Shown here piece by piece: positions 1-64,000 of a stretch of DNA of 64,000 nucleotides. This stretch comes from an uncultured Gammaproteobacteria bacterium. Its GTDB lineage: Bacteria > Pseudomonadota > Gammaproteobacteria > Xanthomonadales > SZUA-36. A program made the position numbers and the translations under genes. Location of the stretch: contig CAVWBD010000011.1 of assembly GCA_963753105.1 (NCBI GenBank), positions 11,802 to 75,801 of the forward strand, written 5' to 3'. The notes under the pieces were generated by a model. It was not told the DNA's origin, made no database searches, and worked only from the letters and a program-made list of their open reading frames with translations. Within the stretch, counting starts at the first letter, position 1. Every line of letters starts with the position of its first letter.

Positions 1-167
1 GCGAAGAAGATCGCCAGGGCAAACATTCCCAGCCAAGTCCCAGTAAGGTCTGTCACCGCACCCGAAGTGGAAGTGACTGCTAAAGCATCCACCGACACGC
101 AAACACCCGTGAGCAGCATCAGTGCGCAAACAAGATTTGGCAGAAACCGGCCCTTAGAAGGATTCAT
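1..167 (-). CDS. 5' part of a secreted/membrane protein gene running off the window (MNPSKGRFLPNLVCALMLLTGVCVSVDALA...)
   Basis: ATG at 165-167 (reverse strand), 20 nt downstream of the stop of the 188..514 gene. Hydrophobic signal-peptide-like N-terminus, open to the window edge. Too short to appear in the ORF track. Confidence 0.35.
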   Translation of the reverse strand, partial: MNPSKGRFLPNLVCALMLLTGVCVSVDALAVTSTSGAVTDLTGTWLGMFALAIFF

Positions 168-187
168 TTAAATCCGTCACCCGTGTT

Positions 188-514
188 CTATTTGTGCGTT
201 TTCCACAGCGTAGATAGAGCTGTTTTGAGCAGCACCCGCATTGCCACCACCAGCAAGGCACCGCCAACAAAAATCATGACGTCGGACATCGCCTCACCAA
301 TGAAAGGAAATTGCTTGAGGGCCGAAGCACTTACTTCCAGCGCAATACCCGTAATGAGAAACTTGTTGGTATCAACATCTAATATGTTCACCATCCCAAC
401 GAAAACACCAAATATCGCCAATCCAATTGGTAACCATGGATGCTCAAAACCTAAACCCGCTACAAATGCGAAAATGATTCCAAGTACAAAAAGTATCTGT
501 CCAATTTGCTGCAT
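188..514 (-). CDS. small integral membrane protein (about 3 TM helices), function unknown
   Basis: 108-aa ORF with hydrophobic helices. AGAGGA Shine-Dalgarno 6-8 nt upstream of the ATG. The overlapping + strand ORF 183..533 has a low-complexity, implausible translation. Confidence 0.6.
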   Translation of the reverse strand: MQQIGQILFVLGIIFAFVAGLGFEHPWLPIGLAIFGVFVGMVNILDVDTNKFLITGIALEVSASALKQFPFIGEAMSDVMIFVGGALLVVAMRVLLKTALSTLWKTHK

Positions 515-637
515 GAGTGTATCCTCTTTTTGACATTAAACACCTTGGGTTCGTATCATAACATTTGCTACGACAATAATGTCATGATTGTGATGTCCTG
601 TATGTGATGTCGTGATACTATTAGCAGGGAACGGAAT

Positions 638-931
638 ATGGATCACAATAACCAGAAAATCGAGAGTTGGACTTTTTTCAGTAACAATGTACATGTGCTT
701 ATCTGCCTGACACATACACCACAACCAACGACGCGCCAAATAGCCACTCAAGTGGGAATCACCGAGCGCGCTGTGCAACGGATATTGGCAAAACTAGTCA
801 GGGCTGGCATCGTGAATGTAAAAAAAGAAGGGCGGCGGAATCGTTATGAACTGGATCTTGATCAGCAGCTTGAGACACCCATTGGAGTCCCACAAAACAA
901 TTGGCGAATTTATAAGCCTGATCGACAGTGA
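638..931 (+). CDS. winged-helix (ArsR/MarR-like) transcriptional regulator
   Basis: HTH segment TTRQIATQVGITERAVQRILAKLVRAGIVNVKKEGRRNRYEL is typical of small wHTH regulators. Confidence 0.7.
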   Translation: MDHNNQKIESWTFFSNNVHVLICLTHTPQPTTRQIATQVGITERAVQRILAKLVRAGIVNVKKEGRRNRYELDLDQQLETPIGVPQNNWRIYKPDRQ

Positions 932-1014
932 ATACCAGGCCGATTAATGAATAGACATAGCATTCACAATCTACCAAGTATTAAGAAGTCTGTAAGGCTT
1001 CAAGGAGGACTGTT

Positions 1015-1476
1015 GTGAGCATTTACAAGCGAATCTTAGTCGCCACTGACTTTAGTGACATCAACCTGGCAGCGGCCAAACGGGCAGTTACTCTGGCAAA
1101 GTTGGACAAATGCGAACTTATTTTGCTGCACGTGATTGAACATTTTCCATTAGATAGCGGCCCCCTTTCCTCCGTGTTTCAATACAATACTGAGCCTGTT
1201 GAAGCGCTGACCCAGCATGTGCGTACCAAGTTGGATGAACTGAAACGTGCACTGGGGTACAAAGAGATAAAGGCGGAATTCAGGGCTACCCCAAAGTCTG
1301 CAAGGTATGAAATTCTTCGCTTCGCAAAAGTGCATGATGTTGACCTGATTGTCGTCGCCCCTCATGGTCAGGGTGTCATAGGGACACTTGGTTCAACAGC
1401 CACCGGTATACTTAATAACGCTGTTTGCGACGTGTTGGCTGTGCGTGAAGCTGACGGAAATGATATTGGAGGATAA
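1015..1476 (+). CDS. universal stress protein (UspA family, single domain)
   Basis: 153 aa. Usp fold hallmarks are ILVATDFS..., LLHV..., DLIVVAPHGQGVIGTLGSTATGILNNAVCDVLAV (ATP-binding G-2x-G-9x-G(S/T)-like). GTG start preceded by AAGGAGGA. Confidence 0.85.
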   Translation: MSIYKRILVATDFSDINLAAAKRAVTLAKLDKCELILLHVIEHFPLDSGPLSSVFQYNTEPVEALTQHVRTKLDELKRALGYKEIKAEFRATPKSARYEILRFAKVHDVDLIVVAPHGQGVIGTLGSTATGILNNAVCDVLAVREADGNDIGG

Positions 1477-1479
1477 GTC

Positions 1480-1812
1480 ATGATTCTTATAAGACAGGTT
1501 TTGACATCTGCGACAGTCACATTTTTCATTTCCGTACTGACCTTTGGCTTCGTAGCGCCGGTTTTCGCGCAGGACCTGAGTGATAACGAGACCTGCCTCG
1601 AATGCCATGCAGACGATGAGCGGGTGCCGCCAGGCAATCTACCCCTTCCGCACTTCCACAACTTTACGGGTGATTTCTTCGTTGAAGACCATGATGGGTT
1701 TTCATGTATCGAATGCCATACCTATATTGTTGATCTTGAGCATGAAGATACAGCCGGTAATAATAAAGTTGATTGTGCAGAATGCCATGATGAGGCACTG
1801 ATAAAGGAATAA
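1480..1812 (+). CDS. small secreted triheme c-type cytochrome
   Basis: Signal peptide plus three CxxCH motifs (CLECH, CIECH, CAECH) in 110 aa. Starts 4 nt after the usp stop, so it is operonic. Confidence 0.75.
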   Translation: MILIRQVLTSATVTFFISVLTFGFVAPVFAQDLSDNETCLECHADDERVPPGNLPLPHFHNFTGDFFVEDHDGFSCIECHTYIVDLEHEDTAGNNKVDCAECHDEALIKE

Positions 1813-1930
1813 AAGGACACACCCTCAAAAAAAGTCCTGGACTCCGGGGTTTTTAATTACTTTAAAACTTAATATTGATTCTTGGTATGGATTCCAATGT
1901 AACCAGCCTGGCTATGACTTGCATGCGCAA

Positions 1931-2911
1931 TCATTTGTCCAGGGTGACCGGTGTGACGAAGCCGGATGGTTTGAGTGCGAGCACGGAACACTCAATCTGG
2001 TTGAGAATAGCCTCGGCCGTATTTCCTATGATAAATCCAGCAACACCAGTGCGGGCCACTGTCCCCATGACGATAAGATCAGCCTCAATTTGCCTGGCCA
2101 GTGCTGGAATCTCTTTACGCGCCCAGCCCTTGATCAGGTGCGTCTGCGGTTTGAGATAACTAAAAGTTTCTTGCCCCAGATTGTTGCTTACCTCGTTCAT
2201 TAACCGACTCATACCCGCCTCTCGCTTTTGCCTCTCGTATTCGTTAAAAGCTATGACCTTCTCTTCTGGTACGTGAATTAACGCCCCGCGCAGCACGCCT
2301 TCGCCGGTTGCTTCCCACGCATATACTATATGCAGTTCAGCAAAGCCAGATAGCGCCATGGAACTTGCCAACTCCATAATCTGATGATTCAATGCATCTC
2401 GAAACTTCTGCTCTGCTGGCGCATGTGTATCATCTACATCAACTGCCGCCAGAATTCGCCGGTAGGTTTTCTGTGCCACAGGCTTGATGAGCCAAACAGG
2501 GCAGGGACATTTCCGTAACAGGTGCATATCCTCACTTCCAAATAGCTGGTCCAACCAATCCATGGGTTCAGGGACCTTGATTACCAGGTCGCGTCCGTTA
2601 TGCAGCACTTCACGGATGATCTCCAGGAATTGAGTGCCAATCAGTAATTGAGTTTGGACATCAACCCGTGCGCGGTAAGAAGCCACTGAAGCTTCCAGTT
2701 TCTGCGTTTGTGTACGTACCATAGCGGCCTGAAGATCGACGGAAATAGGCCCCCCTTCCGGCATCCCGAAACCAACAGTGACAGGTTCAAGAATGCTAAC
2801 GACTGTCAGTCTTGCCTGATTGTTTTCTGCCAGTGTCACAACACGTTCCATGACAGACTTGTGTGTTTTTTCAAGGTTTAATACATAAAGGATATTTTTG
2901 AAACGCTTCAT
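1931..2911 (-). CDS. tandem-domain universal stress protein (UspE-like)
   Basis: Two Usp domains (MKRFKNILYVL... and YRRILAAVDVDD...). Start moved to MKRFKN (ATG 2909-2911) because the ORF-track N-terminal extension runs through an intergenic direct repeat. Confidence 0.85.
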   Translation of the reverse strand: MKRFKNILYVLNLEKTHKSVMERVVTLAENNQARLTVVSILEPVTVGFGMPEGGPISVDLQAAMVRTQTQKLEASVASYRARVDVQTQLLIGTQFLEIIREVLHNGRDLVIKVPEPMDWLDQLFGSEDMHLLRKCPCPVWLIKPVAQKTYRRILAAVDVDDTHAPAEQKFRDALNHQIMELASSMALSGFAELHIVYAWEATGEGVLRGALIHVPEEKVIAFNEYERQKREAGMSRLMNEVSNNLGQETFSYLKPQTHLIKGWARKEIPALARQIEADLIVMGTVARTGVAGFIIGNTAEAILNQIECSVLALKPSGFVTPVTLDK

Positions 2912-3396
2912 TTCGTTCGCCTCATTTAAAACCTTCAGAGATAATCCAAAAATCCGGGCAATACGTAAAAGCCAAAAAGCCAAGACAGCCGTATCTAATC
3001 TTTATCCTACACACAAATGCCAAAGCCAAAAAGCCAAGGCAGCAGCATTCAATCCCTAAAAAGACTACTCTTCAAACCCAGACGCCTCTCTGGCTCGATT
3101 TGACTGTCCAAGTTGTGACAACCCAACACTTATCTCGAATGATGACTCTCAGACTGGTTACCGTTGAATATTCTGTGGCGAGGAGAAAGTGGTGGTTCGC
3201 CTGCTGTTAGTTGTATCTGCGGCGTGTTGACTGCAATCGGGCAGCTTGTCTTCTGGCTGTTTGCGATGTGCTGGCCGTGCGTGAAGTTGACGAAGTGACG
3301 TAAGATAATTCGCATAAGATCAGGTCTTTCGGCCTTAAGCTCAAGCTTGTAGCACAGGTCACTTAATTTCCGCTTTTGGCCGGTAGTTGCTGGACA

Positions 3397-3446
3397 GATA
3401 TTACAGAATCAAGCCATTTGAGCGACGGCTTAGGACTGCATAGCAG
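3397..3446. repeat. dispersed intergenic repeat, copy A (core GCCATTTGAGCGACGGCTTAGGACTGCATAGCAG)
   Basis: Manual alignment to 18391..18437 gives 29/34 identical in the core, plus a similar 5' flank (ATTACA.AAT.CA.GCC). Confidence 0.6.
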
Positions 3447-3582
3447 TTACTGAAAGGCAGCAAAATTCATCTGCGCATATAGCAGAGAACGGCCAGTAGC
3501 GGAACCCAGAGGGGTTCATGTCTTAAGCAATAAAAAAGGGCCACCGCAGTGACCCTTAGTAGTTTCATTTGGTTGCTTGCTA

Positions 3583-4521
3583 TTAGAACAGACGTTTTCT
3601 GCTCGCAAACACGACCAGGCCCATGAGCATTGATAACATAATCAGCCCCCACTGGGACGCGGTGGGGATTGGTGCTACTACGTCATCTTCACAGGTTACG
3701 ACAACATCGGTAATATCCGCTTCCGAAATCACACCACTGCCATTTGTCACATCACAGGTTTGACCCATTGGTTGAGTTGATACAGTCACTGAATAAGAGG
3801 AAGTTTCTGTTAGCCCTGTCAAAAAGGTGAATGAACCGTCAGCAGCAATTGGCAAAGCTTCAGCACCATTGTTTTGCAGCACCAGACCAGTACCCGTTAA
3901 CCCGGAAACAGTGCCCCCTACGGTATATGAGGTAGTTGCATCGGTAATCGCAAAAACGGCATAGTAGTAGTCGTAAGCCCACGTGCTCTGTCCAATTATG
4001 CTTGTATATGGGTTGGCCTGAGAATCAGCCCAAACCAAATCAGTACAGGAACCGTTGTTTGCATTGTATTGAAACCAAAGGACACCGTCCTGAGGAACAC
4101 TCAAAGTTTGACCGGAGAAATCAAATCGATAGTAATTGCCGTTTACATTCGTACCTGGTGGCGTGACCCCCATTAAAGAGTCTGCGTCAACAGCGGTTAT
4201 CACGGGTGAACCATCGAGTCCAGTTTCAAAAAATCCGTTCAGTTGTGCATCACAGCCATCTCCATTTTGGACTCGTGCATACATGACCGGGTCGCTAATC
4301 TGCTGCCCACGGTATGCCACCGGAAAAGTAATGTCCCACTGTATGGGACTATAGTAAGTAGCTATTGTTACCATTCCAGAACCAGCGCCAGAAATAAGCC
4401 GATCCACGACGACATCTGCATGTGCATCGTTTGAGAGCAGTGGATTGAATGGGGAGGCCAACAGCATTATGCAGGACCAATATGTGCGGGTTTGTAAAAT
4501 GCGTTTCAGGACTGATTTCAT
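3583..4521 (-). CDS. secreted protein with C-terminal IPTL-CTERM-type sorting signal
   Basis: N-terminal signal peptide. C-terminus is PIPTASQWGLIMLSMLMGLVVFASRKRLF (IPT-x-S-x-WG, TM helix, basic tail). Upstream is a GGTVSGLTGTGLVLQNNG...TQP.GQTC.VTNGSG repeat-type domain. Confidence 0.75.
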   Translation of the reverse strand: MKSVLKRILQTRTYWSCIMLLASPFNPLLSNDAHADVVVDRLISGAGSGMVTIATYYSPIQWDITFPVAYRGQQISDPVMYARVQNGDGCDAQLNGFFETGLDGSPVITAVDADSLMGVTPPGTNVNGNYYRFDFSGQTLSVPQDGVLWFQYNANNGSCTDLVWADSQANPYTSIIGQSTWAYDYYYAVFAITDATTSYTVGGTVSGLTGTGLVLQNNGAEALPIAADGSFTFLTGLTETSSYSVTVSTQPMGQTCDVTNGSGVISEADITDVVVTCEDDVVAPIPTASQWGLIMLSMLMGLVVFASRKRLF

Positions 4522-4982
4522 ACCATACCCCTTGACATGCCAAATAGTGATTAGCTAATTGCGAGAATGAGACTTGATTGATTATCTGTATGCCTGCAGA
4601 AAGAAATCTGCTTTCATCTGACCCCCTTGAGGAGACTGACTACCGCGTTTCAGACGGTCTACCAATGATGGGATGTTATTGCTTCCCAAGGGCAAGCGAC
4701 CTGATCTGGATCAGGTTATGGTTTAAATTTTCATGCTTCCTGTTTGAGGGCGGCTTTTGGCCGGTTGCAGTCCTTTGCTTCGTTGAGATTCGCACCTAAT
4801 GAACTTCCGCTTTTCGCCAGGAAGCAGTTATTGAAACGGGTTATATTTGGCTTGGTTGAATAACCGCAGCCAATTGCAGCCCTTCAAGTAACTGCGGGCC
4901 GGTGACTTCCAGTAATTATTCTGGCATTTATTTGTCAAACAACTATGCTTAGTTTCAATAGCGGACACAAAGAAGCTAGCCC

Positions 4983-6875
4983 TTGTCATTTATTAATGAA
5001 CTAAAACGTCGCAACGTCTTTCGCGTGGGTATTGCCTATGTGTTGATCTGCTGGGTTCTGCTGCAGGGCGCGGACTTCGCTTTCGACCTTATCGATGCAC
5101 CCAACTGGGTGATTCAGGCACTGTTCCTGTTGGTGACCCTCGGCTTGCCAGGCGTGCTCGTTTTCGCTTGGGTGTTCGAGATGACACCGGAAGGAATCAA
5201 GCGTGAAAAGAAAATCGACCGCAGCCAATCAGTAACGCCGCAGACCGGGCGAAAACTGGGCAGGGTGATCATGGTTTTCCTGGCCTTAGCGGTTTCAGTA
5301 TTGCTGGTGGAGCGGTTTGTCAATCTTCCCGGTGCCGGGGAGCCGGTCTCGAATGTTGCCCCTGTGCAGAGTCCACCGAGCACGATTCCTGAAGAGGCAA
5401 GCAACAGGGTCGAGACTTCAGCCCGGCAATCCGTTGCCGTGCTGCCATTCGTTGCCATGAGCAACGGCCCGGATGATGGCTATTTTGCCGACGGCCTGAC
5501 CGAGGAGATTCTCAACTCCCTGGCGCAGCTACCCGAGTTACTGGTAACCGCCCGGACCTCCGCTTTCACCTTCAAGGACCAGGACTTACATGTACAGGAA
5601 ATAGCAGAGCGACTGGGAGTAGCAAACATCGTGGAAGGCTCGGTGCGGCGCTCGGGAGACCGCCTGCGGGTCACGGCCCAGTTGATCAGGGCTTCTGACG
5701 GCTTCCACCTTTGGTCGAACAACTATGACAGCAGTTCCACCGACACCATCGCAGTGCAGGAGGATATTGCCGAAAAAATAGCCGTCGCTTTGGACATCGT
5801 TTTGGACGATCACAGGCGCGAACTAATGCAAAGTAGCGGTCTGCGCGACGTCGAGGCTTTTATCGCCTATCAGAGGGGCCGTGAACTTTCTGAACAAGCA
5901 CATAACGGAAGCGAAAAAATTGCTGTCGGCCTGGTGCAGGCCAATCAATATTTTGAAGATGTGCTGGAGCGTGTGCCGGATTTTTCAGCGGCCTGGACCT
6001 GGCACTCGGACCTGTATGTCCACCAGGTGATTGATGACAGCATGGACCCGCAGACAGGCGCTGATGGATATGCCGAAGTCATCGCGACCTTTGAGTTGGC
6101 GAAGGCGGATTACGAAAAAGCGATCAGTTTTGCCAAATCCTCTTATGAACGTGCCTCCCTGGAACTTGACCTTGCCTACGTGACCGGCAACTGGCGCGGC
6201 ATGACCGACCGGATCGAAAAGTTACTCGAGCCAGCCGGCTGTATCGGCTCGCTCTGGTATGAGGCCGTTTCCTTGCCTTATGGTTATGCAAAACGGATGC
6301 ATCCCAAGGTGGAAGAACTCGTGGTATGCGACCCACTGGCTGCTTCGAACTGGCAATCACTGGCACGGACCCAAATTTGGACGCATGACCCCGACGGTGT
6401 GATAGAAGCCAGCCTTCGTGGTCTGGCTGTTGTGGATAGTGATAGCCTGGTTGCGGAACTGGCCAAGGGATTGATACTCAAGGGTCAGAATGACAAGGCC
6501 CAGGCTGAGCTGGACACGCGCATCAAGTCGGTGGACAGCGCGGAGTCGTTGCTCGTGGAGATCGCTGCTACCCTTGGTCATCGCGAACAGGCTGAAACCC
6601 TGTTCGAAGAATATCGTGATTCACAGCATGCAAATGGTTGGAACACGCTGGCGATGTATGCATGGACCGGCGACCGCGAAAATGCCAACCGGCTGGCCGC
6701 CGATTTCGATCAGCATCCGTTTGGTCATATTGCGTTGTCCATATCCGTGTTGGTTTGCGAATGCGGCGAGCCATGGGACCTGTCAGCAACCCCGGTTTTT
6801 GCAGCGAAGATCGCGGAATCCGGCCTGCAGTGGCCACCACGCTCACCAATGACATTTCCCTTCAAGGATGGGTGA
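4983..6875 (+). CDS. membrane-anchored TolB-N-like / TPR-like sensor-type protein (no DNA-binding domain)
   Basis: TTG start. N-terminus ELKRRNVFRVGIAYVLICWVLLQ... with two TM helices. Central block SVAVLPFVAMS...YFADGLTEEILNSLA...ARTSAF...VEGSVRRSGDRLRVTAQLI is shared with 37778..40033 and 43701..45989. Helical-repeat C-terminus. Confidence 0.75.
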   Translation: MSFINELKRRNVFRVGIAYVLICWVLLQGADFAFDLIDAPNWVIQALFLLVTLGLPGVLVFAWVFEMTPEGIKREKKIDRSQSVTPQTGRKLGRVIMVFLALAVSVLLVERFVNLPGAGEPVSNVAPVQSPPSTIPEEASNRVETSARQSVAVLPFVAMSNGPDDGYFADGLTEEILNSLAQLPELLVTARTSAFTFKDQDLHVQEIAERLGVANIVEGSVRRSGDRLRVTAQLIRASDGFHLWSNNYDSSSTDTIAVQEDIAEKIAVALDIVLDDHRRELMQSSGLRDVEAFIAYQRGRELSEQAHNGSEKIAVGLVQANQYFEDVLERVPDFSAAWTWHSDLYVHQVIDDSMDPQTGADGYAEVIATFELAKADYEKAISFAKSSYERASLELDLAYVTGNWRGMTDRIEKLLEPAGCIGSLWYEAVSLPYGYAKRMHPKVEELVVCDPLAASNWQSLARTQIWTHDPDGVIEASLRGLAVVDSDSLVAELAKGLILKGQNDKAQAELDTRIKSVDSAESLLVEIAATLGHREQAETLFEEYRDSQHANGWNTLAMYAWTGDRENANRLAADFDQHPFGHIALSISVLVCECGEPWDLSATPVFAAKIAESGLQWPPRSPMTFPFKDG

Positions 6876-7131
6876 GTAGTTTAGAAAACGTACCTGATAC
6901 ACTTTATTTGAGTGAAATTTTCAAGAAAACCCAGGTTCGGCTATTGGGAACTGTGGCATTTAGCCTGCATAAGTGTTCGCTTACGAAGCAGGAACTGACG
7001 TTCAAAGTTAACGAAGTTGAGCCTGAAAATGATCGCGGTGAGACTACGTTCCCGAGATGATTTCCTTATATATGAGCGGGTAGTGAAGTAACCGAGCGAA
7101 ACTGGTCGGCAGTCTGTGAAATCTGTAGGAA

Positions 7132-7162
7132 GAAAAAAAGGCCAGAGCAAATGCCCTGGCCC
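7132..7162 (-). terminator. rho-independent terminator downstream of the BNR-repeat gene
   Basis: On the reverse strand, GGCCAGGGCATTTGCTCTGGCC hairpin followed by TTTTTTT, about 20 nt after the stop at 7183. Confidence 0.6.
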
Positions 7163-7182
7163 CATCTAGTTCGGCTCGCTGT

Positions 7183-10100
7183 TCAGTTGCTGGCAGGTAC
7201 GCCGCGGCCAGGTGTCCATGGCACACCGGCCTCGTCCATCGCTTCACGCAATGCCGGCATGTCGGTCCCGAAGACCCTATCGAGTGCGGTCTTGATACCG
7301 GCAAATTTTTGCTCGCCAATTTCCATGGCTTCCTGGTGCATCGGCGTGGCGCCATAGGTTGAGAACGAAGTACCGAAACGTGCAACCTCGACCCGCCGTT
7401 TTACGGAAACCGGGCCGATGTCGCCGGCGAAATCGCGGACATCGTCACCCGCCAACTGCAGCTGCAGATCAAGCGCTTCGAGTTCCAGTGCCCGTGCCTT
7501 GTCACGCAGCGCTACGGGTGCCTTGGAGCGCAGCAGGGTTTGCTTGATGGCGCCCAGTTCACTCAGCAGTGCCTTGATCGCCGATTCCGCCCCACTGGCC
7601 TGTCGCATCAGGTTGTCCAGGCGAACGTTGAATGCAGCCACGTCTTCGGGGCTTGCCGTTGCCAGGGCATTCTGGCGCATCAGCTTGACCTTGATACCGG
7701 TCTGTTGGCCGGTGTCACGCAAGACGCCGTTAATACGCGTAGCCAGGCTAACCGTGTAGTCGCCGGGTGCAGCGAGCGGGCCGTTGAAGACGATGTAGTC
7801 ATCAGCGGGCTCATCCGTCCACGGGCTGGAGTCCGGGTAACGAAGATCCCAGGCCACGCGGTGAAAACCGGCTTTGGCCGGGCCTTCCAGCATACGTACC
7901 ACTGTGCCCTGGCTGTCACGGATAGTCAGCACGACTGCAGGGTCTTCTTCCGCCCGCTCGTTGGCCAGCGCATCCCAGCCGGGGTAGGGGGTGTCGCCGC
8001 CCTGTTTTTCAATCTCTTTTTCCTTCTCGCGTCGCTGATCCTTGCTCGTCAGGATCGGTTCCGGCAGGTAATAGGTGATCACCGCACCAAACGGCGGGTT
8101 ATCGGCAATGAAATACTCGTCGCCCTGTGAAGCTTTGCTGCCGGTGCGGAATTCACCCATCGGCATGCGTGGCACGTACCACAGCGCATCGCGTACCGGG
8201 AACAGCATGGTTTCAGAGGCGAGTTTCTCTGCACTCAGCTCACGCAATGGTGAGTAGTCATCGAGCACGTAGAAACTGCGGCCAAAGCTGGCGCCGACCA
8301 GGTCGTTTTCACGTTTCTGGATGGCCAGGTCGCGGAAGGAAATGGTCGGCATGCCGCCTGACAGCTCGGCCCAGTGGTTGCCGCCGACGGTGAAGAACAC
8401 ACCGAACTCGGTGGCCGCAAACATCAACGCAGGGTTCACGTGATCCTGTACGACCCGCCACACGACGTGGCGTTCCGGCAGGTTGCCGGCAATGCTGCGC
8501 CAGCTTTTGCCGCGGTTGGTGCTCTTCAGGATATAAGGTGAGAAATCACCGGACTTGTGGTCATCCAACACCACGTAAACCGTATCCGCGTCATGCAGGT
8601 CGGCCTTGATGTCGTTGACAAAATAACCATCCGGCACATCCGGCAGACGGCTGATGTCGCGCCAGCTTTCGCCGGCGTTGTCACTGACGTGGATACGCCC
8701 GTCGTCGGTGCCGGCGTAGAGCAGGCCTTCAACCAACGGTGATTCGGACAGCGAAGTGATGGTGCCGTACTGGGACATGGCCATCAGGTCCCAGGCCGAG
8801 TCAAAGCTCCACACGCGTCCCATCATGGGCAGTTTCATGCGGTCTTGGCCAAAACTCAGGTCACCGGAGATTGCACGCCAGCTGTCACCCCGGTTATCAC
8901 TGCGCCAGACCTTTTGGCTGGCGAAGTACAAGCGCCTGGAATCGTGGGGGCTGATCAGGATCGGGGCATCCCAGTTGAAGCGGTCGGCATCTTCATTGGC
9001 TGCCGGTTGCGGCTGGATGTAAATGACCTCACCAGTCGTGCGGTCCCAGCGTACCAGGTTGCCCTGCTGCCATTCGGAGTAAACAATGTCCGGGTTGGTC
9101 GGGTCAGCGGCGGACTGATGTCCGTCGGCAAATACCGTCACGAACCAGTCGCTGTTGCGGATGCCATGCACGTTGTCGGTACGCGACGGGCCGCCCTGGG
9201 TGTTGTTGTCCTGTGTGCCGCCGTAGATATTGTAAAAGGGCTCGTCATAATCGACCGTTACCTTGTAGAACTGCGTGATCGGCATATTGGCAAAGTATTT
9301 CCAGTGTTCCGTACCGTCAAAGGACTCGTAAACGCCGCCATCGGTGCCGACCATCAGGTAGTCCGGATCGTTGGCGTCGAACACAACGGCGTGGTAATCA
9401 CCGTGCACGTAGTTGTTCCTGACCGGCAGCATGTTCTTGCCGCCATCAATCGTGCGGTACAGGGTCGGTGCGACCTGGTAAACCGTGTCGACATCATGCG
9501 GACTGGCGAAAATTTCCTGGTAATAATGCGGGCCGGTCCCGCTGTAGACCTCGTCGCTGCGTTTTTCCCAGCTCTCGCCACCATCCAGCGAGCGCCAGAA
9601 GCCGCCCGTACGCTGGGCCAGTTCGATGGTCGCATAAACGACATCCGGATTTACCGGTGAAACAGCCAGGCCGATCTTGCCCTTGTCCTCGGCCGGGACG
9701 CCATTTTTGAGTTCACGCCAGTTCGCCCCACCGTCGGTGGACTTGAAAATGCCGGACTCGGGGCCGCCATCCATCAGCGCGGCCACATTTCTGAAGCGCT
9801 GGTGCAGGGATGCATACAAGACGTCAGGATTCCTGGGGTCGAAGTGGACCTCGTTGGCGCCAGTGTATTCACCGGCCGAGAGGATCAGCTTCCAGGTTTT
9901 TCCGCCGTCGGTGGTCTTATACAGACCACGCTCGCTGCCGGCAGACCACAGGGGTCCCTGGGCCGCCACGTAGACCACGTTGGAGTCGCGTGGGTCAACC
10001 TTGATCATGCCGATGTGCTGGGAGTCCTTCAGACCCATGTTGGTCCAGGTCTTTCCGCCATCGATGCTCTTGTAGATGCCGTCACCATAGCCGACATGCC

Positions 10101-10467
10101 GACCGGACACGTTTTCACCGGTTCCGACCCACACGGTATCCGCGTTATTGGGGTCGATCGCGATGCAACCAATCGAGTAGGAAGACTGGTCATCGAAAAC
10201 GGTGGTCCAGGTCGTGCCACGGTTTTCTGTTTTCCATACACCGCCACTGCCCACACCGACGTACCAGGTGCTGCGGTCTGCGTGGCTGACTGCGATGTCT
10301 GCGATTCGTCCTGCGGTCATCGCGGGACCAACGCTGCGCCATTGGAGGCCCTTCAGGGTTTCTTCATTGAGCCCCGGGCTTTTTGATGTGTCTTCTTCTG
10401 CCACAGTAGCCGGTGGAATGAGAATAAAAACAACTAATAACAATATGATACGGTATAAAGCTGACAT
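7183..10467 (-). CDS. large secreted BNR/sortilin(VPS10)-type beta-propeller repeat protein
   Basis: 1094 aa with signal peptide. Many S-x-D-x-G-x-T-W (BNR/Asp-box) repeats, e.g. SIDGGKTWT, TTDGGKTWK, STDGGANWR, SLDGGESWE, SDNAGESWR. Confidence 0.85.
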   Translation of the reverse strand: MSALYRIILLLVVFILIPPATVAEEDTSKSPGLNEETLKGLQWRSVGPAMTAGRIADIAVSHADRSTWYVGVGSGGVWKTENRGTTWTTVFDDQSSYSIGCIAIDPNNADTVWVGTGENVSGRHVGYGDGIYKSIDGGKTWTNMGLKDSQHIGMIKVDPRDSNVVYVAAQGPLWSAGSERGLYKTTDGGKTWKLILSAGEYTGANEVHFDPRNPDVLYASLHQRFRNVAALMDGGPESGIFKSTDGGANWRELKNGVPAEDKGKIGLAVSPVNPDVVYATIELAQRTGGFWRSLDGGESWEKRSDEVYSGTGPHYYQEIFASPHDVDTVYQVAPTLYRTIDGGKNMLPVRNNYVHGDYHAVVFDANDPDYLMVGTDGGVYESFDGTEHWKYFANMPITQFYKVTVDYDEPFYNIYGGTQDNNTQGGPSRTDNVHGIRNSDWFVTVFADGHQSAADPTNPDIVYSEWQQGNLVRWDRTTGEVIYIQPQPAANEDADRFNWDAPILISPHDSRRLYFASQKVWRSDNRGDSWRAISGDLSFGQDRMKLPMMGRVWSFDSAWDLMAMSQYGTITSLSESPLVEGLLYAGTDDGRIHVSDNAGESWRDISRLPDVPDGYFVNDIKADLHDADTVYVVLDDHKSGDFSPYILKSTNRGKSWRSIAGNLPERHVVWRVVQDHVNPALMFAATEFGVFFTVGGNHWAELSGGMPTISFRDLAIQKRENDLVGASFGRSFYVLDDYSPLRELSAEKLASETMLFPVRDALWYVPRMPMGEFRTGSKASQGDEYFIADNPPFGAVITYYLPEPILTSKDQRREKEKEIEKQGGDTPYPGWDALANERAEEDPAVVLTIRDSQGTVVRMLEGPAKAGFHRVAWDLRYPDSSPWTDEPADDYIVFNGPLAAPGDYTVSLATRINGVLRDTGQQTGIKVKLMRQNALATASPEDVAAFNVRLDNLMRQASGAESAIKALLSELGAIKQTLLRSKAPVALRDKARALELEALDLQLQLAGDDVRDFAGDIGPVSVKRRVEVARFGTSFSTYGATPMHQEAMEIGEQKFAGIKTALDRVFGTDMPALREAMDEAGVPWTPGRGVPASN

Positions 10468-10553
10468 TATTTCTACCTTATTATAATGATTGGAAATGTA
10501 AGTGTGCAGACGGAACTATCCGAATCGTACACGACCTGTCATAAAAAGCCAGT

Positions 10554-11486
10554 TCAGGTATTGCCCACCAGCCGGTGGATTTCGCTTAGTGCCTTGTGAA
10601 CGCAACTTTCACCTTCCGCGATAGCTTCCGGGGCATGGTGGAATTCGAGCATACCGATGTGTGCCAGCCGGGGTGAAAGCACGACTTCCGCCGGGTCGCC
10701 AGCCAGCCGGCTGCGGGTGATACGGTCCTGGACAATATTGATCGCGTTAGTGATGGCGAAGAACAGCCTCGGTGCGTCTTCCGGCTTGTCGTGGTGGGCA
10801 AAGATCGAGTTGGAGTATTCGCGGGTCGACTGCTTCAGGTTTTGCAGCATGCTGGGGGATTCATCGGATTCGGGCTCGGGCGGCGCCACGACCCGTCTCG
10901 GGCTGTTTTTACCCACGATGTCCGAGTTCAGGTTGACCGCGATGACGATATCGGCGCCCAAAGCGCGGCAGGTGGTCACCGGTACCGGGTTGACCAGGCC
11001 ACCGTCGACCAGCCAGCGTTCTTCAACGTTGACCGATGGGTACAGCCCGGGCAGGGCCATGGATGCCCTGACGGCCTGGGCCAGTGCGCCTTCCCTGAAC
11101 CAGACTTCGCGGCCGTTATCGAGATCGGTGGCTACCGCCGCGTAAAGCTTCGGCAGATCTTCGATGTTGATCTCCGGGGCAGCGACATAGTTGTACAGGA
11201 AACGGTTAAAGCGGTCGGCATCAACCAGTCCGGCCTGGGAAAAGCGGATGTTGAAAAACTTCAGCACGTCCGTGCGGGTTGAGCCGAGCACCCATTCTTC
11301 CAGCTTTTCGAGGTTTCCGGCCAGGTAGCTGGCGCCGATCATGGCGCCGACCGAAGTGCCGCAGACGATGTCGGGCTCGATGCCTTCTTTTAACAGGGCT
11401 TTCAGGATGCCGATGTGGGACCAGCCACGTGATGCGCCACTGCCCAGCGCCAGGCCGATTTTTGGTAATCCGTGGCTTTCGTTCAC
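10554..11486 (-). CDS. patatin-like phospholipase (RssA-like)
   Basis: GLALGSGASRGWSHIG oxyanion motif, GTSVG nucleophile elbow (GxSxG), DGG catalytic Asp motif (LVDGGLVNPVP). Confidence 0.9.
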   Translation of the reverse strand: MNESHGLPKIGLALGSGASRGWSHIGILKALLKEGIEPDIVCGTSVGAMIGASYLAGNLEKLEEWVLGSTRTDVLKFFNIRFSQAGLVDADRFNRFLYNYVAAPEINIEDLPKLYAAVATDLDNGREVWFREGALAQAVRASMALPGLYPSVNVEERWLVDGGLVNPVPVTTCRALGADIVIAVNLNSDIVGKNSPRRVVAPPEPESDESPSMLQNLKQSTREYSNSIFAHHDKPEDAPRLFFAITNAINIVQDRITRSRLAGDPAEVVLSPRLAHIGMLEFHHAPEAIAEGESCVHKALSEIHRLVGNT

Positions 11487-11507
11487 AATAATGGGTCTCC
11501 GGTATTG

Positions 11508-11553
11508 GGGGTCAGGTTCATTTAAATCCGCGGATTTAAATGAACCTGACCCC
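11508..11553. repeat. GGGGTCAGGTTCA-type palindromic element, copy 1 (46-nt perfect palindrome)
   Basis: GGGGTCAGGTTCATTTAAATCCG/CGGATTTAAATGAACCTGACCCC, located between the stop of 11557..13656 and the start of 10554..11486. Confidence 0.85.
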
Positions 11554-11556
11554 TTT

Positions 11557-13656
11557 TTATTTCAAGTGGCTCCACAGATGCGTGTAGGCCAGCGCCAGGC
11601 GGTAGGCCAGCTGGTCATTGGTGCTGGAGCCTCCATGCCCGCCTTCCATATTCTCGTAATAATAGACCTGCTGGTCCATAGCTTTCAGCTTGGCCGCCAT
11701 TTTCCTGCCGTGCCCGGGGTGTACCCGGTCGTCGCGGGTTGAGCCAAAGAAGAATATTGGCGGGTAATCCGTGTCTTCCTGCAAATTATGATAGGGCGAG
11801 TACTGCTTGATGTAGGCCCATTCCTCCGGAACATCCGGATCGCCGAACTCGGCCATCCAACTGGCCCCGGCCAGCAGCTTGTGATAACGCTTCATGTCCA
11901 GTAAGGGCACACCACAGATCACCGCACCGTAAAGGTCCGGGCGGCGCGTCATGGCGGCGCCGACCAGCAGACCACCGTTGGACCTGCCCTCGATGCCGAG
12001 GTGTTTGGGCGAAGTGATTTTGCGTTTGAACAGGTCTTCCGCAACCGCTTCGAAATCCTCGTATGAGCGGATCTTGTTTTCCTTCAGGGCTGCCGCGTGC
12101 CAGGCAGGGCCGAATTCACCGCCACCACGGATATTGGCCAGCACGAACACACCGCCACGGTCCAGCCACAGCTTGCCATAGGCGCCATATAGCTGTTCAT
12201 ACGAGCCCGAGTAGGACGGAGTCAGCGCATTGCGAAAACCACCGTAGGAAAAAATGTGGGTGGGGTTGCTGCCGTCCCGCTTTGCGTCTTTGGACAGGAC
12301 CACGAAGTAGGGCACCCTGGTGCCATCAGCCGATGTCGCGAAATATTGCTCGGTCTGGTAGCGGCTGCCGTCAAATGTGGGTTGCTGGTTCTTGAGCTGT
12401 TGTGGTTGCCAGTCTTCGGCTGCCACGTAGTACAGGGCCGGTGGGCTGGTAAAAGACTCGAACTCGGCAAAGAAATTACTGCTCGCATCGTCGGCGCTAA
12501 TAATTTCGAGAGAACCATTGTCGGGGAAGTTGACCAGGCTGCGTTCCCAGCGGCCTTCCGGACCGGGGTTGTAACGGTAGATTTTGCCACGTACGTTTTC
12601 CAGCATGGTCACGAGGACCGTGTTATCGGTGGTCGCCACGGCCTCCACGACGGTTGAGTCATCCGGCTCGAACAGCACATCGATTACCCCGTTGCTATTG
12701 CCGCGCAATGCCGAAGTGTCGGCCACCAGTACAGCGCCCTGGCGGTAGGTCACATCCCCACGTACCCAGTCCTCTTTCATTGAGACGATCAAGCGGCCCT
12801 GGAATGCGCCATTGACGACTGCCGTCAGGGGTAAATCAAGTTTCTGTTTTTCCCCGTCAATCAACTGGTAGCGTTCTGAAGTCCAGAATGTTTTGCCTTC
12901 AAGCACCATGTCAATGTCATCACCGGCGGAGCGCATACGGAATCCATAGGACCAGAGTGAGGAAACCTGGCCTTCATGAATGAGCTCTGCGTCAGTCAAT
13001 GGCGTACCACGTTTCCAGCGCTTGATTATTCTTGGATAACCGGAGTCGGTCATCGAGCCTTCACCAAAGTTGGTGGAGACAAACACCGTGTTTGCATCTA
13101 TCCAGTTAGTGTTGCCCTTGGACAGCGGGAGGTAAAATCCCCCGTCGACAAATGTTTTTTCGGCAGAATTGAATTCGCGGATAACGACCGCGTCACCGCC
13201 ACCGGGCGATAAGCGGACCAGGCAGTGTTCAGGGTGTTTTGGCAGACAATCCATACCTTTGAACGCCCACTGCTTGTTCTCTTCGGTGCTCAAAGCGTCA
13301 ATATCGATAACGATTTCCCATGCGGGCTCGTCCTTGGAGAATTCCTCCAGCGTGGTACGCCGGAAAATACCACGCGGGTGTTCTTCGTCCTTCCAGGTGT
13401 TGTATAGCCAGCCTTCTTCCTGGTAGACATCGGGTAACCGGGAAGTTGAGTTCAGCGCTGCCTTGGCCTGGGCGTACAGTTCATCGAATATCGGCCTGGA
13501 TTCCAATCGCTCGGCAGTGGATTTGTTTTCCGCCCGCACCCATTCCAGGGCTTTTTCACCGTCAATGTCTTCGAGCCATAAATAGGGGTCCTCGCCGGCC
13601 CAGGATGAGGACATGGTCACAGCAGCTGTCAGTAAAACGAGGCAGATTAAGCGCAT
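11557..13656 (-). CDS. prolyl oligopeptidase family serine peptidase (S9A)
   Basis: 699 aa with signal peptide. DPYLWLEDIDGEKALEWV N-terminal POP motif, beta-propeller, then GRSNGGLL nucleophile motif and C-terminal DDRV...GHG. Confidence 0.9.
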   Translation of the reverse strand: MRLICLVLLTAAVTMSSSWAGEDPYLWLEDIDGEKALEWVRAENKSTAERLESRPIFDELYAQAKAALNSTSRLPDVYQEEGWLYNTWKDEEHPRGIFRRTTLEEFSKDEPAWEIVIDIDALSTEENKQWAFKGMDCLPKHPEHCLVRLSPGGGDAVVIREFNSAEKTFVDGGFYLPLSKGNTNWIDANTVFVSTNFGEGSMTDSGYPRIIKRWKRGTPLTDAELIHEGQVSSLWSYGFRMRSAGDDIDMVLEGKTFWTSERYQLIDGEKQKLDLPLTAVVNGAFQGRLIVSMKEDWVRGDVTYRQGAVLVADTSALRGNSNGVIDVLFEPDDSTVVEAVATTDNTVLVTMLENVRGKIYRYNPGPEGRWERSLVNFPDNGSLEIISADDASSNFFAEFESFTSPPALYYVAAEDWQPQQLKNQQPTFDGSRYQTEQYFATSADGTRVPYFVVLSKDAKRDGSNPTHIFSYGGFRNALTPSYSGSYEQLYGAYGKLWLDRGGVFVLANIRGGGEFGPAWHAAALKENKIRSYEDFEAVAEDLFKRKITSPKHLGIEGRSNGGLLVGAAMTRRPDLYGAVICGVPLLDMKRYHKLLAGASWMAEFGDPDVPEEWAYIKQYSPYHNLQEDTDYPPIFFFGSTRDDRVHPGHGRKMAAKLKAMDQQVYYYENMEGGHGGSSTNDQLAYRLALAYTHLWSHLK

Positions 13657-13701
13657 TTTGGTGTCCTTTTATTGTTTTACGGGATTTTAACCCGTTGAAA
13701 A

Positions 13702-13744
13702 GGGGTCGGATTCAACTAAATTAGTAATCTATTGAACCTGACCC
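13702..13744. repeat. GGGGTCAGGTTCA-type palindromic element, copy 2 (degenerate left arm)
   Basis: GGGGTCGGATTCAA...17 nt...TTGAACCTGACCC, between the SelO stop and the POP start. Confidence 0.7.
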
Positions 13745-13773
13745 GTTTCCTGAAGTGCCAAAAGACAGGGGAT

Positions 13774-15261
13774 TCAGGTACCGCAAAAGGTCTGCCTGAC
13801 TTCCTGTCCGGGTAGCGGTGGTTTGGCGTAGTATTCGAGCGCCTGGTCGAAGCTGCACGGTTGGGCGAGTACGTCAACGAGTTGGTGGAAAGGTGCAAAT
13901 TCGCCGTTGGTCTCGGCGGCCACGATGGTTTCCTCCACCAGGTGGTTGCGTGGAATGAACACCGGGTTGGCGACAATCATGTCTTTTAGCCGGGTAGCGA
14001 CGTCATTCGCATCCCGGGAAAAGCGTGTCCGCCAACGCTGCAGCCAGGGGTCAAAGGCCGGGTCCAATTCGAAAAACGTGCCGATACTGCTTGCGGGATC
14101 TCCGTTTGGCCCGGCCAGCTCAACCAGCTGTCGGAAGGTCAGTGTGAAATCGCTGCCGTGCTGCTGCATCAGCTCAATCAGGTCCTGGACCAGTGACAGG
14201 TCACCGGGCTCTTCGCCGGTCAAGCCAAGTTTTTTATACATGCCTTCACGGTAGGCAGCCTGTACCAGGCCCGGGAATACATTGATGATCGCCTGGCCCT
14301 TATTGATTGCCTGTTCCTGGTCATCATCCAGCAACGGTAACAAGGCCTGGACCAGCCGGGCCAGGTTCCAGTGCGCGATGTGCGCCTGGTTGCGGTAGGC
14401 ATAACGCCCACCCTGATCAATGGAACTGAATACTGCGTCGTTGTCGAAGCCGTCCATGAATGCGCAAGGGCCGTAATCGATGGTCTCGCCCGACAACAGC
14501 ATATTGTCCGTGTTCATGACGCCGTGGATGAAGCCCAGTAATTGCCACTGCGCAATGAGATTTGCCTGGCGTTGCACGACGCCTGCCAACATCGTCTGCA
14601 GCGGATCATCGGCCCCGGCGGCCTCCGGGTAGTGGCGTTGGATGACGTGTTCAGCCAGTATTTGCAGGGCTCCCTGATCTCCCTTCGACGCAAAAAACTG
14701 GAAGGTGCCGATTCGGATATGGCTTTGTGCCACGCGCGCCAGCACTGCGCCCGGCAAACGGCTTTCGCGGATGACGTGTTGCCCGGTAGTCACCGCACCC
14801 AGGGCGCGGGTTGTCGGTACACCCAGTGCGGCCATGGCCTCCGAGACGATGTACTCACGCAGCACCGGGCCAAGCGGTGCACGGCCGTCACCTCCACGTG
14901 AATAAGGTGTGCGTCCGGAACCCTTTAACTGGATGTCATGGCGCACCCCGTCGGCCGCAATGACTTCACCCATCAATATGGCCCGGCCATCACCCAACTG
15001 TGGAACCCAGCCGCCGAACTGGTGGCCGGCGTATACCGTGGCGATCGGGTTGGCGTTGCCGGGTATGAAATTCCCGGCGATAAACCCGATACCTGTCTCA
15101 GACTCCAGCCAGTCCGGATCAATACCCAGGTAGCTGGCCAGGACGCGATTCACCCGGATCAGGCCGGGGGCTGGCGCCGGCTCCGGGAGTTGCCTCGTAT
15201 AGAACCGCTCACCGAGCCGTGCGTAAGAGTTGTCGAATGGCAGTTCGATCGTGAGGTTCAA
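13774..15261 (-). CDS. selO: protein adenylyltransferase SelO (YdiU/UPF0061 family)
   Basis: 495 aa. N-terminus ...FDNSYARLGERFYTRQLPEP..., then YAGHQFGGWVPQLGDGRAILMGEV, GSGRTPYSRGGDGRA and MNTDNMLLSGETIDYGPCAFMD are characteristic of SelO. TTG start overlaps the upstream gene's stop (TTGA). Confidence 0.9.
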   Translation of the reverse strand: MNLTIELPFDNSYARLGERFYTRQLPEPAPAPGLIRVNRVLASYLGIDPDWLESETGIGFIAGNFIPGNANPIATVYAGHQFGGWVPQLGDGRAILMGEVIAADGVRHDIQLKGSGRTPYSRGGDGRAPLGPVLREYIVSEAMAALGVPTTRALGAVTTGQHVIRESRLPGAVLARVAQSHIRIGTFQFFASKGDQGALQILAEHVIQRHYPEAAGADDPLQTMLAGVVQRQANLIAQWQLLGFIHGVMNTDNMLLSGETIDYGPCAFMDGFDNDAVFSSIDQGGRYAYRNQAHIAHWNLARLVQALLPLLDDDQEQAINKGQAIINVFPGLVQAAYREGMYKKLGLTGEEPGDLSLVQDLIELMQQHGSDFTLTFRQLVELAGPNGDPASSIGTFFELDPAFDPWLQRWRTRFSRDANDVATRLKDMIVANPVFIPRNHLVEETIVAAETNGEFAPFHQLVDVLAQPCSFDQALEYYAKPPLPGQEVRQTFCGT

Positions 15262-15728
15262 ATGTCACCCGCTACCCTGCAACGGATAATGGTCGTCGCC
15301 TTCATGGTCATCACAAGGACTTCCTCCTGGTTGAACGTCTCGATCAGGGTATGCACGAATCCCCGGTCGGGTTTACTGTTTGAGCGCCGGGTGTCCCTGA
15401 TACCGACACGCACGGACAGCTGGTCTCGGGGGCGCACCGGGGCCAGCCAGCGAAGCTCGTCTACCCCGGGAGAGCCGAGGCTGGACGCGTTGTCCAGGAA
15501 CCGTTTGACCATTGCGCCCATGACCAGTGAGGCCGTGTGCCAGCCACTGGCGATCAAGCCGCCGTACGGTCCAGCTGATGCTTTTTCTGGGTCGATATGG
15601 AAGTACTGCGGATCATACTTTTGTGCAAAGTCGATAATGTCTTCCTCGGTAACAAATATGGGGCCCACCTCCTGTGTCGAGTTGGCAACGTAGTCTTCAA
15701 AATATCTCGCTGAGACAGTTTCTGTCAT
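15258..15728 (-). CDS. MaoC-like (R)-hydratase/dehydratase domain protein
   Basis: Hot-dog fold sequence (FAQKYDPQYFHIDPEKA...GLIASGWHTASL). Start set at MTETVSARYF because the upstream ORF-track extension (MNLTHFF...) is made of a palindromic repeat. Confidence 0.8.
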   Translation of the reverse strand: MTETVSARYFEDYVANSTQEVGPIFVTEEDIIDFAQKYDPQYFHIDPEKASAGPYGGLIASGWHTASLVMGAMVKRFLDNASSLGSPGVDELRWLAPVRPRDQLSVRVGIRDTRRSNSKPDRGFVHTLIETFNQEEVLVMTMKATTIIRCRVAGDI

Positions 15729-15777
15729 CACTGAACCTGGTTTATGCAAAGTGTGGTGGAGGATAGCGAAAAAATGA

Positions 15778-15810
15778 GTCAGGTTCATTCAGTTTCTGAA
15801 TGAACCTGAC
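15778..15810. repeat. GGGGTCAGGTTCA-type palindromic element, copy 3
   Basis: GTCAGGTTCATTCAG-TTT-CTGAATGAACCTGAC(CCC), in the divergent region between the MaoC-like and DksA/TraR-like genes. Confidence 0.8.
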
Positions 15811-15859
15811 CCCATTTTGTTAAAGTATGGGTGTAACAGCTATTGTAACGGAGTGATAC

Positions 15860-16126
15860 ATGGCCGGAGGATTTGCCAAAGACGGCGCGGTCCAGGACCA
15901 GATAGACGCCACCATCGAGGACGCCGTCAGCCGGGCGCGCAGCAACCTGCCGAAGGGTGAAAGCCTGCGTAACTGCGGGGAATGTGGCGCGAAAATCCCC
16001 GCTGCCCGCCGCGAGGCCGTTCCCGGTGTGCGCCTGTGTGTCAACTGCCAGGCAGAACACGATAAGCAGCAGGCCGCTGTCAGTGGTTATAACCGCCGGG
16101 GCAGCAAGGACAGCCAGTTGAGATGA
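15860..16126 (+). CDS. DksA/TraR family C4-type zinc-finger protein
   Basis: 88 aa with CGECGAKIPAARREAVPGVRLCVNC (CxxC-17-CxxC), typical of TraR/DksA. Confidence 0.8.
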   Translation: MAGGFAKDGAVQDQIDATIEDAVSRARSNLPKGESLRNCGECGAKIPAARREAVPGVRLCVNCQAEHDKQQAAVSGYNRRGSKDSQLR

Positions 16127-16170
16127 TGGGCCTGTGAACACTTACTGACTCAAAGTCGTTGCAGCCCTAG

Positions 16171-16682
16171 ATGATACGCACGGAACTGGAAACTGACAGG
16201 CTGAAGCTGCGGTTATTCACATCCGACGATGTGCAAATCACCTATGAACTGGGTACGGACCCGGAAATTATCAGGTACGCCGAGTCCGAGCCTCTGAAGA
16301 ATCTCGAGGAAGCCCGGCAGCGTCTCAAGGATGGCCCCTGGCCGACTATGAAAAGTACGGCTACGGACGTTTTGCAGTCGAGTTCAAGGAGACAGGCAAG
16401 GTTATCGGTTTTTGCGGGATCAAGCATATAGAGGAAATTGACTTGCCGGAAATCGGCTACCGTTATTGACAAGATATTGGGGCCAGGGGGATCGGTACCG
16501 AGGCCGCACAAGCCTGCGTCGAGTTCGCCCGGGATGACCTGGGAATTGAGAAGGCTGGTCGCATTGATAATTCCCGAGAACATCGGCCTCGATCAGGGTC
16601 GCCGAAAAATTGGGTATGAGCCGGGGTCCATTGATACATATATTATGACGTGGATGCCTACCAGTACGAGATGATGCTCTGA
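16171..16682 (+). pseudogene. GNAT N-acetyltransferase (RimJ/RimL-like) disrupted by multiple frame changes
   Basis: Recognisable GNAT peptide segments lie in different frames. In order: MIRTELETDRLKLRLFTSDD...RQRLKD, PLADYEKYGYGRFAVEFKETGKVIGFCGIKHIEEIDLPEIGYR, LLTRYWGQG, IGTEAAQACVEFARDDLGIEK, LVALIIPENI, ASIRVAEKLGMSRGPLIHI, YYDVDAYQYEMML*. Confidence 0.7.
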
Positions 16683-16779
16683 GGACCGTCCGGTGTCTTA
16701 TAAAAGGATATGGACACCAGGATGAACCAACCCCTGGCCGGGGTTGGCCATCCCTTGACTTCAGAACCCTGAAAGGGTG

Positions 16780-17151
16780 TCAGCCTTCTCCGCCGCCCTC
16801 TTTCTTGGGCAAATCCTTGACAGCTTCCTCTGCGGCATCAACCGCTTCTTCGGCAGCTTCGACGGTGGTGTCGTATGCGTCTTCTAGGGCTTCGCCCGCA
16901 TCTTCGGCCATATCCATCGTGGCGTCGTAAGCGTCCCCGGCCATTTCCGCGGTGGCATCATAAGCGTCCTCGATAGCGTCACCGGCGTCCTCGGCCATGT
17001 CCTCGGTAGCCTCGGCTACTTCAGAGCCCGCTTCCTGCATACTTTCAGCCGCGCTCGCGGCCTGGTCCGTTGTGGCTTCTTCTTTTTGGCAGGCGCCCAA
17101 GACAACCGCCAAACAAATCAACAGCAGGTAAAAAAGTTTCTGGTATTTCAT
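16780..17151 (-). CDS. acidic repeat lipoprotein
   Basis: Lipobox LGAC after the signal peptide (MKYQKLFYLLLICLAVVLGAC). The body is D/E/A-rich with repeats (M)AEDAG.A.EDAYD(A/T)T. Start set at MKYQ. Confidence 0.7.
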   Translation of the reverse strand: MKYQKLFYLLLICLAVVLGACQKEEATTDQAASAAESMQEAGSEVAEATEDMAEDAGDAIEDAYDATAEMAGDAYDATMDMAEDAGEALEDAYDTTVEAAEEAVDAAEEAVKDLPKKEGGGEG

Positions 17152-17319
17152 ATTGAACTCCTTCGCACCGCTCAATGTTGTATGAGCGTTTGGAAAGTAC
17201 AGCACCGTGGCTGCCGAATTGCAAGCAAATCCGTTAATGGGTGCAATTGCGTTCAGGCAGGGACAGATTCGGGTTATACTTATTATGAAGATTCAACCAT
17301 GTAATCGAGAGGACAGTAA

Positions 17320-17511
17320 ATGGCAACTTATGAATGTAAAGTCTGTGGAATGAGCGTCAACGCAACCTGCGGCAAGTGCGATGCGCCGCTGGAGAACGGA
17401 ACGCTCAAGATCGATGAAAACACCGAGGTGCAGATCTCCGAGTGCCCGAACGGCCATGGCAAGATCAAGTCACCGCTGTGCTGCGGCCAGGATATGACCT
17501 GCTCGCTGTAA
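17320..17511 (+). CDS. small cysteine-rich (zinc-ribbon/rubredoxin-like) metal-binding protein
   Basis: 63 aa with 9 Cys (CKVCG...CGKC...C...H...CC...C). Followed by a strong intrinsic terminator. Confidence 0.65.
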   Translation: MATYECKVCGMSVNATCGKCDAPLENGTLKIDENTEVQISECPNGHGKIKSPLCCGQDMTCSL

Positions 17512-17530
17512 TAACGGAAAACAGATAGTA

Positions 17531-17563
17531 AAAATGGTGACTGTTTGCAGTCGCCATTTTTTT
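17531..17563 (+). terminator. rho-independent terminator
   Basis: AAAATGGTGACTG-TTTG-CAGTCGCCATTTT hairpin followed by a T-run, 20 nt after the stop at 17511. Confidence 0.75.
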
Positions 17564-17805
17564 GTCACGGAAATGTACTCGAGGCAGTTGAGGATTGTCG
17601 CAGTGACGCTTACCTGGTTCTAGAAACCAGCCACGGTCGCCAATCACCAATCTACTCTGGCACTTTACTCTAACCCCATGTGCGATGGCCGGGCTTAATA
17701 TTTGCCGTGAATTACTGTTCAATACTTTGGGTTGTCTGGAACTATTGCGTTTAAATCACTTACACTCCAAGGCTTAACCATCTGACCATACTACGGGAGC
17801 AATCG

Positions 17806-18234
17806 ATGTACCGACTGATCTACAAGAGCCGATGTAACGGCGAAATCACCTGGGAGTTGATCAAATCGATCCTGCACGAGAGCGAACGTCTGAACACTGA
17901 GCGTGAGATAACCGGCGTGTTACTGGCCAGTTCCAGCCATTTCTTGCAGGTTATCGAGGGCAGCTTCGAGAGCGTCAACGAGACTTTTATACCCATTATC
18001 CAAGATTCCCGCCACCGGGATATCCGCTTGCTCGGGTTTCAATGCGTGGACGCGCGACTTTTCGATGGCTGGGGCATGCGCGGGATCGGAGTGTTTGACT
18101 TCAATCAAGAACTATCCCAGAAACTGATCCTTAAGTACGGCGAAGAGGAAGGGGGAGTGCACTTTCCGCTGGAGGAATGGAAGGCCTTGGCCCTGATCAA
18201 CGATATCCGCATGATGCAAAAGCTACCAGACTGA
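17806..18234 (+). CDS. short BLUF-domain blue-light FAD photoreceptor
   Basis: MYRLIYKS...ITGVLL...FLQVIEG....V..TF..I..D.RH is the canonical BLUF pattern. 142 aa with no output domain. Confidence 0.85.
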   Translation: MYRLIYKSRCNGEITWELIKSILHESERLNTEREITGVLLASSSHFLQVIEGSFESVNETFIPIIQDSRHRDIRLLGFQCVDARLFDGWGMRGIGVFDFNQELSQKLILKYGEEEGGVHFPLEEWKALALINDIRMMQKLPD

Positions 18235-18390
18235 AAGCGTTGAGTGGCGGCTATTTTAACTGTGCGCTGATAGTCACTACCATTCCAATGATCTCCTTTG
18301 TTTTTTTGTTTCACACTAACGTCTGTCTAATAAAGACGTTGTTCAACACGGCATGAGGTGCCGTAATTGACCGTGTGTTGCCCTACAGGA

Positions 18391-18437
18391 ATTACAAATT
18401 CATGCCATTTGAGTGACGGCTTAGATTCGCATAGCAG
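18391..18437. repeat. dispersed intergenic repeat, copy B (core GCCATTTGAGTGACGGCTTAGATTCGCATAGCAG)
   Basis: See copy A at 3397..3446. A partial inverted copy (AAGCCGTCATTAAAATG) lies at 18526..18542. Confidence 0.6.
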
Positions 18438-18651
18438 ACGTTAAATTGGTTTAATTTTCACCGATGCTTTGGGCTGGAAGCAGCTATCCGCGATTGAGCG
18501 AGGTATCCATCCGGTTCTGCCCAGAAAGCCGTCATTAAAATGTGTCCCAAACCGGTAGATAGGTTTGACGAGGTGTTCTTGTATTAACCAGGAGCTTGGT
18601 TACGACATACTCGTTTCACTAAAAAAAGGGGGGGGTCAGGAAATGGAGGGA

Positions 18652-19518
18652 TCAACCCTGCGCCAGCATCCACTTGCGCAGGCGGTTGGAATCACCGAAT
18701 GGCGTCAGTTTGCCGTAGGAATTGAGCAGTACGATTGACACCGGCTCGCCATCAATATTGGTCTGCATCACCAGGCAGCGGCCGGCCTCCATGATATAGC
18801 CTGTTTTGCTCAGCTCGATATCCCAGGTCTTGTTTTTTAGCAACCGGTTGGTATTGCCATATACCAGCGGGCCGCGCCGTGGATACGGGCGCACTTCGAT
18901 ACGCGTGGCGGTGCTGGCCTGCCTGATCAAGTCGTAATTCTTGGCTGCAGTGACCATCTTCATCAGGTCGCGCGCCGTGGAACGGTTCTTCACGCTCAGA
19001 CCGGCCGCGTCGGCAAAGTGACTGTCGTCCATTCCGAGCTCAGCAGCCTTGCGGTTCATGGCGGCGACGAATGCTTCTGTACCACCCGGCCAGTTACGGC
19101 CCAAAGCCGTTGCTGCCCGGTTTTCCGACGACATGATGGCCAACAGGATCATTTCACGCCTCGACAGAGAGGCGCCGTATTCCAGGCGTGAACCGGTCAG
19201 CTGCACCAGGTCACGGTCGGCCTTGGTGACGGTGATTTTTTCATCCAGGTCGAGATCGGAATCCAGGATGACCATGGCGCTCATCAGCTTGGTGATCGAG
19301 GCAATGGGGCGGATGGTGTCAACATCCTTGCCGTAGATGATTCCGCCCTCTGAATTTATAACCAGCACCGAGGCAGAGCGCAGTTTCGGATCACCCTCGA
19401 GATCAACGAAACGTGAAGCCTGCGCTGCGGGTGACAGCGATGCTATCAGTACTAAGCTCAATATGAATGAAGTTGCGCCACTCCGCCGCATGGTTCCTCT
19501 CGTTTTGCCGTTTTTCAC
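18652..19518 (-). CDS. pbpG: D-alanyl-D-alanine endopeptidase (PBP7/PbpG-like, class C low-MW PBP)
   Basis: Signal peptide plus the SITK, SSEN and KTG motifs in canonical order. Confidence 0.85.
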   Translation of the reverse strand: MKNGKTRGTMRRSGATSFILSLVLIASLSPAAQASRFVDLEGDPKLRSASVLVINSEGGIIYGKDVDTIRPIASITKLMSAMVILDSDLDLDEKITVTKADRDLVQLTGSRLEYGASLSRREMILLAIMSSENRAATALGRNWPGGTEAFVAAMNRKAAELGMDDSHFADAAGLSVKNRSTARDLMKMVTAAKNYDLIRQASTATRIEVRPYPRRGPLVYGNTNRLLKNKTWDIELSKTGYIMEAGRCLVMQTNIDGEPVSIVLLNSYGKLTPFGDSNRLRKWMLAQG

Positions 19519-19539
19519 GCCAGGTGGCGCGCCACGCTG

Positions 19540-20229
19540 TTATGGTTTCAACAGGGTGATTTTGTCTTTGTCCACCTTGATCAGGCGTTGTTTATATAGT
19601 TTACCGAGGGCCTTCTTGTAATTGCCCTTGCTGACTCCGTACTCATTATATATGGCCTCGGGCGGACTGTAATCCGTCAGTGGTGAAACACCCCCGTTGG
19701 CTTCCAGATGGGCCAGGATCCGGCTGGCCAGGTCTTCGCGGGCTTCCTGCGTCTGGCGTTGCAGGGCCAGGTCAATTTTCCGGTCTTCGCGGATGGTCTT
19801 GATGAAGCCAGTGGTCCTGTCACCCGGCTGCAGTTTTTGAAAAACTTCGCCGCGGTACAGTAAACCCAGGTGGGTGCCGTTGATCACCGCCTTGTAACCG
19901 AGTCCGGTCTCGCCGACGATCAGCAGGTCCACTGCTTCGCCCGGCGCCATGTTCTTGGCCCGTTCGTCGAGGAAGTTGTGCAGCTTGGTGGTGCCAATGA
20001 CCTGGTCATTGGGGTCGAGGAACAGGTGGACCACGTAGGATTTACCCTCGACGATGGGCGAAAGTTGCTGGCTGATGGGCACCAGCAGGTCCCGCTCCCC
20101 GCCCCAGTCCATGAAGGCGCCGGCCCTGGTGACGGTAACGGCTTTTAAAAAGACGCACTTACCTATGAGGGCTTGTGATGTTTTTTCGGACTTACCGCTA
20201 GTCTTGGATTTGGTCGTAAATGATTGCAT
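19540..20229 (-). CDS. S1 RNA-binding domain protein (CvfB/YitL family)
   Basis: Repeated S1-like barrels (GAFMDWGGERDLLVP..., GLGYKAVINGTHLGLLY...) and a C-terminal winged-helix-like tail, as in CvfB/YitL. Confidence 0.75.
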   Translation of the reverse strand: MQSFTTKSKTSGKSEKTSQALIGKCVFLKAVTVTRAGAFMDWGGERDLLVPISQQLSPIVEGKSYVVHLFLDPNDQVIGTTKLHNFLDERAKNMAPGEAVDLLIVGETGLGYKAVINGTHLGLLYRGEVFQKLQPGDRTTGFIKTIREDRKIDLALQRQTQEAREDLASRILAHLEANGGVSPLTDYSPPEAIYNEYGVSKGNYKKALGKLYKQRLIKVDKDKITLLKP

Positions 20230-20344
20230 GGTTCAAGGGTAGCGCACTTCTTACCTTACAAACTAGCCCGATCGCACGTCGGGGCCAGAGGTCGATTGAA
20301 ATCTGCAGCCCTGAGGAAACGAAAGGGAAATATGCAATTCAGGT

Positions 20345-21085
20345 GTGGAAACACTTATCATGCATGGCGATTACTTTTCACATTATGAAAGGCGTCACCA
20401 CAATATGAGACATTGGACCCAAATCGGCGAGGCACCGATTCCGGATACTGGGCAGACGCTTTTCCTGTTCCAGGGCAAAGACGATTTCTTCATCAAGATT
20501 TCTGGTAGTGGTGAATTGATGAGCACCCGCAAACACGGTTCCGAAGACGCTCTTGGCAGCATGCCGTGTAAACGGCTAAAGCAGCCAGAGAAGGCCCGCG
20601 TACTGATTGGTGGTCTTGGCATGGGGTTCACGTTGGCCGCTGTCCTTGCTGCCGTGGGTTCAAAAGCGGAAGTAACCGTGGCGGAGCTGATCCCCGAGGT
20701 CGTGGAGTGGAACCGCGGTCCACTGGGTGAGCGAAGTGGCAATCCTTTGTCCGATCCCCGTACGAAGGTCCATGTCGGGGACGTGGCAAATCTATTGAGA
20801 CAAAGCAAGGCACGCTTCGATGTCATTGCACTGGATGTCGATAATGGGCCTGAAGGACTGACCAAGAGCGCCAACGACTGGCTCTACTCCAGTGCGGGGA
20901 TCTTCGCTGCCCAACAGGCGTTGACAGGACCAGCCGGTATCGTAGCCTATTGGTCGGCGGGTCCGGATCCGGCATTCCGGGAGAGGCTCAGGCGTTGTGG
21001 TTTCATGGTTGATGAGGTCAAGGTGTACGCCCATGGCAGGAAAGGTGCACGGCACACCATCTGGCTGGCCAGCATTGAAGGGTGA
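20345..21085 (+). CDS. spermidine synthase-like (PABS fold) methyltransferase-family protein
   Basis: VLIGGLGMGFTL...VTVAELIPEVVEW...DPR..V.VGDV...FDVIALDVDNGP resembles spermine/spermidine synthase-like proteins. The exact start is uncertain because there are several in-frame Met codons. Confidence 0.65.
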   Translation: METLIMHGDYFSHYERRHHNMRHWTQIGEAPIPDTGQTLFLFQGKDDFFIKISGSGELMSTRKHGSEDALGSMPCKRLKQPEKARVLIGGLGMGFTLAAVLAAVGSKAEVTVAELIPEVVEWNRGPLGERSGNPLSDPRTKVHVGDVANLLRQSKARFDVIALDVDNGPEGLTKSANDWLYSSAGIFAAQQALTGPAGIVAYWSAGPDPAFRERLRRCGFMVDEVKVYAHGRKGARHTIWLASIEG

Positions 21086-21166
21086 GCATTTCATACCAAT
21101 ATAAATTTACTTGTTGTCCATCAGCAGGCAGAGGATTAACCGGCTTGCCAAACGAGGTCAAAGATC

Positions 21167-21520
21167 GTGCATGAAATGGCAATATGCCAGGGCTTGATGA
21201 ACCAGGTCGAGCAGATCGCCAGGGAAAAGGGCGCCAGCCGGGTGGAGCACATCGTGCTCTCCATCGGGCCGCTGGCGGGTGTCGAGCCGGAACTGCTCAG
21301 CCGTGCTTTCGAAGTGGCGCGCGCTGACACGGTCGCTAATGATGCCGAACTCGAAATTGAAACCGGCCCGGTCGTGGTCGAATGCCGCAGTTGCGGGACC
21401 AGGGGCGAGGCGAAAGTCAACCGTCTGTTATGCCCCTCATGCGGTGATTGGAAGGTAAACCTGGTGCAGGGTGATGAGCTGCTACTTTTGCGTCTCGAGG
21501 TCAGCGGGGTTCCTGACTGA
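21167..21520 (+). CDS. hypA: hydrogenase nickel-insertion protein HypA
   Basis: GTG start giving the MHEMAICQGL N-terminus (MHE Ni-binding motif). Zn site CRSCG...CPSCG. 117 aa. Confidence 0.9.
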   Translation: MHEMAICQGLMNQVEQIAREKGASRVEHIVLSIGPLAGVEPELLSRAFEVARADTVANDAELEIETGPVVVECRSCGTRGEAKVNRLLCPSCGDWKVNLVQGDELLLLRLEVSGVPD

Positions 21521-21673
21521 GTCGTGCAGTTTTGCCTATGTCATTTGAGTGAATTTACCTAGGTAATTCAAGCAGTTTCGCTTCACCCACAGCACCCAGA
21601 CCTTAATGATACGCCGGGCCAATACAAAGGCTAAATAGTTTTATTTCCGTTAGCACAGAAATCGAAAATTTAA

Positions 21674-21715
21674 TTGATCTGGGTCAATTAAAAATGGATT
21701 TTCGCGACAGATAAT
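21674..21715 (+). promoter_or_regulatory. putative class II FNR/CRP-family-dependent promoter of the hydrogenase operon
   Basis: TTGATctggGTCAA (21674..21687) matches 9/10 of the TTGAT-N4-ATCAA consensus and sits inside a longer palindrome TTAATTGATC..GTCAATTAA. GATAAT (21710..21715) lies where a -10 would be if the box is centred at -41.5. The ATG is at 21746. Confidence 0.5.
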
Positions 21716-21745
21716 CCGACTCTAATCAGTACGGAACCAGCGGAC

Positions 21746-22822
21746 ATGAAATGGACGATTAGTGGTTCGAGTAATCTTGATGAAGTCCTGGCCTTTTTGG
21801 CAAACGGTCGCCAAACTTTTGCCCTGGAAAGCCTCGAAAACGACACCTACCGACTGGTACAGGCAGACGCATGGCAACCCGGCCTGCACACACTGGGAGA
21901 ATTCAGACAAACAGAGCCCTTGAAGGCTCTGTTTTTCCCTGCGCGCGAATTTATCGGCCGCTGGGGTGAGCCTGCCGGCCGCGAGCCGATGCCGGAGCGT
22001 ATCGTTTTTGGTGTGAAAAACTGCGACCTGTCTTCTTTGGCCATATTTGACCACGTTTTCCTGCATGGCGTGGATAAGGACACCTATTACGCCGAAGCCC
22101 GTGACAAGACCATCCTGGTCTCGAGTGATTGCGGCAGCCAGCTGGATGTGTGTTTTTGCACGGCGGTTGGTGAACAGCCTTATGCGCGACAGGGCTTTGA
22201 CATCAATATCGCTTCCACGCCGGACGGTTATGTCATCGAGTCCGGTTCAGAGCGTGGCCAGGCACTGTTGGAAGGCGCCGGGGATGTCCTTGAGCCGGCC
22301 AGCGATGTGTTGGTCGAAACACTTGAAAAACAGAGGGCCGGACGTTATGCGGAACTCGCCGAACAGGGCAGTGCACACGGGCTGAGTTCCGGCATGGATT
22401 TCCGCGCAGCGATTGAGGGTGCGTTCGAATCCGGCTTGTGGGCCGATTTCGCCGTGGACTGTGTCGAGTGCGGCGCCTGCAACTTTATCTGTTGTACCTG
22501 CCACTGTTTCCTGCTGGCCGATGGCCTGGACGCGGATGGCAAGGCGGCACGTACCAAGTTATGGGACGCCTGCCTGTATTCCGGTTTTGCAGCTGTCGCC
22601 GGTGGTGGCAATGCCCGGCCGTTACGTGCGGAGCGTCTGCGTAATCGCTTTGACAAGAAGTTCAGTTATTTCCCACAGGTCATGGATCGCTATGCCTGTG
22701 ACGGGTGCGGGCGCTGTACAGAGGCCTGCATAGCCAATATTGATATCCGAGATGTATTAAGGAGGGCTGTCGATGTATCCGACACTCTACATGCCCATTC
22801 CAGCGACCATCGAGCGGATTGA
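21746..22822 (+). CDS. HydB/AsrA-like iron-sulfur subunit (sulfhydrogenase beta / anaerobic sulfite reductase A family)
   Basis: 358 aa. Cys clusters CVECGACNFICCTCHC and CDGCGRCTEACIANIDI. Size and layout match the beta subunit that partners the FAD/NAD(P) gamma subunit. Confidence 0.75.
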   Translation: MKWTISGSSNLDEVLAFLANGRQTFALESLENDTYRLVQADAWQPGLHTLGEFRQTEPLKALFFPAREFIGRWGEPAGREPMPERIVFGVKNCDLSSLAIFDHVFLHGVDKDTYYAEARDKTILVSSDCGSQLDVCFCTAVGEQPYARQGFDINIASTPDGYVIESGSERGQALLEGAGDVLEPASDVLVETLEKQRAGRYAELAEQGSAHGLSSGMDFRAAIEGAFESGLWADFAVDCVECGACNFICCTCHCFLLADGLDADGKAARTKLWDACLYSGFAAVAGGGNARPLRAERLRNRFDKKFSYFPQVMDRYACDGCGRCTEACIANIDIRDVLRRAVDVSDTLHAHSSDHRAD

Positions 22823-23603
22823 GGACGAAACGCCTGATATAAAGACGTTTACGATTCGTCCGGTAGAGCCGGTACCGTTTGCGGCCGGCCAGTTCGTCGA
22901 ACTGGCGGTCCCAGGTATCGGTGAGGCGCCGTTCACACCATCCTCTTCACCAAAGATTTCAGAGAACATGGAAATCACCATCATGCGCACCGGGCGGGTG
23001 ACCGACTGGCTGCACAATATGAAGGAAGGTGACGAAGTGGGTGTGCGCGGGCCGATGGGACGGGCCTATCCGATCGAGGCCTTTCACGGCCGTGAAATCC
23101 TGATTGTTGGGGGCGGTTGCGGCGTGGGTCCGTTGCGTAGCCTGTTACTGGCATTGATCGAAGACCTGGACGCTTATTCCCGCATCATCGTGCGTTATGG
23201 CGCAAAGACACCGGACAGCATCGTCTTTCGGGATGCGCAGATGAACGGATGGCATCACAAGGATGCGATGGACGTGATGCTGACGGTCGATGAGGCCAGC
23301 AATGGCTGGGACGGCCACGTCGGTGTGATCACCGACATCCTCGAGGAGGATTATCTCGACTGCCACGCCAGTGACGGCATTGCCGTCATGTGCGGCCCGC
23401 CCATCATGATGAAGTACGGAACCGAAAAGCTACTGCAACGCGGTTACCGGCCGGAAAACATTTACCTGTCCATGGAGAAAAACATGAGTTGCGGCATTGG
23501 CCAGTGCGGTCATTGCCGTATGGGCGTTTATTACTGCTGCAAGGACGGACCGGTGTTCACCTACGACGAAGTTCAATCTGACCCGAGGGTGTGGGATGAC
23601 TGA
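22773..23603 (+). CDS. HydG/AsrB-like FAD/NAD(P)-binding oxidoreductase with C-terminal [2Fe-2S]
   Basis: Ferredoxin-reductase-type FAD/NAD(P) fold (FTIRP...GQFVEL..., ILIVGGGCGVGPLRSL). C-terminal CGIGQCGHCRMG...C motif. AGGAGG 7 nt upstream of the ATG. 50-nt overlap with the upstream gene. Confidence 0.8.
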   Translation: MYPTLYMPIPATIERIEDETPDIKTFTIRPVEPVPFAAGQFVELAVPGIGEAPFTPSSSPKISENMEITIMRTGRVTDWLHNMKEGDEVGVRGPMGRAYPIEAFHGREILIVGGGCGVGPLRSLLLALIEDLDAYSRIIVRYGAKTPDSIVFRDAQMNGWHHKDAMDVMLTVDEASNGWDGHVGVITDILEEDYLDCHASDGIAVMCGPPIMMKYGTEKLLQRGYRPENIYLSMEKNMSCGIGQCGHCRMGVYYCCKDGPVFTYDEVQSDPRVWDD

Positions 23604-24096
23604 TGCAAGCTTTAAACGGTTGATTATCGACCTGGAAAAATGTGATCAGTGCGAATCCTGCGTCGTGGACTGCGGGTACTACAACCGGCCACATGCGAAA
23701 GAGAATGGCCTGTCCTGGTTGCGCCAGAAAGCAACCTTCGCCGTGATCTGCCGCCGCTGCGCCCAGGCGAGTTGTATTGATGCCTGTGCTTTTGAAGCGC
23801 TGGACCGTGGCGATGACATGGTCCTGCAACGCCATAATATGCGTTGCGTCAGTTGCAAGATGTGTGCACACGCCTGTCCATTCGGCACGATTTACACGGA
23901 TATGCTGGCTTTCTACGAGGTCAACTGCGACGCCTGTCTCGCGAACCGCGACGAGGCGCCGGCCTGCGTGGCCAGTTGTCTTCACGGCGCACTGGAGTAC
24001 CGCGATACGGATCCTTCCGAAGCCGGTATCCATATTGTTGACGAGAACCTGGCCGTTCGTGCCAAGGGCTGGGTGAGAATGGAGGCGGCATCATGA
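23596..24096 (+). CDS. HycB/HydN-like poly-[4Fe-4S] ferredoxin subunit
   Basis: Four Cys groups: CDQCESCVVDC, CRRCAQASCIDAC, CVSCKMCAHACP, CDAC...CVASC. ATG overlaps the upstream stop (ATGACTGA). Confidence 0.8.
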   Translation: MTDASFKRLIIDLEKCDQCESCVVDCGYYNRPHAKENGLSWLRQKATFAVICRRCAQASCIDACAFEALDRGDDMVLQRHNMRCVSCKMCAHACPFGTIYTDMLAFYEVNCDACLANRDEAPACVASCLHGALEYRDTDPSEAGIHIVDENLAVRAKGWVRMEAAS

Positions 24097-25019
24097 AAGG
24101 GAACATGGTGATAGTCGAGTTCCTGTTGTTTCCCGGCTTGTTGTTTACGGCCATCGCCGGCCTGCTGACCAGCTGGGTGGACCGCAAGGTAACCGCATTG
24201 GTGCAGATGCGCGTGGGACCACCGCTGCTGCAACCCTTCCACGATATCCGCAAGCTTTTCATAAAGGAAACCTGTGTGCCCGAGAACGGCGCCATTGGTA
24301 CGTTCCTGCTGGCCCCTTTGCTGGGCCTGGCGGCAGTAGCACTGGCGTCGATGATCCTGTGGCGTACGCTGCTGGATGCCGAGGCCACCTTCGTCGGTGA
24401 CCTGATCGTGCTGATCTACCTGCTGGTGATGCCGGCCCTGGGTGTCATGCTGGGTTCTTTTGCCTCCCGCAATCCACTGGCCTCGCTCGGTGGCAGCCGT
24501 GAAGTCAAGTTGATGATCGCCTACGAGTTGCCGATGGTGCTGGCCATACTGGTGCCGGTCATCCAGGCGGGAAGTATCCGCCTCGGCGACCTGCTGACCA
24601 GCCAGGCACCGATCCTGAGTATTTCCGGTGTGCTGGCGCTGCTGGTTTCGATCGCCTGTATGCAGGCCAAGCTGACCATCGTGCCGTTCGACATGCCGGA
24701 AGCAGAAACCGAGCTCAGCGGCGGTGCCTTGATCGAATATTCCGGACCACCGCTGGCGATGTTCAAGCTGACCCGGGCGATGATGTTGTTCACGCTTCCG
24801 GTGTTGCTGGTCGTACTGTTTTTTGGTGGCCTGCTGACAGGCCCGGTTTGGCAGCGCTGGTTGATCGGCTTCCTCGTGTGGTTCGTACTGGTGGCCATCA
24901 CCATCGTCTTGAGAAATACCACCCCGCGGGTGCGTATCGACCAGGCCGTGCGCTTTTTCTGGGGGCCGGTCAGCGTCGTGGCCCTGCTCGCGGTCGTACT
25001 GGCCTGGCTGGGTTGGTGA
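24093..25019 (+). CDS. NuoH/HycD/MbhM-like membrane subunit of group-4 hydrogenase
   Basis: 308-aa polytopic protein. LTSWVDRKVTALVQMRVGPP... matches the complex I subunit 1 family N-terminal signature. ATGA overlap with the upstream gene. Confidence 0.85.
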   Translation: MKGNMVIVEFLLFPGLLFTAIAGLLTSWVDRKVTALVQMRVGPPLLQPFHDIRKLFIKETCVPENGAIGTFLLAPLLGLAAVALASMILWRTLLDAEATFVGDLIVLIYLLVMPALGVMLGSFASRNPLASLGGSREVKLMIAYELPMVLAILVPVIQAGSIRLGDLLTSQAPILSISGVLALLVSIACMQAKLTIVPFDMPEAETELSGGALIEYSGPPLAMFKLTRAMMLFTLPVLLVVLFFGGLLTGPVWQRWLIGFLVWFVLVAITIVLRNTTPRVRIDQAVRFFWGPVSVVALLAVVLAWLGW

Positions 25020-25037
25020 ATCCATGAGGATGAATTT

Positions 25038-25535
25038 ATGAGCAATGCAATCAACGCACTGACACGTTCACTGAATGTATTCCACCTGGCAGGCAGCGCC
25101 TGTAATAACTGTGATATCGAGATACTCGATGCACTGACACCGAAATACGACCTGGAGCGTTTTGGTATCACCCTGGTCGGCAGTATCCGTCACGCGGATG
25201 TGCTGCTGATGTCGGGTATTTTTAACCGCAAATCCGCCATACGTGCGCAGGAACTGATTGCGCAGGCACCCAAACCCTACCTGGTGATTGCGATTGGTGG
25301 ATGTCCAGCCACCGGCCTGATGTGGCGCGAGTCCTACAACTGGGATCGCCCGCCAGGTGAGTTCGTCAAAATCGATGCCTTTGTGCCCGGCTGTCCACCG
25401 AAACCCGAAGCAATGATCAGTGCCGTGGTCAAGGTCGTTGGCGCGTTGCGCAGTGGGGACCTGGTGCCCGGATGCCTGCAGGAGACCGATACAGTAGTGG
25501 ATGAACCCGCTATTGAGACGGCGGGTGGCGTGTGA
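25038..25535 (+). CDS. NuoB/HycG/MbhJ-like [NiFe]-hydrogenase small subunit
   Basis: [4Fe-4S] ligands CNNCDIE..., GGCP, PGCPP, as in the NuoB family. Confidence 0.9.
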   Translation: MSNAINALTRSLNVFHLAGSACNNCDIEILDALTPKYDLERFGITLVGSIRHADVLLMSGIFNRKSAIRAQELIAQAPKPYLVIAIGGCPATGLMWRESYNWDRPPGEFVKIDAFVPGCPPKPEAMISAVVKVVGALRSGDLVPGCLQETDTVVDEPAIETAGGV

Positions 25536-25999
25536 TGAAAGATAAAGAGGACGTCATGAGCATTGAGACTGTCTTGCATGCGATGCAGGAGAAATTTGGT
25601 GACGAGGTGCTGGCGTACCAGCAGAAATCACGGCGGCTTTACATCGATATCGCAGCAAAGGTGATTAAGGATGCCAGCCTGCTGATGATCAATGAGTTCA
25701 AGGCGCGCTTCCAGATCGCCACCGGCGTGGATACCGAGGCGGGATTCGAGGTGATGTACCACTGGGCACTGGATGACGACGATTTTGTCGTCACCATCAG
25801 GGTCGTACTGGAGCACGCTGCACCACAGGTGGATTCAATTGCCCTGGTCTGTCCCGCTGCCGAGTGGATCGAAAGGGAAATGTGGGAGTTGCTGGGGATC
25901 GAGTTCACTGGCCACCCGGACATGCGGCACCTGCTGCTCGCCGATGAGTGGCCGGAAGGCAAATACCCCATGCGCCGTGACTACGAGGCGACACCATGA
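25532..25999 (+). CDS. NuoC/MbhK-like (30 kDa) subunit
   Basis: 155 aa. ...WIEREMWELLGIEFTGHPDMRHLLL... is the conserved NuoC motif. Start overlaps the upstream stop. Confidence 0.85.
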   Translation: MMKDKEDVMSIETVLHAMQEKFGDEVLAYQQKSRRLYIDIAAKVIKDASLLMINEFKARFQIATGVDTEAGFEVMYHWALDDDDFVVTIRVVLEHAAPQVDSIALVCPAAEWIEREMWELLGIEFTGHPDMRHLLLADEWPEGKYPMRRDYEATP

Positions 26000-27216
26000 G
26001 CAAGCGGACCATCATACCCATCGGCCCTTACCATGCCCTGCAGGAGGAACCCGAGTTCTTCAAATTGCACGTCGAGGGTGAGAAGGTTGTGCACCTCGAT
26101 ATCGAGCTGGGCTACAACCACCGCGGCATCGAGAAATTGTCGGAGTCAAAGACCTTCGAGGAGACCGTTTTCCTGGTCGAGCGCATCTGTGGTATCTGCT
26201 CGACCTCGCACCCGCTGGCCTGTGTGCAGGCGGCCGAAGATGCCGGTGACATACCGGTGCCCGAGCGGGCCCTGTTTATCCGCACCGTGGTGGGTGAGCT
26301 GGAACGTATCCATTCGCACCTGTTGTGGCTCGGACTGGCCGGGCATTTCCTCGGCTTCAACACCATCTGGATGTGGGCCTGGCGTTTTAGAGAAGACGTA
26401 CTCAACATCCTCGAACTGATCACAGGCAACCGCAACCACTACGGCATGATGAAACCCGGTGGTGTACGCCGGGACATCAATAACACCGACCTGCCGGCGA
26501 TCGCCAAGCTGGCCGACGGCCTCAAGGACCCCATCAAGATGTTCCGTGACGCGGTCGTGCAGGACCCCTTGATCCACGCACGCACCAAGGGGATCGGCAT
26601 CCTGAGCCTTGAACAGGCCATTGCCTATGGCGCACTTGGCCCGACGGCACGCGCCTCGGGTTATGCCATCGATGTACGGCGCGACCACCCGCACGCGGCC
26701 TATGGCCTGGTTGATTGGGATGTCGTGACCTGCGAGGGCGGTGACGTATTCGATAAGGCCGTGGTACGTATCCTCGAGATGTTCGAGTCCATACGCATCA
26801 TCGAACAGTGCCTTGAGCAACTGGAGAAGGTCGGTGGTTCCGTTGACTCTGCCCCCAAGTTCGTGGCGGCAGGGGAGGGTATTGGCCATTACGAGGCACC
26901 GCGTGGTGAAGTATTCCACTACGTGCGCAGCGATGGCAGCAACCGCCCCATACGGCACAAGGTGCGTGCACCGAGTTTCATGAACGTGCCCACCAACCGG
27001 GAAACCGTTCTTGGTGCGACAGTGGCCGACGCCACGATCATCCTGGCCGCGGTTGACCCGTGTTATTGCTGCACGGAGCGCATGGCCGTGGCCGTGGACG
27101 GTGACAGCGGTGAACGCTTGCTGGGTGCGCGTGACCTGATCCGCCTGTCCTGTGAAAAAACTGACCGCCTGATGGCGGATTCCGGCCTGCAAGGGCCGTC
27201 ATTGCCGATTGATTGA
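25996..27216 (+). CDS. group-4 [NiFe]-hydrogenase large (catalytic) subunit, NuoD/HycE/MbhL-like
   Basis: N-terminal RICGICSTSH (26182..26211) and C-terminal DPCYCCTER (27055..27081) Ni-Fe ligand motifs are both intact. A 44-aa C-terminal extension follows the Arg. Confidence 0.9.
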   Translation: MSKRTIIPIGPYHALQEEPEFFKLHVEGEKVVHLDIELGYNHRGIEKLSESKTFEETVFLVERICGICSTSHPLACVQAAEDAGDIPVPERALFIRTVVGELERIHSHLLWLGLAGHFLGFNTIWMWAWRFREDVLNILELITGNRNHYGMMKPGGVRRDINNTDLPAIAKLADGLKDPIKMFRDAVVQDPLIHARTKGIGILSLEQAIAYGALGPTARASGYAIDVRRDHPHAAYGLVDWDVVTCEGGDVFDKAVVRILEMFESIRIIEQCLEQLEKVGGSVDSAPKFVAAGEGIGHYEAPRGEVFHYVRSDGSNRPIRHKVRAPSFMNVPTNRETVLGATVADATIILAAVDPCYCCTERMAVAVDGDSGERLLGARDLIRLSCEKTDRLMADSGLQGPSLPID

Positions 27217-27226
27217 AGAGATTAAT

Positions 27227-29096
27227 ATGGCTTCTGTACAACTGATCACCCATCCGATGGCATTGCCGGTGGTCTTCCCATTACTGGCGGGACTGGTTTG
27301 CCTGTTGCTTCCAAACGCGGCAAGCCGTCTGCGAGCCTGTGCTGGCGGCGCTGGCCGCCGTTTTTGTCATGGCACTGGTCTGGCCGCTGTTCCAGCAGGC
27401 CGGTGAACTCTGGGATCCGTTGCCCTGGCTGAGCCTGCGCACGGATCTTCTGAGCGTATTTATCCTGCTGGGTGTGGCGTTTTTCGGGCTGGTAGTTGCG
27501 GTCTACTCGATTGGATACATGAAAGACCGTCCGCGCCAACGGGAGTACTTCACCTACCTGTTGTGGACCCTGGGCATCTCCTGTGGCGTGGTATTGGCCA
27601 ATGACCTGCTGATGTTGCTGGTGTGCTGGGGCTTCCTTGGCCTGACACTCTACCTGATGGCGGGTCTGTCGGGACCGGGTGCGGCGGAGGCCGCGCGCAA
27701 GTCGCTGATGATCATCGGTGGCTCCGATGCGCTGATGTTACTGGGAGTCCTGATCTACTGGCACCTCGCCGGTACCACCCGCATGGACGGGGCCGCGCTG
27801 GCGCTGGACAGCCCCTTGGCCTACACGGCATTTTTGACCCTGCTCGCCGGCGCTTTTGCCAAGGCGGGCGCTGTGCCATTCCACTCCTGGGTGCCCTCCT
27901 TTGGTGAAAAAGTTGATGCGCCGGTCTCGGCGTTTCTACCTGCCTCGCTGGACAAGTTACTCGGCATCTACCTGCTGGCCCGCATCGTGCTGGACCTGTT
28001 TATCCCGACGCCGGCCATGTACGGCATGCTGATGTTGCTCGGCGCCGTAACCGTTATCGCCGCCGTGTTGATGGCACTGGTACAGCACGACCTGAAACGC
28101 CTGTTGTCGTTCCACGCCGTGAGCCAGGTCGGTTACATGATCCTCGGTATCGGTACCGGCACGGCCATTGGCCTGGCCGGTGGCCTGTTCCACATGCTGA
28201 ACAACACGGTTTACAAGTCTGCGCTGTTCCTCGGCGCCGGAATGGTCGAAAAGGAAACCGGCACTACCAACCTGGACCGCCTGGGTGGCCTGGCCAAGCT
28301 GATGCCGGTTACGTTCATCGTTTGCGCAGTGGCGGCCCTGTCCATATCGGGTATCCCGCCGCTGAACGGTTTTGCGTCCAAGTGGATGATCTACCAGGGC
28401 ATCATCAGCTCCGGTGATAACGGCAGTTTTGCCTGGGTGCTGTGGCTGGCAGTGGCCATGCTGGGATCAGCCCTGACCCTGGCCAGTTTCGTCAAGGTGC
28501 TGCACGCCACTTTCCTGTGCAAGCCCTCCGCCAGGATTCGGCAGATGGACATCAGTGAAAAGCATTACAGCATGTTGTTGCCGATGATCGTGCTGGCAGT
28601 GTTGTGCGTGGTCTTCGGCGTATTCGCCTTCCAGGTTCCACTCGGACAGCTGATCTTCCCGATCGTTGAAGTGACCGTGCCCGGTGTCTGGTGGTCAGGT
28701 CTCGCAACCGTGCTGATCCTGCTGGCGGTTATCGTGGGTATCGGCCTGTACTGGCTGACGATGCGTGGCGGCAAACTGCGTCGCGTGCGCACTTATATCG
28801 GTGGTGAGCAGATGCAGGACGTGTACATCAGCAATGATGAACCGGGTCCGCAACGGCATGTCGAGGTCACCGGTGTCGACTTCTATGACACCATCGAGCA
28901 GATGCCCGGTCTGCACCGCTATTACGCGCTGATGAAGGCCCGCGTATTCGACATCTATAACTTCTTCAAACGTGTCGCCGACTACCTGGTCCAGGCCCTG
29001 CGCTCGATCCACACCGGCATCCTGCCGTCTTACTTGAGGTGGTTTGTTGCCGGGCTTTTGCTGGTGGTCTGGGTGGTCACGATGGAGGGCAGCTGA
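27227..29096 (+). CDS. MrpA/NuoL-like antiporter-type membrane subunit (frame change near 27337)
   Basis: ATG 27227 gives TM1 (MASVQLITHPMALPVVFPLLAGLVCLLLPNAASRLRA). The remaining 585 aa (VLAALAAVFVMALVW...YSIGYM...WVPS...) continue in another frame from 27339. The NuoL/M/N family fold is clear. Confidence 0.75.
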
Positions 29097-29097
29097 C

Positions 29098-29663
29098 ATG
29101 ATTGAAGTGCTTGCTTTGTTGATCCTGTTGACCGTAATCGCCGCGATCATCACGGTGCTGACATCTAACCTGCTGTACGCGGTGATCAGTGTCGGCGCGG
29201 TCGGCTTCCTGCTGGCCATCGTGTTCCTGTTCCTGTCGGCACCGGACGTCGCCATCGTGCAGATCGGTGTCGAGGTGGTCAGCCTGGTGATCCTGATCCG
29301 GGCGACCCTCGGGCGCGAGGTGCAGAGACTGAAAACCGTCCACGCCGTGGTGGGTGGTGGCGTTTGCCGTGGCCTTCGTGGCAGTGATCGGCCTGTTCGG
29401 TATCCAGATATTCAACGAATTCCCGGAATTCGGTACTTCGGTCATGCAACGATTTACCGATGCGCCATCGCTGGTTTACCTGCAAAGCGGCTCTGGCGGA
29501 AACCGGTGCACCCAACCTGGTCACCGCGGTGCTGCTGGACTTCCGTGCCTGGGACACGCTGGGTGAGGCGACCGTGCTGTTCTGCGCGGCACTCGGCGCA
29601 GTCGCGATACTGCGCAGGAATGCCCGTATCAATGCTGACAAAGAAAAGGATGAAACATCATGA
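29098..29663 (+). pseudogene. MbhD/MbhE-like (MrpA C-terminal / DUF4040 plus MnhB-type) membrane subunit, read in three frames
   Basis: Three segments lie in different frames. The first is MIEVLALL...SAPDVAIVQIGVEVV... (DUF4040-like). The second is VAFAVAFVAVIGLFGIQIFNEFPEFG...APSLVYLQ. The third is ALAETGAPNLVTAVLLDFRAWDTLGEATVLF (MnhB signature). Frame changes are at about 29350 and about 29485. Confidence 0.65.
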
Positions 29664-30172
29664 GTGCACCTCCCCGCAGGTTACGTGACAGGGGAACTGG
29701 CATGAGCATGACCGTGAAGACCGTCATGCGCTGGCTGAAAGGTCCGATCCTTCTGTTTGGTATTTACATGGTCCTGTACGGTCACATCACGCCGGGCGGC
29801 GGTTTTGGCGGTGGCGTGGTCATCGCCAGTGCCTTCATCCTGATCACGCTGGCCGCGGGCCAGAAAGAAGGCATGCGCACATTCCCGCTTGGGGTTGCAT
29901 CGCGGCTGGACAGTGTCGGTCTGCTGCTGTTCCTTGTTATCGGCTGGCTGGGCACCTGGTGGGCAGGGGGCTATTTCTTTGAAAACTATATTGCCACTGA
30001 CGAGGCAGCCCGTTTCAGTCTGCTCAGCGGTGGTGTCATCCCGCTGGGTAACCTCGCGCTGGGACTCAAGGTCGCCAGTGCATTGTTCCTGGTATTCACC
30101 GTGCTGACGGCATTTCACATCAGTGATGAAATACTCGGTATCGAGGACACACAACAGGAGGATGACTCATGA
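29660..30172 (+). CDS. MrpB/MnhB-like subunit
   Basis: YGHITPGGGFGGGVVIASAF motif typical of MnhB. The ATG overlaps the upstream stop (ATGA). An alternative start is at 29702. Confidence 0.8.
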   Translation: MSAPPRRLRDRGTGMSMTVKTVMRWLKGPILLFGIYMVLYGHITPGGGFGGGVVIASAFILITLAAGQKEGMRTFPLGVASRLDSVGLLLFLVIGWLGTWWAGGYFFENYIATDEAARFSLLSGGVIPLGNLALGLKVASALFLVFTVLTAFHISDEILGIEDTQQEDDS

Positions 30173-30516
30173 TTTATTCCCTTTGCCTGTTGTTGATCCT
30201 GATCGGGCTGTACGGCGTGATCGTCAGCCGCCAGACGCTGAAGATCGTCGTCAGCCTGCTGATCATGAACCACGGCGTACACCTGTTGTTACTGCTGATT
30301 GGTTATCGCCAGGGTGGCAATCCGCCGATCGTCGATCCGGGTGTTGCCATTGCTGATTTTGCGGCCGGTGCCGTGGATCCGCTGCCTCAGGCCATGGTGC
30401 TGACTTCCATCGTCATCGGCCTGGGTGTGCTGGCGCTGATGGTGGCCCTGTGCGTGCGCCTGTACGAGCGCTATGGAACCTTTGACGTGACCGAAATCCG
30501 GCGGCTACGGGGATAG
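30169..30516 (+). CDS. MrpC/MnhC (NuoK-like) subunit
   Basis: 115 aa, 3 TM helices, NuoK/MnhC-like sequence. Overlaps the upstream stop. Confidence 0.85.
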   Translation: MIYSLCLLLILIGLYGVIVSRQTLKIVVSLLIMNHGVHLLLLLIGYRQGGNPPIVDPGVAIADFAAGAVDPLPQAMVLTSIVIGLGVLALMVALCVRLYERYGTFDVTEIRRLRG

Positions 30517-30517
30517 T

Positions 30518-32002
30518 GTGATGTTTGGAATGAACATTGATGTGCAAACCCTGATTCCCATGTTCGTGGCCATACCACTGGGCATGGCCCTGCTGATCCA
30601 GCTGGTGGCGCGGCATCGTAAGGTGCTGGCCGAATCACTGAATATCTTCGCCATGTTGGTGCTGGCGGTGATGAGTTGGGCCACGATCGGTGGCGAGGGT
30701 ATTTATCACCTCGGCGGCTGGCCGACCCCGGTCGGCATCGACATGCGGTTGGACGCGCTGACGACGCTGTTGTTGCTGGTCGTCAGCATGGTCGGGCTGG
30801 CTGTGAGCCTGTACTCGGTTGACTACATGCGCCGATTCACCTCGCGCAGTCATTTTTACAGCCTGTTCATGCTGATGGTATGCGGCATGAACGGTGTCAT
30901 CCTGGCGGGTGATTTGTTTAACCTTTACGTGTTCCTGGAGGTCGCAGCCATCGCGTCCTACTCGCTGGTCGCATTTGGTTGTGCACACGAGGAGCTCGAA
31001 GCTTCGTTCAAGTACATCGTGCTCGGTTCCCTGTCGTCAGCCCTGATATTGACCGGCGTGGCGCTGGTCTACGGTATCACCGGTACACTGAACCTGGGTC
31101 ATATCGCCGAGCGAGTCGCAGAAACCGGGATGGAGGCGCCGTTACTGCTCGCCTTCGGTCTGTTTATCGTTGGTTTCGGTTTCAAATCTGCCCTGGTGCC
31201 GTTCCACGCCTGGTTACCGGATGCACACCCGTCCGCTCCCGCACCGGTTTCGGCCATGCTCTCAGGTGTGTTGATCAAGGCCATCGGTGTCTACGTATTG
31301 GCGCGCCTGGCGTTCAACGTTTTTGGTATCAGCGACATCGCTCTGGAAATGCTGCGCTGGCTGGGCTTGTTGTCCATGGTGGTTGGCGGTCTCCTGGCTG
31401 TCGGGCAAAAGGACATCAAGCGGCTGTTTGCATTCAGCAGTATCTCTCAGGTGGGCTTCATGGTGCTCGGATTGGGCCTGGCAACACCGCTGGGTATAGT
31501 CGGCGCCCTGTATCACCTGGTCAACCACTCAATGTTCAAGTCCCTGTTGTTCCTCAATGCCGGTGCGGTGGAATACGCAACCGGGACCCGGAACCTGAAA
31601 CAGCTGGGTGGCTTGAACCGCATGCTGCCGGTGACCGGGGCGACCTCGTTAGTCGGCTCGATGTCCATCGCCGGCGTGCCGCCATTCAACGGTTTCTGGA
31701 GCAAGCTGATCATCGTGCTGGCGTGTATCGAGAGTGGTTACTACGGTCTCGCGACCGCCGCGGTGCTGGTCAGTATCGTGACGCTGGCCTACCAGTTGAA
31801 AGTGCAGCGTATGGCCTTTTTTGCCGCCTTGCCGGATGCGCTGGCGAACATCCGGCGTGAACCGCCGATGATGGCGCTGGCGATGATCCTGCTGGCCGTT
31901 GGCTGTATTGCCTTGTCGTTCCTGATACTGAGCGGTCTGCGTGATCCATGGCTGATCGGAACGGCACAGCAGGTTCTGAGCGCCGGTGTATTTGGCGGAT
32001 AG
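30518..32002 (+). CDS. MrpD/MnhD (NuoM/N-like) antiporter-type subunit
   Basis: 494-aa polytopic protein with FKSALVPFHAWLPDAH...ISQVGFM... motifs of the proton-conducting membrane transporter family. Confidence 0.9.
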   Translation: MMFGMNIDVQTLIPMFVAIPLGMALLIQLVARHRKVLAESLNIFAMLVLAVMSWATIGGEGIYHLGGWPTPVGIDMRLDALTTLLLLVVSMVGLAVSLYSVDYMRRFTSRSHFYSLFMLMVCGMNGVILAGDLFNLYVFLEVAAIASYSLVAFGCAHEELEASFKYIVLGSLSSALILTGVALVYGITGTLNLGHIAERVAETGMEAPLLLAFGLFIVGFGFKSALVPFHAWLPDAHPSAPAPVSAMLSGVLIKAIGVYVLARLAFNVFGISDIALEMLRWLGLLSMVVGGLLAVGQKDIKRLFAFSSISQVGFMVLGLGLATPLGIVGALYHLVNHSMFKSLLFLNAGAVEYATGTRNLKQLGGLNRMLPVTGATSLVGSMSIAGVPPFNGFWSKLIIVLACIESGYYGLATAAVLVSIVTLAYQLKVQRMAFFAALPDALANIRREPPMMALAMILLAVGCIALSFLILSGLRDPWLIGTAQQVLSAGVFGG

Positions 32003-32011
32003 GAGAAAGGA

Positions 32012-32566
32012 TTGGAAATGAATAAGTCAGCTAATACTTTCGAGCGGAAACCCATCATAGAACGGTTGGTATTGTTCGTACTGTCCTTTGCGTTCTGGAT
32101 CATGCTGATATGGCCGGTGACGTCGGCCGATGGGCGCCTGCTTACCGGGGATATCGCTGTCGGTGTATTGGTGGCCGCGTTCGTGGCCCTGATCATGCAC
32201 AACATCATCCGGGTCAAGTTCATCCGCCTGGTCAATCCCGTCAGCTGGTTCTGGGCGTTTGTTTACATGTTCGTGCTCGGCTATTACGTCATCAAGGGCG
32301 GCATTGACGTCAGTTACCGTGTTTTGCACCCGCGTATGCCGATCCGGCCCGGCATCGTGAAGGTCAAGAGCGTGCTCAAAACCGACACCGGCAGATCGGT
32401 ACTGGCCAACTGCATCACGCTGACACCGGGTACGTTGACGATCGATGTGACCGATGACGGCATTTTTTACATCCACTGGCTCAATGTGCTCAGCCTCGAA
32501 GAAGAAGAGGCTGCGAAACACGTCTTGAGGCGTTTCGAGTGGTATATCCAACGGATTTTTGAATAA
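32012..32566 (+). CDS. MrpE/MnhE subunit
   Basis: ANCITLTPGTLTIDV motif and overall MnhE layout. Confidence 0.85.
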   Translation: MEMNKSANTFERKPIIERLVLFVLSFAFWIMLIWPVTSADGRLLTGDIAVGVLVAAFVALIMHNIIRVKFIRLVNPVSWFWAFVYMFVLGYYVIKGGIDVSYRVLHPRMPIRPGIVKVKSVLKTDTGRSVLANCITLTPGTLTIDVTDDGIFYIHWLNVLSLEEEEAAKHVLRRFEWYIQRIFE

Positions 32567-32575
32567 GGAGCCATC

Positions 32576-32851
32576 ATGTTGACAATGGAATTCCTGTTCC
32601 CGGTACTGACAGTTGGCCTGCTGATTTGCTGCGCCATGTGTTTGTATCGCATCGCCAATGGCCCCATGGCTTCAGACCGGATGGTGGCGATCGATATTCT
32701 CGGCACGGTAGTGGTCGGGTTTGTCGCTATTATCACCGCGCTAAGCGGCAGGACCTACTTGCTGGACGTCGCCCTGGTTTGGGCGCTGGTCAGTTTTGCA
32801 GGCACCCTGGCCCTGGCCAAATACCTGGTGGGGAAACGACTCAATGAATGA
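32576..32851 (+). CDS. MrpF/MnhF subunit
   Basis: 91 aa. ...RIANGPMASDRMVAIDILG... is the MnhF signature. Confidence 0.85.
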   Translation: MLTMEFLFPVLTVGLLICCAMCLYRIANGPMASDRMVAIDILGTVVVGFVAIITALSGRTYLLDVALVWALVSFAGTLALAKYLVGKRLNE

Positions 32852-33200
32852 AACGATCGGATTGATACTGTTTGTAATTGGTGTGCTGTTCGACCTGTTC
32901 GGCTGTGTCGGGCTGGTGCGTTTGCCGGATGTCTATAACCGCATCCAGGCATCGACCAAGTGCGTGGTGCTGGGCACGACATTCCTGCTGCTTGGGACCA
33001 TGGTCTGGGTGGGAACTGCCGCAGCCATCATCAAGGGCCTGCTGTGTATCGTATTCGTGTTGATCACGTCCTCGACCGCGGCACACGCCTTGTCCCGTGC
33101 TGCACACCGCTCAGGTGTGCCGCTGGCCGAAGAAAGCATTATTGACCGGTACGCCGATGACATGCAGGCCGAGCCGGGTCACGAGGAGGGCGCGTCATGA
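32844..33200 (+). CDS. MrpG/MnhG subunit
   Basis: MNETIGLILFVIGVLFDLFGCVGLVRLPDVYNRIQASTK is the MnhG signature. The start overlaps the mrpF-like stop. Confidence 0.85.
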   Translation: MNETIGLILFVIGVLFDLFGCVGLVRLPDVYNRIQASTKCVVLGTTFLLLGTMVWVGTAAAIIKGLLCIVFVLITSSTAAHALSRAAHRSGVPLAEESIIDRYADDMQAEPGHEEGAS

Positions 33201-33808
33201 GACTGCCCGCGTTCATGCAACCGAGAATCCTGAAGCAGGCCGTCAAGGCCGCATTTTCACCCGCATTCACGACCAAGTTCCCGGCCGAGCCATATGAACC
33301 GCAGGAAGCCTTCCGTGGCCGTCCGCGTTTCCATGCCGATGACTGCACCGGTTGTGGCGCCTGCGCCGAGGTGTGTCCGCCGAAGTGTATCGATGTAATC
33401 GACGACATCAGCGCCTCGCCGCCAAAACGTGTGCTGGTGCAGCACCTCGATGCCTGCATCGTTTGCGGGCAGTGTGAACGTTACTGTCCGACCCAGGCGG
33501 GTATACGCATGAGCCTGGAGTGGGATTTTGCCGGCTTTGGTCCGGCGGATTTCGAAGAACGTGTTGAGAAGGAGCTGGTGCTGTGCGAGGTGTGCGGTGA
33601 CGTATTGGCGCCGGCTGACCAATTGCGCTGGTTGGCAGAGAAGTTGGGTCCGACCAGCTTTGCCAACCCCACGCTGTCCATGTTTGCCGGGCAGAAGCTG
33701 GGCTACGTAGAGCAGGGGGTACGTAGTACCTCTGCTTTCACGATCCGGGCCGACCGCATGGCGATCCAGTGCCCGAAATGTAAACGCAGGACGGCACGTG
33801 CCGCCTGA
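33197..33808 (+). CDS. NuoI/HycF/MbhN-like 2x[4Fe-4S] subunit with Cys-containing C-terminal extension
   Basis: CTGCGACAEVCP and CIVCGQCERYCP motifs, with extra CEVCG...CPKC in the C-terminal part. ATGA overlap with the mrpG-like stop. Confidence 0.85.
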   Translation: MRLPAFMQPRILKQAVKAAFSPAFTTKFPAEPYEPQEAFRGRPRFHADDCTGCGACAEVCPPKCIDVIDDISASPPKRVLVQHLDACIVCGQCERYCPTQAGIRMSLEWDFAGFGPADFEERVEKELVLCEVCGDVLAPADQLRWLAEKLGPTSFANPTLSMFAGQKLGYVEQGVRSTSAFTIRADRMAIQCPKCKRRTARAA

Positions 33809-33842
33809 GCCAAATTTTTAACCAGAAAAAAGAGAAACAGAA

Positions 33843-34322
33843 ATGGATAAAGTCGTTGTTGACCAGTTGAGCAGTTTTGTGGGTAGCCACGTTTGTGTCA
33901 TGGGTATCGGTAATCGGCACTGGCACGATGACGGTGTCGGGTCCTATATCGCCGAGGCCCTGGATGAGTGCGCGGAACTGGATGTTATCGATGCCGGTTT
34001 TATACCCGAAAACCACCTCGAAGAAGTCGCTGCCAGGCACCCGGATAGCATCCTGATGGTTGATGCCACGGACTTTGGTGGTGAACCGGGTCAGACACGG
34101 CTGATTTATCCCGAAAAAGTTGCCTATTCAGGTGTCTCCACCCATGCCGGCTCACTACGCATGTTGGCCGAGTATATGCACCAGCGAACCCACGCGCCGG
34201 TTGCGCTCCTGGCCATCCAGCCGGAGGATACCAGTGCCGGGGAAAGCCTGTCTCCCGCCGTGGCTGAAACCTTCCGTGACCTGATGGAAAATCTGCCGAA
34301 AGCATGCTGTAAACACACCTGA
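33843..34322 (+). CDS. hycI: hydrogenase maturation endopeptidase (HycI/HyaD family)
   Basis: VMGIGNRHWHDDGVG..., ...IDAG...P, ...MVDATDFGGEPG..., ...HAGSL are conserved protease motifs. 159 aa. Confidence 0.85.
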   Translation: MDKVVVDQLSSFVGSHVCVMGIGNRHWHDDGVGSYIAEALDECAELDVIDAGFIPENHLEEVAARHPDSILMVDATDFGGEPGQTRLIYPEKVAYSGVSTHAGSLRMLAEYMHQRTHAPVALLAIQPEDTSAGESLSPAVAETFRDLMENLPKACCKHT

Positions 34323-34349
34323 AAGGCTGACGCTGGGCTCAAATTAAAG

Positions 34350-34386
34350 GGGGTCAGGTTCAATAAACTTGGTTGAACCTGACCCC
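34350..34386. repeat. GGGGTCAGGTTCA-type palindromic element, copy 4
   Basis: GGGGTCAGGTTCAA-taaacttgg-TTGAACCTGACCCC, between the hycI-like stop and the asnA start. Confidence 0.85.
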
Positions 34387-34451
34387 GGTCATTTTCTTTG
34401 CGAATCCGCAGACTAAAATGGCTACACCATCGCACTACAAGGAAAATTTCC

Positions 34452-35591
34452 ATGAGTAAGCACATCGATTCCAAGGTCGCTGACCTGGCTGGACCAGGCA
34501 TCAGTACGTACGAGGAAGTTGAAAAAATCCTGCCTGAAGGCTACACACCATTGCAGACTCCGATGGAGCGCATGAAAGCCTTGTACATGGTCAAGGAATA
34601 CATTGAAAAAGGACTCGCAGACGTACTGAACCTGCAACTGGTCCAGGTGCCGCTGATCGTGTCAAAGGACAGCGGATTTAACGATATGCTGGATCGTGAC
34701 GGCTCCCGGACACCGGTTGAATTCCCGGCCGGCCTGGGCCTGGACAAGCGTATCGAGGCACAGGTCGTACAGGCTGCCACCAAGTGGAAACGCGTTGCGT
34801 TGAAACAGTTTGACTGTCAGCCTGGTGAGGGCATCAATACCGATATGCGTGCCATCCGCAAGGACTATTTCCTGGATCACGACCACAGTTCCTACGTGGA
34901 CCAGTGGGACTGGGAACAAGTCATTACGTCTGATCAGCGCAACCTGGATTACCTGAAGGACGTGGTACAGAAGATCTGGAAAGTCATATATGGTGCAGGC
35001 CAGATGGTGCAAGAGGAATTCCCGGTCCTGAAATCCGACAAGTATCCGAAAATACCGGAAGAGCTGGTATTCCTGCACGCCGAGGAAATCCTGAACATGT
35101 ATCCCGACCTGCCGCGCAAGCAGCGGGAAACCAGGATCATCCAGGAATACCCGGCGATCTTCATCACCGGTATCGGCTGGCCGTTAAAGGACGGCTATCC
35201 GCACGAGATGCGTGCTGCAGATTACGATGACTGGATCACTGAGACCGTTGATATCGATGGCGAAGTGGCCCACGGCCTGAATGGCGACATCCTGGTCTGG
35301 AACCCGGTCACCAAGCGCCGCCATGAGCTGACTTCGATGGGTGTCCGCGTGACCAAGGAAACCCTGGTCCAGCAGATGAAGATGGCAGGCCTGGAATCAG
35401 ACCTTGAATTGCCGTATCACCAGGCGATATTGAACGACGAAATTCCGCTGAGCATCGGTGGTGGCATCGGCCAGGCCAGGACTTATATGTACCTGTTGCG
35501 CACTGCCCACCTCGGTGAAGTTACGGTCACCATCTGGCCGGATCAACTGAAGGAGATTTGCGCGAAGAAGAATATCCACGTGCTCGAATAG
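34452..35591 (+). CDS. asnA: aspartate--ammonia ligase (asparagine synthetase A)
   Basis: Strong resemblance to AsnA: HSSYVDQWDWEQV, MRAADYDDW, GLNGDILVWNPV, ELTSMGVRV, IGGGIGQARTYMYLL. ATG 34452 is preceded by AAGGAAAA. Confidence 0.9.
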   Translation: MSKHIDSKVADLAGPGISTYEEVEKILPEGYTPLQTPMERMKALYMVKEYIEKGLADVLNLQLVQVPLIVSKDSGFNDMLDRDGSRTPVEFPAGLGLDKRIEAQVVQAATKWKRVALKQFDCQPGEGINTDMRAIRKDYFLDHDHSSYVDQWDWEQVITSDQRNLDYLKDVVQKIWKVIYGAGQMVQEEFPVLKSDKYPKIPEELVFLHAEEILNMYPDLPRKQRETRIIQEYPAIFITGIGWPLKDGYPHEMRAADYDDWITETVDIDGEVAHGLNGDILVWNPVTKRRHELTSMGVRVTKETLVQQMKMAGLESDLELPYHQAILNDEIPLSIGGGIGQARTYMYLLRTAHLGEVTVTIWPDQLKEICAKKNIHVLE

Positions 35592-35615
35592 CAAGCCCCA
35601 ATAGCACGTGTGTTG

Positions 35616-35649
35616 AAGGGAGTTGCCCGTCCGGGTAGCTCCCTTTTTT
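35616..35649 (+). terminator. rho-independent terminator after asnA
   Basis: GGGAGTTGCC-cgtcc-GGTAGCTCCC imperfect hairpin followed by TTTTTT. Confidence 0.6.
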
Positions 35650-35729
35650 CATAGGACTATTTCGATATTAATCAGAATATCCCCCCTGGCTGCGCCGGGT
35701 ATTCCTTCCCGGGACCCGCCGTGAATACA

Positions 35730-36160
35730 TCCCTGTAGGCTCGATCGCGACTCCCTGTCGCTCACGGTCCCGGCTAAGGAACACCCCGGCACAGCTTAAT
35801 GGACCATTTGTAAAACCCATTAACCGTGATCGCGGCGAGGTGCCGCTCCTACAACCCCTTCATGATAGCCCGGTGGTTTGCCGGAGTGGGCGACATTTAG
35901 CACCGCACCGAATCCTTATCTCCATGGATGGAGTGTAGATCGCAAGGAGCACAGGGATGTGCGATGCGATCCGGTAAGGCCTGATACTGAGTCCCTGTGA
36001 GGCCGGCCCCGTTAAGACGGATCGAAGGAGAGGGTGCCCGAAGGGCTGCGGGGCAGGGAGCCCAAACCGGTAAACCATTGGGCGATAGATCGCAGTAAGG
36101 TCGCGGCGAGTCGCCGTTCACACGACATGATCGCGACCGGCTTTGCCGGTTGTTACTACG
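35730..36160. repeat. cluster of degenerate GTAGGAG...CGCGATC-type REP-like palindromic units
   Basis: At least 4-5 units in both orientations. Examples: CTGTAGGCTCGATCGCGACTCCCTGTCGC (35732-), GATCGCGGCGAGGTGCCGCTCCTACA (35828-35853), TGTAGATCGCAAGGAGC...GCGATGCGATCC (35934-35972), GATCGCGACCGGCTTTGCCGGTTGTTACTAC (36129-36159). Confidence 0.65.
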
Positions 36161-37517
36161 GTTTGGGCAGGAATACTTCGCGCAGCACTTTGCCCACGTC
36201 CTCGTTTTGCATGACGCCGCGGAAATGGCGCTGCCCGGACCATAGGCATAAAGGGGCACATCAACACCCGTGTGGCCACCCGAAGTCCAGCCGGTCAATG
36301 TGCGTTCGTTAAAGATTTCAGCGACTGCATCAAAGGCCTCATCTTCTACGCGCTCGGTAGCATCAAGCATTTCTATTTCACCCGGACTCAGCTTGAATGC
36401 AATGCTATCTGCAACGATTGCAGACAGTGCTTCGTCGCCGCCAAGCATTCTTTCAATAATTCCACTTGGTGTGGCCTTCATACCCTTTAACGGCTCGGCA
36501 TCCCAGCGGTAGGTACCATCGAGGCCCACGGCCATGCCGCCGGTTTCATGGTCCGCGAGGATGACGACCAGTGTCTGCTGGTCTATTTTCGCGAAGTCCA
36601 GCGCCACCGAAACCGCGGCCATGAAGTCCTCCATCTCGCTGATGACACCCGGAATGCTGTTTCCGTGACTGGCCCAGTCTATCTGGCTGCCCTCAACCAA
36701 CAGGAAAAAGCCCTCTTGGTTCAGGGCCAGGGATTTCAGCGCGGTCTGGGTCATTTCTGCCAGCGAAGGAACAGTCTGGGTCACGGTCCCAGGCCTTGGG
36801 CATACCCACCGGTGCAAACAGGCCCAGCAGGTTTTCACCCTGCATACTCAGCAAGCCTTCGCGGTTGGTGGCCACCTGGTAGCCGGCTTTCTGGAACTCA
36901 GAAACGAGGTCCCGGTCATCACGTTGCAGGTACTGGAGGCCACCGCCGAGCATGACGTTGACCATCGGTTTTTCTTGCCATCGATTGTCGAAAAACTGGT
37001 CCGCGATGTCGTTATACGAGCGCCGGCTCATAACGTGTGAAGCAAATGCAGCTGGTGTAGCGTGGGTAATCTGGGAGGTTGCAACCAGGCCGGTTGATTT
37101 TCCCTGCTGGCGTGCGCCTTCCAGGATGGTCTCCATGGGGGCGCCATCGGTGCCTACGCTGAGACGCCCGGTTATCGTGTCCTGTCCGGTTGCATAGGCA
37201 GTGGCGGAGGACGCCGAATCCGTGAAACCGTGCGGATTGCGTTTGCAGTTGACCTTCAGCGCGTCGCATTCCATCGTGATCGAATCGGTCGATACTGAGC
37301 CAACCAGCAGCGCATCTACCGGTAGTGGTTCCACGATGTCCGTGGACAGGTCGTCTGCATACATTCGGTAGGCCTTGATATGTGCATAGCCCATACCGTC
37401 ACCGACCATGAAGATGACGTTGCGTGGCGCGTCCGCGGCTTGGGGTGTAAGCGACATGCACGCGGACGGAAAAAGAATTACCAAAGTGCAAATACATGCC
37501 CGAATCAAGTTGTTCAT
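36156..37517 (-). pseudogene. phoA: alkaline phosphatase (PhoA family) interrupted by two frame changes
   Basis: The N-terminal part carries a signal peptide, DGMG and the DSASSATAYATG active-site Ser. The middle part (from about 36800) reads ...LLVEGSQIDWASHGN...ADHETGG...GHTGVDVPLYAYGPGS. The C-terminal tail QRHFRGVMQNEDVGKVLREVFLPKP* is in a third frame (stop 36156..36158). Confidence 0.75.
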
Positions 37518-37777
37518 GATGTCTTTCCTGCCGGATTCATTTGGATGGGTCTATTGAAACTATCTCTATATGATAGCTTATGAACGACCAGAAATGATGC
37601 TGGAATTGGCATTAACAGGAAAAACATTCCAGTAGTTTGCCGGTACGGGAAGGGATGAATGCAGATTTGAAAAATACTATCGAAATTGTTGGCTGCCATG
37701 CATGTCAAGGGGCAGGCGAGGGTGGGTGATTTGCGAAATGTCCGCATACTGCAGCCAAAAACGGACCTTACGATGAG

Positions 37778-40033
37778 TTAGTTTCCACCTTCCTCAGTAT
37801 ATTGTTGGCAGGTCCCCTCGGCAGGTTGCCAGAAGGTCTCATACGGGTTGTCGTTACAAACAATGGCCAAGAACCGTTGTTGCTCACGGGTTTGCCGGGT
37901 CAGCTGGTCCTCCAGAATCGAGGCAAAACCCGGATCTTCGTATAACTCATTCAGATAGGCGGTCTTTGGCCAAATGAAGTACCCGTCCTTCGATGCCCTG
38001 GCAATCAGGAACAGCCCCTTATCGCGTTCACCGGCCAGGTATGCGGCAAGGCCATCTTCATAGTCTGTGCTCATATAATGAGTGGTTGCAAAGCCAGCTT
38101 CACGAAGTCGTCGTATGTCGTCCCGAATCGCCGCCAAGAGTTCGTCCGCCCCTTTATTGTCACCTGCATCGCGACGAATGGCGATAAGCGCCGCTGCATT
38201 CTTCAATCCAAACTCGCCCATCGTGATACGTTTTCCGCTTTGTTGCCAACCATCCTCCAGCAGCGGCCTTGCCTTCAAATAATCACCTGCAGTGGCATAA
38301 GCCATGCCAAGCGTCATGTGCGCGAATACGTTATTCCTCTCGCCTTCAGCAAGGAGAACCTCAGCGGTGGCAATTGCTTCCAGCGGTCTTCCCAGAACCA
38401 GTAACAAGTCAGGGTTTGGTGTATCAATAATCGCACCGGCTTCCTGCTCGAGACCGATCATCAGGAAACTCCAGGAAAGCAGACCCCTTGCACGCAGGTC
38501 ACCCGGTATGATGCGTAGTTCATCCAGGCCACCCAGAACGAGATAGGCCCATTTACCGCCGGCAGACTTCAGGCGCCCCTGGTAATCCACATAGGTCCGT
38601 GGGGCGATGTTGTGTATTTTCTCCAGCTCGAGGGCTGCTTCATCCAGGCGGCCAAGCGCGATCAGGCTGTGCACATAATTGTTCATGGCCAATACCGACA
38701 CCGGATCGAGGCGCAGCGCCCGGTGCTGGTGTGGGAGTATGTCCTTGTAGCGACCAACCCTGGCAGAAACTGTCGCCATCCAGCTATGGACTTCGGAATA
38801 GTTTGGATTATTCTGAAGAGCCCGGGTAAATGCAGTTAAGGCATTGTCGAACGCACCGTTCATCCAGGCTAACAGACCAAGGGCTGCGTGTGCCTCGGCG
38901 AGGTCCGGATCAAGCGCCACAGCGCGATCCGCGTGGGTCTTTGCCCTGGTCATGGCAACGTCCCAAGGCAACAATTGAAAATAGTTTCCGCCGGCAAAAG
39001 TAATAGCCATCGCGAGTTCGGCATGAGCGATTGCGTAATTGGGGTCCAGGGCAACTGCCCTTTCGAACTCGTTCACCGCACCTTCAACACCAGCAGATGT
39101 GCGCTTTGCCACCAGGTACCTGCCCCTGAGATAAGCGTCATGGGCCTCGGCAACAACAGTTGTGGGCATCTGCGACCCCGCTTCGATATCAACTCCCAGG
39201 TGACCTTTCATGGCGGCAACAATCGCGGCTGAAATTTCATCCTGAACAACAAAAATGTTTACGCGCTCACTATCGTAAGTTTTTGACCAGAGATGCGCAT
39301 CGGAACGCGCATCAATCAACTGCACGTTGATACGTACCTGGTTGCCATCACGTTGCACGCTGCCCTCCAGGATCGTATTGACGGAAAGTTCAGCGCCAAT
39401 CTCCGGCATGGTTTTGTCAGTATCCCGGTACTGATTGACCGAGGTTCGCGAGATCACTCTCAGCCCCGAAATCCGGGCCAGGCGGCTCAGCAACTCGTCG
39501 TGTATTCCATCGCTGAAGTACTCATCCTCGGGTTGCAGGGACCGGTTGACGAAGGGCAGCACGGCAATGGAAGCAAGGGCTCCTCTATCGGTCACAGGGG
39601 TGAGCGATTCTTCGTCAACCATAACGATCTGATACAGGACAACGATGACCACTACCGCGGCCAGGAACCCGAAAACTATCGAGCGCAGCCTGTCACCGGA
39701 AGCCGGTTTTGCTTCGGTCAACGTCGTCACTGGTGGAATCAGGCAGAATCCTACCTTCGGTATGGTGCTTATGATTTTAGCGTCCCGGGCAGAGTCGCCG
39801 AATGCCTTGCGAAGCTCGACCACGCATTGCGCTAAGGAATCATCGGTCACGATAACGCCGGGCCACACGGTTTCGAACACTTCATCGCGGCTGACCACCT
39901 CGCCTTTGGCGGCGGCGAGGCATTCCAATACTGCCATGGGCTTGGGATGGATATGCACGATCTCGTTGCCGCGCTTAATGTAACCGCGACGCGGACTGAC
40001 GATCCAATCTCCCAGGCGAAAATCGGTGCGCAT
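37778..40033 (-). CDS. membrane-anchored ToxR/CadC-like winged-helix regulator with TolB-N-like and TPR sensor domains (paralog 1)
   Basis: N-terminal OmpR/PhoB-type DNA-binding domain (FRLGDWIVSP...LECLAAAKGEVVSRDEVFETVWPGVIVTDDSLAQCVVELRKAFGD...TIPKVGF), one TM helix, an SIAVLPFVNRS...EGSVQRDGNQVRINVQLI block, then a long TPR-like region. Start set at MRTDF by comparison with paralog 2. Confidence 0.8.
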   Translation of the reverse strand: MRTDFRLGDWIVSPRRGYIKRGNEIVHIHPKPMAVLECLAAAKGEVVSRDEVFETVWPGVIVTDDSLAQCVVELRKAFGDSARDAKIISTIPKVGFCLIPPVTTLTEAKPASGDRLRSIVFGFLAAVVVIVVLYQIVMVDEESLTPVTDRGALASIAVLPFVNRSLQPEDEYFSDGIHDELLSRLARISGLRVISRTSVNQYRDTDKTMPEIGAELSVNTILEGSVQRDGNQVRINVQLIDARSDAHLWSKTYDSERVNIFVVQDEISAAIVAAMKGHLGVDIEAGSQMPTTVVAEAHDAYLRGRYLVAKRTSAGVEGAVNEFERAVALDPNYAIAHAELAMAITFAGGNYFQLLPWDVAMTRAKTHADRAVALDPDLAEAHAALGLLAWMNGAFDNALTAFTRALQNNPNYSEVHSWMATVSARVGRYKDILPHQHRALRLDPVSVLAMNNYVHSLIALGRLDEAALELEKIHNIAPRTYVDYQGRLKSAGGKWAYLVLGGLDELRIIPGDLRARGLLSWSFLMIGLEQEAGAIIDTPNPDLLLVLGRPLEAIATAEVLLAEGERNNVFAHMTLGMAYATAGDYLKARPLLEDGWQQSGKRITMGEFGLKNAAALIAIRRDAGDNKGADELLAAIRDDIRRLREAGFATTHYMSTDYEDGLAAYLAGERDKGLFLIARASKDGYFIWPKTAYLNELYEDPGFASILEDQLTRQTREQQRFLAIVCNDNPYETFWQPAEGTCQQYTEEGGN

Positions 40034-40204
40034 TCTGAATAGTCCTGGCCAAATGACCCGATGAACCATCTTATCAAATATCTGGTCCCGGCATTGTCTA
40101 GGCCAAAAGCTCATGGGAACTCGTGAAAAATTCGTTTTTCTCTCATGTCATCAGGCCGGGTGGTCGCTAATCTGCAATTGAGTTAAATCACTAAGGAGGT
40201 AATC

Positions 40205-40705
40205 ATGAAACACTTACTACTTCTGTTTGCACTGTTGTTGGTATCTCTTCCTGTTCAGGCAACCAAGCCAGATACATATACTATTGAGTTCCCGGATTTG
40301 CCGATGAAGTCGTTGATTGTGGCGATTTTAGTGTTTGGGACGACGCGTGGGTCGTCTGAAAAGTCAAGGATTTCTACGACAAAGACGGGAACTTCATTCG
40401 TTCGCGAAATGAACATAACGGCTTTCGATGATCTTTATCGTCGATTGATGAATGTTGAGGTGCCTTCACCTCACCGGAACGGCACATATCAATGCGCGGG
40501 TTTCATTCGACGAGAACGGTGACATGTTTGGACACAGTCAGGACTAGCTGTTGCAATCATAGTGCCTGGATACGGACCATTGTTTCTTGATGCGGGCAGA
40601 CTTGGTGTTCAAATGGACGATGGCTGGGATTTGATTTTCAGTGCCGGTAAAAACCATGACTGGAACTTTGGTGATTTCGAGGCTCTTTGTAATTACTTTG
40701 ATTAA
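40205..40705 (+). pseudogene. small secreted protein of unknown function, multiply frame-disrupted
   Basis: A signal peptide (MKHLLLLFALLLVSLPVQA) is followed by plausible peptide segments scattered over frames, with in-frame TGAs. In order: DEVVDCGDFSVWDDAWVV, KVKDFYDKDGNFIRSRNEHNGF, LTGTAHINARVSFDENGDMFGHSQ, GLAVAIIVPGYGPLFLDAGRL...DWNFGDFEALCNYFD*. Confidence 0.5.
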
Positions 40706-40744
40706 GACTGATTGCGGGTTTTAGGTAACCCATTGTATGGAATT

Positions 40745-40771
40745 GCCCCGCCACTGGCGGGGCTTCTTTTT
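40745..40771 (+). terminator. rho-independent terminator
   Basis: GCCCCGCC-actg-GCGGGGC hairpin followed by TTCTTTTT. Confidence 0.7.
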
Positions 40772-40881
40772 GCGATGAATGACAGGTCTGCGTAAACGCC
40801 ACTAATATGTAGCACTCGCCGTCGCTGCAGTTCGGTAAAAAAAACAGCGACAGCCCTGGTGCCTTTCATTTTTCCGGGTTA

Positions 40882-43632
40882 TTAACGAATCGGTTGTTGC
40901 CAGCGGATATAGTAAACCCGGTCACGTGGATCGTGATAGGGCCCCGGCTGGGTGCTGGCGGTATAGGGTGGGTCTTCACCGGTGCAATTGATGCAACCTG
41001 CCCGCAGGGTCGCCCGTTTAAGAGTTTTAAAAATATAACTGTATTGCAGGTTCAGGGTCGTGTGGCTGGGAATACGCCAGGCCTCATCAGTCTCCTGGCC
41101 ATCGATGTACTTGTTTGAATCGTTTTGGAAATGGCTCGAGTAATGGATATTGGCAACGGCGCCATGCTGATCCCTGTTCCAGGAAAAGTTCAAATTGCCA
41201 CGGTTACGCGGAATGGGTATATCGAGCTCTTTACCCGCATAGTTTTTGTTCTGTTCCAGGTACCAGATCCTGGTGTCGGTGAATTCATAGCGGTCGATAT
41301 AGGTATGTATCAGTGTGGCCTTGAAATCACCCGCGCGGTCCGTCTGCCAGCTATAGCGCAAGGTGGTGTCAAAACCCCGGGTCAGCAACTCGTCGGTGTT
41401 CACCTGGGTCTGCTCGACCCGGATAATCCGCCCCGGTGTTCCGTCAGGCTCCGATGGTTCACGAATGATGCCAAAATCCCGACCTTCATCCAGCACGATC
41501 TGGCCATCCAGTTCAATGATGCGATTCTCGTGACGGAACTTCCAGAAATCCAGTTCAAATTCAAATCCGGGCAGGAATCCAGGTGACCAGACCACCCCTG
41601 CGAACCAGGAATGGCCTTCCTCAGGTTCGAGGTCCGGGTTGCCGGAATACTGAAGCGTGTATTGGTCCCAACCGCAGTCCTGTGGCAAGCCGGTGATCGG
41701 GCAACGGACCGAGTCCTGGAACCACCCGAGTCTTTGTTGTGGAGACATGTATAGTTCAAGGAATGATGGTGGCCTGAATGAAGTGCTGTAGGAGCCCCTG
41801 ACCATCAGCGACTTAAGCGGCTGCCAGCGGAGTGCAATCTTGGGGTTTGTGGTAGAACCAAAATCGTCGTAGTGCTCGTAACGTGCCGCCAGTTGTGCTT
41901 CCACGGTATACAGCAAGGGCAGGCTGAACTCGGCATAGGCCGAACCGATAGAGCGGCTGGCGGAAACCGGACTGACAAATTCATCACCTGCCAGGTCCCC
42001 CGAGCGTAAATGTTCATCGGCCCATTGATCCAACTCCTGCTCACGGTATTGCAAGCCGAACGCGACACCAACCGGACCACCCGGCAACGAGCCGAACCAG
42101 CTGTCAAATTGCACATCGACACTGCGCTCATCGCTGGTATCCTTGCGTACGGCGGTGGTTCTTAGCCAGTCAAGCAGGGCCTCGCTGTTTTGCGGATTAA
42201 ACCCGAATGGGTTGTAGTACTCGTCACCATTGGGGCCTCCCTCTCCCAGCAATGCCTGCTGGAAGCGCGTTTGCCGCAGCGCGTTCAGGCTGCGGGCCTT
42301 AACCTCATTTCTGCTGAGCAGGGCGGATGTCCGCCAACTCCAGAGCCCCACGGCCCCCTCCAGCCCAACGACCATGCGGTAGGCTGTTGCATCGTCGATG
42401 TATATCCGGTTACCCAAATCCAGGGGACGGGCATAAATTTCACCATCTGTGCCAAAGGGATTGTCCGGGTGATCGACCGGCACGTAGGGAACGCCCTCGA
42501 AGGTTTCGATCAGATGGGAACCGGACACGGGGGCAGGTGCCTGCACCGCTTTGCTCTCGGTATTACTGAATAGAACATCACCAAACAGGGAGAGATTTGC
42601 CTTGATCTCGTAGCGTCCTGACAAGCTGGCGCTCATGCGCTCAAGACCCGTGGTCAAGCCAGAAAGTTGCGCCCAATTAAAGCGGCACGATGTACCGCCC
42701 CAGAACGAAACAACAGAGCTCAGCAAGGGGTCAGTTCCACATTCTGGATCAGCTTCCCACTCGAGTATCCAGTCGTTAAACAGGGTGTCATATCGAAGCA
42801 ACCTGGGTGGACTGCTAAACCCGGAGCGCATGTTGGGTCCGCCCAGGGCTGAAAAATCGACATCGCTGGCCCATCCGCGGTCACGCGAATAAATGAGCCC
42901 ACGATTGAGGTAGCTCAATGAAAACATGATGCTGCCACGGTCAGTATTTCTGCCGGCAACAAGGTCTGCGAGGATTTCGTTGCCGTCCCCATGCTCTGTA
43001 ACTCCGTAGCCTGCACTGACTTCAATGCCATCGTAATCTGTATTCAGGATGATATTGACCACGCCGGCGATGGCTTCGGCGCCATAGATGGCCGATGCGC
43101 CGTCTTTGAGGATTTCAATGCGATCAATGGCCGAGACTGGAATGGCGTTGATATCAATAATGGCATCGCCATACTGGGCATAGGGCGCGATACGCAATCC
43201 ATTGACCAGCGTCAGGGTGGAATCAAGGCCAATCCCCCTCAGGTTGAAAGGTGATGCACCGACGGGTTCGAGGTAAGTGAGCCCCACGGCATCACCAACC
43301 GGTCCCCAATTCATCGGGAGATCGCGTGCAAATTCCTTGAGGGTGGTGACCCCGGCTCGTTCCAGGTCTGCACGGTCAAATACGACCACCGGCACCGGGC
43401 CTTCAAGGTCAATGCGCTTGATGTGATATCCGGTTACCGGGAAGCGCTCAAGTTCCTTTGGAGTCTCGTTCTCCGCTTCATCGGCGGATGAGTCAGCGGT
43501 GATTGAACTCTGAGTGTCGATAGTGCTTTGTGCGACCGCACAAAACGACGTTATGAACAAGATTGTGCCCGTCAGGAACAGGATGGGAGTGACTATGCCG
43601 TGCCTGAGAGCAGGAAGCATGAAAGTCATCAT
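40882..43632 (-). CDS. TonB-dependent outer-membrane receptor
   Basis: 916 aa. Signal peptide, plug domain (..VTGYHIKRIDLEGPVPVVVFDR..., IEILKDGASAIYGAEAIAGVVNI), then a long beta-barrel with alternating hydrophobic pattern. Confidence 0.9.
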   Translation of the reverse strand: MMTFMLPALRHGIVTPILFLTGTILFITSFCAVAQSTIDTQSSITADSSADEAENETPKELERFPVTGYHIKRIDLEGPVPVVVFDRADLERAGVTTLKEFARDLPMNWGPVGDAVGLTYLEPVGASPFNLRGIGLDSTLTLVNGLRIAPYAQYGDAIIDINAIPVSAIDRIEILKDGASAIYGAEAIAGVVNIILNTDYDGIEVSAGYGVTEHGDGNEILADLVAGRNTDRGSIMFSLSYLNRGLIYSRDRGWASDVDFSALGGPNMRSGFSSPPRLLRYDTLFNDWILEWEADPECGTDPLLSSVVSFWGGTSCRFNWAQLSGLTTGLERMSASLSGRYEIKANLSLFGDVLFSNTESKAVQAPAPVSGSHLIETFEGVPYVPVDHPDNPFGTDGEIYARPLDLGNRIYIDDATAYRMVVGLEGAVGLWSWRTSALLSRNEVKARSLNALRQTRFQQALLGEGGPNGDEYYNPFGFNPQNSEALLDWLRTTAVRKDTSDERSVDVQFDSWFGSLPGGPVGVAFGLQYREQELDQWADEHLRSGDLAGDEFVSPVSASRSIGSAYAEFSLPLLYTVEAQLAARYEHYDDFGSTTNPKIALRWQPLKSLMVRGSYSTSFRPPSFLELYMSPQQRLGWFQDSVRCPITGLPQDCGWDQYTLQYSGNPDLEPEEGHSWFAGVVWSPGFLPGFEFELDFWKFRHENRIIELDGQIVLDEGRDFGIIREPSEPDGTPGRIIRVEQTQVNTDELLTRGFDTTLRYSWQTDRAGDFKATLIHTYIDRYEFTDTRIWYLEQNKNYAGKELDIPIPRNRGNLNFSWNRDQHGAVANIHYSSHFQNDSNKYIDGQETDEAWRIPSHTTLNLQYSYIFKTLKRATLRAGCINCTGEDPPYTASTQPGPYHDPRDRVYYIRWQQPIR

Positions 43633-43700
43633 GCCAGAAACTAAATCCTATTGAAATCAAATCCACTTTAGGTCCCGTAGTTGTACAAATTATATGCATC

Positions 43701-45989
43701 TCAGGGAACGACAATTCCGGATTTATCCCCTTGGTGGAGAAGTTCACGCTGATCGTTCAGTTTCTGCTCGATATTGTTGACCATTGCGAGGTATCTGGGG
43801 TGTTTTCGGATTGGCCCCCACCAAGGTAGCTTCTCATCTTTCCACCATTTCGAAATGTGCCCGTGCGCAACTCGTTGTTCATAAAAATCCAACGCCTCTT
43901 CAAATGACCCCGCCACCAGGTAACACCACCCCAGCCCTGGCCAACGATAAGTGTCCTGCACCAGTCCAGGTAAAGTGTTTTCATAGAAAAGTATGGCTTG
44001 ACTTAACAACTCCCGGCCCTGGGCCTCCTTTCCAACAGCCATCAAGATACCCGCATAATTGCAGGCATTGAGTTTGTCTTCCCTGTGATTGTTCAGGCTG
44101 ATCAAGCGTTGCCACTGGTCTGGATCATCCCAGTCGGGTTCGGAATTCAACCAGAACTCACGGGCCTTTTGAAGGTCTCCACTCAGGATGTATGAGTTAG
44201 CTTTCCATGCGAGCGCCCACCACTTATCAGTCGCTTCTACTGGCAGTGCGTCAAGAGCAGAAGGCAATTCTCCCAACTTCCCTTGTTCCAGCTTAATAGA
44301 GTAATCTAACCAGACAAATCTCCAGTCTGCAGGGTCCAGGTGCGCATCCATGGTTTTACGGATGTCCGTGATAGATTTAAATTCACCCAGGCTTAAATAC
44401 GCTTTGGCCAGATCCCACATGTAATCCCCATTCCCGGGATCTCGTTGCAGGGCCTCGCGGTACCATGAAATACTCATGGCCAGACGGCCATGACTCCGAT
44501 GAAGTTCCCCGAAAGCGGCATAGGTGGGGGCGTAGTCGGGATCAATTTTCAGCAAATAGTTGTACTGCTCCATAGCTTCGCTACTACGCCCCAAACCTCG
44601 AAGTGCGTGCCCAATAAGGAGCTTTCTGGCTGATGATAGCGGATCAAGCTGGGCAGCCATGTAGTACCAGGCCAATCTTTTATCCAGGTATGCTGGTCCC
44701 TGGCCCGCCAGTAAGCCGGCACACCATCCGTAAGCCTCCGCGTAGTTGGGGCTAAGCTCGATGGACCGGGCGCAAGCTGCCTCCTCCTCCTGGCGACTTC
44801 CCATTTCAAAATAAAGCTGAGCGAGAGAGAGGTATGCCTCCCCAAGCTGATCATCCAGTTCAAGAGCTTTTTCAATTGCCTGTTTACGGGTTTCAAATGC
44901 TTCTGGAGAATAATTTGCTCCACGGTATCTCAGTAAAAAAGAGCTATCCGCTATTCCCACCCAGGCCAGCGCAAATCCGGGATCGATAGTAACAGCCTGT
45001 TCAAATGCCTGAAGCGCCTGTTTTAGCTCCTTTGTACCGGGGGTAACCATCAGCTGGCGACCGTGCAAATAAAAGTCATATGCATCAAGGCTCCAAGTCG
45101 GCGTGTCAAAAAAATGTGATTCATCTCCAGGCGACAGTCGCTCATGCAGTGCCTCAACAACCCTGGACGAAATATCACTCTGGATGGCAAACAGGTTTTC
45201 AACCGTCAACTCGCGGTCATAGGTCTCGGACCACATGGGAGAACTATCAGTGGCGCTGATTAATTGGGCAGTGACACGCACCTGGGTACCTGCCTTACGC
45301 ACTGAGCCCTCAAGGATGTGACTCACGTTGAGTTCATGTGCCACCTCGGTGATTTTTACATCTTTACGCTTGTACGCAAATGACGAAGTACGGGCGATTA
45401 CCCGCAATTTTGGAGTTTTTGCCAACGCGTTGAGCAACTCTTCGGACAACCCGTCGGCAAAGTATTCCTGGTCCCCGCCCTCGCTCATGTCGGCAAACGG
45501 CAGGACCGCAATGGATGGGATGCTGCTGGGGACAACAACCACGGTATCGCGGGGTGGGCCGAAATACCAATACATTACCGCGGCAAGCATGACAGCAACG
45601 ATGGTGATCAGGGTTGTGCGAATTATTGTCTTCTTTGGGCCTGGTCGTTCGTCTGAATCTGTCTGCGGTTCAGACAGAGCCATGACCGGCGGAACCAGAC
45701 AGAACCCGACCTTTGGTATGGTCCTGATGATTTTCGCGTCATGGGCCGAATCGCCGAATGCCTTGCGCAGTTCCACCACGCATTGGGTCAGCGCATCATC
45801 AGTTACGATGACGCCGGGCCACACGGCCTCGAACAACTCATCACGTGTAATCACCTCACCACCGGCTGCGGCGAGGCATTCCAGTACTGCCATTGGCTTG
45901 GGCTGGATATGAACGATTTCGTCACCGCGCTCGATACAATCGCTGCGCGGTCTGATGATCCAATCTTCAAGACGAAAATCAGCTCGCAT
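43701..45989 (-). CDS. membrane-anchored ToxR/CadC-like winged-helix regulator with TolB-N-like and TPR sensor domains (paralog 2)
   Basis: Same architecture as 37778..40033. The DNA-binding head is nearly identical in sequence (MRADFRLEDWIIRP...LECLAAAGGEVITRDELFEAVWPGVIVTDDALTQCVVELRKAFGD). Lies 68 nt upstream of the TonB-dependent receptor gene. Confidence 0.85.
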   Translation of the reverse strand: MRADFRLEDWIIRPRSDCIERGDEIVHIQPKPMAVLECLAAAGGEVITRDELFEAVWPGVIVTDDALTQCVVELRKAFGDSAHDAKIIRTIPKVGFCLVPPVMALSEPQTDSDERPGPKKTIIRTTLITIVAVMLAAVMYWYFGPPRDTVVVVPSSIPSIAVLPFADMSEGGDQEYFADGLSEELLNALAKTPKLRVIARTSSFAYKRKDVKITEVAHELNVSHILEGSVRKAGTQVRVTAQLISATDSSPMWSETYDRELTVENLFAIQSDISSRVVEALHERLSPGDESHFFDTPTWSLDAYDFYLHGRQLMVTPGTKELKQALQAFEQAVTIDPGFALAWVGIADSSFLLRYRGANYSPEAFETRKQAIEKALELDDQLGEAYLSLAQLYFEMGSRQEEEAACARSIELSPNYAEAYGWCAGLLAGQGPAYLDKRLAWYYMAAQLDPLSSARKLLIGHALRGLGRSSEAMEQYNYLLKIDPDYAPTYAAFGELHRSHGRLAMSISWYREALQRDPGNGDYMWDLAKAYLSLGEFKSITDIRKTMDAHLDPADWRFVWLDYSIKLEQGKLGELPSALDALPVEATDKWWALAWKANSYILSGDLQKAREFWLNSEPDWDDPDQWQRLISLNNHREDKLNACNYAGILMAVGKEAQGRELLSQAILFYENTLPGLVQDTYRWPGLGWCYLVAGSFEEALDFYEQRVAHGHISKWWKDEKLPWWGPIRKHPRYLAMVNNIEQKLNDQRELLHQGDKSGIVVP

Positions 45990-46202
45990 TTTTGGCTGGT
46001 CCGGTCAATAGGTAAATGACCCGATCACCCATTCTAGCAAAAATCCTTTCCAGACAAGGTCTTAATCAGCAGCTCGTGGTTTGCTCGCAACAAATTCGGC
46101 TTTGCCTCGGTTTTTTGATTGAGTCGAATACTAAGCTTCAAGGGTCGAAATTGTCTGCCTTTGACAGGGCTTAACGCGATTTTATCTACGGGAGAAAACC
46201 TG

Positions 46203-46679
46203 ATGAAGAAATTCATGACAATCCTCGGAACAGTTGTACTTATGCTCTTTGCGGGTACTGCAGTTGGAGAAGTGGTGATCAAGGAAGAGCCATTGGAGTG
46301 GCAGGATGTCGCCAATCTGGATGGCGACGAACTTTATGGTAATCTCTGCGCCGTTTGCCACGGAGCAACTGGCAAAGGTGATGGACAAGCTGTCAGCGCA
46401 ATGGAAAAAGGCGTACCTGATTTGACTGTCCTTGCTATCAGCAATGATGGTGTGTACCCCAACAGGCACATAGAAAATGTGATCTTTGGCAGGTTCCGGG
46501 TTGTTGAACACGGAACTATCGATATGCCTGCCTGGGGAGAGCAGTTTGAGTATGTACATCCTGGCTGGAGCACATTTCCACGTACAGCCTATGCAAAGGA
46601 ACGGGTTCGTAGCCTGGGCGCCTATATCGAGAGCCTCCAGATTGATTTAGCTGATGGGAACAGGTTAGCTACCAAGTAA
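46203..46679 (+). CDS. periplasmic monoheme c-type cytochrome
   Basis: Signal peptide (MKKFMTILGTVVLMLFAGTAVG), a single CAVCH heme motif and a distal Met candidate (IDMPAWG). Start set at ATG 46203. Confidence 0.8.
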   Translation: MKKFMTILGTVVLMLFAGTAVGEVVIKEEPLEWQDVANLDGDELYGNLCAVCHGATGKGDGQAVSAMEKGVPDLTVLAISNDGVYPNRHIENVIFGRFRVVEHGTIDMPAWGEQFEYVHPGWSTFPRTAYAKERVRSLGAYIESLQIDLADGNRLATK

Positions 46680-46712
46680 ATACCGGGTGCTGCGACACCA
46701 TGAAGATAATTG

Positions 46713-46745
46713 AAGGGCCGTCAGTTTCTGACGGCCCTTTATCGT
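46713..46745. terminator. hairpin terminator between convergent genes
   Basis: AAGGGCCGTCAG-TTT-CTGACGGCCCTT, followed by TATCGTT on the + strand. Confidence 0.6.
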
Positions 46746-46820
46746 TCTCGAATGTCTGCAACTGGCCGCTGCAGAGCCCGGACTTAGGTGGGCTTTGTGT
46801 ATTTATGCCCTATAGCGCAT

Positions 46821-47186
46821 TCAGCCTTTCAGTTTCGCTTCAAGGTGGCTCATAAGTTCACCCATTTGGTCACTTGGGCTAAACTCAATTGCCTCGTAAT
46901 CCTCGTCAACTCTAACCGTGTGTCCTGGCGGCCAGTAGTAAACCTCGCCGGCGCTTACTGTTTCTTCAGCGCCGTCCGCATAGGTCACATGAATGGAACC
47001 CTTAACCACAGTTCCCCAGTGCGGGCACTGGCATAGATTGTCCGGCAATCCCTCTAGTAGCGGAGTGGCGTCTGCACCGGCAGGGAACCGGACGCGCGCG
47101 ACGTTAATACCACCCCAATCCTGGCCCTGAAAGCAAACGCCGCCAGCTTCGATTCGAGTAGGTAGTTCGTTTCTTGATTTCTTCAT
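46821..47186 (-). CDS. cupin domain protein
   Basis: 121 aa. The beta-barrel pattern ...H.H......G........G....V.AG....P.G..H resembles a small cupin. Confidence 0.65.
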   Translation of the reverse strand: MKKSRNELPTRIEAGGVCFQGQDWGGINVARVRFPAGADATPLLEGLPDNLCQCPHWGTVVKGSIHVTYADGAEETVSAGEVYYWPPGHTVRVDEDYEAIEFSPSDQMGELMSHLEAKLKG

Positions 47187-47398
47187 GAGTATTCCTTTTT
47201 TGTATGTTCTGGCAGGTACCCTGCCGTTGGGAAACGACCGCTGCAGGTCAAAATCAGTAATTAGATTCAGTCTAGTCCAAGGTGACCGAAATTTCTGCTG
47301 TTGGCCGATTGCTGCGTATGAAACAGGCTAAATTTCTATAGTAGAAGTGGCTGCTTTCAGCCGGTAAGTGGAATCGAAAATGACTGGGAGTAGTGCTG

Positions 47399-48958
47399 TT
47401 ACCCGGCCCCGGTCATGATGGTGGCCCATTCCGGGAAACTGTGTACGTCGATATTGAACACCACGGTACCCCAGAAATAGGTCACCAGGGTGGTGACGAT
47501 GACACCCACCAGGTTCAGCAGGAAGCCGGTTTTGACCATGTCTTTGACGTGCAGCCTGCCGGTTCCAAAAATGATCGCATTGGGTGGTGTAGCCACGGGC
47601 AGCATGAAGGCCAATGAGGCGGCCAGGGTTGCCGGGACCATCAGTAACAGCGGATTGATCTCGATGCTCACAGCCATACCCGCGACGATCGGCAGGATCA
47701 TCTCGGTGCTGGCGGTATTGGATGTCAGTTCGGTCAAAAATGACATCAGCGTGGCGATGGCCGAGGTCAAAATCATCGGGTGTGTGCCGGCCAGACCCGA
47801 TAACTGTTCCCCAAACCAGACCGACAGGCCCGATTCAACGAAGCCCTTGGCCAGCGCAAACCCGCCACCAAACAACAGCACGATATGCCAGGGCAAGCGC
47901 TTGGCCGTTTCCCAGTTCATCAAACGCTCGCCCCTGGTGGTGGGGGAGGGTATGACAAAAAGGATAATGGCGATCAGGATGGCCACGGTGCCATCGTTGA
48001 TATACGCCGGGTGGCTGAACAGGGCGGACCAGCCGGGGATGCTGACCACGCCGATATTGAAGCCGGACCTGAAGATCCACAGCAGGGCCATCAGGATGAA
48101 CAATACGAATACGATCTTTTCCTCGGGCCTGGCCGGTCCGAGTAGTTGGTATTCCTTTCTGAATTCCTTGCGGTTGACGCCATCCCAGGCATGCCGCGGC
48201 CGGTACATCACGAAGAGCAGCAACCACGCGGCGATGAACATCAGGATGGTGATCCAGATGGCGAAAATCAGCCAGTCCGCAAACGAGATCTCCGGCATGG
48301 ATGGAAAGATGATATTCGCGATTCGCGCGAAGGACAGGTTGGGTGGTGTGCCAACCAGCGTGGCGATACCGCCGATGGACGCCGAGTAGGCGATACCCAG
48401 CAACAGGCCGATCGAATAAGTGCCCAGTTTCGGCTTGCCGAGGATTTCCTCGAGCTTGTAGATGATCGACATGGCGATCGGAATCATCATCATCGTGGTC
48501 GCGGTGTTGGACATCCACATGGATAAAAAGGCCGAGGCAAACATAAACCCCATCAGTATCCGGCCCGGGCTGATACCGAAGAACATCAGCACCTTGATCG
48601 CGATACGCCGGTGCAGGTCCCAGCGCTCCATCGCCAGCGCCATCAGGAAACCACCGATGAACAGGAAAATCAGGTGGTTGAAATACATGGCCGAGATGGT
48701 CTTGCCATCCACCACACCAAGTAATGGGAACAGCACCACGGGCAACAGCGCGGTGACGGCCAGTGGCACCGCTTCGGTGATCCACCAGATCGCCATCAGG
48801 ATGGCGATGGCCAAGGTGTAGGTGATTTCGGGTTTGCCGGGCTCCAGGTCACCGAACAGTACTAGCAGGGCACTGATCAGTGGAGCGATGACCAGCATGG
48901 CCAGCCTCAGTTTCGAGTTTTCACTGATTTTGCGCACGGCTCCTCTTTCTTGTTCCAT
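47399..48958 (-). CDS. DASS/SLC13 family sodium-coupled anion (di/tricarboxylate or sulfate) symporter
   Basis: 519-aa polytopic protein. AIWWITEAVPLAVTALLPVVLFPLLGV and the C-terminal repeat ...LPVATPPNAIIFG... are typical SLC13/DASS hairpin motifs. Confidence 0.85.
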   Translation of the reverse strand: MEQERGAVRKISENSKLRLAMLVIAPLISALLVLFGDLEPGKPEITYTLAIAILMAIWWITEAVPLAVTALLPVVLFPLLGVVDGKTISAMYFNHLIFLFIGGFLMALAMERWDLHRRIAIKVLMFFGISPGRILMGFMFASAFLSMWMSNTATTMMMIPIAMSIIYKLEEILGKPKLGTYSIGLLLGIAYSASIGGIATLVGTPPNLSFARIANIIFPSMPEISFADWLIFAIWITILMFIAAWLLLFVMYRPRHAWDGVNRKEFRKEYQLLGPARPEEKIVFVLFILMALLWIFRSGFNIGVVSIPGWSALFSHPAYINDGTVAILIAIILFVIPSPTTRGERLMNWETAKRLPWHIVLLFGGGFALAKGFVESGLSVWFGEQLSGLAGTHPMILTSAIATLMSFLTELTSNTASTEMILPIVAGMAVSIEINPLLLMVPATLAASLAFMLPVATPPNAIIFGTGRLHVKDMVKTGFLLNLVGVIVTTLVTYFWGTVVFNIDVHSFPEWATIMTGAG

Positions 48959-49079
48959 TGATGGCCTGGCAAGCGTTTACTTTAGCAGCAATTGCGGCGC
49001 CATGAGTATAAAATAGGTCACGCTCGGTTCGTATGCGTTACGCCGCAGTTTTAAGAACAACAACACCCTGGAGAGCCTC

Positions 49080-51065
49080 ATGAAAAAGCGTCTCATCCTC
49101 GCGGCCATCCTGTCTCTGGTATTGGCCCCGTCGCTAGTATTTTCCGAAGTAACAACCACCGTAACCAACAATGGCAACCTGGTCATGCAGGACATACCGG
49201 AAATACCTGATTCCCTTGTCGCCAACCTGAATCGTTACCAGAATGTGCGTTCTGCCGGTTTCCTGGATTGGAGTGAAGACGGCAGCGGGATTTTTATCAG
49301 GACGCGTTTTGGCGATGTAAGCCAGGTGCATTATGTTGATCATCCCGGTGGCGCGCGTCAGCAGATTACCTTCTTCGATGAACCCGTCGGTGGGGTTCAG
49401 CGCCAGCCCGGTGGTTCAAAGATGGTCTTCACGATGGATGCTGGTGGCAGTGAATTTTCGCAGATCTTTTTACTGGATCCGGCCGGTGTTGATGACGCCA
49501 TGATGCTGACCGATGGAAAGTCACGTAATGACTCGGTGACCTGGGATCGTACCGGTGAGTGGATTGCTTATCGCAGTACCCGCCGTAACGGCGCTTCCAA
49601 TGATGTTTGGATGATGGAAGTGTCAAACCCGGAAACTGCAAACATGGTATTTCAGTCTCCGGATGGCACGCACTGGAGTGCAAGTGATTTCTCAGAAAAG
49701 AATCGTAAATTATTGATTGGTAACTATGTTGGTAATGCAGATTCTCGAATTCACTTGCTGGATATCGAGTCAGGTGTGATGCGCCTGCTGGCAGGTGATC
49801 CGGAAAACCCCAGTTCGAATTTTCCGATAGCTTTCGACCGTGAGGGTACCGGGTTTTGGTTTGTTACCGATGTCACAGGTGATTTCAGGCAACTGGCTTG
49901 GCAGTCACTTGAGGAAGGCGCCGAACCCATTTTCCTGACAGCTGACATTCCCTGGAACGTGGGAGGGGTTGCCATCAGTGACGACCGCACACGGGCTGCG
50001 TTCTCGATGAACGTGGAAGGCTTGTCAAAGATATACCTGCTGGACTTGCTCAGCCGCGAGTTCGTACCAGTTGACAATATCCCGGTCGGACTGGGCGGCG
50101 GCCTGGAGTTCAGCCCCGATGGACGCAAACTGGGCATGACGCTGAACACGTCAAAGACACCGAGTGACAGTTTTGTTTTGGAACTGGGTGAAGGCGCACT
50201 CGAATACGGTGATCTGATCCGCTGGACCTACTCCGAAGTGGGTGGCCTGGACACGGACAGCTTTATCGAGCCGGAACTGGTCCATTACCCGACCTTCGAC
50301 AGCGACGACGGTGGTCCGAAGACCATACCCGCATGGGTATATAGACCGGCAGGTGAGGGTCCCCACCCGGTGATCATCAATATCCACGGCGGTCCGGAAG
50401 GCCAGGCGCGGCCGTCTTTCAGCAGCACCTACCAGATGTGGCTGAACAAGCTCGGTGCAGTCATCATACGGCCCAACGTGCGCGGCTCGTCCGGTTATGG
50501 CAAGCACTACATGTCACTGGACAATGGTTTCAAACGCGAGGATTCGGTCAAGGATATCGGCGCCCTGCTGGATTGGATCGCCACGCAACCTGATCTGGAC
50601 AAGAACCGTGTGGCGGTTTATGGCGGCAGTTACGGCGGTTACATGGTGCTGGCGAGCGCTGTGCACTACAGTGACCGGCTGGCAGCTGCCGTGGACGTGG
50701 TGGGTATCAGCAACTTTGTTACTTTCCTGGAAAACACACAGGATTACCGCCGTGACCTCAGGCGTGCTGAGTATGGAGATGAACGCCAACCTGCCATGCG
50801 TGAGCACCTGCAAGGCATCAGCCCGTTGACCCACGTGGACAAGATCACGATACCGATGTTCGTTATACAGGGCCAGAACGACCCGCGGGTACCGGTTACC
50901 GAGGCCATCCAGGTGGTGGATGCCCTGCGCGCAAACGGACATTCAGTCTGGTATATGAATGCCATGAATGAAGGTCATGGCTATCGCAAGAAGGAAAACC
51001 GCGATGTGTACAGCCAGGCTGCTGTGATGTTCCTGCAGAAGTACCTGGTTGGCGCCACGAAGTAG
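49080..51065 (+). CDS. S9 family serine peptidase (beta-propeller plus alpha/beta-hydrolase)
   Basis: Signal peptide, TolB-like propeller region, catalytic GGSYGGYM, and downstream D (QGQNDPRVP) and H (EGHGY). Confidence 0.9.
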   Translation: MKKRLILAAILSLVLAPSLVFSEVTTTVTNNGNLVMQDIPEIPDSLVANLNRYQNVRSAGFLDWSEDGSGIFIRTRFGDVSQVHYVDHPGGARQQITFFDEPVGGVQRQPGGSKMVFTMDAGGSEFSQIFLLDPAGVDDAMMLTDGKSRNDSVTWDRTGEWIAYRSTRRNGASNDVWMMEVSNPETANMVFQSPDGTHWSASDFSEKNRKLLIGNYVGNADSRIHLLDIESGVMRLLAGDPENPSSNFPIAFDREGTGFWFVTDVTGDFRQLAWQSLEEGAEPIFLTADIPWNVGGVAISDDRTRAAFSMNVEGLSKIYLLDLLSREFVPVDNIPVGLGGGLEFSPDGRKLGMTLNTSKTPSDSFVLELGEGALEYGDLIRWTYSEVGGLDTDSFIEPELVHYPTFDSDDGGPKTIPAWVYRPAGEGPHPVIINIHGGPEGQARPSFSSTYQMWLNKLGAVIIRPNVRGSSGYGKHYMSLDNGFKREDSVKDIGALLDWIATQPDLDKNRVAVYGGSYGGYMVLASAVHYSDRLAAAVDVVGISNFVTFLENTQDYRRDLRRAEYGDERQPAMREHLQGISPLTHVDKITIPMFVIQGQNDPRVPVTEAIQVVDALRANGHSVWYMNAMNEGHGYRKKENRDVYSQAAVMFLQKYLVGATK

Positions 51066-51078
51066 AAAAGTGCAAGGA

Positions 51079-51867
51079 TCAGGGCTGGAACGTCTGGCCC
51101 TGATCCTGTAACAATCCAATAATATCCAGGGGGGTCTCAACCACCAAATCCGGTTGTTCGCGCCATCTGTCTGGTTGTGCACCGCTGTGGGTGATGATCA
51201 CGGAAACCACGCTGCCTGAAGGCCCCAGGCGCTCATTCAGGCTGCGGGCAAACAATACGTCGGCGACATGGTCTCCGACATAGAGCACGGTTTTCCCCGT
51301 GGGGTCGCCAAATATCTCCTGCATACACCTGAATCCACCGTCTGGCTCGGGCTTTTGGTGATGATCCGGCAGGCTCTCGTAACCGACCACGGAGCGGAAG
51401 TAAGGGTCGATGCCGTTGTTGGCAATCACCTGCAGGATTTGCCGGGTGGCGTTGGCCGAACAAATTCCCTGTGGCAGGGGATGCAGGCGGATGACGCTTT
51501 CCCGGATACCGTCAAACAAATTGACCGGGGTTCGGTCAAGCATTTGGTATGACTCCCATAACGGACCCGCTGTTTCTATTTCATCCGCGTCCATGCCGAA
51601 GTAGTCACGGTACAGTTCACGCCAGTCAACCACGTTATGTATGGCTTCGTGGTAAAGGGTTTCGTCCTGCAGGCAGCGGGGCAGCTTGTCTCCGGTCAAA
51701 CGTGGCACCACCTGCGCCAGGATCTGCTTGCTGATGGCGATGTTCTTGGCGGCGGTGTCGGCCAGCGTGCCGTCAAAGTCCCACAGGACTGCATCGATGT
51801 TGTTAGTTTTTATGATTTGGGTCATATGTTGGGCAAGTGTCGCACAGATTTGCTCGGTTGTGACCAT
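51079..51867 (-). CDS. HAD-superfamily hydrolase (phosphoglycolate phosphatase-like)
   Basis: Motif I DFDGTLADT and motif IV YVGDHVADV. Confidence 0.8.
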   Translation of the reverse strand: MVTTEQICATLAQHMTQIIKTNNIDAVLWDFDGTLADTAAKNIAISKQILAQVVPRLTGDKLPRCLQDETLYHEAIHNVVDWRELYRDYFGMDADEIETAGPLWESYQMLDRTPVNLFDGIRESVIRLHPLPQGICSANATRQILQVIANNGIDPYFRSVVGYESLPDHHQKPEPDGGFRCMQEIFGDPTGKTVLYVGDHVADVLFARSLNERLGPSGSVVSVIITHSGAQPDRWREQPDLVVETPLDIIGLLQDQGQTFQP

Positions 51868-51981
51868 CGCAAGGTGTATATTACAAACTTCTAATAACCG
51901 GCCGGGACAGGATTGTTGACCCGGCCTTAAAATGGCGCAGGTTTATTTCCGGAACCTGTACCAGTCGAGGAGAAATACAAA

Positions 51982-52881
51982 ATGAAGTTCTTAACTTCCC
52001 TGGCACTCCTGCTGCTTTCCGGCACCGTTGTTGCCGCAGAGGATTCCCAATACAAGCCATTTGTACTTGCCTCCAGTGGTCCCGGGACCCTGGATGAGCA
52101 GACCGTGGCGACCCTTGCCGCACTGGAAACCGCCGGGTTCGAAATTGCCGGCCAGTATTCGCCAGTTAATGGCAGCAACATTATCGTTGTCACCAGCGAT
52201 GACCTGAAACAGATCGCGGCCAATTCCGATCGTGGCGGCTACGGTGCGGGTCAGCGTGTCAGCGTTTCCGAAAATGACGGCAATATCGAAGTCGCCTTTG
52301 TTAACCCCGTCTATATCCAACACGCCTACCGTCTCGGTGATGACATGCAGCCGATTTCCGACGCCCTCGTCGAAGCACTGGGCAACACAGGTGAGTGCGG
52401 TGGCGGTGACAAGAAGATGACGGCCAAAAAACTTGCCAAGTACAACTACATGGTGGGTATGCAGAAGTTTGATGATCCATCCGAGTTGAATTCTTTTGAT
52501 TCGCATGAAGCAGCCGTTGCCGCGGTTGAAGCAGGGTTGGCCGTCGAAGGCGATGCGTTGAGCCAGGTTTACCGTATTGATATTCCCGGCAAAGAACAGA
52601 CGGTATTCGGTGTCGGCATGGTAAAGACCAACGAGGACGAGGAAGACATCGATTCGGAATTCCAGATGAGCATCGTGGATTTCGAGGGTTGCAACAAGAG
52701 CGCCTATTTCCCTTACGAAGTTTTGGTCAACGGCAACGAGGTCGAGGCCCTGCACATGCGTTTCCGCATGGCTGTGCATTTCCCCAACCTGAGCATGATG
52801 GGCTCGCACGGTTTCACCAAGCTGATTTCATCACCGGGTGCAATCGAGGATGCCCTGGAGGCGATGGTCGGGGCTGAATAA
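51982..52881 (+). CDS. secreted protein of unknown function
   Basis: 299-aa ORF with a clear signal peptide (MKFLTSLALLLLSGTVVAAE). No motif recognised. Confidence 0.6.
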   Translation: MKFLTSLALLLLSGTVVAAEDSQYKPFVLASSGPGTLDEQTVATLAALETAGFEIAGQYSPVNGSNIIVVTSDDLKQIAANSDRGGYGAGQRVSVSENDGNIEVAFVNPVYIQHAYRLGDDMQPISDALVEALGNTGECGGGDKKMTAKKLAKYNYMVGMQKFDDPSELNSFDSHEAAVAAVEAGLAVEGDALSQVYRIDIPGKEQTVFGVGMVKTNEDEEDIDSEFQMSIVDFEGCNKSAYFPYEVLVNGNEVEALHMRFRMAVHFPNLSMMGSHGFTKLISSPGAIEDALEAMVGAE

Positions 52882-52926
52882 CCCGACATAACCTGCCAGG
52901 TAACGGACGCTCCTGTCAATTTGGAG

Positions 52927-53003
52927 TGTAGGAGGGACCAGCTCTGCTGGTCGCGAAACAATCGCCACCGCAGCGGCTGCCGCCGCTGACGATGCCTCCT
53001 ACA
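52927..53003. repeat. GTAGGAG-type REP-like compound palindrome
   Basis: Outer inverted repeat TGTAGGAGG...CCTCCTACA encloses hairpins GACCAGC-tct-GCTGGTC (followed by GCGAA) and CAGCGGC-tgcc-GCCGCTG. Lies between convergent genes. Confidence 0.7.
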
Positions 53004-53011
53004 GGTTCCGC

Positions 53012-53627
53012 TTAGTAACTCGCTGTGCCCCAGTAATTAAACGCTGCCGGCTTCCAGCCGGGCAGGTACATGGTTTGCATATCGGCGGACCTGAAACCGG
53101 AGCGTTCCAGTAGCTCTGGCACCGGGCGGTTCAGGTTGCAGCCACCGGACACCATTTTCCAGGCCGGGTTCAGGCGGTTTTGCCAACGCCGGACGCTTTC
53201 ATCCGGGGCCTCGCCGTGTTCACAGAAAATCAGCCTGCCCCCGGGCTTCAGTACACGCTTGATATCGTGCAGGGCGGCGTGGGAATCAGGAATGGAACAC
53301 AGGGTGTAGGTCATCACCACCGTATCCGCGCTGTTGTCATCCAGCGGAATGTCCTCGGCGCCTGACTGGATGAATTCTGCATCCAGGTGATGTTCCCGGG
53401 CGTTTTTTCGTGCGATGGACCACAGCTCTGCGGACGGATCCAGGGCCCACAGGTGCGTGACACGGCCCGGGTCGTAGAGTGGAATATTCAGCCCGGTACC
53501 GATACCAACCTCCAGCACGCGCCCTGTTGCCAGCGGCACCACTTTTGCACGTTGCCGCATGCGTCGGTTTCTGGCTGCAGGCCAGGTGCACCAGTCTCGG
53601 CAGCAGGAATTTGTCGTAGAAACCCAT
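53012..53627 (-). pseudogene. class I SAM-dependent methyltransferase with one frame change near 53560
   Basis: The N-terminus MGFYDKFLLPRLVHLACSQKP (ORF 53337..53627) continues as MRQRAKVVPLATGRVLEVGIGTGLN... (ORF 53012..53560) in another frame. GxGxG SAM motif is present. Confidence 0.65.
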
Positions 53628-53755
53628 CTGGCTAGCCTATCATTTATGGGCCGTCCTGATTTGCCGGGTTGGATTATAATCGGTGATGTATGCTATGTAC
53701 GTAGCTTAAGGTTAACAACTGGTTTTTGGGCCAATCAAATAGCAAGGAGTTTGAA

Positions 53756-53962
53756 ATGAACGTTAATCGAGTAAGAAATACCGTCGCAGGTTTTTTTGTC
53801 CTGCTGTCCCTCGCGCTTGGCGTATCGGCCAGCCCGGTTTTCCACTCCGCTTACTGGCTGTGGTTCACCGTTTTTGTCGGTGCCAACCTGTTCCAGACCG
53901 GCCTGACAGGCTGGTGCCTGATGGATAAAATCCTGAAGAAATTAGGAGTTCCGGAAGCATAA
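53756..53962 (+). CDS. small inner-membrane protein (DUF2892/YgaP-like)
   Basis: 68 aa, two TM helices. ...GANLFQTGLTGWCLMDKILKKLG resembles the DUF2892 C-terminal motif. Confidence 0.65.
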   Translation: MNVNRVRNTVAGFFVLLSLALGVSASPVFHSAYWLWFTVFVGANLFQTGLTGWCLMDKILKKLGVPEA

Positions 53963-54003
53963 AACCGGAAGACCCGGAGTTTCCTCTGGAATATACAAAA
54001 AAA

Positions 54004-54029
54004 ACGGCGGGTACTGCCCGCCGTCTTTT
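54004..54029. terminator. bidirectional hairpin terminator between convergent genes
   Basis: A-run, then ACGGCGGG-tact-GCCCGCCGT, then TCTTTTCGTTTT. Confidence 0.7.
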
Positions 54030-54048
54030 CGTTTTCCTTTTGACGTTA

Positions 54049-54820
54049 TTACCTCAGTTGTGCATGCCTGCGGTTCTTGGCCAGGTAAGCGCGGGATGAG
54101 TCGCAATCCAGCAGGTCGCCAAACAACTCACCGTTGACTTTATAACCACCGCCGTTACCTAAGCTTTCAAAGTCAGCACCGAGTTCGGCAAAGTTTTCGA
54201 AGCCTTCCAGCCATTTGAAGTGGAGTTCTTCACCGCCGCCGCCATAGACCGGGTACCAGTGGTAGATACTGGCGGTGGAACCACCGTCAGACAGGTGTTT
54301 TGACCATTCAGCCATTGCCGCACTCAGCGCTTCGAAAGTAGCCCCTTCCTTGTATTTGCAGTCGGAAAAGGTCAGTACGGAATCACCCGGCGTAGCGTTC
54401 TTTGGCGGTGCCTTGAAATTCAGAGAAGCGTAGTTGACATGGGCGTCACAGCTTACCACTTCGCTGAATCCGGCACGTAGTCCTGCATCCTCGCTGAGGT
54501 AGGCATCCTGTGCTTTGCCCAATGCGACAGCGTCTTGTCCCGGCACCCAGCCAGAGCACGTCAAACTCCTGTTCCGGGCCATAGTAGTAAGGGGTCAGTG
54601 TCCAGGCTGCATAGCTGTCCCACCCCTTCTTGTCAGCCCAGGCGTTCCAGTTGTCGACAGCCTTGTCGAGATCAGCGGGTCCTTTGTTTTCATTGTAGGT
54701 GCAGGCGAACATCTCCACCGGGATTACCTTGAATGATTCTTCATCCTGGGCAAGCACGGTGCTCGAGCCTGCCAATAGCAGAAGGCCGGTTATCAAACTC
54801 GAAATTAGGGTTTTGGTCAT
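54049..54820 (-). pseudogene. secreted two-domain protein of unknown function with one frame change near 54540
   Basis: A signal peptide plus the first domain (..EMFACTYNENKG...YYYGPEQEFDVLWLG) continue as WVPGQDAVALGKAQ... in another frame. The second half repeats the first (..FSDCKYKEGAT...WYPVYGGGGEELHFKWLEG). Confidence 0.55.
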
Positions 54821-54968
54821 TACATTTTCTCCTCGTTAATTATTCAGGCAGGGAAAGCCCTGTGTATTAACTATAGGAAAAAATTTGAAAATTGCCGCTT
54901 TGCTTGGCATTACTGTGGTCTCGGGCAATTGATTCCCCGCCAATCCTGGGTTTAATTGATGTCCATGC

Positions 54969-56704
54969 TTAGCCAGTCAATTTCCGCAACAGTGCCCGGC
55001 TGATAAAGCGGAACTTGTTACCCGGCGTGAAGCGCCCGAGGTTGGTTTTGACGATGCCCTTGGTAAACCGGGTGCGCTTGGAATAATCGATCTTCACATC
55101 CACGATCACCGGCTTGTCCTGCGCGGCCAGTGCCAGGGCTTGCTGGATGCCCGGACCACAGTCCGAATTCCCGTTTACACTGACAAATTCACAGCCCGTG
55201 GCCTGCGCCACACCCGCGAGTTTGATTTCTTTCAATACCGAACAGGTTTTGCGGTTGTAGGGTATCTCCTGCGCCTGTGAAATCTGTGACAACTCGCCAT
55301 CGTTGAAAACGAAATAACACGCCGCCGGCGCCCAGCGAGGACGCCGTCAGTGTTTCCAGGCCGGTCATCAAAAAAGCGCCGTCACCGATAATGCCGACCA
55401 CTTGCTTGCCGGGGTTGGCCAGTTTCGTTGCGGTCACTGCCGGGGTGGCGTAGCCCATGCAGTTGAAGTCGGTGGGTGAAATAAAGCCACGCGCCACGTG
55501 GATGGGCATCAGCTCGGCGGTCAGGAAGGTGTGGTTACCGTCATCGACCACCACGATGGCATCGTCATCGAGTTGTTTGCGTAACTCCTGGAAGAAATAC
55601 GCCGGGTTAACACGGTCTTTGCTGTCGTGTTTCAGCCACTCCTCCAGGTAAGCTGCCTTGTCGGCCCGGATGGCGGACGTCCGGGTGCCACCATCGGTTT
55701 TTGGCCCGCCCATCGCCTGCAGTTCTTTCAACAGCAACTTCAACACGGCCCCGGCGTCACCTTCGATGGTGATGGCGGCGGGGTAGTTGGCGTTGAACAC
55801 ATTGGGGTTGATATCAACATGGATCAGGTTTTGCGGAGGGTTTACGCCAAAGCTGGCCGTGCCGATTTCGCTGAACCGGGTCGCCACCGCCAGCATGCAA
55901 TCGCAGTCCTTGAAGGCGTTTGTCGCTGCGGGTACGGCGGCTTCACCAAAACTCATGCCGGTATGCAGCGGGTGGTTGGCCGGGAAAGCGCTCAGACCCT
56001 GCAGCGTGGTGGCCACCGGCGCATTGAGGAATTCGGCGAGCTGCTTGGTCGTTTCAAGCGCGCCGACGGCGCCCCAGCCGACAAACAACCCGGGCCTGAC
56101 AGCCTGGTGCAGCGCTTGCGCGGCCTGCCTGATGGCTTCACGGTCTGGTTCCCGGGCTTCTGTTGCGCTTACGTAGGGTTGTGGTTCGCTCGTGTCACCG
56201 GGAAACAACTGGATATTGACCGGGACTTCCACGAACACCGGTCCGGGTTCACCACTCACTGCGAGCTCGTAGGCTTCGTAAATCGTGGGAATGATGTCCT
56301 GGTGGCTATTCGATTTTGTAGGTTTTCTTGGTGATCGGGGCCAGCAGGGCGTGCTGGTCTATGTCGTGTAACTGGTATTGCTTGTCGAGGTCGTTACGGA
56401 TGCCACCGCAGATGACCAGCATGGGGATGCCATCAAGGAAGGCTTCGCCAATACCGCTGGCGGCATGCGTCACGCCCGCGGCCGGTACGATCAACAAGGT
56501 GCCGATATGCCCGGACGTACGGCTCACAGCATCGGCCATGAAGGCCGCGCCACCCTCGTGCGTGACCAGCACCGGCTGGATGGTAGCAGAACGGTTCAGT
56601 TCATCGTAGATCTCGGTGTTGTGTACGCCGGGGATACCAAAGGTGTAACGGACGCCGATTTGCTCAAGGGCGTACCGGACCAGCCATGCGCCGGTTTTTC
56701 TCAT
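54969..56704 (-). pseudogene. thiamine-pyrophosphate enzyme (acetolactate synthase-like family) split by two frame changes
   Basis: Three consecutive ORFs give the N-terminal PYR domain (56306..56704), the central domain plus the start of the PP domain (55189..56259, ...IIGDGAFLMTG), and the C-terminal part (54969..55292). Confidence 0.7.
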
Positions 56705-56768
56705 TGTTGACCTCGATTAGGGCCTGTTAGTATTCACTTTGAATCAGTGGATACTAACAGGCCCTGTT

Positions 56769-58413
56769 TCATGGTGTCAGGGGTTGCCCGGTCATGGAGC
56801 GTGCCGCCATGCGTGCGTTCAGAATACAGTTCGAAATAAAGGTGCCTTCCAGTGATTTTAACCCGGAGATGCCGCCACCGCCGAAACCGGCTGCTTCGCC
56901 GGCCGCGATAAAGGCCCGGTATCGGCTCGCCCGTGCTGGACAGCACACGGCTGTGCAGGTCGGTCTGGATACCACCCATGCTCTTGCGGCTGACAATGAA
57001 TTCGCGGAAGGCGACCAGAGGCATGGGCTTTTTGATCCATGATCCGTTGCAAATTGCAGGTGCGTGAACGGTCGCCACGCCATTGCCTGACCTGCTGGAT
57101 GCGTTTGAGTTGCTCGTCGTGGGCAGCCCGCTTGCCGAGTTCGATTTGCGCATCGTAGTGCGCGACGGCCTGGTGCACGTTGTCCAGTTCGACAGCGCCA
57201 CCACCAGTCGTCCGGCTGGTGGCATTAAGCTCATTCATAGCCGCCACCAGGTCTTCGAGGTTGTCGGCAACCACCACGTCTTCGCATTCATCCACCAGGT
57301 ACTGCAACAGCTGGTGGTTGCCGATGAAAATATCCCGTGCCAGCCTCAGGATACTGCGCTCACGGAAGGCCGGGTTGCTCTCGGCGCCAGAGATGGCGAT
57401 CTCTTTCAGCGCGATTTTCCAGTTCATCACCTGCCAGCTATAACCATGGGTGCTCATGGCGATGCGCTTGCACAGCAGGTGCGTGTCGAAGCCGGTCACC
57501 AGGGGTGTGGGACTGAAGCGTTTGCCAGTGGCGTCCAGCCACAACGCCGATTTTGGCGGGATCAGGCTCAGGCCTTCGCCCGGAATGCGTGGTGAGGGGT
57601 GGTGGATGCCGGCCGCGTAATTCCACATCTGGTGCAGATTTGTGACCTTGCCATCGATGCTTGCGACGGCGTCGTGCAGGGTGCCGTCAGCATATCGGTG
57701 GGCGCCGTTGAGAATATGCTCAGGTGCCGGGCCCCAGTTCTTGTCCCACTCGCGTTTGACCCGTTCGATGTCACCGTTGATGCCGCCCGATGCCACCAGC
57801 ACGCAAGCCGGCCTGGATTTCGAAGTCTTGCCCGGTCTTTTCATAACGGCCACACACGCCTGTGATCGCCCCGTCATGCATGTAATAGTTTTTCCACCCG
57901 GTGCTCAAACAGGTACTCGAGCTTGGCGGCACTGGGGTGTTGGCGCAGTTCGGCGATCAGCGTGCGCATCAGGTGTTGCCCGGTACCCCAGATGATGTGG
58001 TAGCGGGGCAGGGAGTTGCCTTCGCCCGACTCGCCGCGCTCGACCCAGTGCGGGATCGGGAAAAATCGGATGCCTTTTGGTTTCAGCCAGTTGTAGATAT
58101 CGTCCACACTGCGGTTGACATAGAGTTCGGCCCATTTCCGTGGCCAGACGTCATCGTCACCAAACTGCGCAAAGGAATGCCAGTCCCTGAGTGCTTTTTC
58201 GGGGCTGTCGTGCACCCGGTTCAGACGCTGGATGGGCGTGTCCACCAGCAACATGCCGCCCAGGGACTCCACCGCCAGTCCGCCAAAATTCTGTTCTGAA
58301 TCGCGGTCAATGATCACGATACGCAGACCGTGATCCAGCAATTCCAGCGCCGCCGTGATACCGGCCAGACCGCCACCAACAATTGCCACGTCAAATGGCG
58401 ATTTTGCGGGCAT
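56769..58413 (-). pseudogene. FAD-binding dehydrogenase (fumarate reductase/KstD-like flavoprotein family) with at least 4 frame changes
   Basis: The N-terminus has FDVAIVGGGLAGITAA (GxGxxG). Later segments YYMHDGAITGVCGRYEKTGQDFEIQAG, ACVLVASGGINGDIERVK..., MPLVAFREFIVSRKSMGGIQTD...GLY and AAGEAAGFGGGGISGL... lie in different frames. Confidence 0.65.
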
Positions 58414-58491
58414 CGTTGTTTCCCCGAAGGGCGTAATTCGTCATAATAGATGGGTTACATTTCTCACCTTCACAAGCAGGAATTGTATCTC

Positions 58492-60270
58492 ATGAGCGAC
58501 TATCGTTTCCCGTACAAGGACGCAGCATTCTTATTGAATGATCTGCTGGATTTTGATCAGTTATGCCTGGATGCCGGATTGGAGGAGGTCAACACCGAGT
58601 TGGCGCTGGCAATCCTGGAGGAGGCTGGCCGCTTTGGCGGCGAGGTCTTGGCCCCGCTGAACACCGTTGGTGACGAACTGGGTGCCAAGCTCATCGATGA
58701 CGGTGTGCAGGAAACACCGGGCTTTGCCGATGTTTACCGGCAGTATGTGGATAACGGTTGGCCATCTTTGTGTGGGCCGGAAGACTTTGGTGGCCAAGGC
58801 ATGCCGCGTGTGCTTTCTGCCGGTGCCACCGAGATCTGGTACTCAGCCTGCGCGGCTTTTTCGCTGTGCCCATTGTTGACCACGGGCGCTGTTGAGGCCC
58901 TCGTAAAACATGGCTCGAAAGAATTGCAGGATGCCTACCTGCCTGACCTGGTCTCCGGTGAATGGACCGGCACGATGTGCCTGACCGAGGCTGCGGCCGG
59001 TTCCGACCTGGCTGCGGTGGCCTGCAAGGCAGCGCCCGAGGGTGATCACTACCTGTTGACCGGGCAAAAGATCTTTATCACCTGGGGTGATCACCAGATG
59101 ACCGAGAACGTCATCCACCTGGTGCTTGCACGTCTGCCGGATGCCCCTCCGGGTGTGAAGGGTATTTCGCTGTTCCTGGTGCCGAAGTTCGTGCTGGATG
59201 AAAACGGCCGCCCCGGTAAACGCAACGATGTTTACGCAGTAGGTCTCGAACATAAGCTGGGTATCCATGCCAGTCCGACCGTGACCCTGAATTTTGGTGA
59301 TAACGGCGGTGCTGTGGCCTACCTGGTGGGTCAACCGCACCAGGGCCTGATGGCCATGTTCACGATGATGAACGACGCCCGCCAGGGAGTCGGTATCCAG
59401 GGGCTGGGCGTGGCCGTGCGTTCCTATCAGCAGGCTGTGGAATACGCGCAAGAACGCCTGCAGGGTACACGCAGGGATGGTTCACGTTACCCGATCATCA
59501 AGTTCCCGGATGTGCGGCGCATGCTGATGACCATGAAGTCCGCCACCGAGGCCATGCGTGGCCTGGTTTATGTGGCTGCGACCGAAAACGACATGATTAA
59601 AACGGCCAAAAGCCCGGAAGACGCGGCCAGGCATGATGCCCGTACGGGCGTGTACACGCCCATCGTCAAGGGCTGGATCACCGAGTTTGCACAGGAAGTG
59701 ACCTATTTAGGCATGCAGGTGCACGGCGGCGCCGGTTATATCGAAGAAACCGGTAGCGCCCAGCACGTGCGGGATGAGCGCATCATGACCATCTACGAGG
59801 GCACTACGGGAATCCAGGGCCTGGACCTGGCCGGGCGCAAGACCGTGATGGACAAGGGCGAGGCCGTACAGGCGCTGCTGGACGAGATACAAGCGAACGC
59901 CGATGAGGTCGCCGCAGTTGATGCCTTGTCCGGTATGGGCGCCAGCCTGAAAGACGCCGTGCAGGCGGGCAGGGCAGCCACGGCCTGGTTGCTGGAAAAT
60001 GCCATGCAGGACAAGAACGCCATCGGTGCGGCGAGTGTCAATTACATGATGCTGATGGGTTTTTTGTGCGGTGGCTGGGTAATGGCGCGTTCGGCGTTGA
60101 AGGCCACGCAGTTATTGGCCGAAGGCAGTTCTGACAGGGGTTTCCTGGAGGCCAAGAACATCACCGCGCAGTTCTACTTCGATCACCTGTTGCCACGCAC
60201 CGGTGCCTACCTTGCCGCGATCGAGGCCGGCAGTGACAGCATGATGGCAATGACCGAGGACCAGTTCTGA
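58492..60270 (+). CDS. long-type acyl-CoA dehydrogenase with C-terminal extension domain
   Basis: 592 aa. TEAAAGSDL..., ...KIFITWGDH, ...QVHGGAGYIEE, ...IYEGTTGIQ are ACAD motifs. Confidence 0.9.
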   Translation: MSDYRFPYKDAAFLLNDLLDFDQLCLDAGLEEVNTELALAILEEAGRFGGEVLAPLNTVGDELGAKLIDDGVQETPGFADVYRQYVDNGWPSLCGPEDFGGQGMPRVLSAGATEIWYSACAAFSLCPLLTTGAVEALVKHGSKELQDAYLPDLVSGEWTGTMCLTEAAAGSDLAAVACKAAPEGDHYLLTGQKIFITWGDHQMTENVIHLVLARLPDAPPGVKGISLFLVPKFVLDENGRPGKRNDVYAVGLEHKLGIHASPTVTLNFGDNGGAVAYLVGQPHQGLMAMFTMMNDARQGVGIQGLGVAVRSYQQAVEYAQERLQGTRRDGSRYPIIKFPDVRRMLMTMKSATEAMRGLVYVAATENDMIKTAKSPEDAARHDARTGVYTPIVKGWITEFAQEVTYLGMQVHGGAGYIEETGSAQHVRDERIMTIYEGTTGIQGLDLAGRKTVMDKGEAVQALLDEIQANADEVAAVDALSGMGASLKDAVQAGRAATAWLLENAMQDKNAIGAASVNYMMLMGFLCGGWVMARSALKATQLLAEGSSDRGFLEAKNITAQFYFDHLLPRTGAYLAAIEAGSDSMMAMTEDQF

Positions 60271-60287
60271 CGAGGGGCGCTAGAGTA

Positions 60288-60935
60288 CTGGAGTTCTGGC
60301 ACTCACGCTGGCAGGAAGGACGCTGTGGCTGGCACGAGGCGGACGGCAGTACGGCACTGAAGAAGTACTGGCCCCGGTTGTCACACGGCAGCCGTGTGCT
60401 GGTGCCGCTATGTGGAAAATCCACCGACCTTCTGTGGCTTGCACAACAGGGTTATGAGGTGACTGGGGTCGAGCTTTCCACCATTGCCGCACGTACTTTT
60501 TTTGAAGAATCGGGATTGGCGTTTGAAACCGCCGAGCGTGGTGGGTTCAGCTGGTTTCGTGGGTTGGACACCAGTATCGCGATTGCCTGTGGTAACTACT
60601 TCGAATTCACGGACCTGCCATATGACGCGCTCTATGACCGTGCGGCCTTGAGCGCCATATCGTCTAAAAAACGGCCCGAGTATGCCCGGCACACGAAAGA
60701 ACTGCTGAAACCGGGTGCTTTCCAGTTGCTGATTACATTGGAATTTGATGAGTCGAATTTCGAGGGTCCGCCTTTCCCGGTCATGACGGACGAGGTGCTG
60801 AGTTACTGGCCCGGCCTGCAACGCATCGATGAACGGGATGATACGGATAACCGGTCACCCAAATATCACGATGCCGGTGTCGAACAACTCCTGGAAGTGG
60901 TTTGGAAAAGCCTTTCGGTTGACGGCTGGCAATAG
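60288..60935 (+). CDS. tpm: thiopurine S-methyltransferase (TPMT/Tpm family); start codon unresolved
   Basis: EFWHSRWQEGRCGWHE...VLVPLCGKSTDLLWLAQQGYEVTGVELS...YDRAAL are typical TPMT motifs. The conserved N-terminus lies upstream of the ORF-track start (TTG 60378). No ATG/GTG/TTG occurs in frame between the stop at 60234 and 60378. Confidence 0.7.
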   Translation: MEFWHSRWQEGRCGWHEADGSTALKKYWPRLSHGSRVLVPLCGKSTDLLWLAQQGYEVTGVELSTIAARTFFEESGLAFETAERGGFSWFRGLDTSIAIACGNYFEFTDLPYDALYDRAALSAISSKKRPEYARHTKELLKPGAFQLLITLEFDESNFEGPPFPVMTDEVLSYWPGLQRIDERDDTDNRSPKYHDAGVEQLLEVVWKSLSVDGWQ

Positions 60936-60941
60936 CCAGAC

Positions 60942-61241
60942 TCAACCATACGCTCTCCTGGTGCCGGCAAGCATACTGTGTGCGCCAGGGTCCGAATCAG
61001 AAATCTCGTACTCGAGCGTTTTTGTGTGGCCGGCAGAATCGACTGCAGAAACACTGAGGGTTTTGCCTTCAACGCCACGCGGGATCTCGGCCATTGACTG
61101 GCACAGCATGCTGTTATATTCGCGGTCGAGTATCGCCTGCCTGTTAACGAACACCCTGACCTTTGTTGTGCCAGAACATCCCGCAACGCTGAACCTGAAG
61201 ATCTCGCCAGCCACTGGTGGTTTTAAAGTCTGAATTAACAT
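60942..61241 (-). CDS. hypothetical small protein
   Basis: 99-aa ORF with a beta-rich sequence and no motif recognised. Coding status uncertain. Confidence 0.35.
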   Translation of the reverse strand: MLIQTLKPPVAGEIFRFSVAGCSGTTKVRVFVNRQAILDREYNSMLCQSMAEIPRGVEGKTLSVSAVDSAGHTKTLEYEISDSDPGAHSMLAGTRRAYG

Positions 61242-61444
61242 GTCATGCCTCGCTAAAAGCGTCCCTCATGCAATGAAGTCCCTTTAGAGAAACAAGAATG
61301 GGTAGGTCTGTCTGTAGAGAACTATCCCGTTTGCATCCGTGCCAGATGCATCCGTGCGAAGTGCCATATCTCCTGATTTTTTAAGCATATGCTCAAAATA
61401 AAGGTATTGCAAGTGCATGAAAAACCGTATCCCTTCGTGCTTAC

Positions 61445-61466
61445 CTCCATATTTGCTCCATATTTG
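61445..61466 (+). promoter_or_regulatory. perfect tandem 11-mer (CTCCATATTTG x2), candidate OmpR-family response-regulator site upstream of the CpxP-like gene
   Basis: Two abutting identical 11-nt units (one helical turn each), 46-67 nt upstream of ATG 61512. A second direct repeat TGCATCCGTGC x2 is at 61332..61357. Confidence 0.4.
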
Positions 61467-61511
61467 GTACCGATAATCCAACTATGGATTAACTACCGGG
61501 AGGAATTCGCC

Positions 61512-61916
61512 ATGCAACGATCTATCGTAATTCTCAGTTCAATTTTACTGATCGTCATGGCCGCATCAGCCGATGCGCGCGGCAGGGGCGGTCAGGGAGG
61601 AAAGGGCCAGGGTGGTTGCGGTCAGAGCGGTTATGGTGGCGTAGACCAGCAGGCTCAATTTCAGAAAGAGCTGAATCTCAGCGACCAGCAGATCTCGCAG
61701 ATGCAGGAAATCCGCCAAAACGGCGGCTCGCGGGATGAAATTCATGCTGTTATGAACGAAGAACAGCGGGCGATGGTCAGCGAACACCGTGCTGAAATGA
61801 ATGGCCATGGTGGCCGGGGCGGTCGGGGTGGACAAGGCGGCAATGGCCGTCGGGGGCATGGCAATCCGGTACTCGATACTCCGCAAGAGCCTGCTGCGGA
61901 GGCCAGTGGCGGTTAA
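61512..61916 (+). CDS. periplasmic Spy/CpxP/ZraP-like (LTxxQ-type) stress protein with Gly/Arg/Gln-rich flanks
   Basis: Signal peptide. LNLSDQQISQMQEIRQ and NEEQRAMVSEHRAEM helical LTxxQ-like motifs. Flanks are GRGGQGGKGQGG and GHGGRGGRGGQGGNGRRGHG. GGGAGGAA RBS. Confidence 0.7.
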   Translation: MQRSIVILSSILLIVMAASADARGRGGQGGKGQGGCGQSGYGGVDQQAQFQKELNLSDQQISQMQEIRQNGGSRDEIHAVMNEEQRAMVSEHRAEMNGHGGRGGRGGQGGNGRRGHGNPVLDTPQEPAAEASGG

Positions 61917-61931
61917 AAGTGGCGGTTCTCG

Positions 61932-62612
61932 TCAGGTGACGAGGCGGTAACCAATCCCGTATACGGATTCGATCAGGTCGGCGCCAGGACTGGCATCGGC
62001 CAGTTTGTGTCGCAGATTCTTGACGTGGGTGTCGATGGTCCGGTCGCTGACGATGCGGTAGTCGGAATAAATCGCATTCATTAACTGGTCACGCGAGAAC
62101 ACCTGTCCCGGGTGTTCTGCCAGGTAGCTGAGCAAGGCAAATTCCACCGGTGAAAGCTTCAGCACATGCTTATCCAGGCTGACGCTGTGGCGTTCCCGGT
62201 CAATCTGCAGACCGGCCGGCAACAGGTCCTTGGCCAAGGCACCAGCCCTGCGCAGCACAGCTTTTACCCTGGCCACGACCTCCCTGGGGCTGAAGGGTTT
62301 GCAGATGTAGTCGTCCGCACCCAGTTCCAGGCCGAGCAGGCGGTCGATTTCCTCCACCAGTGCCGTGACCATGATGATCGGCACCTGGCTTTTGCCACGG
62401 ATTGCCTTGCACACATCCAGGCCATTCATGCCGGGCAGCATCAAGTCCAGCAACACGAGGTCGGGTGCGGTCTCTTCAAAGGCCTGCACGGCCTCGTCGC
62501 CACGCCCCACCCAGTGGGTTTGGTAACCACCGGTTTTTTCCAGGTAATCACGCAGCAGACTGGCGATCTTTTCCTCGTCTTCAACGATCAGGATTGTGGC
62601 CTGTGTATTCAT
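61932..62612 (-). CDS. OmpR-family response regulator (CpxR/BaeR-like)
   Basis: Receiver domain (ILIVEDEE...LVLLDLMLPGMNG...) plus a winged-helix trans_reg_C domain (...IESVYGIGYRL). Confidence 0.9.
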   Translation of the reverse strand: MNTQATILIVEDEEKIASLLRDYLEKTGGYQTHWVGRGDEAVQAFEETAPDLVLLDLMLPGMNGLDVCKAIRGKSQVPIIMVTALVEEIDRLLGLELGADDYICKPFSPREVVARVKAVLRRAGALAKDLLPAGLQIDRERHSVSLDKHVLKLSPVEFALLSYLAEHPGQVFSRDQLMNAIYSDYRIVSDRTIDTHVKNLRHKLADASPGADLIESVYGIGYRLVT

Positions 62613-64000
62613 GTGTCGAGCGGCAAGGTGGTGGTGATCATCAGGCCGCCGTCCGGCCCCGGTTGCGCGGTAATCTGTCCACCGTGAGCTTCGATGATAT
62701 TGCGGCAGATGGCAAGGCCCAGGCCGCTGCCGCCTGAGTTGCGGTTACGGCTGGCCTCCATGCGGTAAAGACGTTCGAACATTCGTTCACATTCGTCCTT
62801 GCTGGCCCCCGGTGCGCTATCACTGATATGGAGTTGAGCCTGTAGGCCATCATCACCGAGAACGATCGAAATTTTGCCGCCGGCATCGGTGTACCGTACA
62901 GAATTGTCCAGCAGGTTGTGCAGGAGTTGGCGCAGACGCCGTTCGTCACCACGCAATCTGATGACCCGTTCCGGCTCCGTGAAATCGAGTTCAAGACCTT
63001 TCTCTGTGGCTGGGCCGGTAAACGATTCCACGGCCAGTTCAAGCAGGTCGTTGAAGTTCACCGGCGCCATCTTGTAGGCCAGTGCGCCTGAATCGGTCAT
63101 CGTCAGGCTGTGCAGATCATCAACCAGCACGGCGAGGTGTTTGACCTCGTCACGTACCGAGTCAAGCTGTTCCTTGTCCAGTGGGCGTATGCCGTCGCTC
63201 ATGGCCTCCAGTTCGCCGCTGATGATGGCCAACGGGGTACGCAGCTCGTGTGCAATGTCCGACATCGCGCGTTTACGTGCCGTCTCGTGCTCGCTGAGTG
63301 CAGCTGACAGGCGATTGACGTCTTCGCTCAACCTGGCGATCTCATCACTGCCTTTTGTGTCAAGCCTGGTATCAAAGTTACCGGCAGCCACGGAACGAAT
63401 ACCTTCAGCCACCTTATTGATGGGCCGGCTGAGGTGCCGGGCCAGCAACCAGGCCAGTAATACTGCCACTGCCAGGCCGATTCCCAGGCCCATCAGCAGA
63501 TGGTTACGCAGACGGTTGATAAAGGCTTCTTCTTCGGGCAGGTTGAAATCGTTCACCAGGGCAACACCTAGCCATCCGGTTACAAGCCCATCGACCTCGA
63601 TGGGCAGCAGGTAGTCTTCATCAAACTCCAGGGGCACTTCACCTACCACCGGTACTTTGTCTACGTCGAGCAGGAAAATGCGCTGGGGCAGGGCATTGCG
63701 TCCACCGGGGCCACCGGCAGGTCCTGCACCCTGGTGTGGTTGGCCTGGTCCCCGTCCTGCGGGTGGGCCTGCACCGGGGAACCTTTGGACACGGCGTCCT
63801 TCACGCCCCGGGGATTGTGACCTTCCCGGGCCTAACGCCAACCGGCCATTCGGGTCATCCAGCGACGCCGATAACATCAGGTAGAAAAATTCATGCGGGT
63901 TACTGGCGAGTTCCTGCCAGCTACCGTGAGCCTGGTACCAATCGGCCAGTTCGGGTACCAGCAACTCCAGCCTGCTGCGCTCCTGGTTCTGTAAAAAGTC
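62609..64000 (-). CDS. sensor histidine kinase (CpxA/BaeS-like), 5' end beyond the window
   Basis: HAMP, H-box SDIAHELRTPL, N-box LLHNLLDNSVRY, G-boxes. The stop overlaps the response-regulator start. The reading frame stays open to the window edge. Confidence 0.85.
   Translation of the reverse strand, partial: DFLQNQERSRLELLVPELADWYQAHGSWQELASNPHEFFYLMLSASLDDPNGRLALGPGRSQSPGREGRRVQRFPGAGPPAGRGPGQPHQGAGPAGGPGGRNALPQRIFLLDVDKVPVVGEVPLEFDEDYLLPIEVDGLVTGWLGVALVNDFNLPEEEAFINRLRNHLLMGLGIGLAVAVLLAWLLARHLSRPINKVAEGIRSVAAGNFDTRLDTKGSDEIARLSEDVNRLSAALSEHETARKRAMSDIAHELRTPLAIISGELEAMSDGIRPLDKEQLDSVRDEVKHLAVLVDDLHSLTMTDSGALAYKMAPVNFNDLLELAVESFTGPATEKGLELDFTEPERVIRLRGDERRLRQLLHNLLDNSVRYTDAGGKISIVLGDDGLQAQLHISDSAPGASKDECERMFERLYRMEASRNRNSGGSGLGLAICRNIIEAHGGQITAQPGPDGGLMITTTLPLDT

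Follow-up and report, generated by a model that had tools for sequence, protein, structure and literature searches.

By its gene order and large-subunit signature, the hydrogenase locus in this 64,000-nt stretch of DNA (the window) belongs, as a proteobacterial representative, to the Hun family of [NiFe] hydrogenases (group 4, HydDB 4g-like). The 16-subunit 'Hun' operon was named by Glass et al. 2021 (bioRxiv 10.1101/536078), and metagenome studies of 2019-2020 described the same system as the 'Mbh-Mrp-oxidoreductase type' or as an asrA/asrB-linked Mrp-Mbh enzyme (PMC6349859; bioRxiv 10.1101/765248). The window follows the published hunA-P order gene for gene, and the earlier note's view of the locus as an unrecognised chimera has to be given up. 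The large subunit lies in a described subgroup in which such beta-gamma genes are a regular part of the operon, which counts in part against the note's proposal; we found no biochemical characterisation of any Hun member in the literature, in keeping with the note's remark that the coupling mode is uncharacterised. Our preferred reading, a Hun complex with NAD(P)H input, H2 output, ion coupling and FNR-type control, has as a whole about an even chance of being correct.

The operon occupies positions 21746-34322 of the + strand as 17 tightly packed genes, with hypA upstream; Pfam and NCBIfam searches bear out the gene content and order that had been noted. Spacing at the gene junctions varies between -50 and +34 nt, and several neighbours share an ATGA overlap; hunA and hunB overlap by 50 nt, hunC and hunD by 4 nt. 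The spacing between hypA and hunA is 225 nt and contains the promoter, and the position of hypA 5' of hunA is kept in Lysobacterales loci. The features, all on the + strand, are as follows.

21167..21520, +, hypA, Ni metallochaperone (Pfam HypA, E 1e-32)
21674..21687, +, FNR-type box TTGATCTGGGTCAA, 72 nt 5' of the hunA ATG
21688..21715, +, predicted sigma-70-like promoter, TTAAAA-16-GATAAT
21746..22822, +, hunA, AsrA/HydB-like poly-FeS protein with 16 Cys (Fer4_22)
22773..23603, +, hunB, AsrB/HydG-like FAD + NAD(P) + [2Fe-2S] flavoprotein (FAD_binding_6, NAD_binding_1, DHODB_Fe-S_bind)
23596..24096, +, hunC, HycB/CooF-type ferredoxin (Fer4_11; 16 Cys in four [4Fe-4S] motifs; true start ATG 23596)
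24093..25019, +, hunD, NuoH-like membrane subunit (Pfam NADHdh, E 8e-65)
25038..25535, +, hunE, NuoB-like hydrogenase small subunit (Oxidored_q6; Cys 22, 25, 89, 119)
25532..25999, +, hunF, NuoC-like subunit (Complex1_30kDa; alternative start ATG 25556)
25996..27216, +, hunG, NuoD-like [NiFe] large subunit (RICGICSTSH, DPCYCCTER; conserved C-terminal tail of 44 aa)
27227..29096, +, hunH, MrpA/NuoL-like antiporter subunit (Proton_antipo_M/N; 1-nt insertion near 27335-27339)
29098..29663, +, hunI, fused MbhD/MbhE-like subunit (MbhD domain; 1-nt insertions near 29357 and 29492)
29660..30172, +, hunJ, MrpB/MnhB-like (Pfam MnhB)
30169..30516, +, hunK, MrpC/NuoK-like (Oxidored_q2)
30518..32002, +, hunL, MrpD/NuoM/N-like antiporter subunit (Proton_antipo_M, E 1e-68)
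32012..32566, +, hunM, MrpE-like (MNHE)
32576..32851, +, hunN, MrpF-like (MrpF_PhaF)
32844..33200, +, hunO, MrpG-like (PhaG_MnhG_YufB; start ATG 32844 by homology)
33197..33808, +, hunP, HycF/NuoI-like 2x[4Fe-4S] subunit (extra CxxC...CxxC)
33843..34322, +, hycI, large-subunit C-terminal maturation protease (Pfam HycI; TIGR00142 at 88 bits)
34350..34386, +, intrinsic-terminator-like hairpin with a 15-bp stem at the operon end

As in published Hun, AsrC is absent and the Mrp genes stand between the NuoD-like and NuoI-like genes; they lie within the series of hydrogenase genes and are coupled to it translationally, as had been claimed. The Hun-specific CGIC...CYCC signature, also shared with published HunG, is carried by the window locus and by each of the 16 related loci that extend into the hunG region. 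A gene-order search in other genomes, which the earlier note had proposed, found the hun order unchanged in 26 species representatives of GTDB and in all five contigs seeded by HunG instead of HunA, including Omnitrophica SM23_72. Identities of HunA, HunB and HunG drop in parallel, from 86/89/93% (locus L001) to 36/49/61% (locus L026), which argues for inheritance of the module as a single unit. The published hosts are Atribacteria, Firmicutes, Omnitrophica, Elusimicrobia, Bacteroidetes and Kosmotoga (bioRxiv 10.1101/536078), whereas those described here are Proteobacteria (Lysobacterales-like) and not strict anaerobes. The window locus differs further from published Hun in having hycI joined to the operon end, hypA upstream and a conserved FNR-type box, and in lacking a molybdopterin insert.

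The first two genes had been likened to the beta/gamma pair of group 3b enzymes, and the relationship is close. The best PDB matches of HunA and HunB are the beta (9nez_B, E 1e-40) and gamma (9nez_C, E 1e-49, full-length homology) subunits of Pyrococcus furiosus sulfhydrogenase I, and HunB shares 39-42% identity with the gamma subunit of a bacterial 3b enzyme. The group 3b enzymes SHI/SHII of P. furiosus (PDB 9NEZ), with a poly-FeS beta subunit and a gamma subunit carrying FAD, NAD(P)H and [2Fe-2S] sites, provide the closest solved relatives; they are, however, soluble, heterotetrameric enzymes whose alpha and delta subunits are of group-3 type, whereas in Hun the beta/gamma-like pair heads a group-4 membrane enzyme and does not reach the NCBIfam equivalog cutoffs. 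Scores for ShyB/HydB/AsrA and ShyC/HydG/AsrB are indeed far below those cutoffs, which implies a distinct family whose substrate could differ. Judged by their motifs, the FAD, NAD(P) and FeS sites of the pair appear intact and invariant across phyla: 15 of the 16 HunA cysteines are invariant, as are the HunB motifs GEAPFTPSS, GGGxGxxPxR, CGPPxMM and SCGxGxCGHCR among sequences 49-89% identical, the window HunB reading MSCGIGQCGHC in the last. This conservation favours NAD(P)H over the ferredoxin proposed in the literature, and NAD(P)H coupling of the window enzyme is plausible. In its favour too, no other substrate-binding enzyme of the FDH, CODH or AsrC kind is present in the operon or the window; as the earlier note had stated, such domains were not found among the window's 51 largest non-overlapping ORFs (out of 60 ORFs of at least 100 aa).

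We propose that the gene products form one membrane complex, in which a soluble input module would feed the catalytic HunG, seated on a NuoH-like anchor with a full Mrp-type antiporter module (HunD, HunH-O). NAD(P)H would bind HunB, and electrons would leave the FAD singly for the HunB [2Fe-2S] cluster, pass through the HunA clusters to the four clusters of HunC, on which HunAB presumably docks and which would act as a bridge as HycB does in formate hydrogenlyase, and reach the NiFe site by way of HunP and HunE, there reducing protons to H2. The H2 reaction may be reversibly coupled to H+/Na+ movement via the Mrp module.

Parts of this arrangement have counterparts in known systems. P. furiosus MBH (group 4d, PDB 6CFW) likewise combines a group-4 [NiFe] core with an Mrp-type Na+/H+ module, and its large subunit is related to HunG (E 5.5e-83); unlike Hun, it has 14 subunits, uses ferredoxin directly and is without a HunA/B/C-type input module. 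The mbhA-N operon also differs from hun in gene order, its Mrp-like genes coming first. Escherichia coli FHL-1 (Hyc, group 4a, PDB 7Z0S) resembles Hun in the HycB-type four-cluster ferredoxin that forms the link between a soluble dehydrogenase and a HycF-like subunit, in its HycI protease and in a related large subunit (E 1.6e-83), but its input is the molybdoenzyme FdhH rather than a flavoprotein pair, and it is without an MrpB-G set. Respiratory complex I shares the NuoB, C, D, H, I, K, L, M, N-like core and, by analogy, a pyridine-nucleotide-oxidising flavoprotein module on top; that module consists of NuoF, an FMN protein, together with NuoE and NuoG, whereas Hun has an FNR/PyrK-type FAD protein, and the acceptor is quinone in complex I but would be H+ at the NiFe site in Hun.

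Our assignment of the donor departs from that of Glass et al., who predicted reduced ferredoxin (bioRxiv 10.1101/536078). On their reading, which we consider unlikely, Hun evolves H2 from ferredoxin electrons that HunABC would do no more than accept and relay to the NiFe site; the HunB flavoprotein fold would then be a relic or structural. MBH and Ech, the relatives that have been characterised, are coupled to ferredoxin, HydDB labels 4g as 'ferredoxin-coupled (putative)', the described Hun hosts are mostly fermentative, ferredoxin-rich anaerobes, and the reaction from ferredoxin to H2 is exergonic at all H2 pressures considered and could pump ions. The premise that ferredoxin is the AsrAB donor does not fit, however, with the work on Salmonella, in which sulfite reduction is reportedly linked to NADH. 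Furthermore, MBH accepts ferredoxin at its NuoI-like subunit with no need of a three-subunit input module, AsrB and SHI gamma are pyridine-nucleotide flavoproteins (NCBIfam names; PDB 9nez), and cross-phylum invariance of the HunB cofactor motifs would not be expected of a relic. In some strict anaerobes the Hun operon does have an additional gene, for a molybdopterin protein, between hunB and hunC (bioRxiv 10.1101/536078), suggesting that the module can serve another substrate there. With NAD(P)H as donor, it is uncertain which way the reaction runs and with what sign ion movement is coupled to it, since NADH-driven H2 evolution is calculated to be exergonic only below ~66 Pa H2 and endergonic above; for NADPH at -370 mV the calculated yield is -14 to -20 kJ/mol at 10-1 Pa H2, about the cost of one ion moved (14.5 kJ/mol). 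The same wiring might run in reverse, as an ion-pumping H2:NAD(P)+ oxidoreductase drawing reductant and membrane potential from sediment H2. Electron transfer from H2 to NAD+ is calculated to release 18 kJ/mol at 1 bar and ~7 kJ/mol at 1 kPa, published papers describe the group 3b enzymes that share this beta/gamma pair as bidirectional, and in one Verrucomicrobia genome a 3b cluster adjoins hun, so that the two may work in opposite directions. We nevertheless think uptake improbable: at the 1-10 Pa H2 that we assumed for sediments the reaction is reversed, the characterised enzymes of group 4 evolve H2, the predicted FNR-type induction is reminiscent of a fermentative FHL, as are the HycI/HycB/HycF-like parts, and neither a Tat signal nor a cytochrome b gene, features of the uptake type, is present.

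Whether the copy in the window yields a functional product at all depends on how three single-base insertions are read. The Mrp set had been described as complete, which is true of its content, but hunH and hunI are frameshifted as sequenced. In hunH, which actually starts at ATG 27227, the insertion near 27335-27339, seen by comparison with five homologous loci, places the first ~36 codons out of frame with the ORF at 27339-29096; in hunI (ATG 29098), the insertions near 29357 and 29492, seen by the same kind of comparison with five loci, place the MbhE half out of frame, such that only MbhD is detected in the window ORF, whereas the homologues have MbhD and MbhE. If real, these frameshifts would inactivate two membrane subunits and with them this hun copy, and the operon would be a decaying pseudogene cluster, a reading to which we give little credence. 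The remaining hun genes are intact, with proteins 62-92% identical to those of locus L027, and outside hunH and hunI the operon is free of stop codons and deletions. Elsewhere in the window, phoA, a TPP enzyme gene and a FAD_binding_2 gene are also broken, which points to an error-prone assembly rather than hun-specific decay; the three insertions are probably assembly errors.

For an operon that is intact in the organism, the promoter region suggests when it would be expressed. The FNR-type box, of consensus form TTGAT-N4-ATCAA, occurs with at most two mismatches between -71 and -83 in 17 of the 18 loci from Proteobacteria or Verrucomicrobiota that could be tested; in the gamma-, alpha- and betaproteobacterial loci it lies at -72 to -83. 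It is the sole invariant island 5' of hunA in an intergenic alignment of the proteobacterial loci (mean identity 46%). The -10-like GATAAT would put the box centre at ~-41.5 from the inferred transcription start. FNR-type control is a prediction from the sequence match of the box. The window holds no FNR gene; a divergent gene for a cNMP-binding regulator lies upstream in two other loci (L028 and L030).

The hun operon is newly reported here from Gamma-, Alpha- and Betaproteobacteria, Verrucomicrobiota, Planctomycetales and Aegiribacteria MAGs, and the FNR-type box in its proteobacterial promoters is likewise a new observation. In Proteobacteria, transcription from a class-II FNR-type promoter would switch hun on once oxygen runs out, and the NAD(P)H-linked, H2-evolving complex that we favour may give otherwise respiratory heterotrophs in anoxic sediment with little H2 an outlet for NAD(P)H in the form of H2.

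The operon and its immediate surroundings, as called from an ORF listing and from Pfam/NCBIfam scans of the window, are arranged as follows.

21167-21520, + strand: hypA, Ni metallochaperone
21746-22822, + strand: hunA, AsrA/HydB-like poly-FeS protein
22773-23603, + strand: hunB, AsrB/HydG-like protein with FAD_binding_6, NAD_binding_1 and DHODB_Fe-S_bind domains and an internal MSCGIGQCGHC motif
23596-24096, + strand: hunC, 166-aa ferredoxin of the HycB/CooF type with four complete [4Fe-4S] motifs
24093-27216, + strand: hunD-G, NuoH-, NuoB-, NuoC- and NuoD-like
25996-27216, + strand: hunG (last of the preceding four), [NiFe] large subunit with RICGICSTSH and DPCYCCTER
27227-33200, + strand: hunH-O, MrpA-, MbhD/E-, MrpB-, MrpC-, MrpD-, MrpE-, MrpF- and MrpG-like
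33197-33808, + strand: hunP, HycF/NuoI-like ferredoxin
33843-34322, + strand: hycI, maturation protease
34350-34386, 3' of hycI: terminator with a 15-bp stem

With start codons corrected by homology, all 17 junctions of the operon lie within -50 to +34 nt, several of them being ATGA overlaps, and HunG is, judging by its RICGICSTSH and DPCYCCTER motifs, a genuine hydrogenase subunit. Apart from frameshifts, the Pfam/NCBIfam matches bear out the gene content and order described in an earlier note on this DNA, as well as its statement that the window lacks formate dehydrogenase, CO dehydrogenase and AsrC, none of which was found among the 51 largest of the 60 non-overlapping window ORFs of at least 100 aa. 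In every locus hunG and hunP flank the Mrp genes, at spacings of -8 to +10 nt, which rules out an independent, adjoining Mrp antiporter and agrees with the note's assignment of these genes to the hydrogenase cluster. tRNA and Rfam scans of the window returned no matches. The tail of HunG after DPCYCCTER (window 27082-27216) is 32-51 aa long and is kept across phyla, with the motif LIRLSxEKT, in the window and 16 related loci; a peptide that HycI presumably cuts off is not usually so long and conserved, and the tail may have a role prior to cleavage or may be retained.

By gene order and signature motifs, the operon is a member of the known, but uncharacterised, Hun cluster. The 16-subunit 'Hun' respiratory complex was named by Glass et al. 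(bioRxiv 10.1101/536078; published 2021), who described HunA/HunB as AsrA-/AsrB-like, HunC as a ferredoxin, HunD-G as NuoH/B/C/D-like, HunH-O as Mrp-like and HunP as NuoI-like, placed HunG in HydDB group 4g as a divergent enzyme with the signature CGIC...CYCC, and reported hosts among Atribacteria, Firmicutes, Omnitrophica, Elusimicrobia, Bacteroidetes and cultured Kosmotoga (10.1101/536078). The window operon has the same 16 co-directional genes in the same order (AsrA-like, AsrB-like, ferredoxin, NuoH/B/C/D, eight Mrp-like, NuoI-like) and, as in the published cluster, AsrC is missing, with no siroheme-subunit domain in the operon or the window. The same order is found in Omnitrophica SM23_72, a MAG from a sample set used by Glass et al., and the signature, CGIC in L1 and CYCC in L2, is present in the window HunG and in 16/16 related loci that reach that region. 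Window HunG scores 731-860 bits against HunG homologues but ~283 bits against HycE and MbhL, and is 61-64% identical to HunG of Omnitrophota and Aegiribacteria. The unrecognised chimera proposed in the earlier note is thus not supported, because the gene order and CGIC...CYCC signature are those of the published Hun operon. Even before that work, asrA/asrB-like genes on Mrp-Mbh clusters had been noticed as an 'oxidoreductase of unknown function' (PMC6349859; bioRxiv 10.1101/765248), and among those papers a 2019 supplement likened asrA/asrB/cooF-like genes to nuoE and nuoF. In line with the note's view of the coupling mode as biochemically uncharacterised, we found no biochemical work on any Hun member in the literature, nor any characterised NAD(P)H-linked Mrp hydrogenase in that on Methylocystis 4f, Moorella Fdh-Ech, the Pelobacter genome and haloalkalitolerant Nitrospira or in reviews of complex-I evolution and of Thermotogae.

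Comparison with better-studied enzymes places the operon among the group 4 [NiFe] hydrogenases, with which it shares a large subunit bearing the L1/L2 CxxC motifs, a four-Cys NuoB-like small subunit, NuoH-like and antiporter-like membrane subunits and a C-terminal protease. The MBH of Thermococcales (group 4d) is encoded by fourteen genes, mbhA-N, has no separate input module and takes electrons directly from ferredoxin; the window operon differs in its three extra input genes, HunA/B/C, and in its gene order. Of the soluble alpha-beta-gamma-delta complement of group 3b sulfhydrogenases the operon has beta- and gamma-like genes only, scoring 139-185 bits with the ShyB/HydB and ShyC/HydG models against NCBIfam cutoffs of 600-750, and its large subunit fits NuoD/HycE/MbhL rather than ShyA/HydA (48 and 26 bits), and it falls outside the NADP-coupled group 3b hydrogenases. 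An AsrABC sulfite reductase was rejected, with AsrC missing and the AsrA/AsrB equivalog models scoring below threshold (TIGR02910, 112 bits, cutoff 323; TIGR02911, 204 bits, cutoff 289). In a Verrucomicrobia MAG (GCA_018823105.1; L031:1-16140), hunA-P is directly preceded by a complete group-3b-type cluster with the same orientation, comprising beta, gamma, delta and alpha subunits and a HycI-like protease. The gamma subunit of that cluster and the HunB encoded in this genome share 42% identity, which makes the two beta/gamma pairs paralogues, one for each hydrogenase; their co-occurrence might point to H2-mediated exchange between NADH and NADPH.

The gene order that the note suggested looking for in other genomes was found both in loci seeded with HunA and in loci seeded with HunG. 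With the AsrA-like protein (HunA) as seed, GTDB species representatives yielded 26 loci, every one from a MAG, with hosts in Lysobacterales and other Gammaproteobacteria, Rhodospirillaceae and other Alphaproteobacteria, one betaproteobacterium, Verrucomicrobiota, Myxococcota, Omnitrophota, Planctomycetales and Aegiribacteria; downstream of the seed, gene order was identical wherever the contig was long enough, and both input genes stood in front in 5/5 loci seeded with the large subunit. The window is closest to Lysobacterales MAGs, and its flanks (peptidase S11, CvfB, a spermidine-synthase-like gene and hypA on one side, asnA and phoA on the other) share synteny with a metagenome contig of 94 kb. 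Public assemblies contained no exact copy of the window's large subunit. Identities of HunA/HunB/HunG to the window fall in parallel, from 86/89/93% in the nearest relative, the Lysobacterales MAG L001, through 62/70/81% (L011) and 39/53/64% (L019) to 36/49/61% (L026), implying that input module and hydrogenase have long been co-inherited and that any 'chimeric' origin is therefore ancient, not local. Searching metagenomic proteins with HunG gave thousands of matches at E <= 1e-30, the best 120 being 76-91% identical; an Omnitrophota HunG query gave a similar picture, with its best 120 matches saturated by Omnitrophota. In the Betaproteobacteria bin90 chromosome (L012), the locus is interrupted by N runs (11323-11422 and 14125-14224) immediately past the first 100 hunB codons, and downstream no other hun genes were detected, which may reflect a scaffolding join or truncation of the operon. 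The extension of the host range to respiratory Proteobacteria is new here, and cultivation and genetic work are likelier to succeed in these lineages than in Atribacteria or Omnitrophota.

As sequenced, the window copy is disturbed by frameshifts that the earlier note missed, so that its claim of a complete Mrp set holds for gene content but not for intact reading frames. hunH (MrpA-like; ATG at 27227, 10 nt past the hunG stop) leaves the frame of ORF 27339-29096 through a single base that is missing from five homologous loci, and hunI (MbhD/E-like; ATG at 29098) carries two more single-base insertions, near 29357 and 29492, because of which Pfam detects MbhD alone in the window copy but MbhD and MbhE in homologues. 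Other window genes, all on the - strand, are also broken. An alkaline phosphatase (35897-37517) is split by an apparent frameshift into overlapping ORFs (35897-36838 and 36693-37517), whereas its homologue in the related locus L027 is one 452-aa gene; a TPP-dependent enzyme is divided between two ORFs, one with the N domain (56306-56704) and one with the M and partial C domains (55189-56259), and a FAD_binding_2 gene (57874-58413) covers only the first 170 profile positions, the latter two (55189-58413) being more signs of indel errors or pseudogenes. Since the damage extends to these genes, an indel-prone assembly is more likely than decay specific to the operon, and the window copy is less likely to be a pseudogene cluster.

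Elsewhere in the window, two large paralogues with an OmpR-type winged-helix DNA-binding domain and TPR repeats (37778-40114 and 43701-45989, within 37778-45989, - strand) enclose a TonB-dependent receptor (40882-43632). A stand-alone BLUF blue-light sensor is encoded at 17806-18234 (+ strand), and a 630-aa ORF at 4983-6875 (+ strand) matches no Pfam family.

A TTGAT-N4-ATCAA box with one mismatch lies at 21674-21687, 72 nt before the hunA start codon (ATG). When up to two mismatches are allowed, the box recurs at -71 to -83 in 17/18 testable proteobacterial or Verrucomicrobiota loci (the window and 16 others), being perfect in seven of them, and it is the only invariant island in eleven aligned intergenic regions of 46% mean identity; it was not found in the Omnitrophota and Aegiribacteria loci. 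The box abuts a promoter-like element, TTAAAA-16-GATAAT (-10-like part at 21710-21715), which would put its centre ~41.5 bp upstream of the predicted transcription start, i.e. in the classical class-II FNR geometry (near -41.5) established for E. coli. This conserved predicted FNR-type promoter, which is also new here, suggests that hun is induced under O2 limitation in proteobacterial hosts, and it tells experimenters the first condition to try, namely anoxia. In both alphaproteobacterial loci fetched with gene annotation (L028:5126-5596 and L030:4135-4605), a 156-aa cNMP_binding (Crp/Fnr-family domain) gene is divergent from hunA and adjoins the box.

HunB provides the sole recognisable substrate site in the operon. 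Along its whole length it is homologous to the NADPH-binding gamma subunit of P. furiosus sulfhydrogenase I (PDB 9NEZ, E 1e-49), and it shares 39-42% identity with the gamma subunit of a bacterial group-3b enzyme. Alignments including the P. furiosus chain (9nez_C) show the features of an FNR/PyrK-type flavoprotein, i.e. FAD motif, Gly-rich NAD(P) loop, CGP motif and C-terminal [2Fe-2S] cysteines; GEAPFTPSS (flavin), GGGxGxxPxR (pyridine-nucleotide loop), CGPPxMM and SCGxGxCGHCR...C ([2Fe-2S]) are invariant in twelve HunB sequences that are 49-89% identical to the window copy, and 15/16 HunA cysteines are invariant. These comparisons, new here, point to a live pyridine-nucleotide site in HunB. 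The interpretation in the earlier note is thus supported in part: the NAD(P)H coupling that it proposed is the best reading, though an inference. Formate hydrogenlyase (PDB 7Z0S) is a model for electron paths via HycB/HycF-like proteins, and by analogy electrons would pass from NAD(P)H to FAD and [2Fe-2S] in HunB, then to the FeS centres of HunA and the four [4Fe-4S] clusters of HunC, and from HunC via HunP and HunE to the NiFe site of HunG, with conformational coupling then to HunD and the Mrp-like membrane module.

To our knowledge, all characterised group-4 hydrogenases receive electrons from formate, CO or ferredoxin. Ferredoxin is a possible donor for Hun, as published, notably in strict anaerobes and in clusters with an inserted molybdopterin protein, but it leaves the invariant nucleotide motifs unexplained; the prediction by the Hun authors rests on analogy to AsrAB (bioRxiv 10.1101/536078), an analogy that would itself point to a pyridine-nucleotide flavoprotein. 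Flavin-based bifurcation is unlikely, HunB apparently being of the PyrK type, not the GltD/NfnB type, and a sulfhydrogenase-like role for HunA in sulfur reduction is also unlikely. A rival to H2 evolution is that the same enzyme works as an ion-pumping H2:NAD(P)+ oxidoreductase, reaction direction and stoichiometry not being readable from sequence. By our calculations, H2 formation from NADH costs +18 kJ/mol at 1 bar H2 and is exergonic only below ~66 Pa, and NADPH near -370 mV would yield -14 to -20 kJ/mol at 10-1 Pa H2. Moving one ion against 150 mV costs 14.5 kJ/mol, roughly the NADPH yield, so pumping by Hun would be possible only at very low H2; above that, an ion gradient would be needed to push H2 out.

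We tentatively propose, at somewhat less than an even chance, that Hun is a complex-I-like respiratory enzyme, the 'N-module' of which is a non-homologous FAD flavoprotein pair, and which would be switched on by an FNR-type regulator in O2-respiring sediment Proteobacteria to survive anoxia at low H2. If true, hydrogenases would gain a mode of coupling so far demonstrated in none of them, and the gain by complex I of its NADH module would have a convergent parallel. If Hun uses NAD(P)H, the main cellular redox pool would be tied directly to H2 and the membrane potential, and the budgeting of H2 production in anoxic sediments would change.
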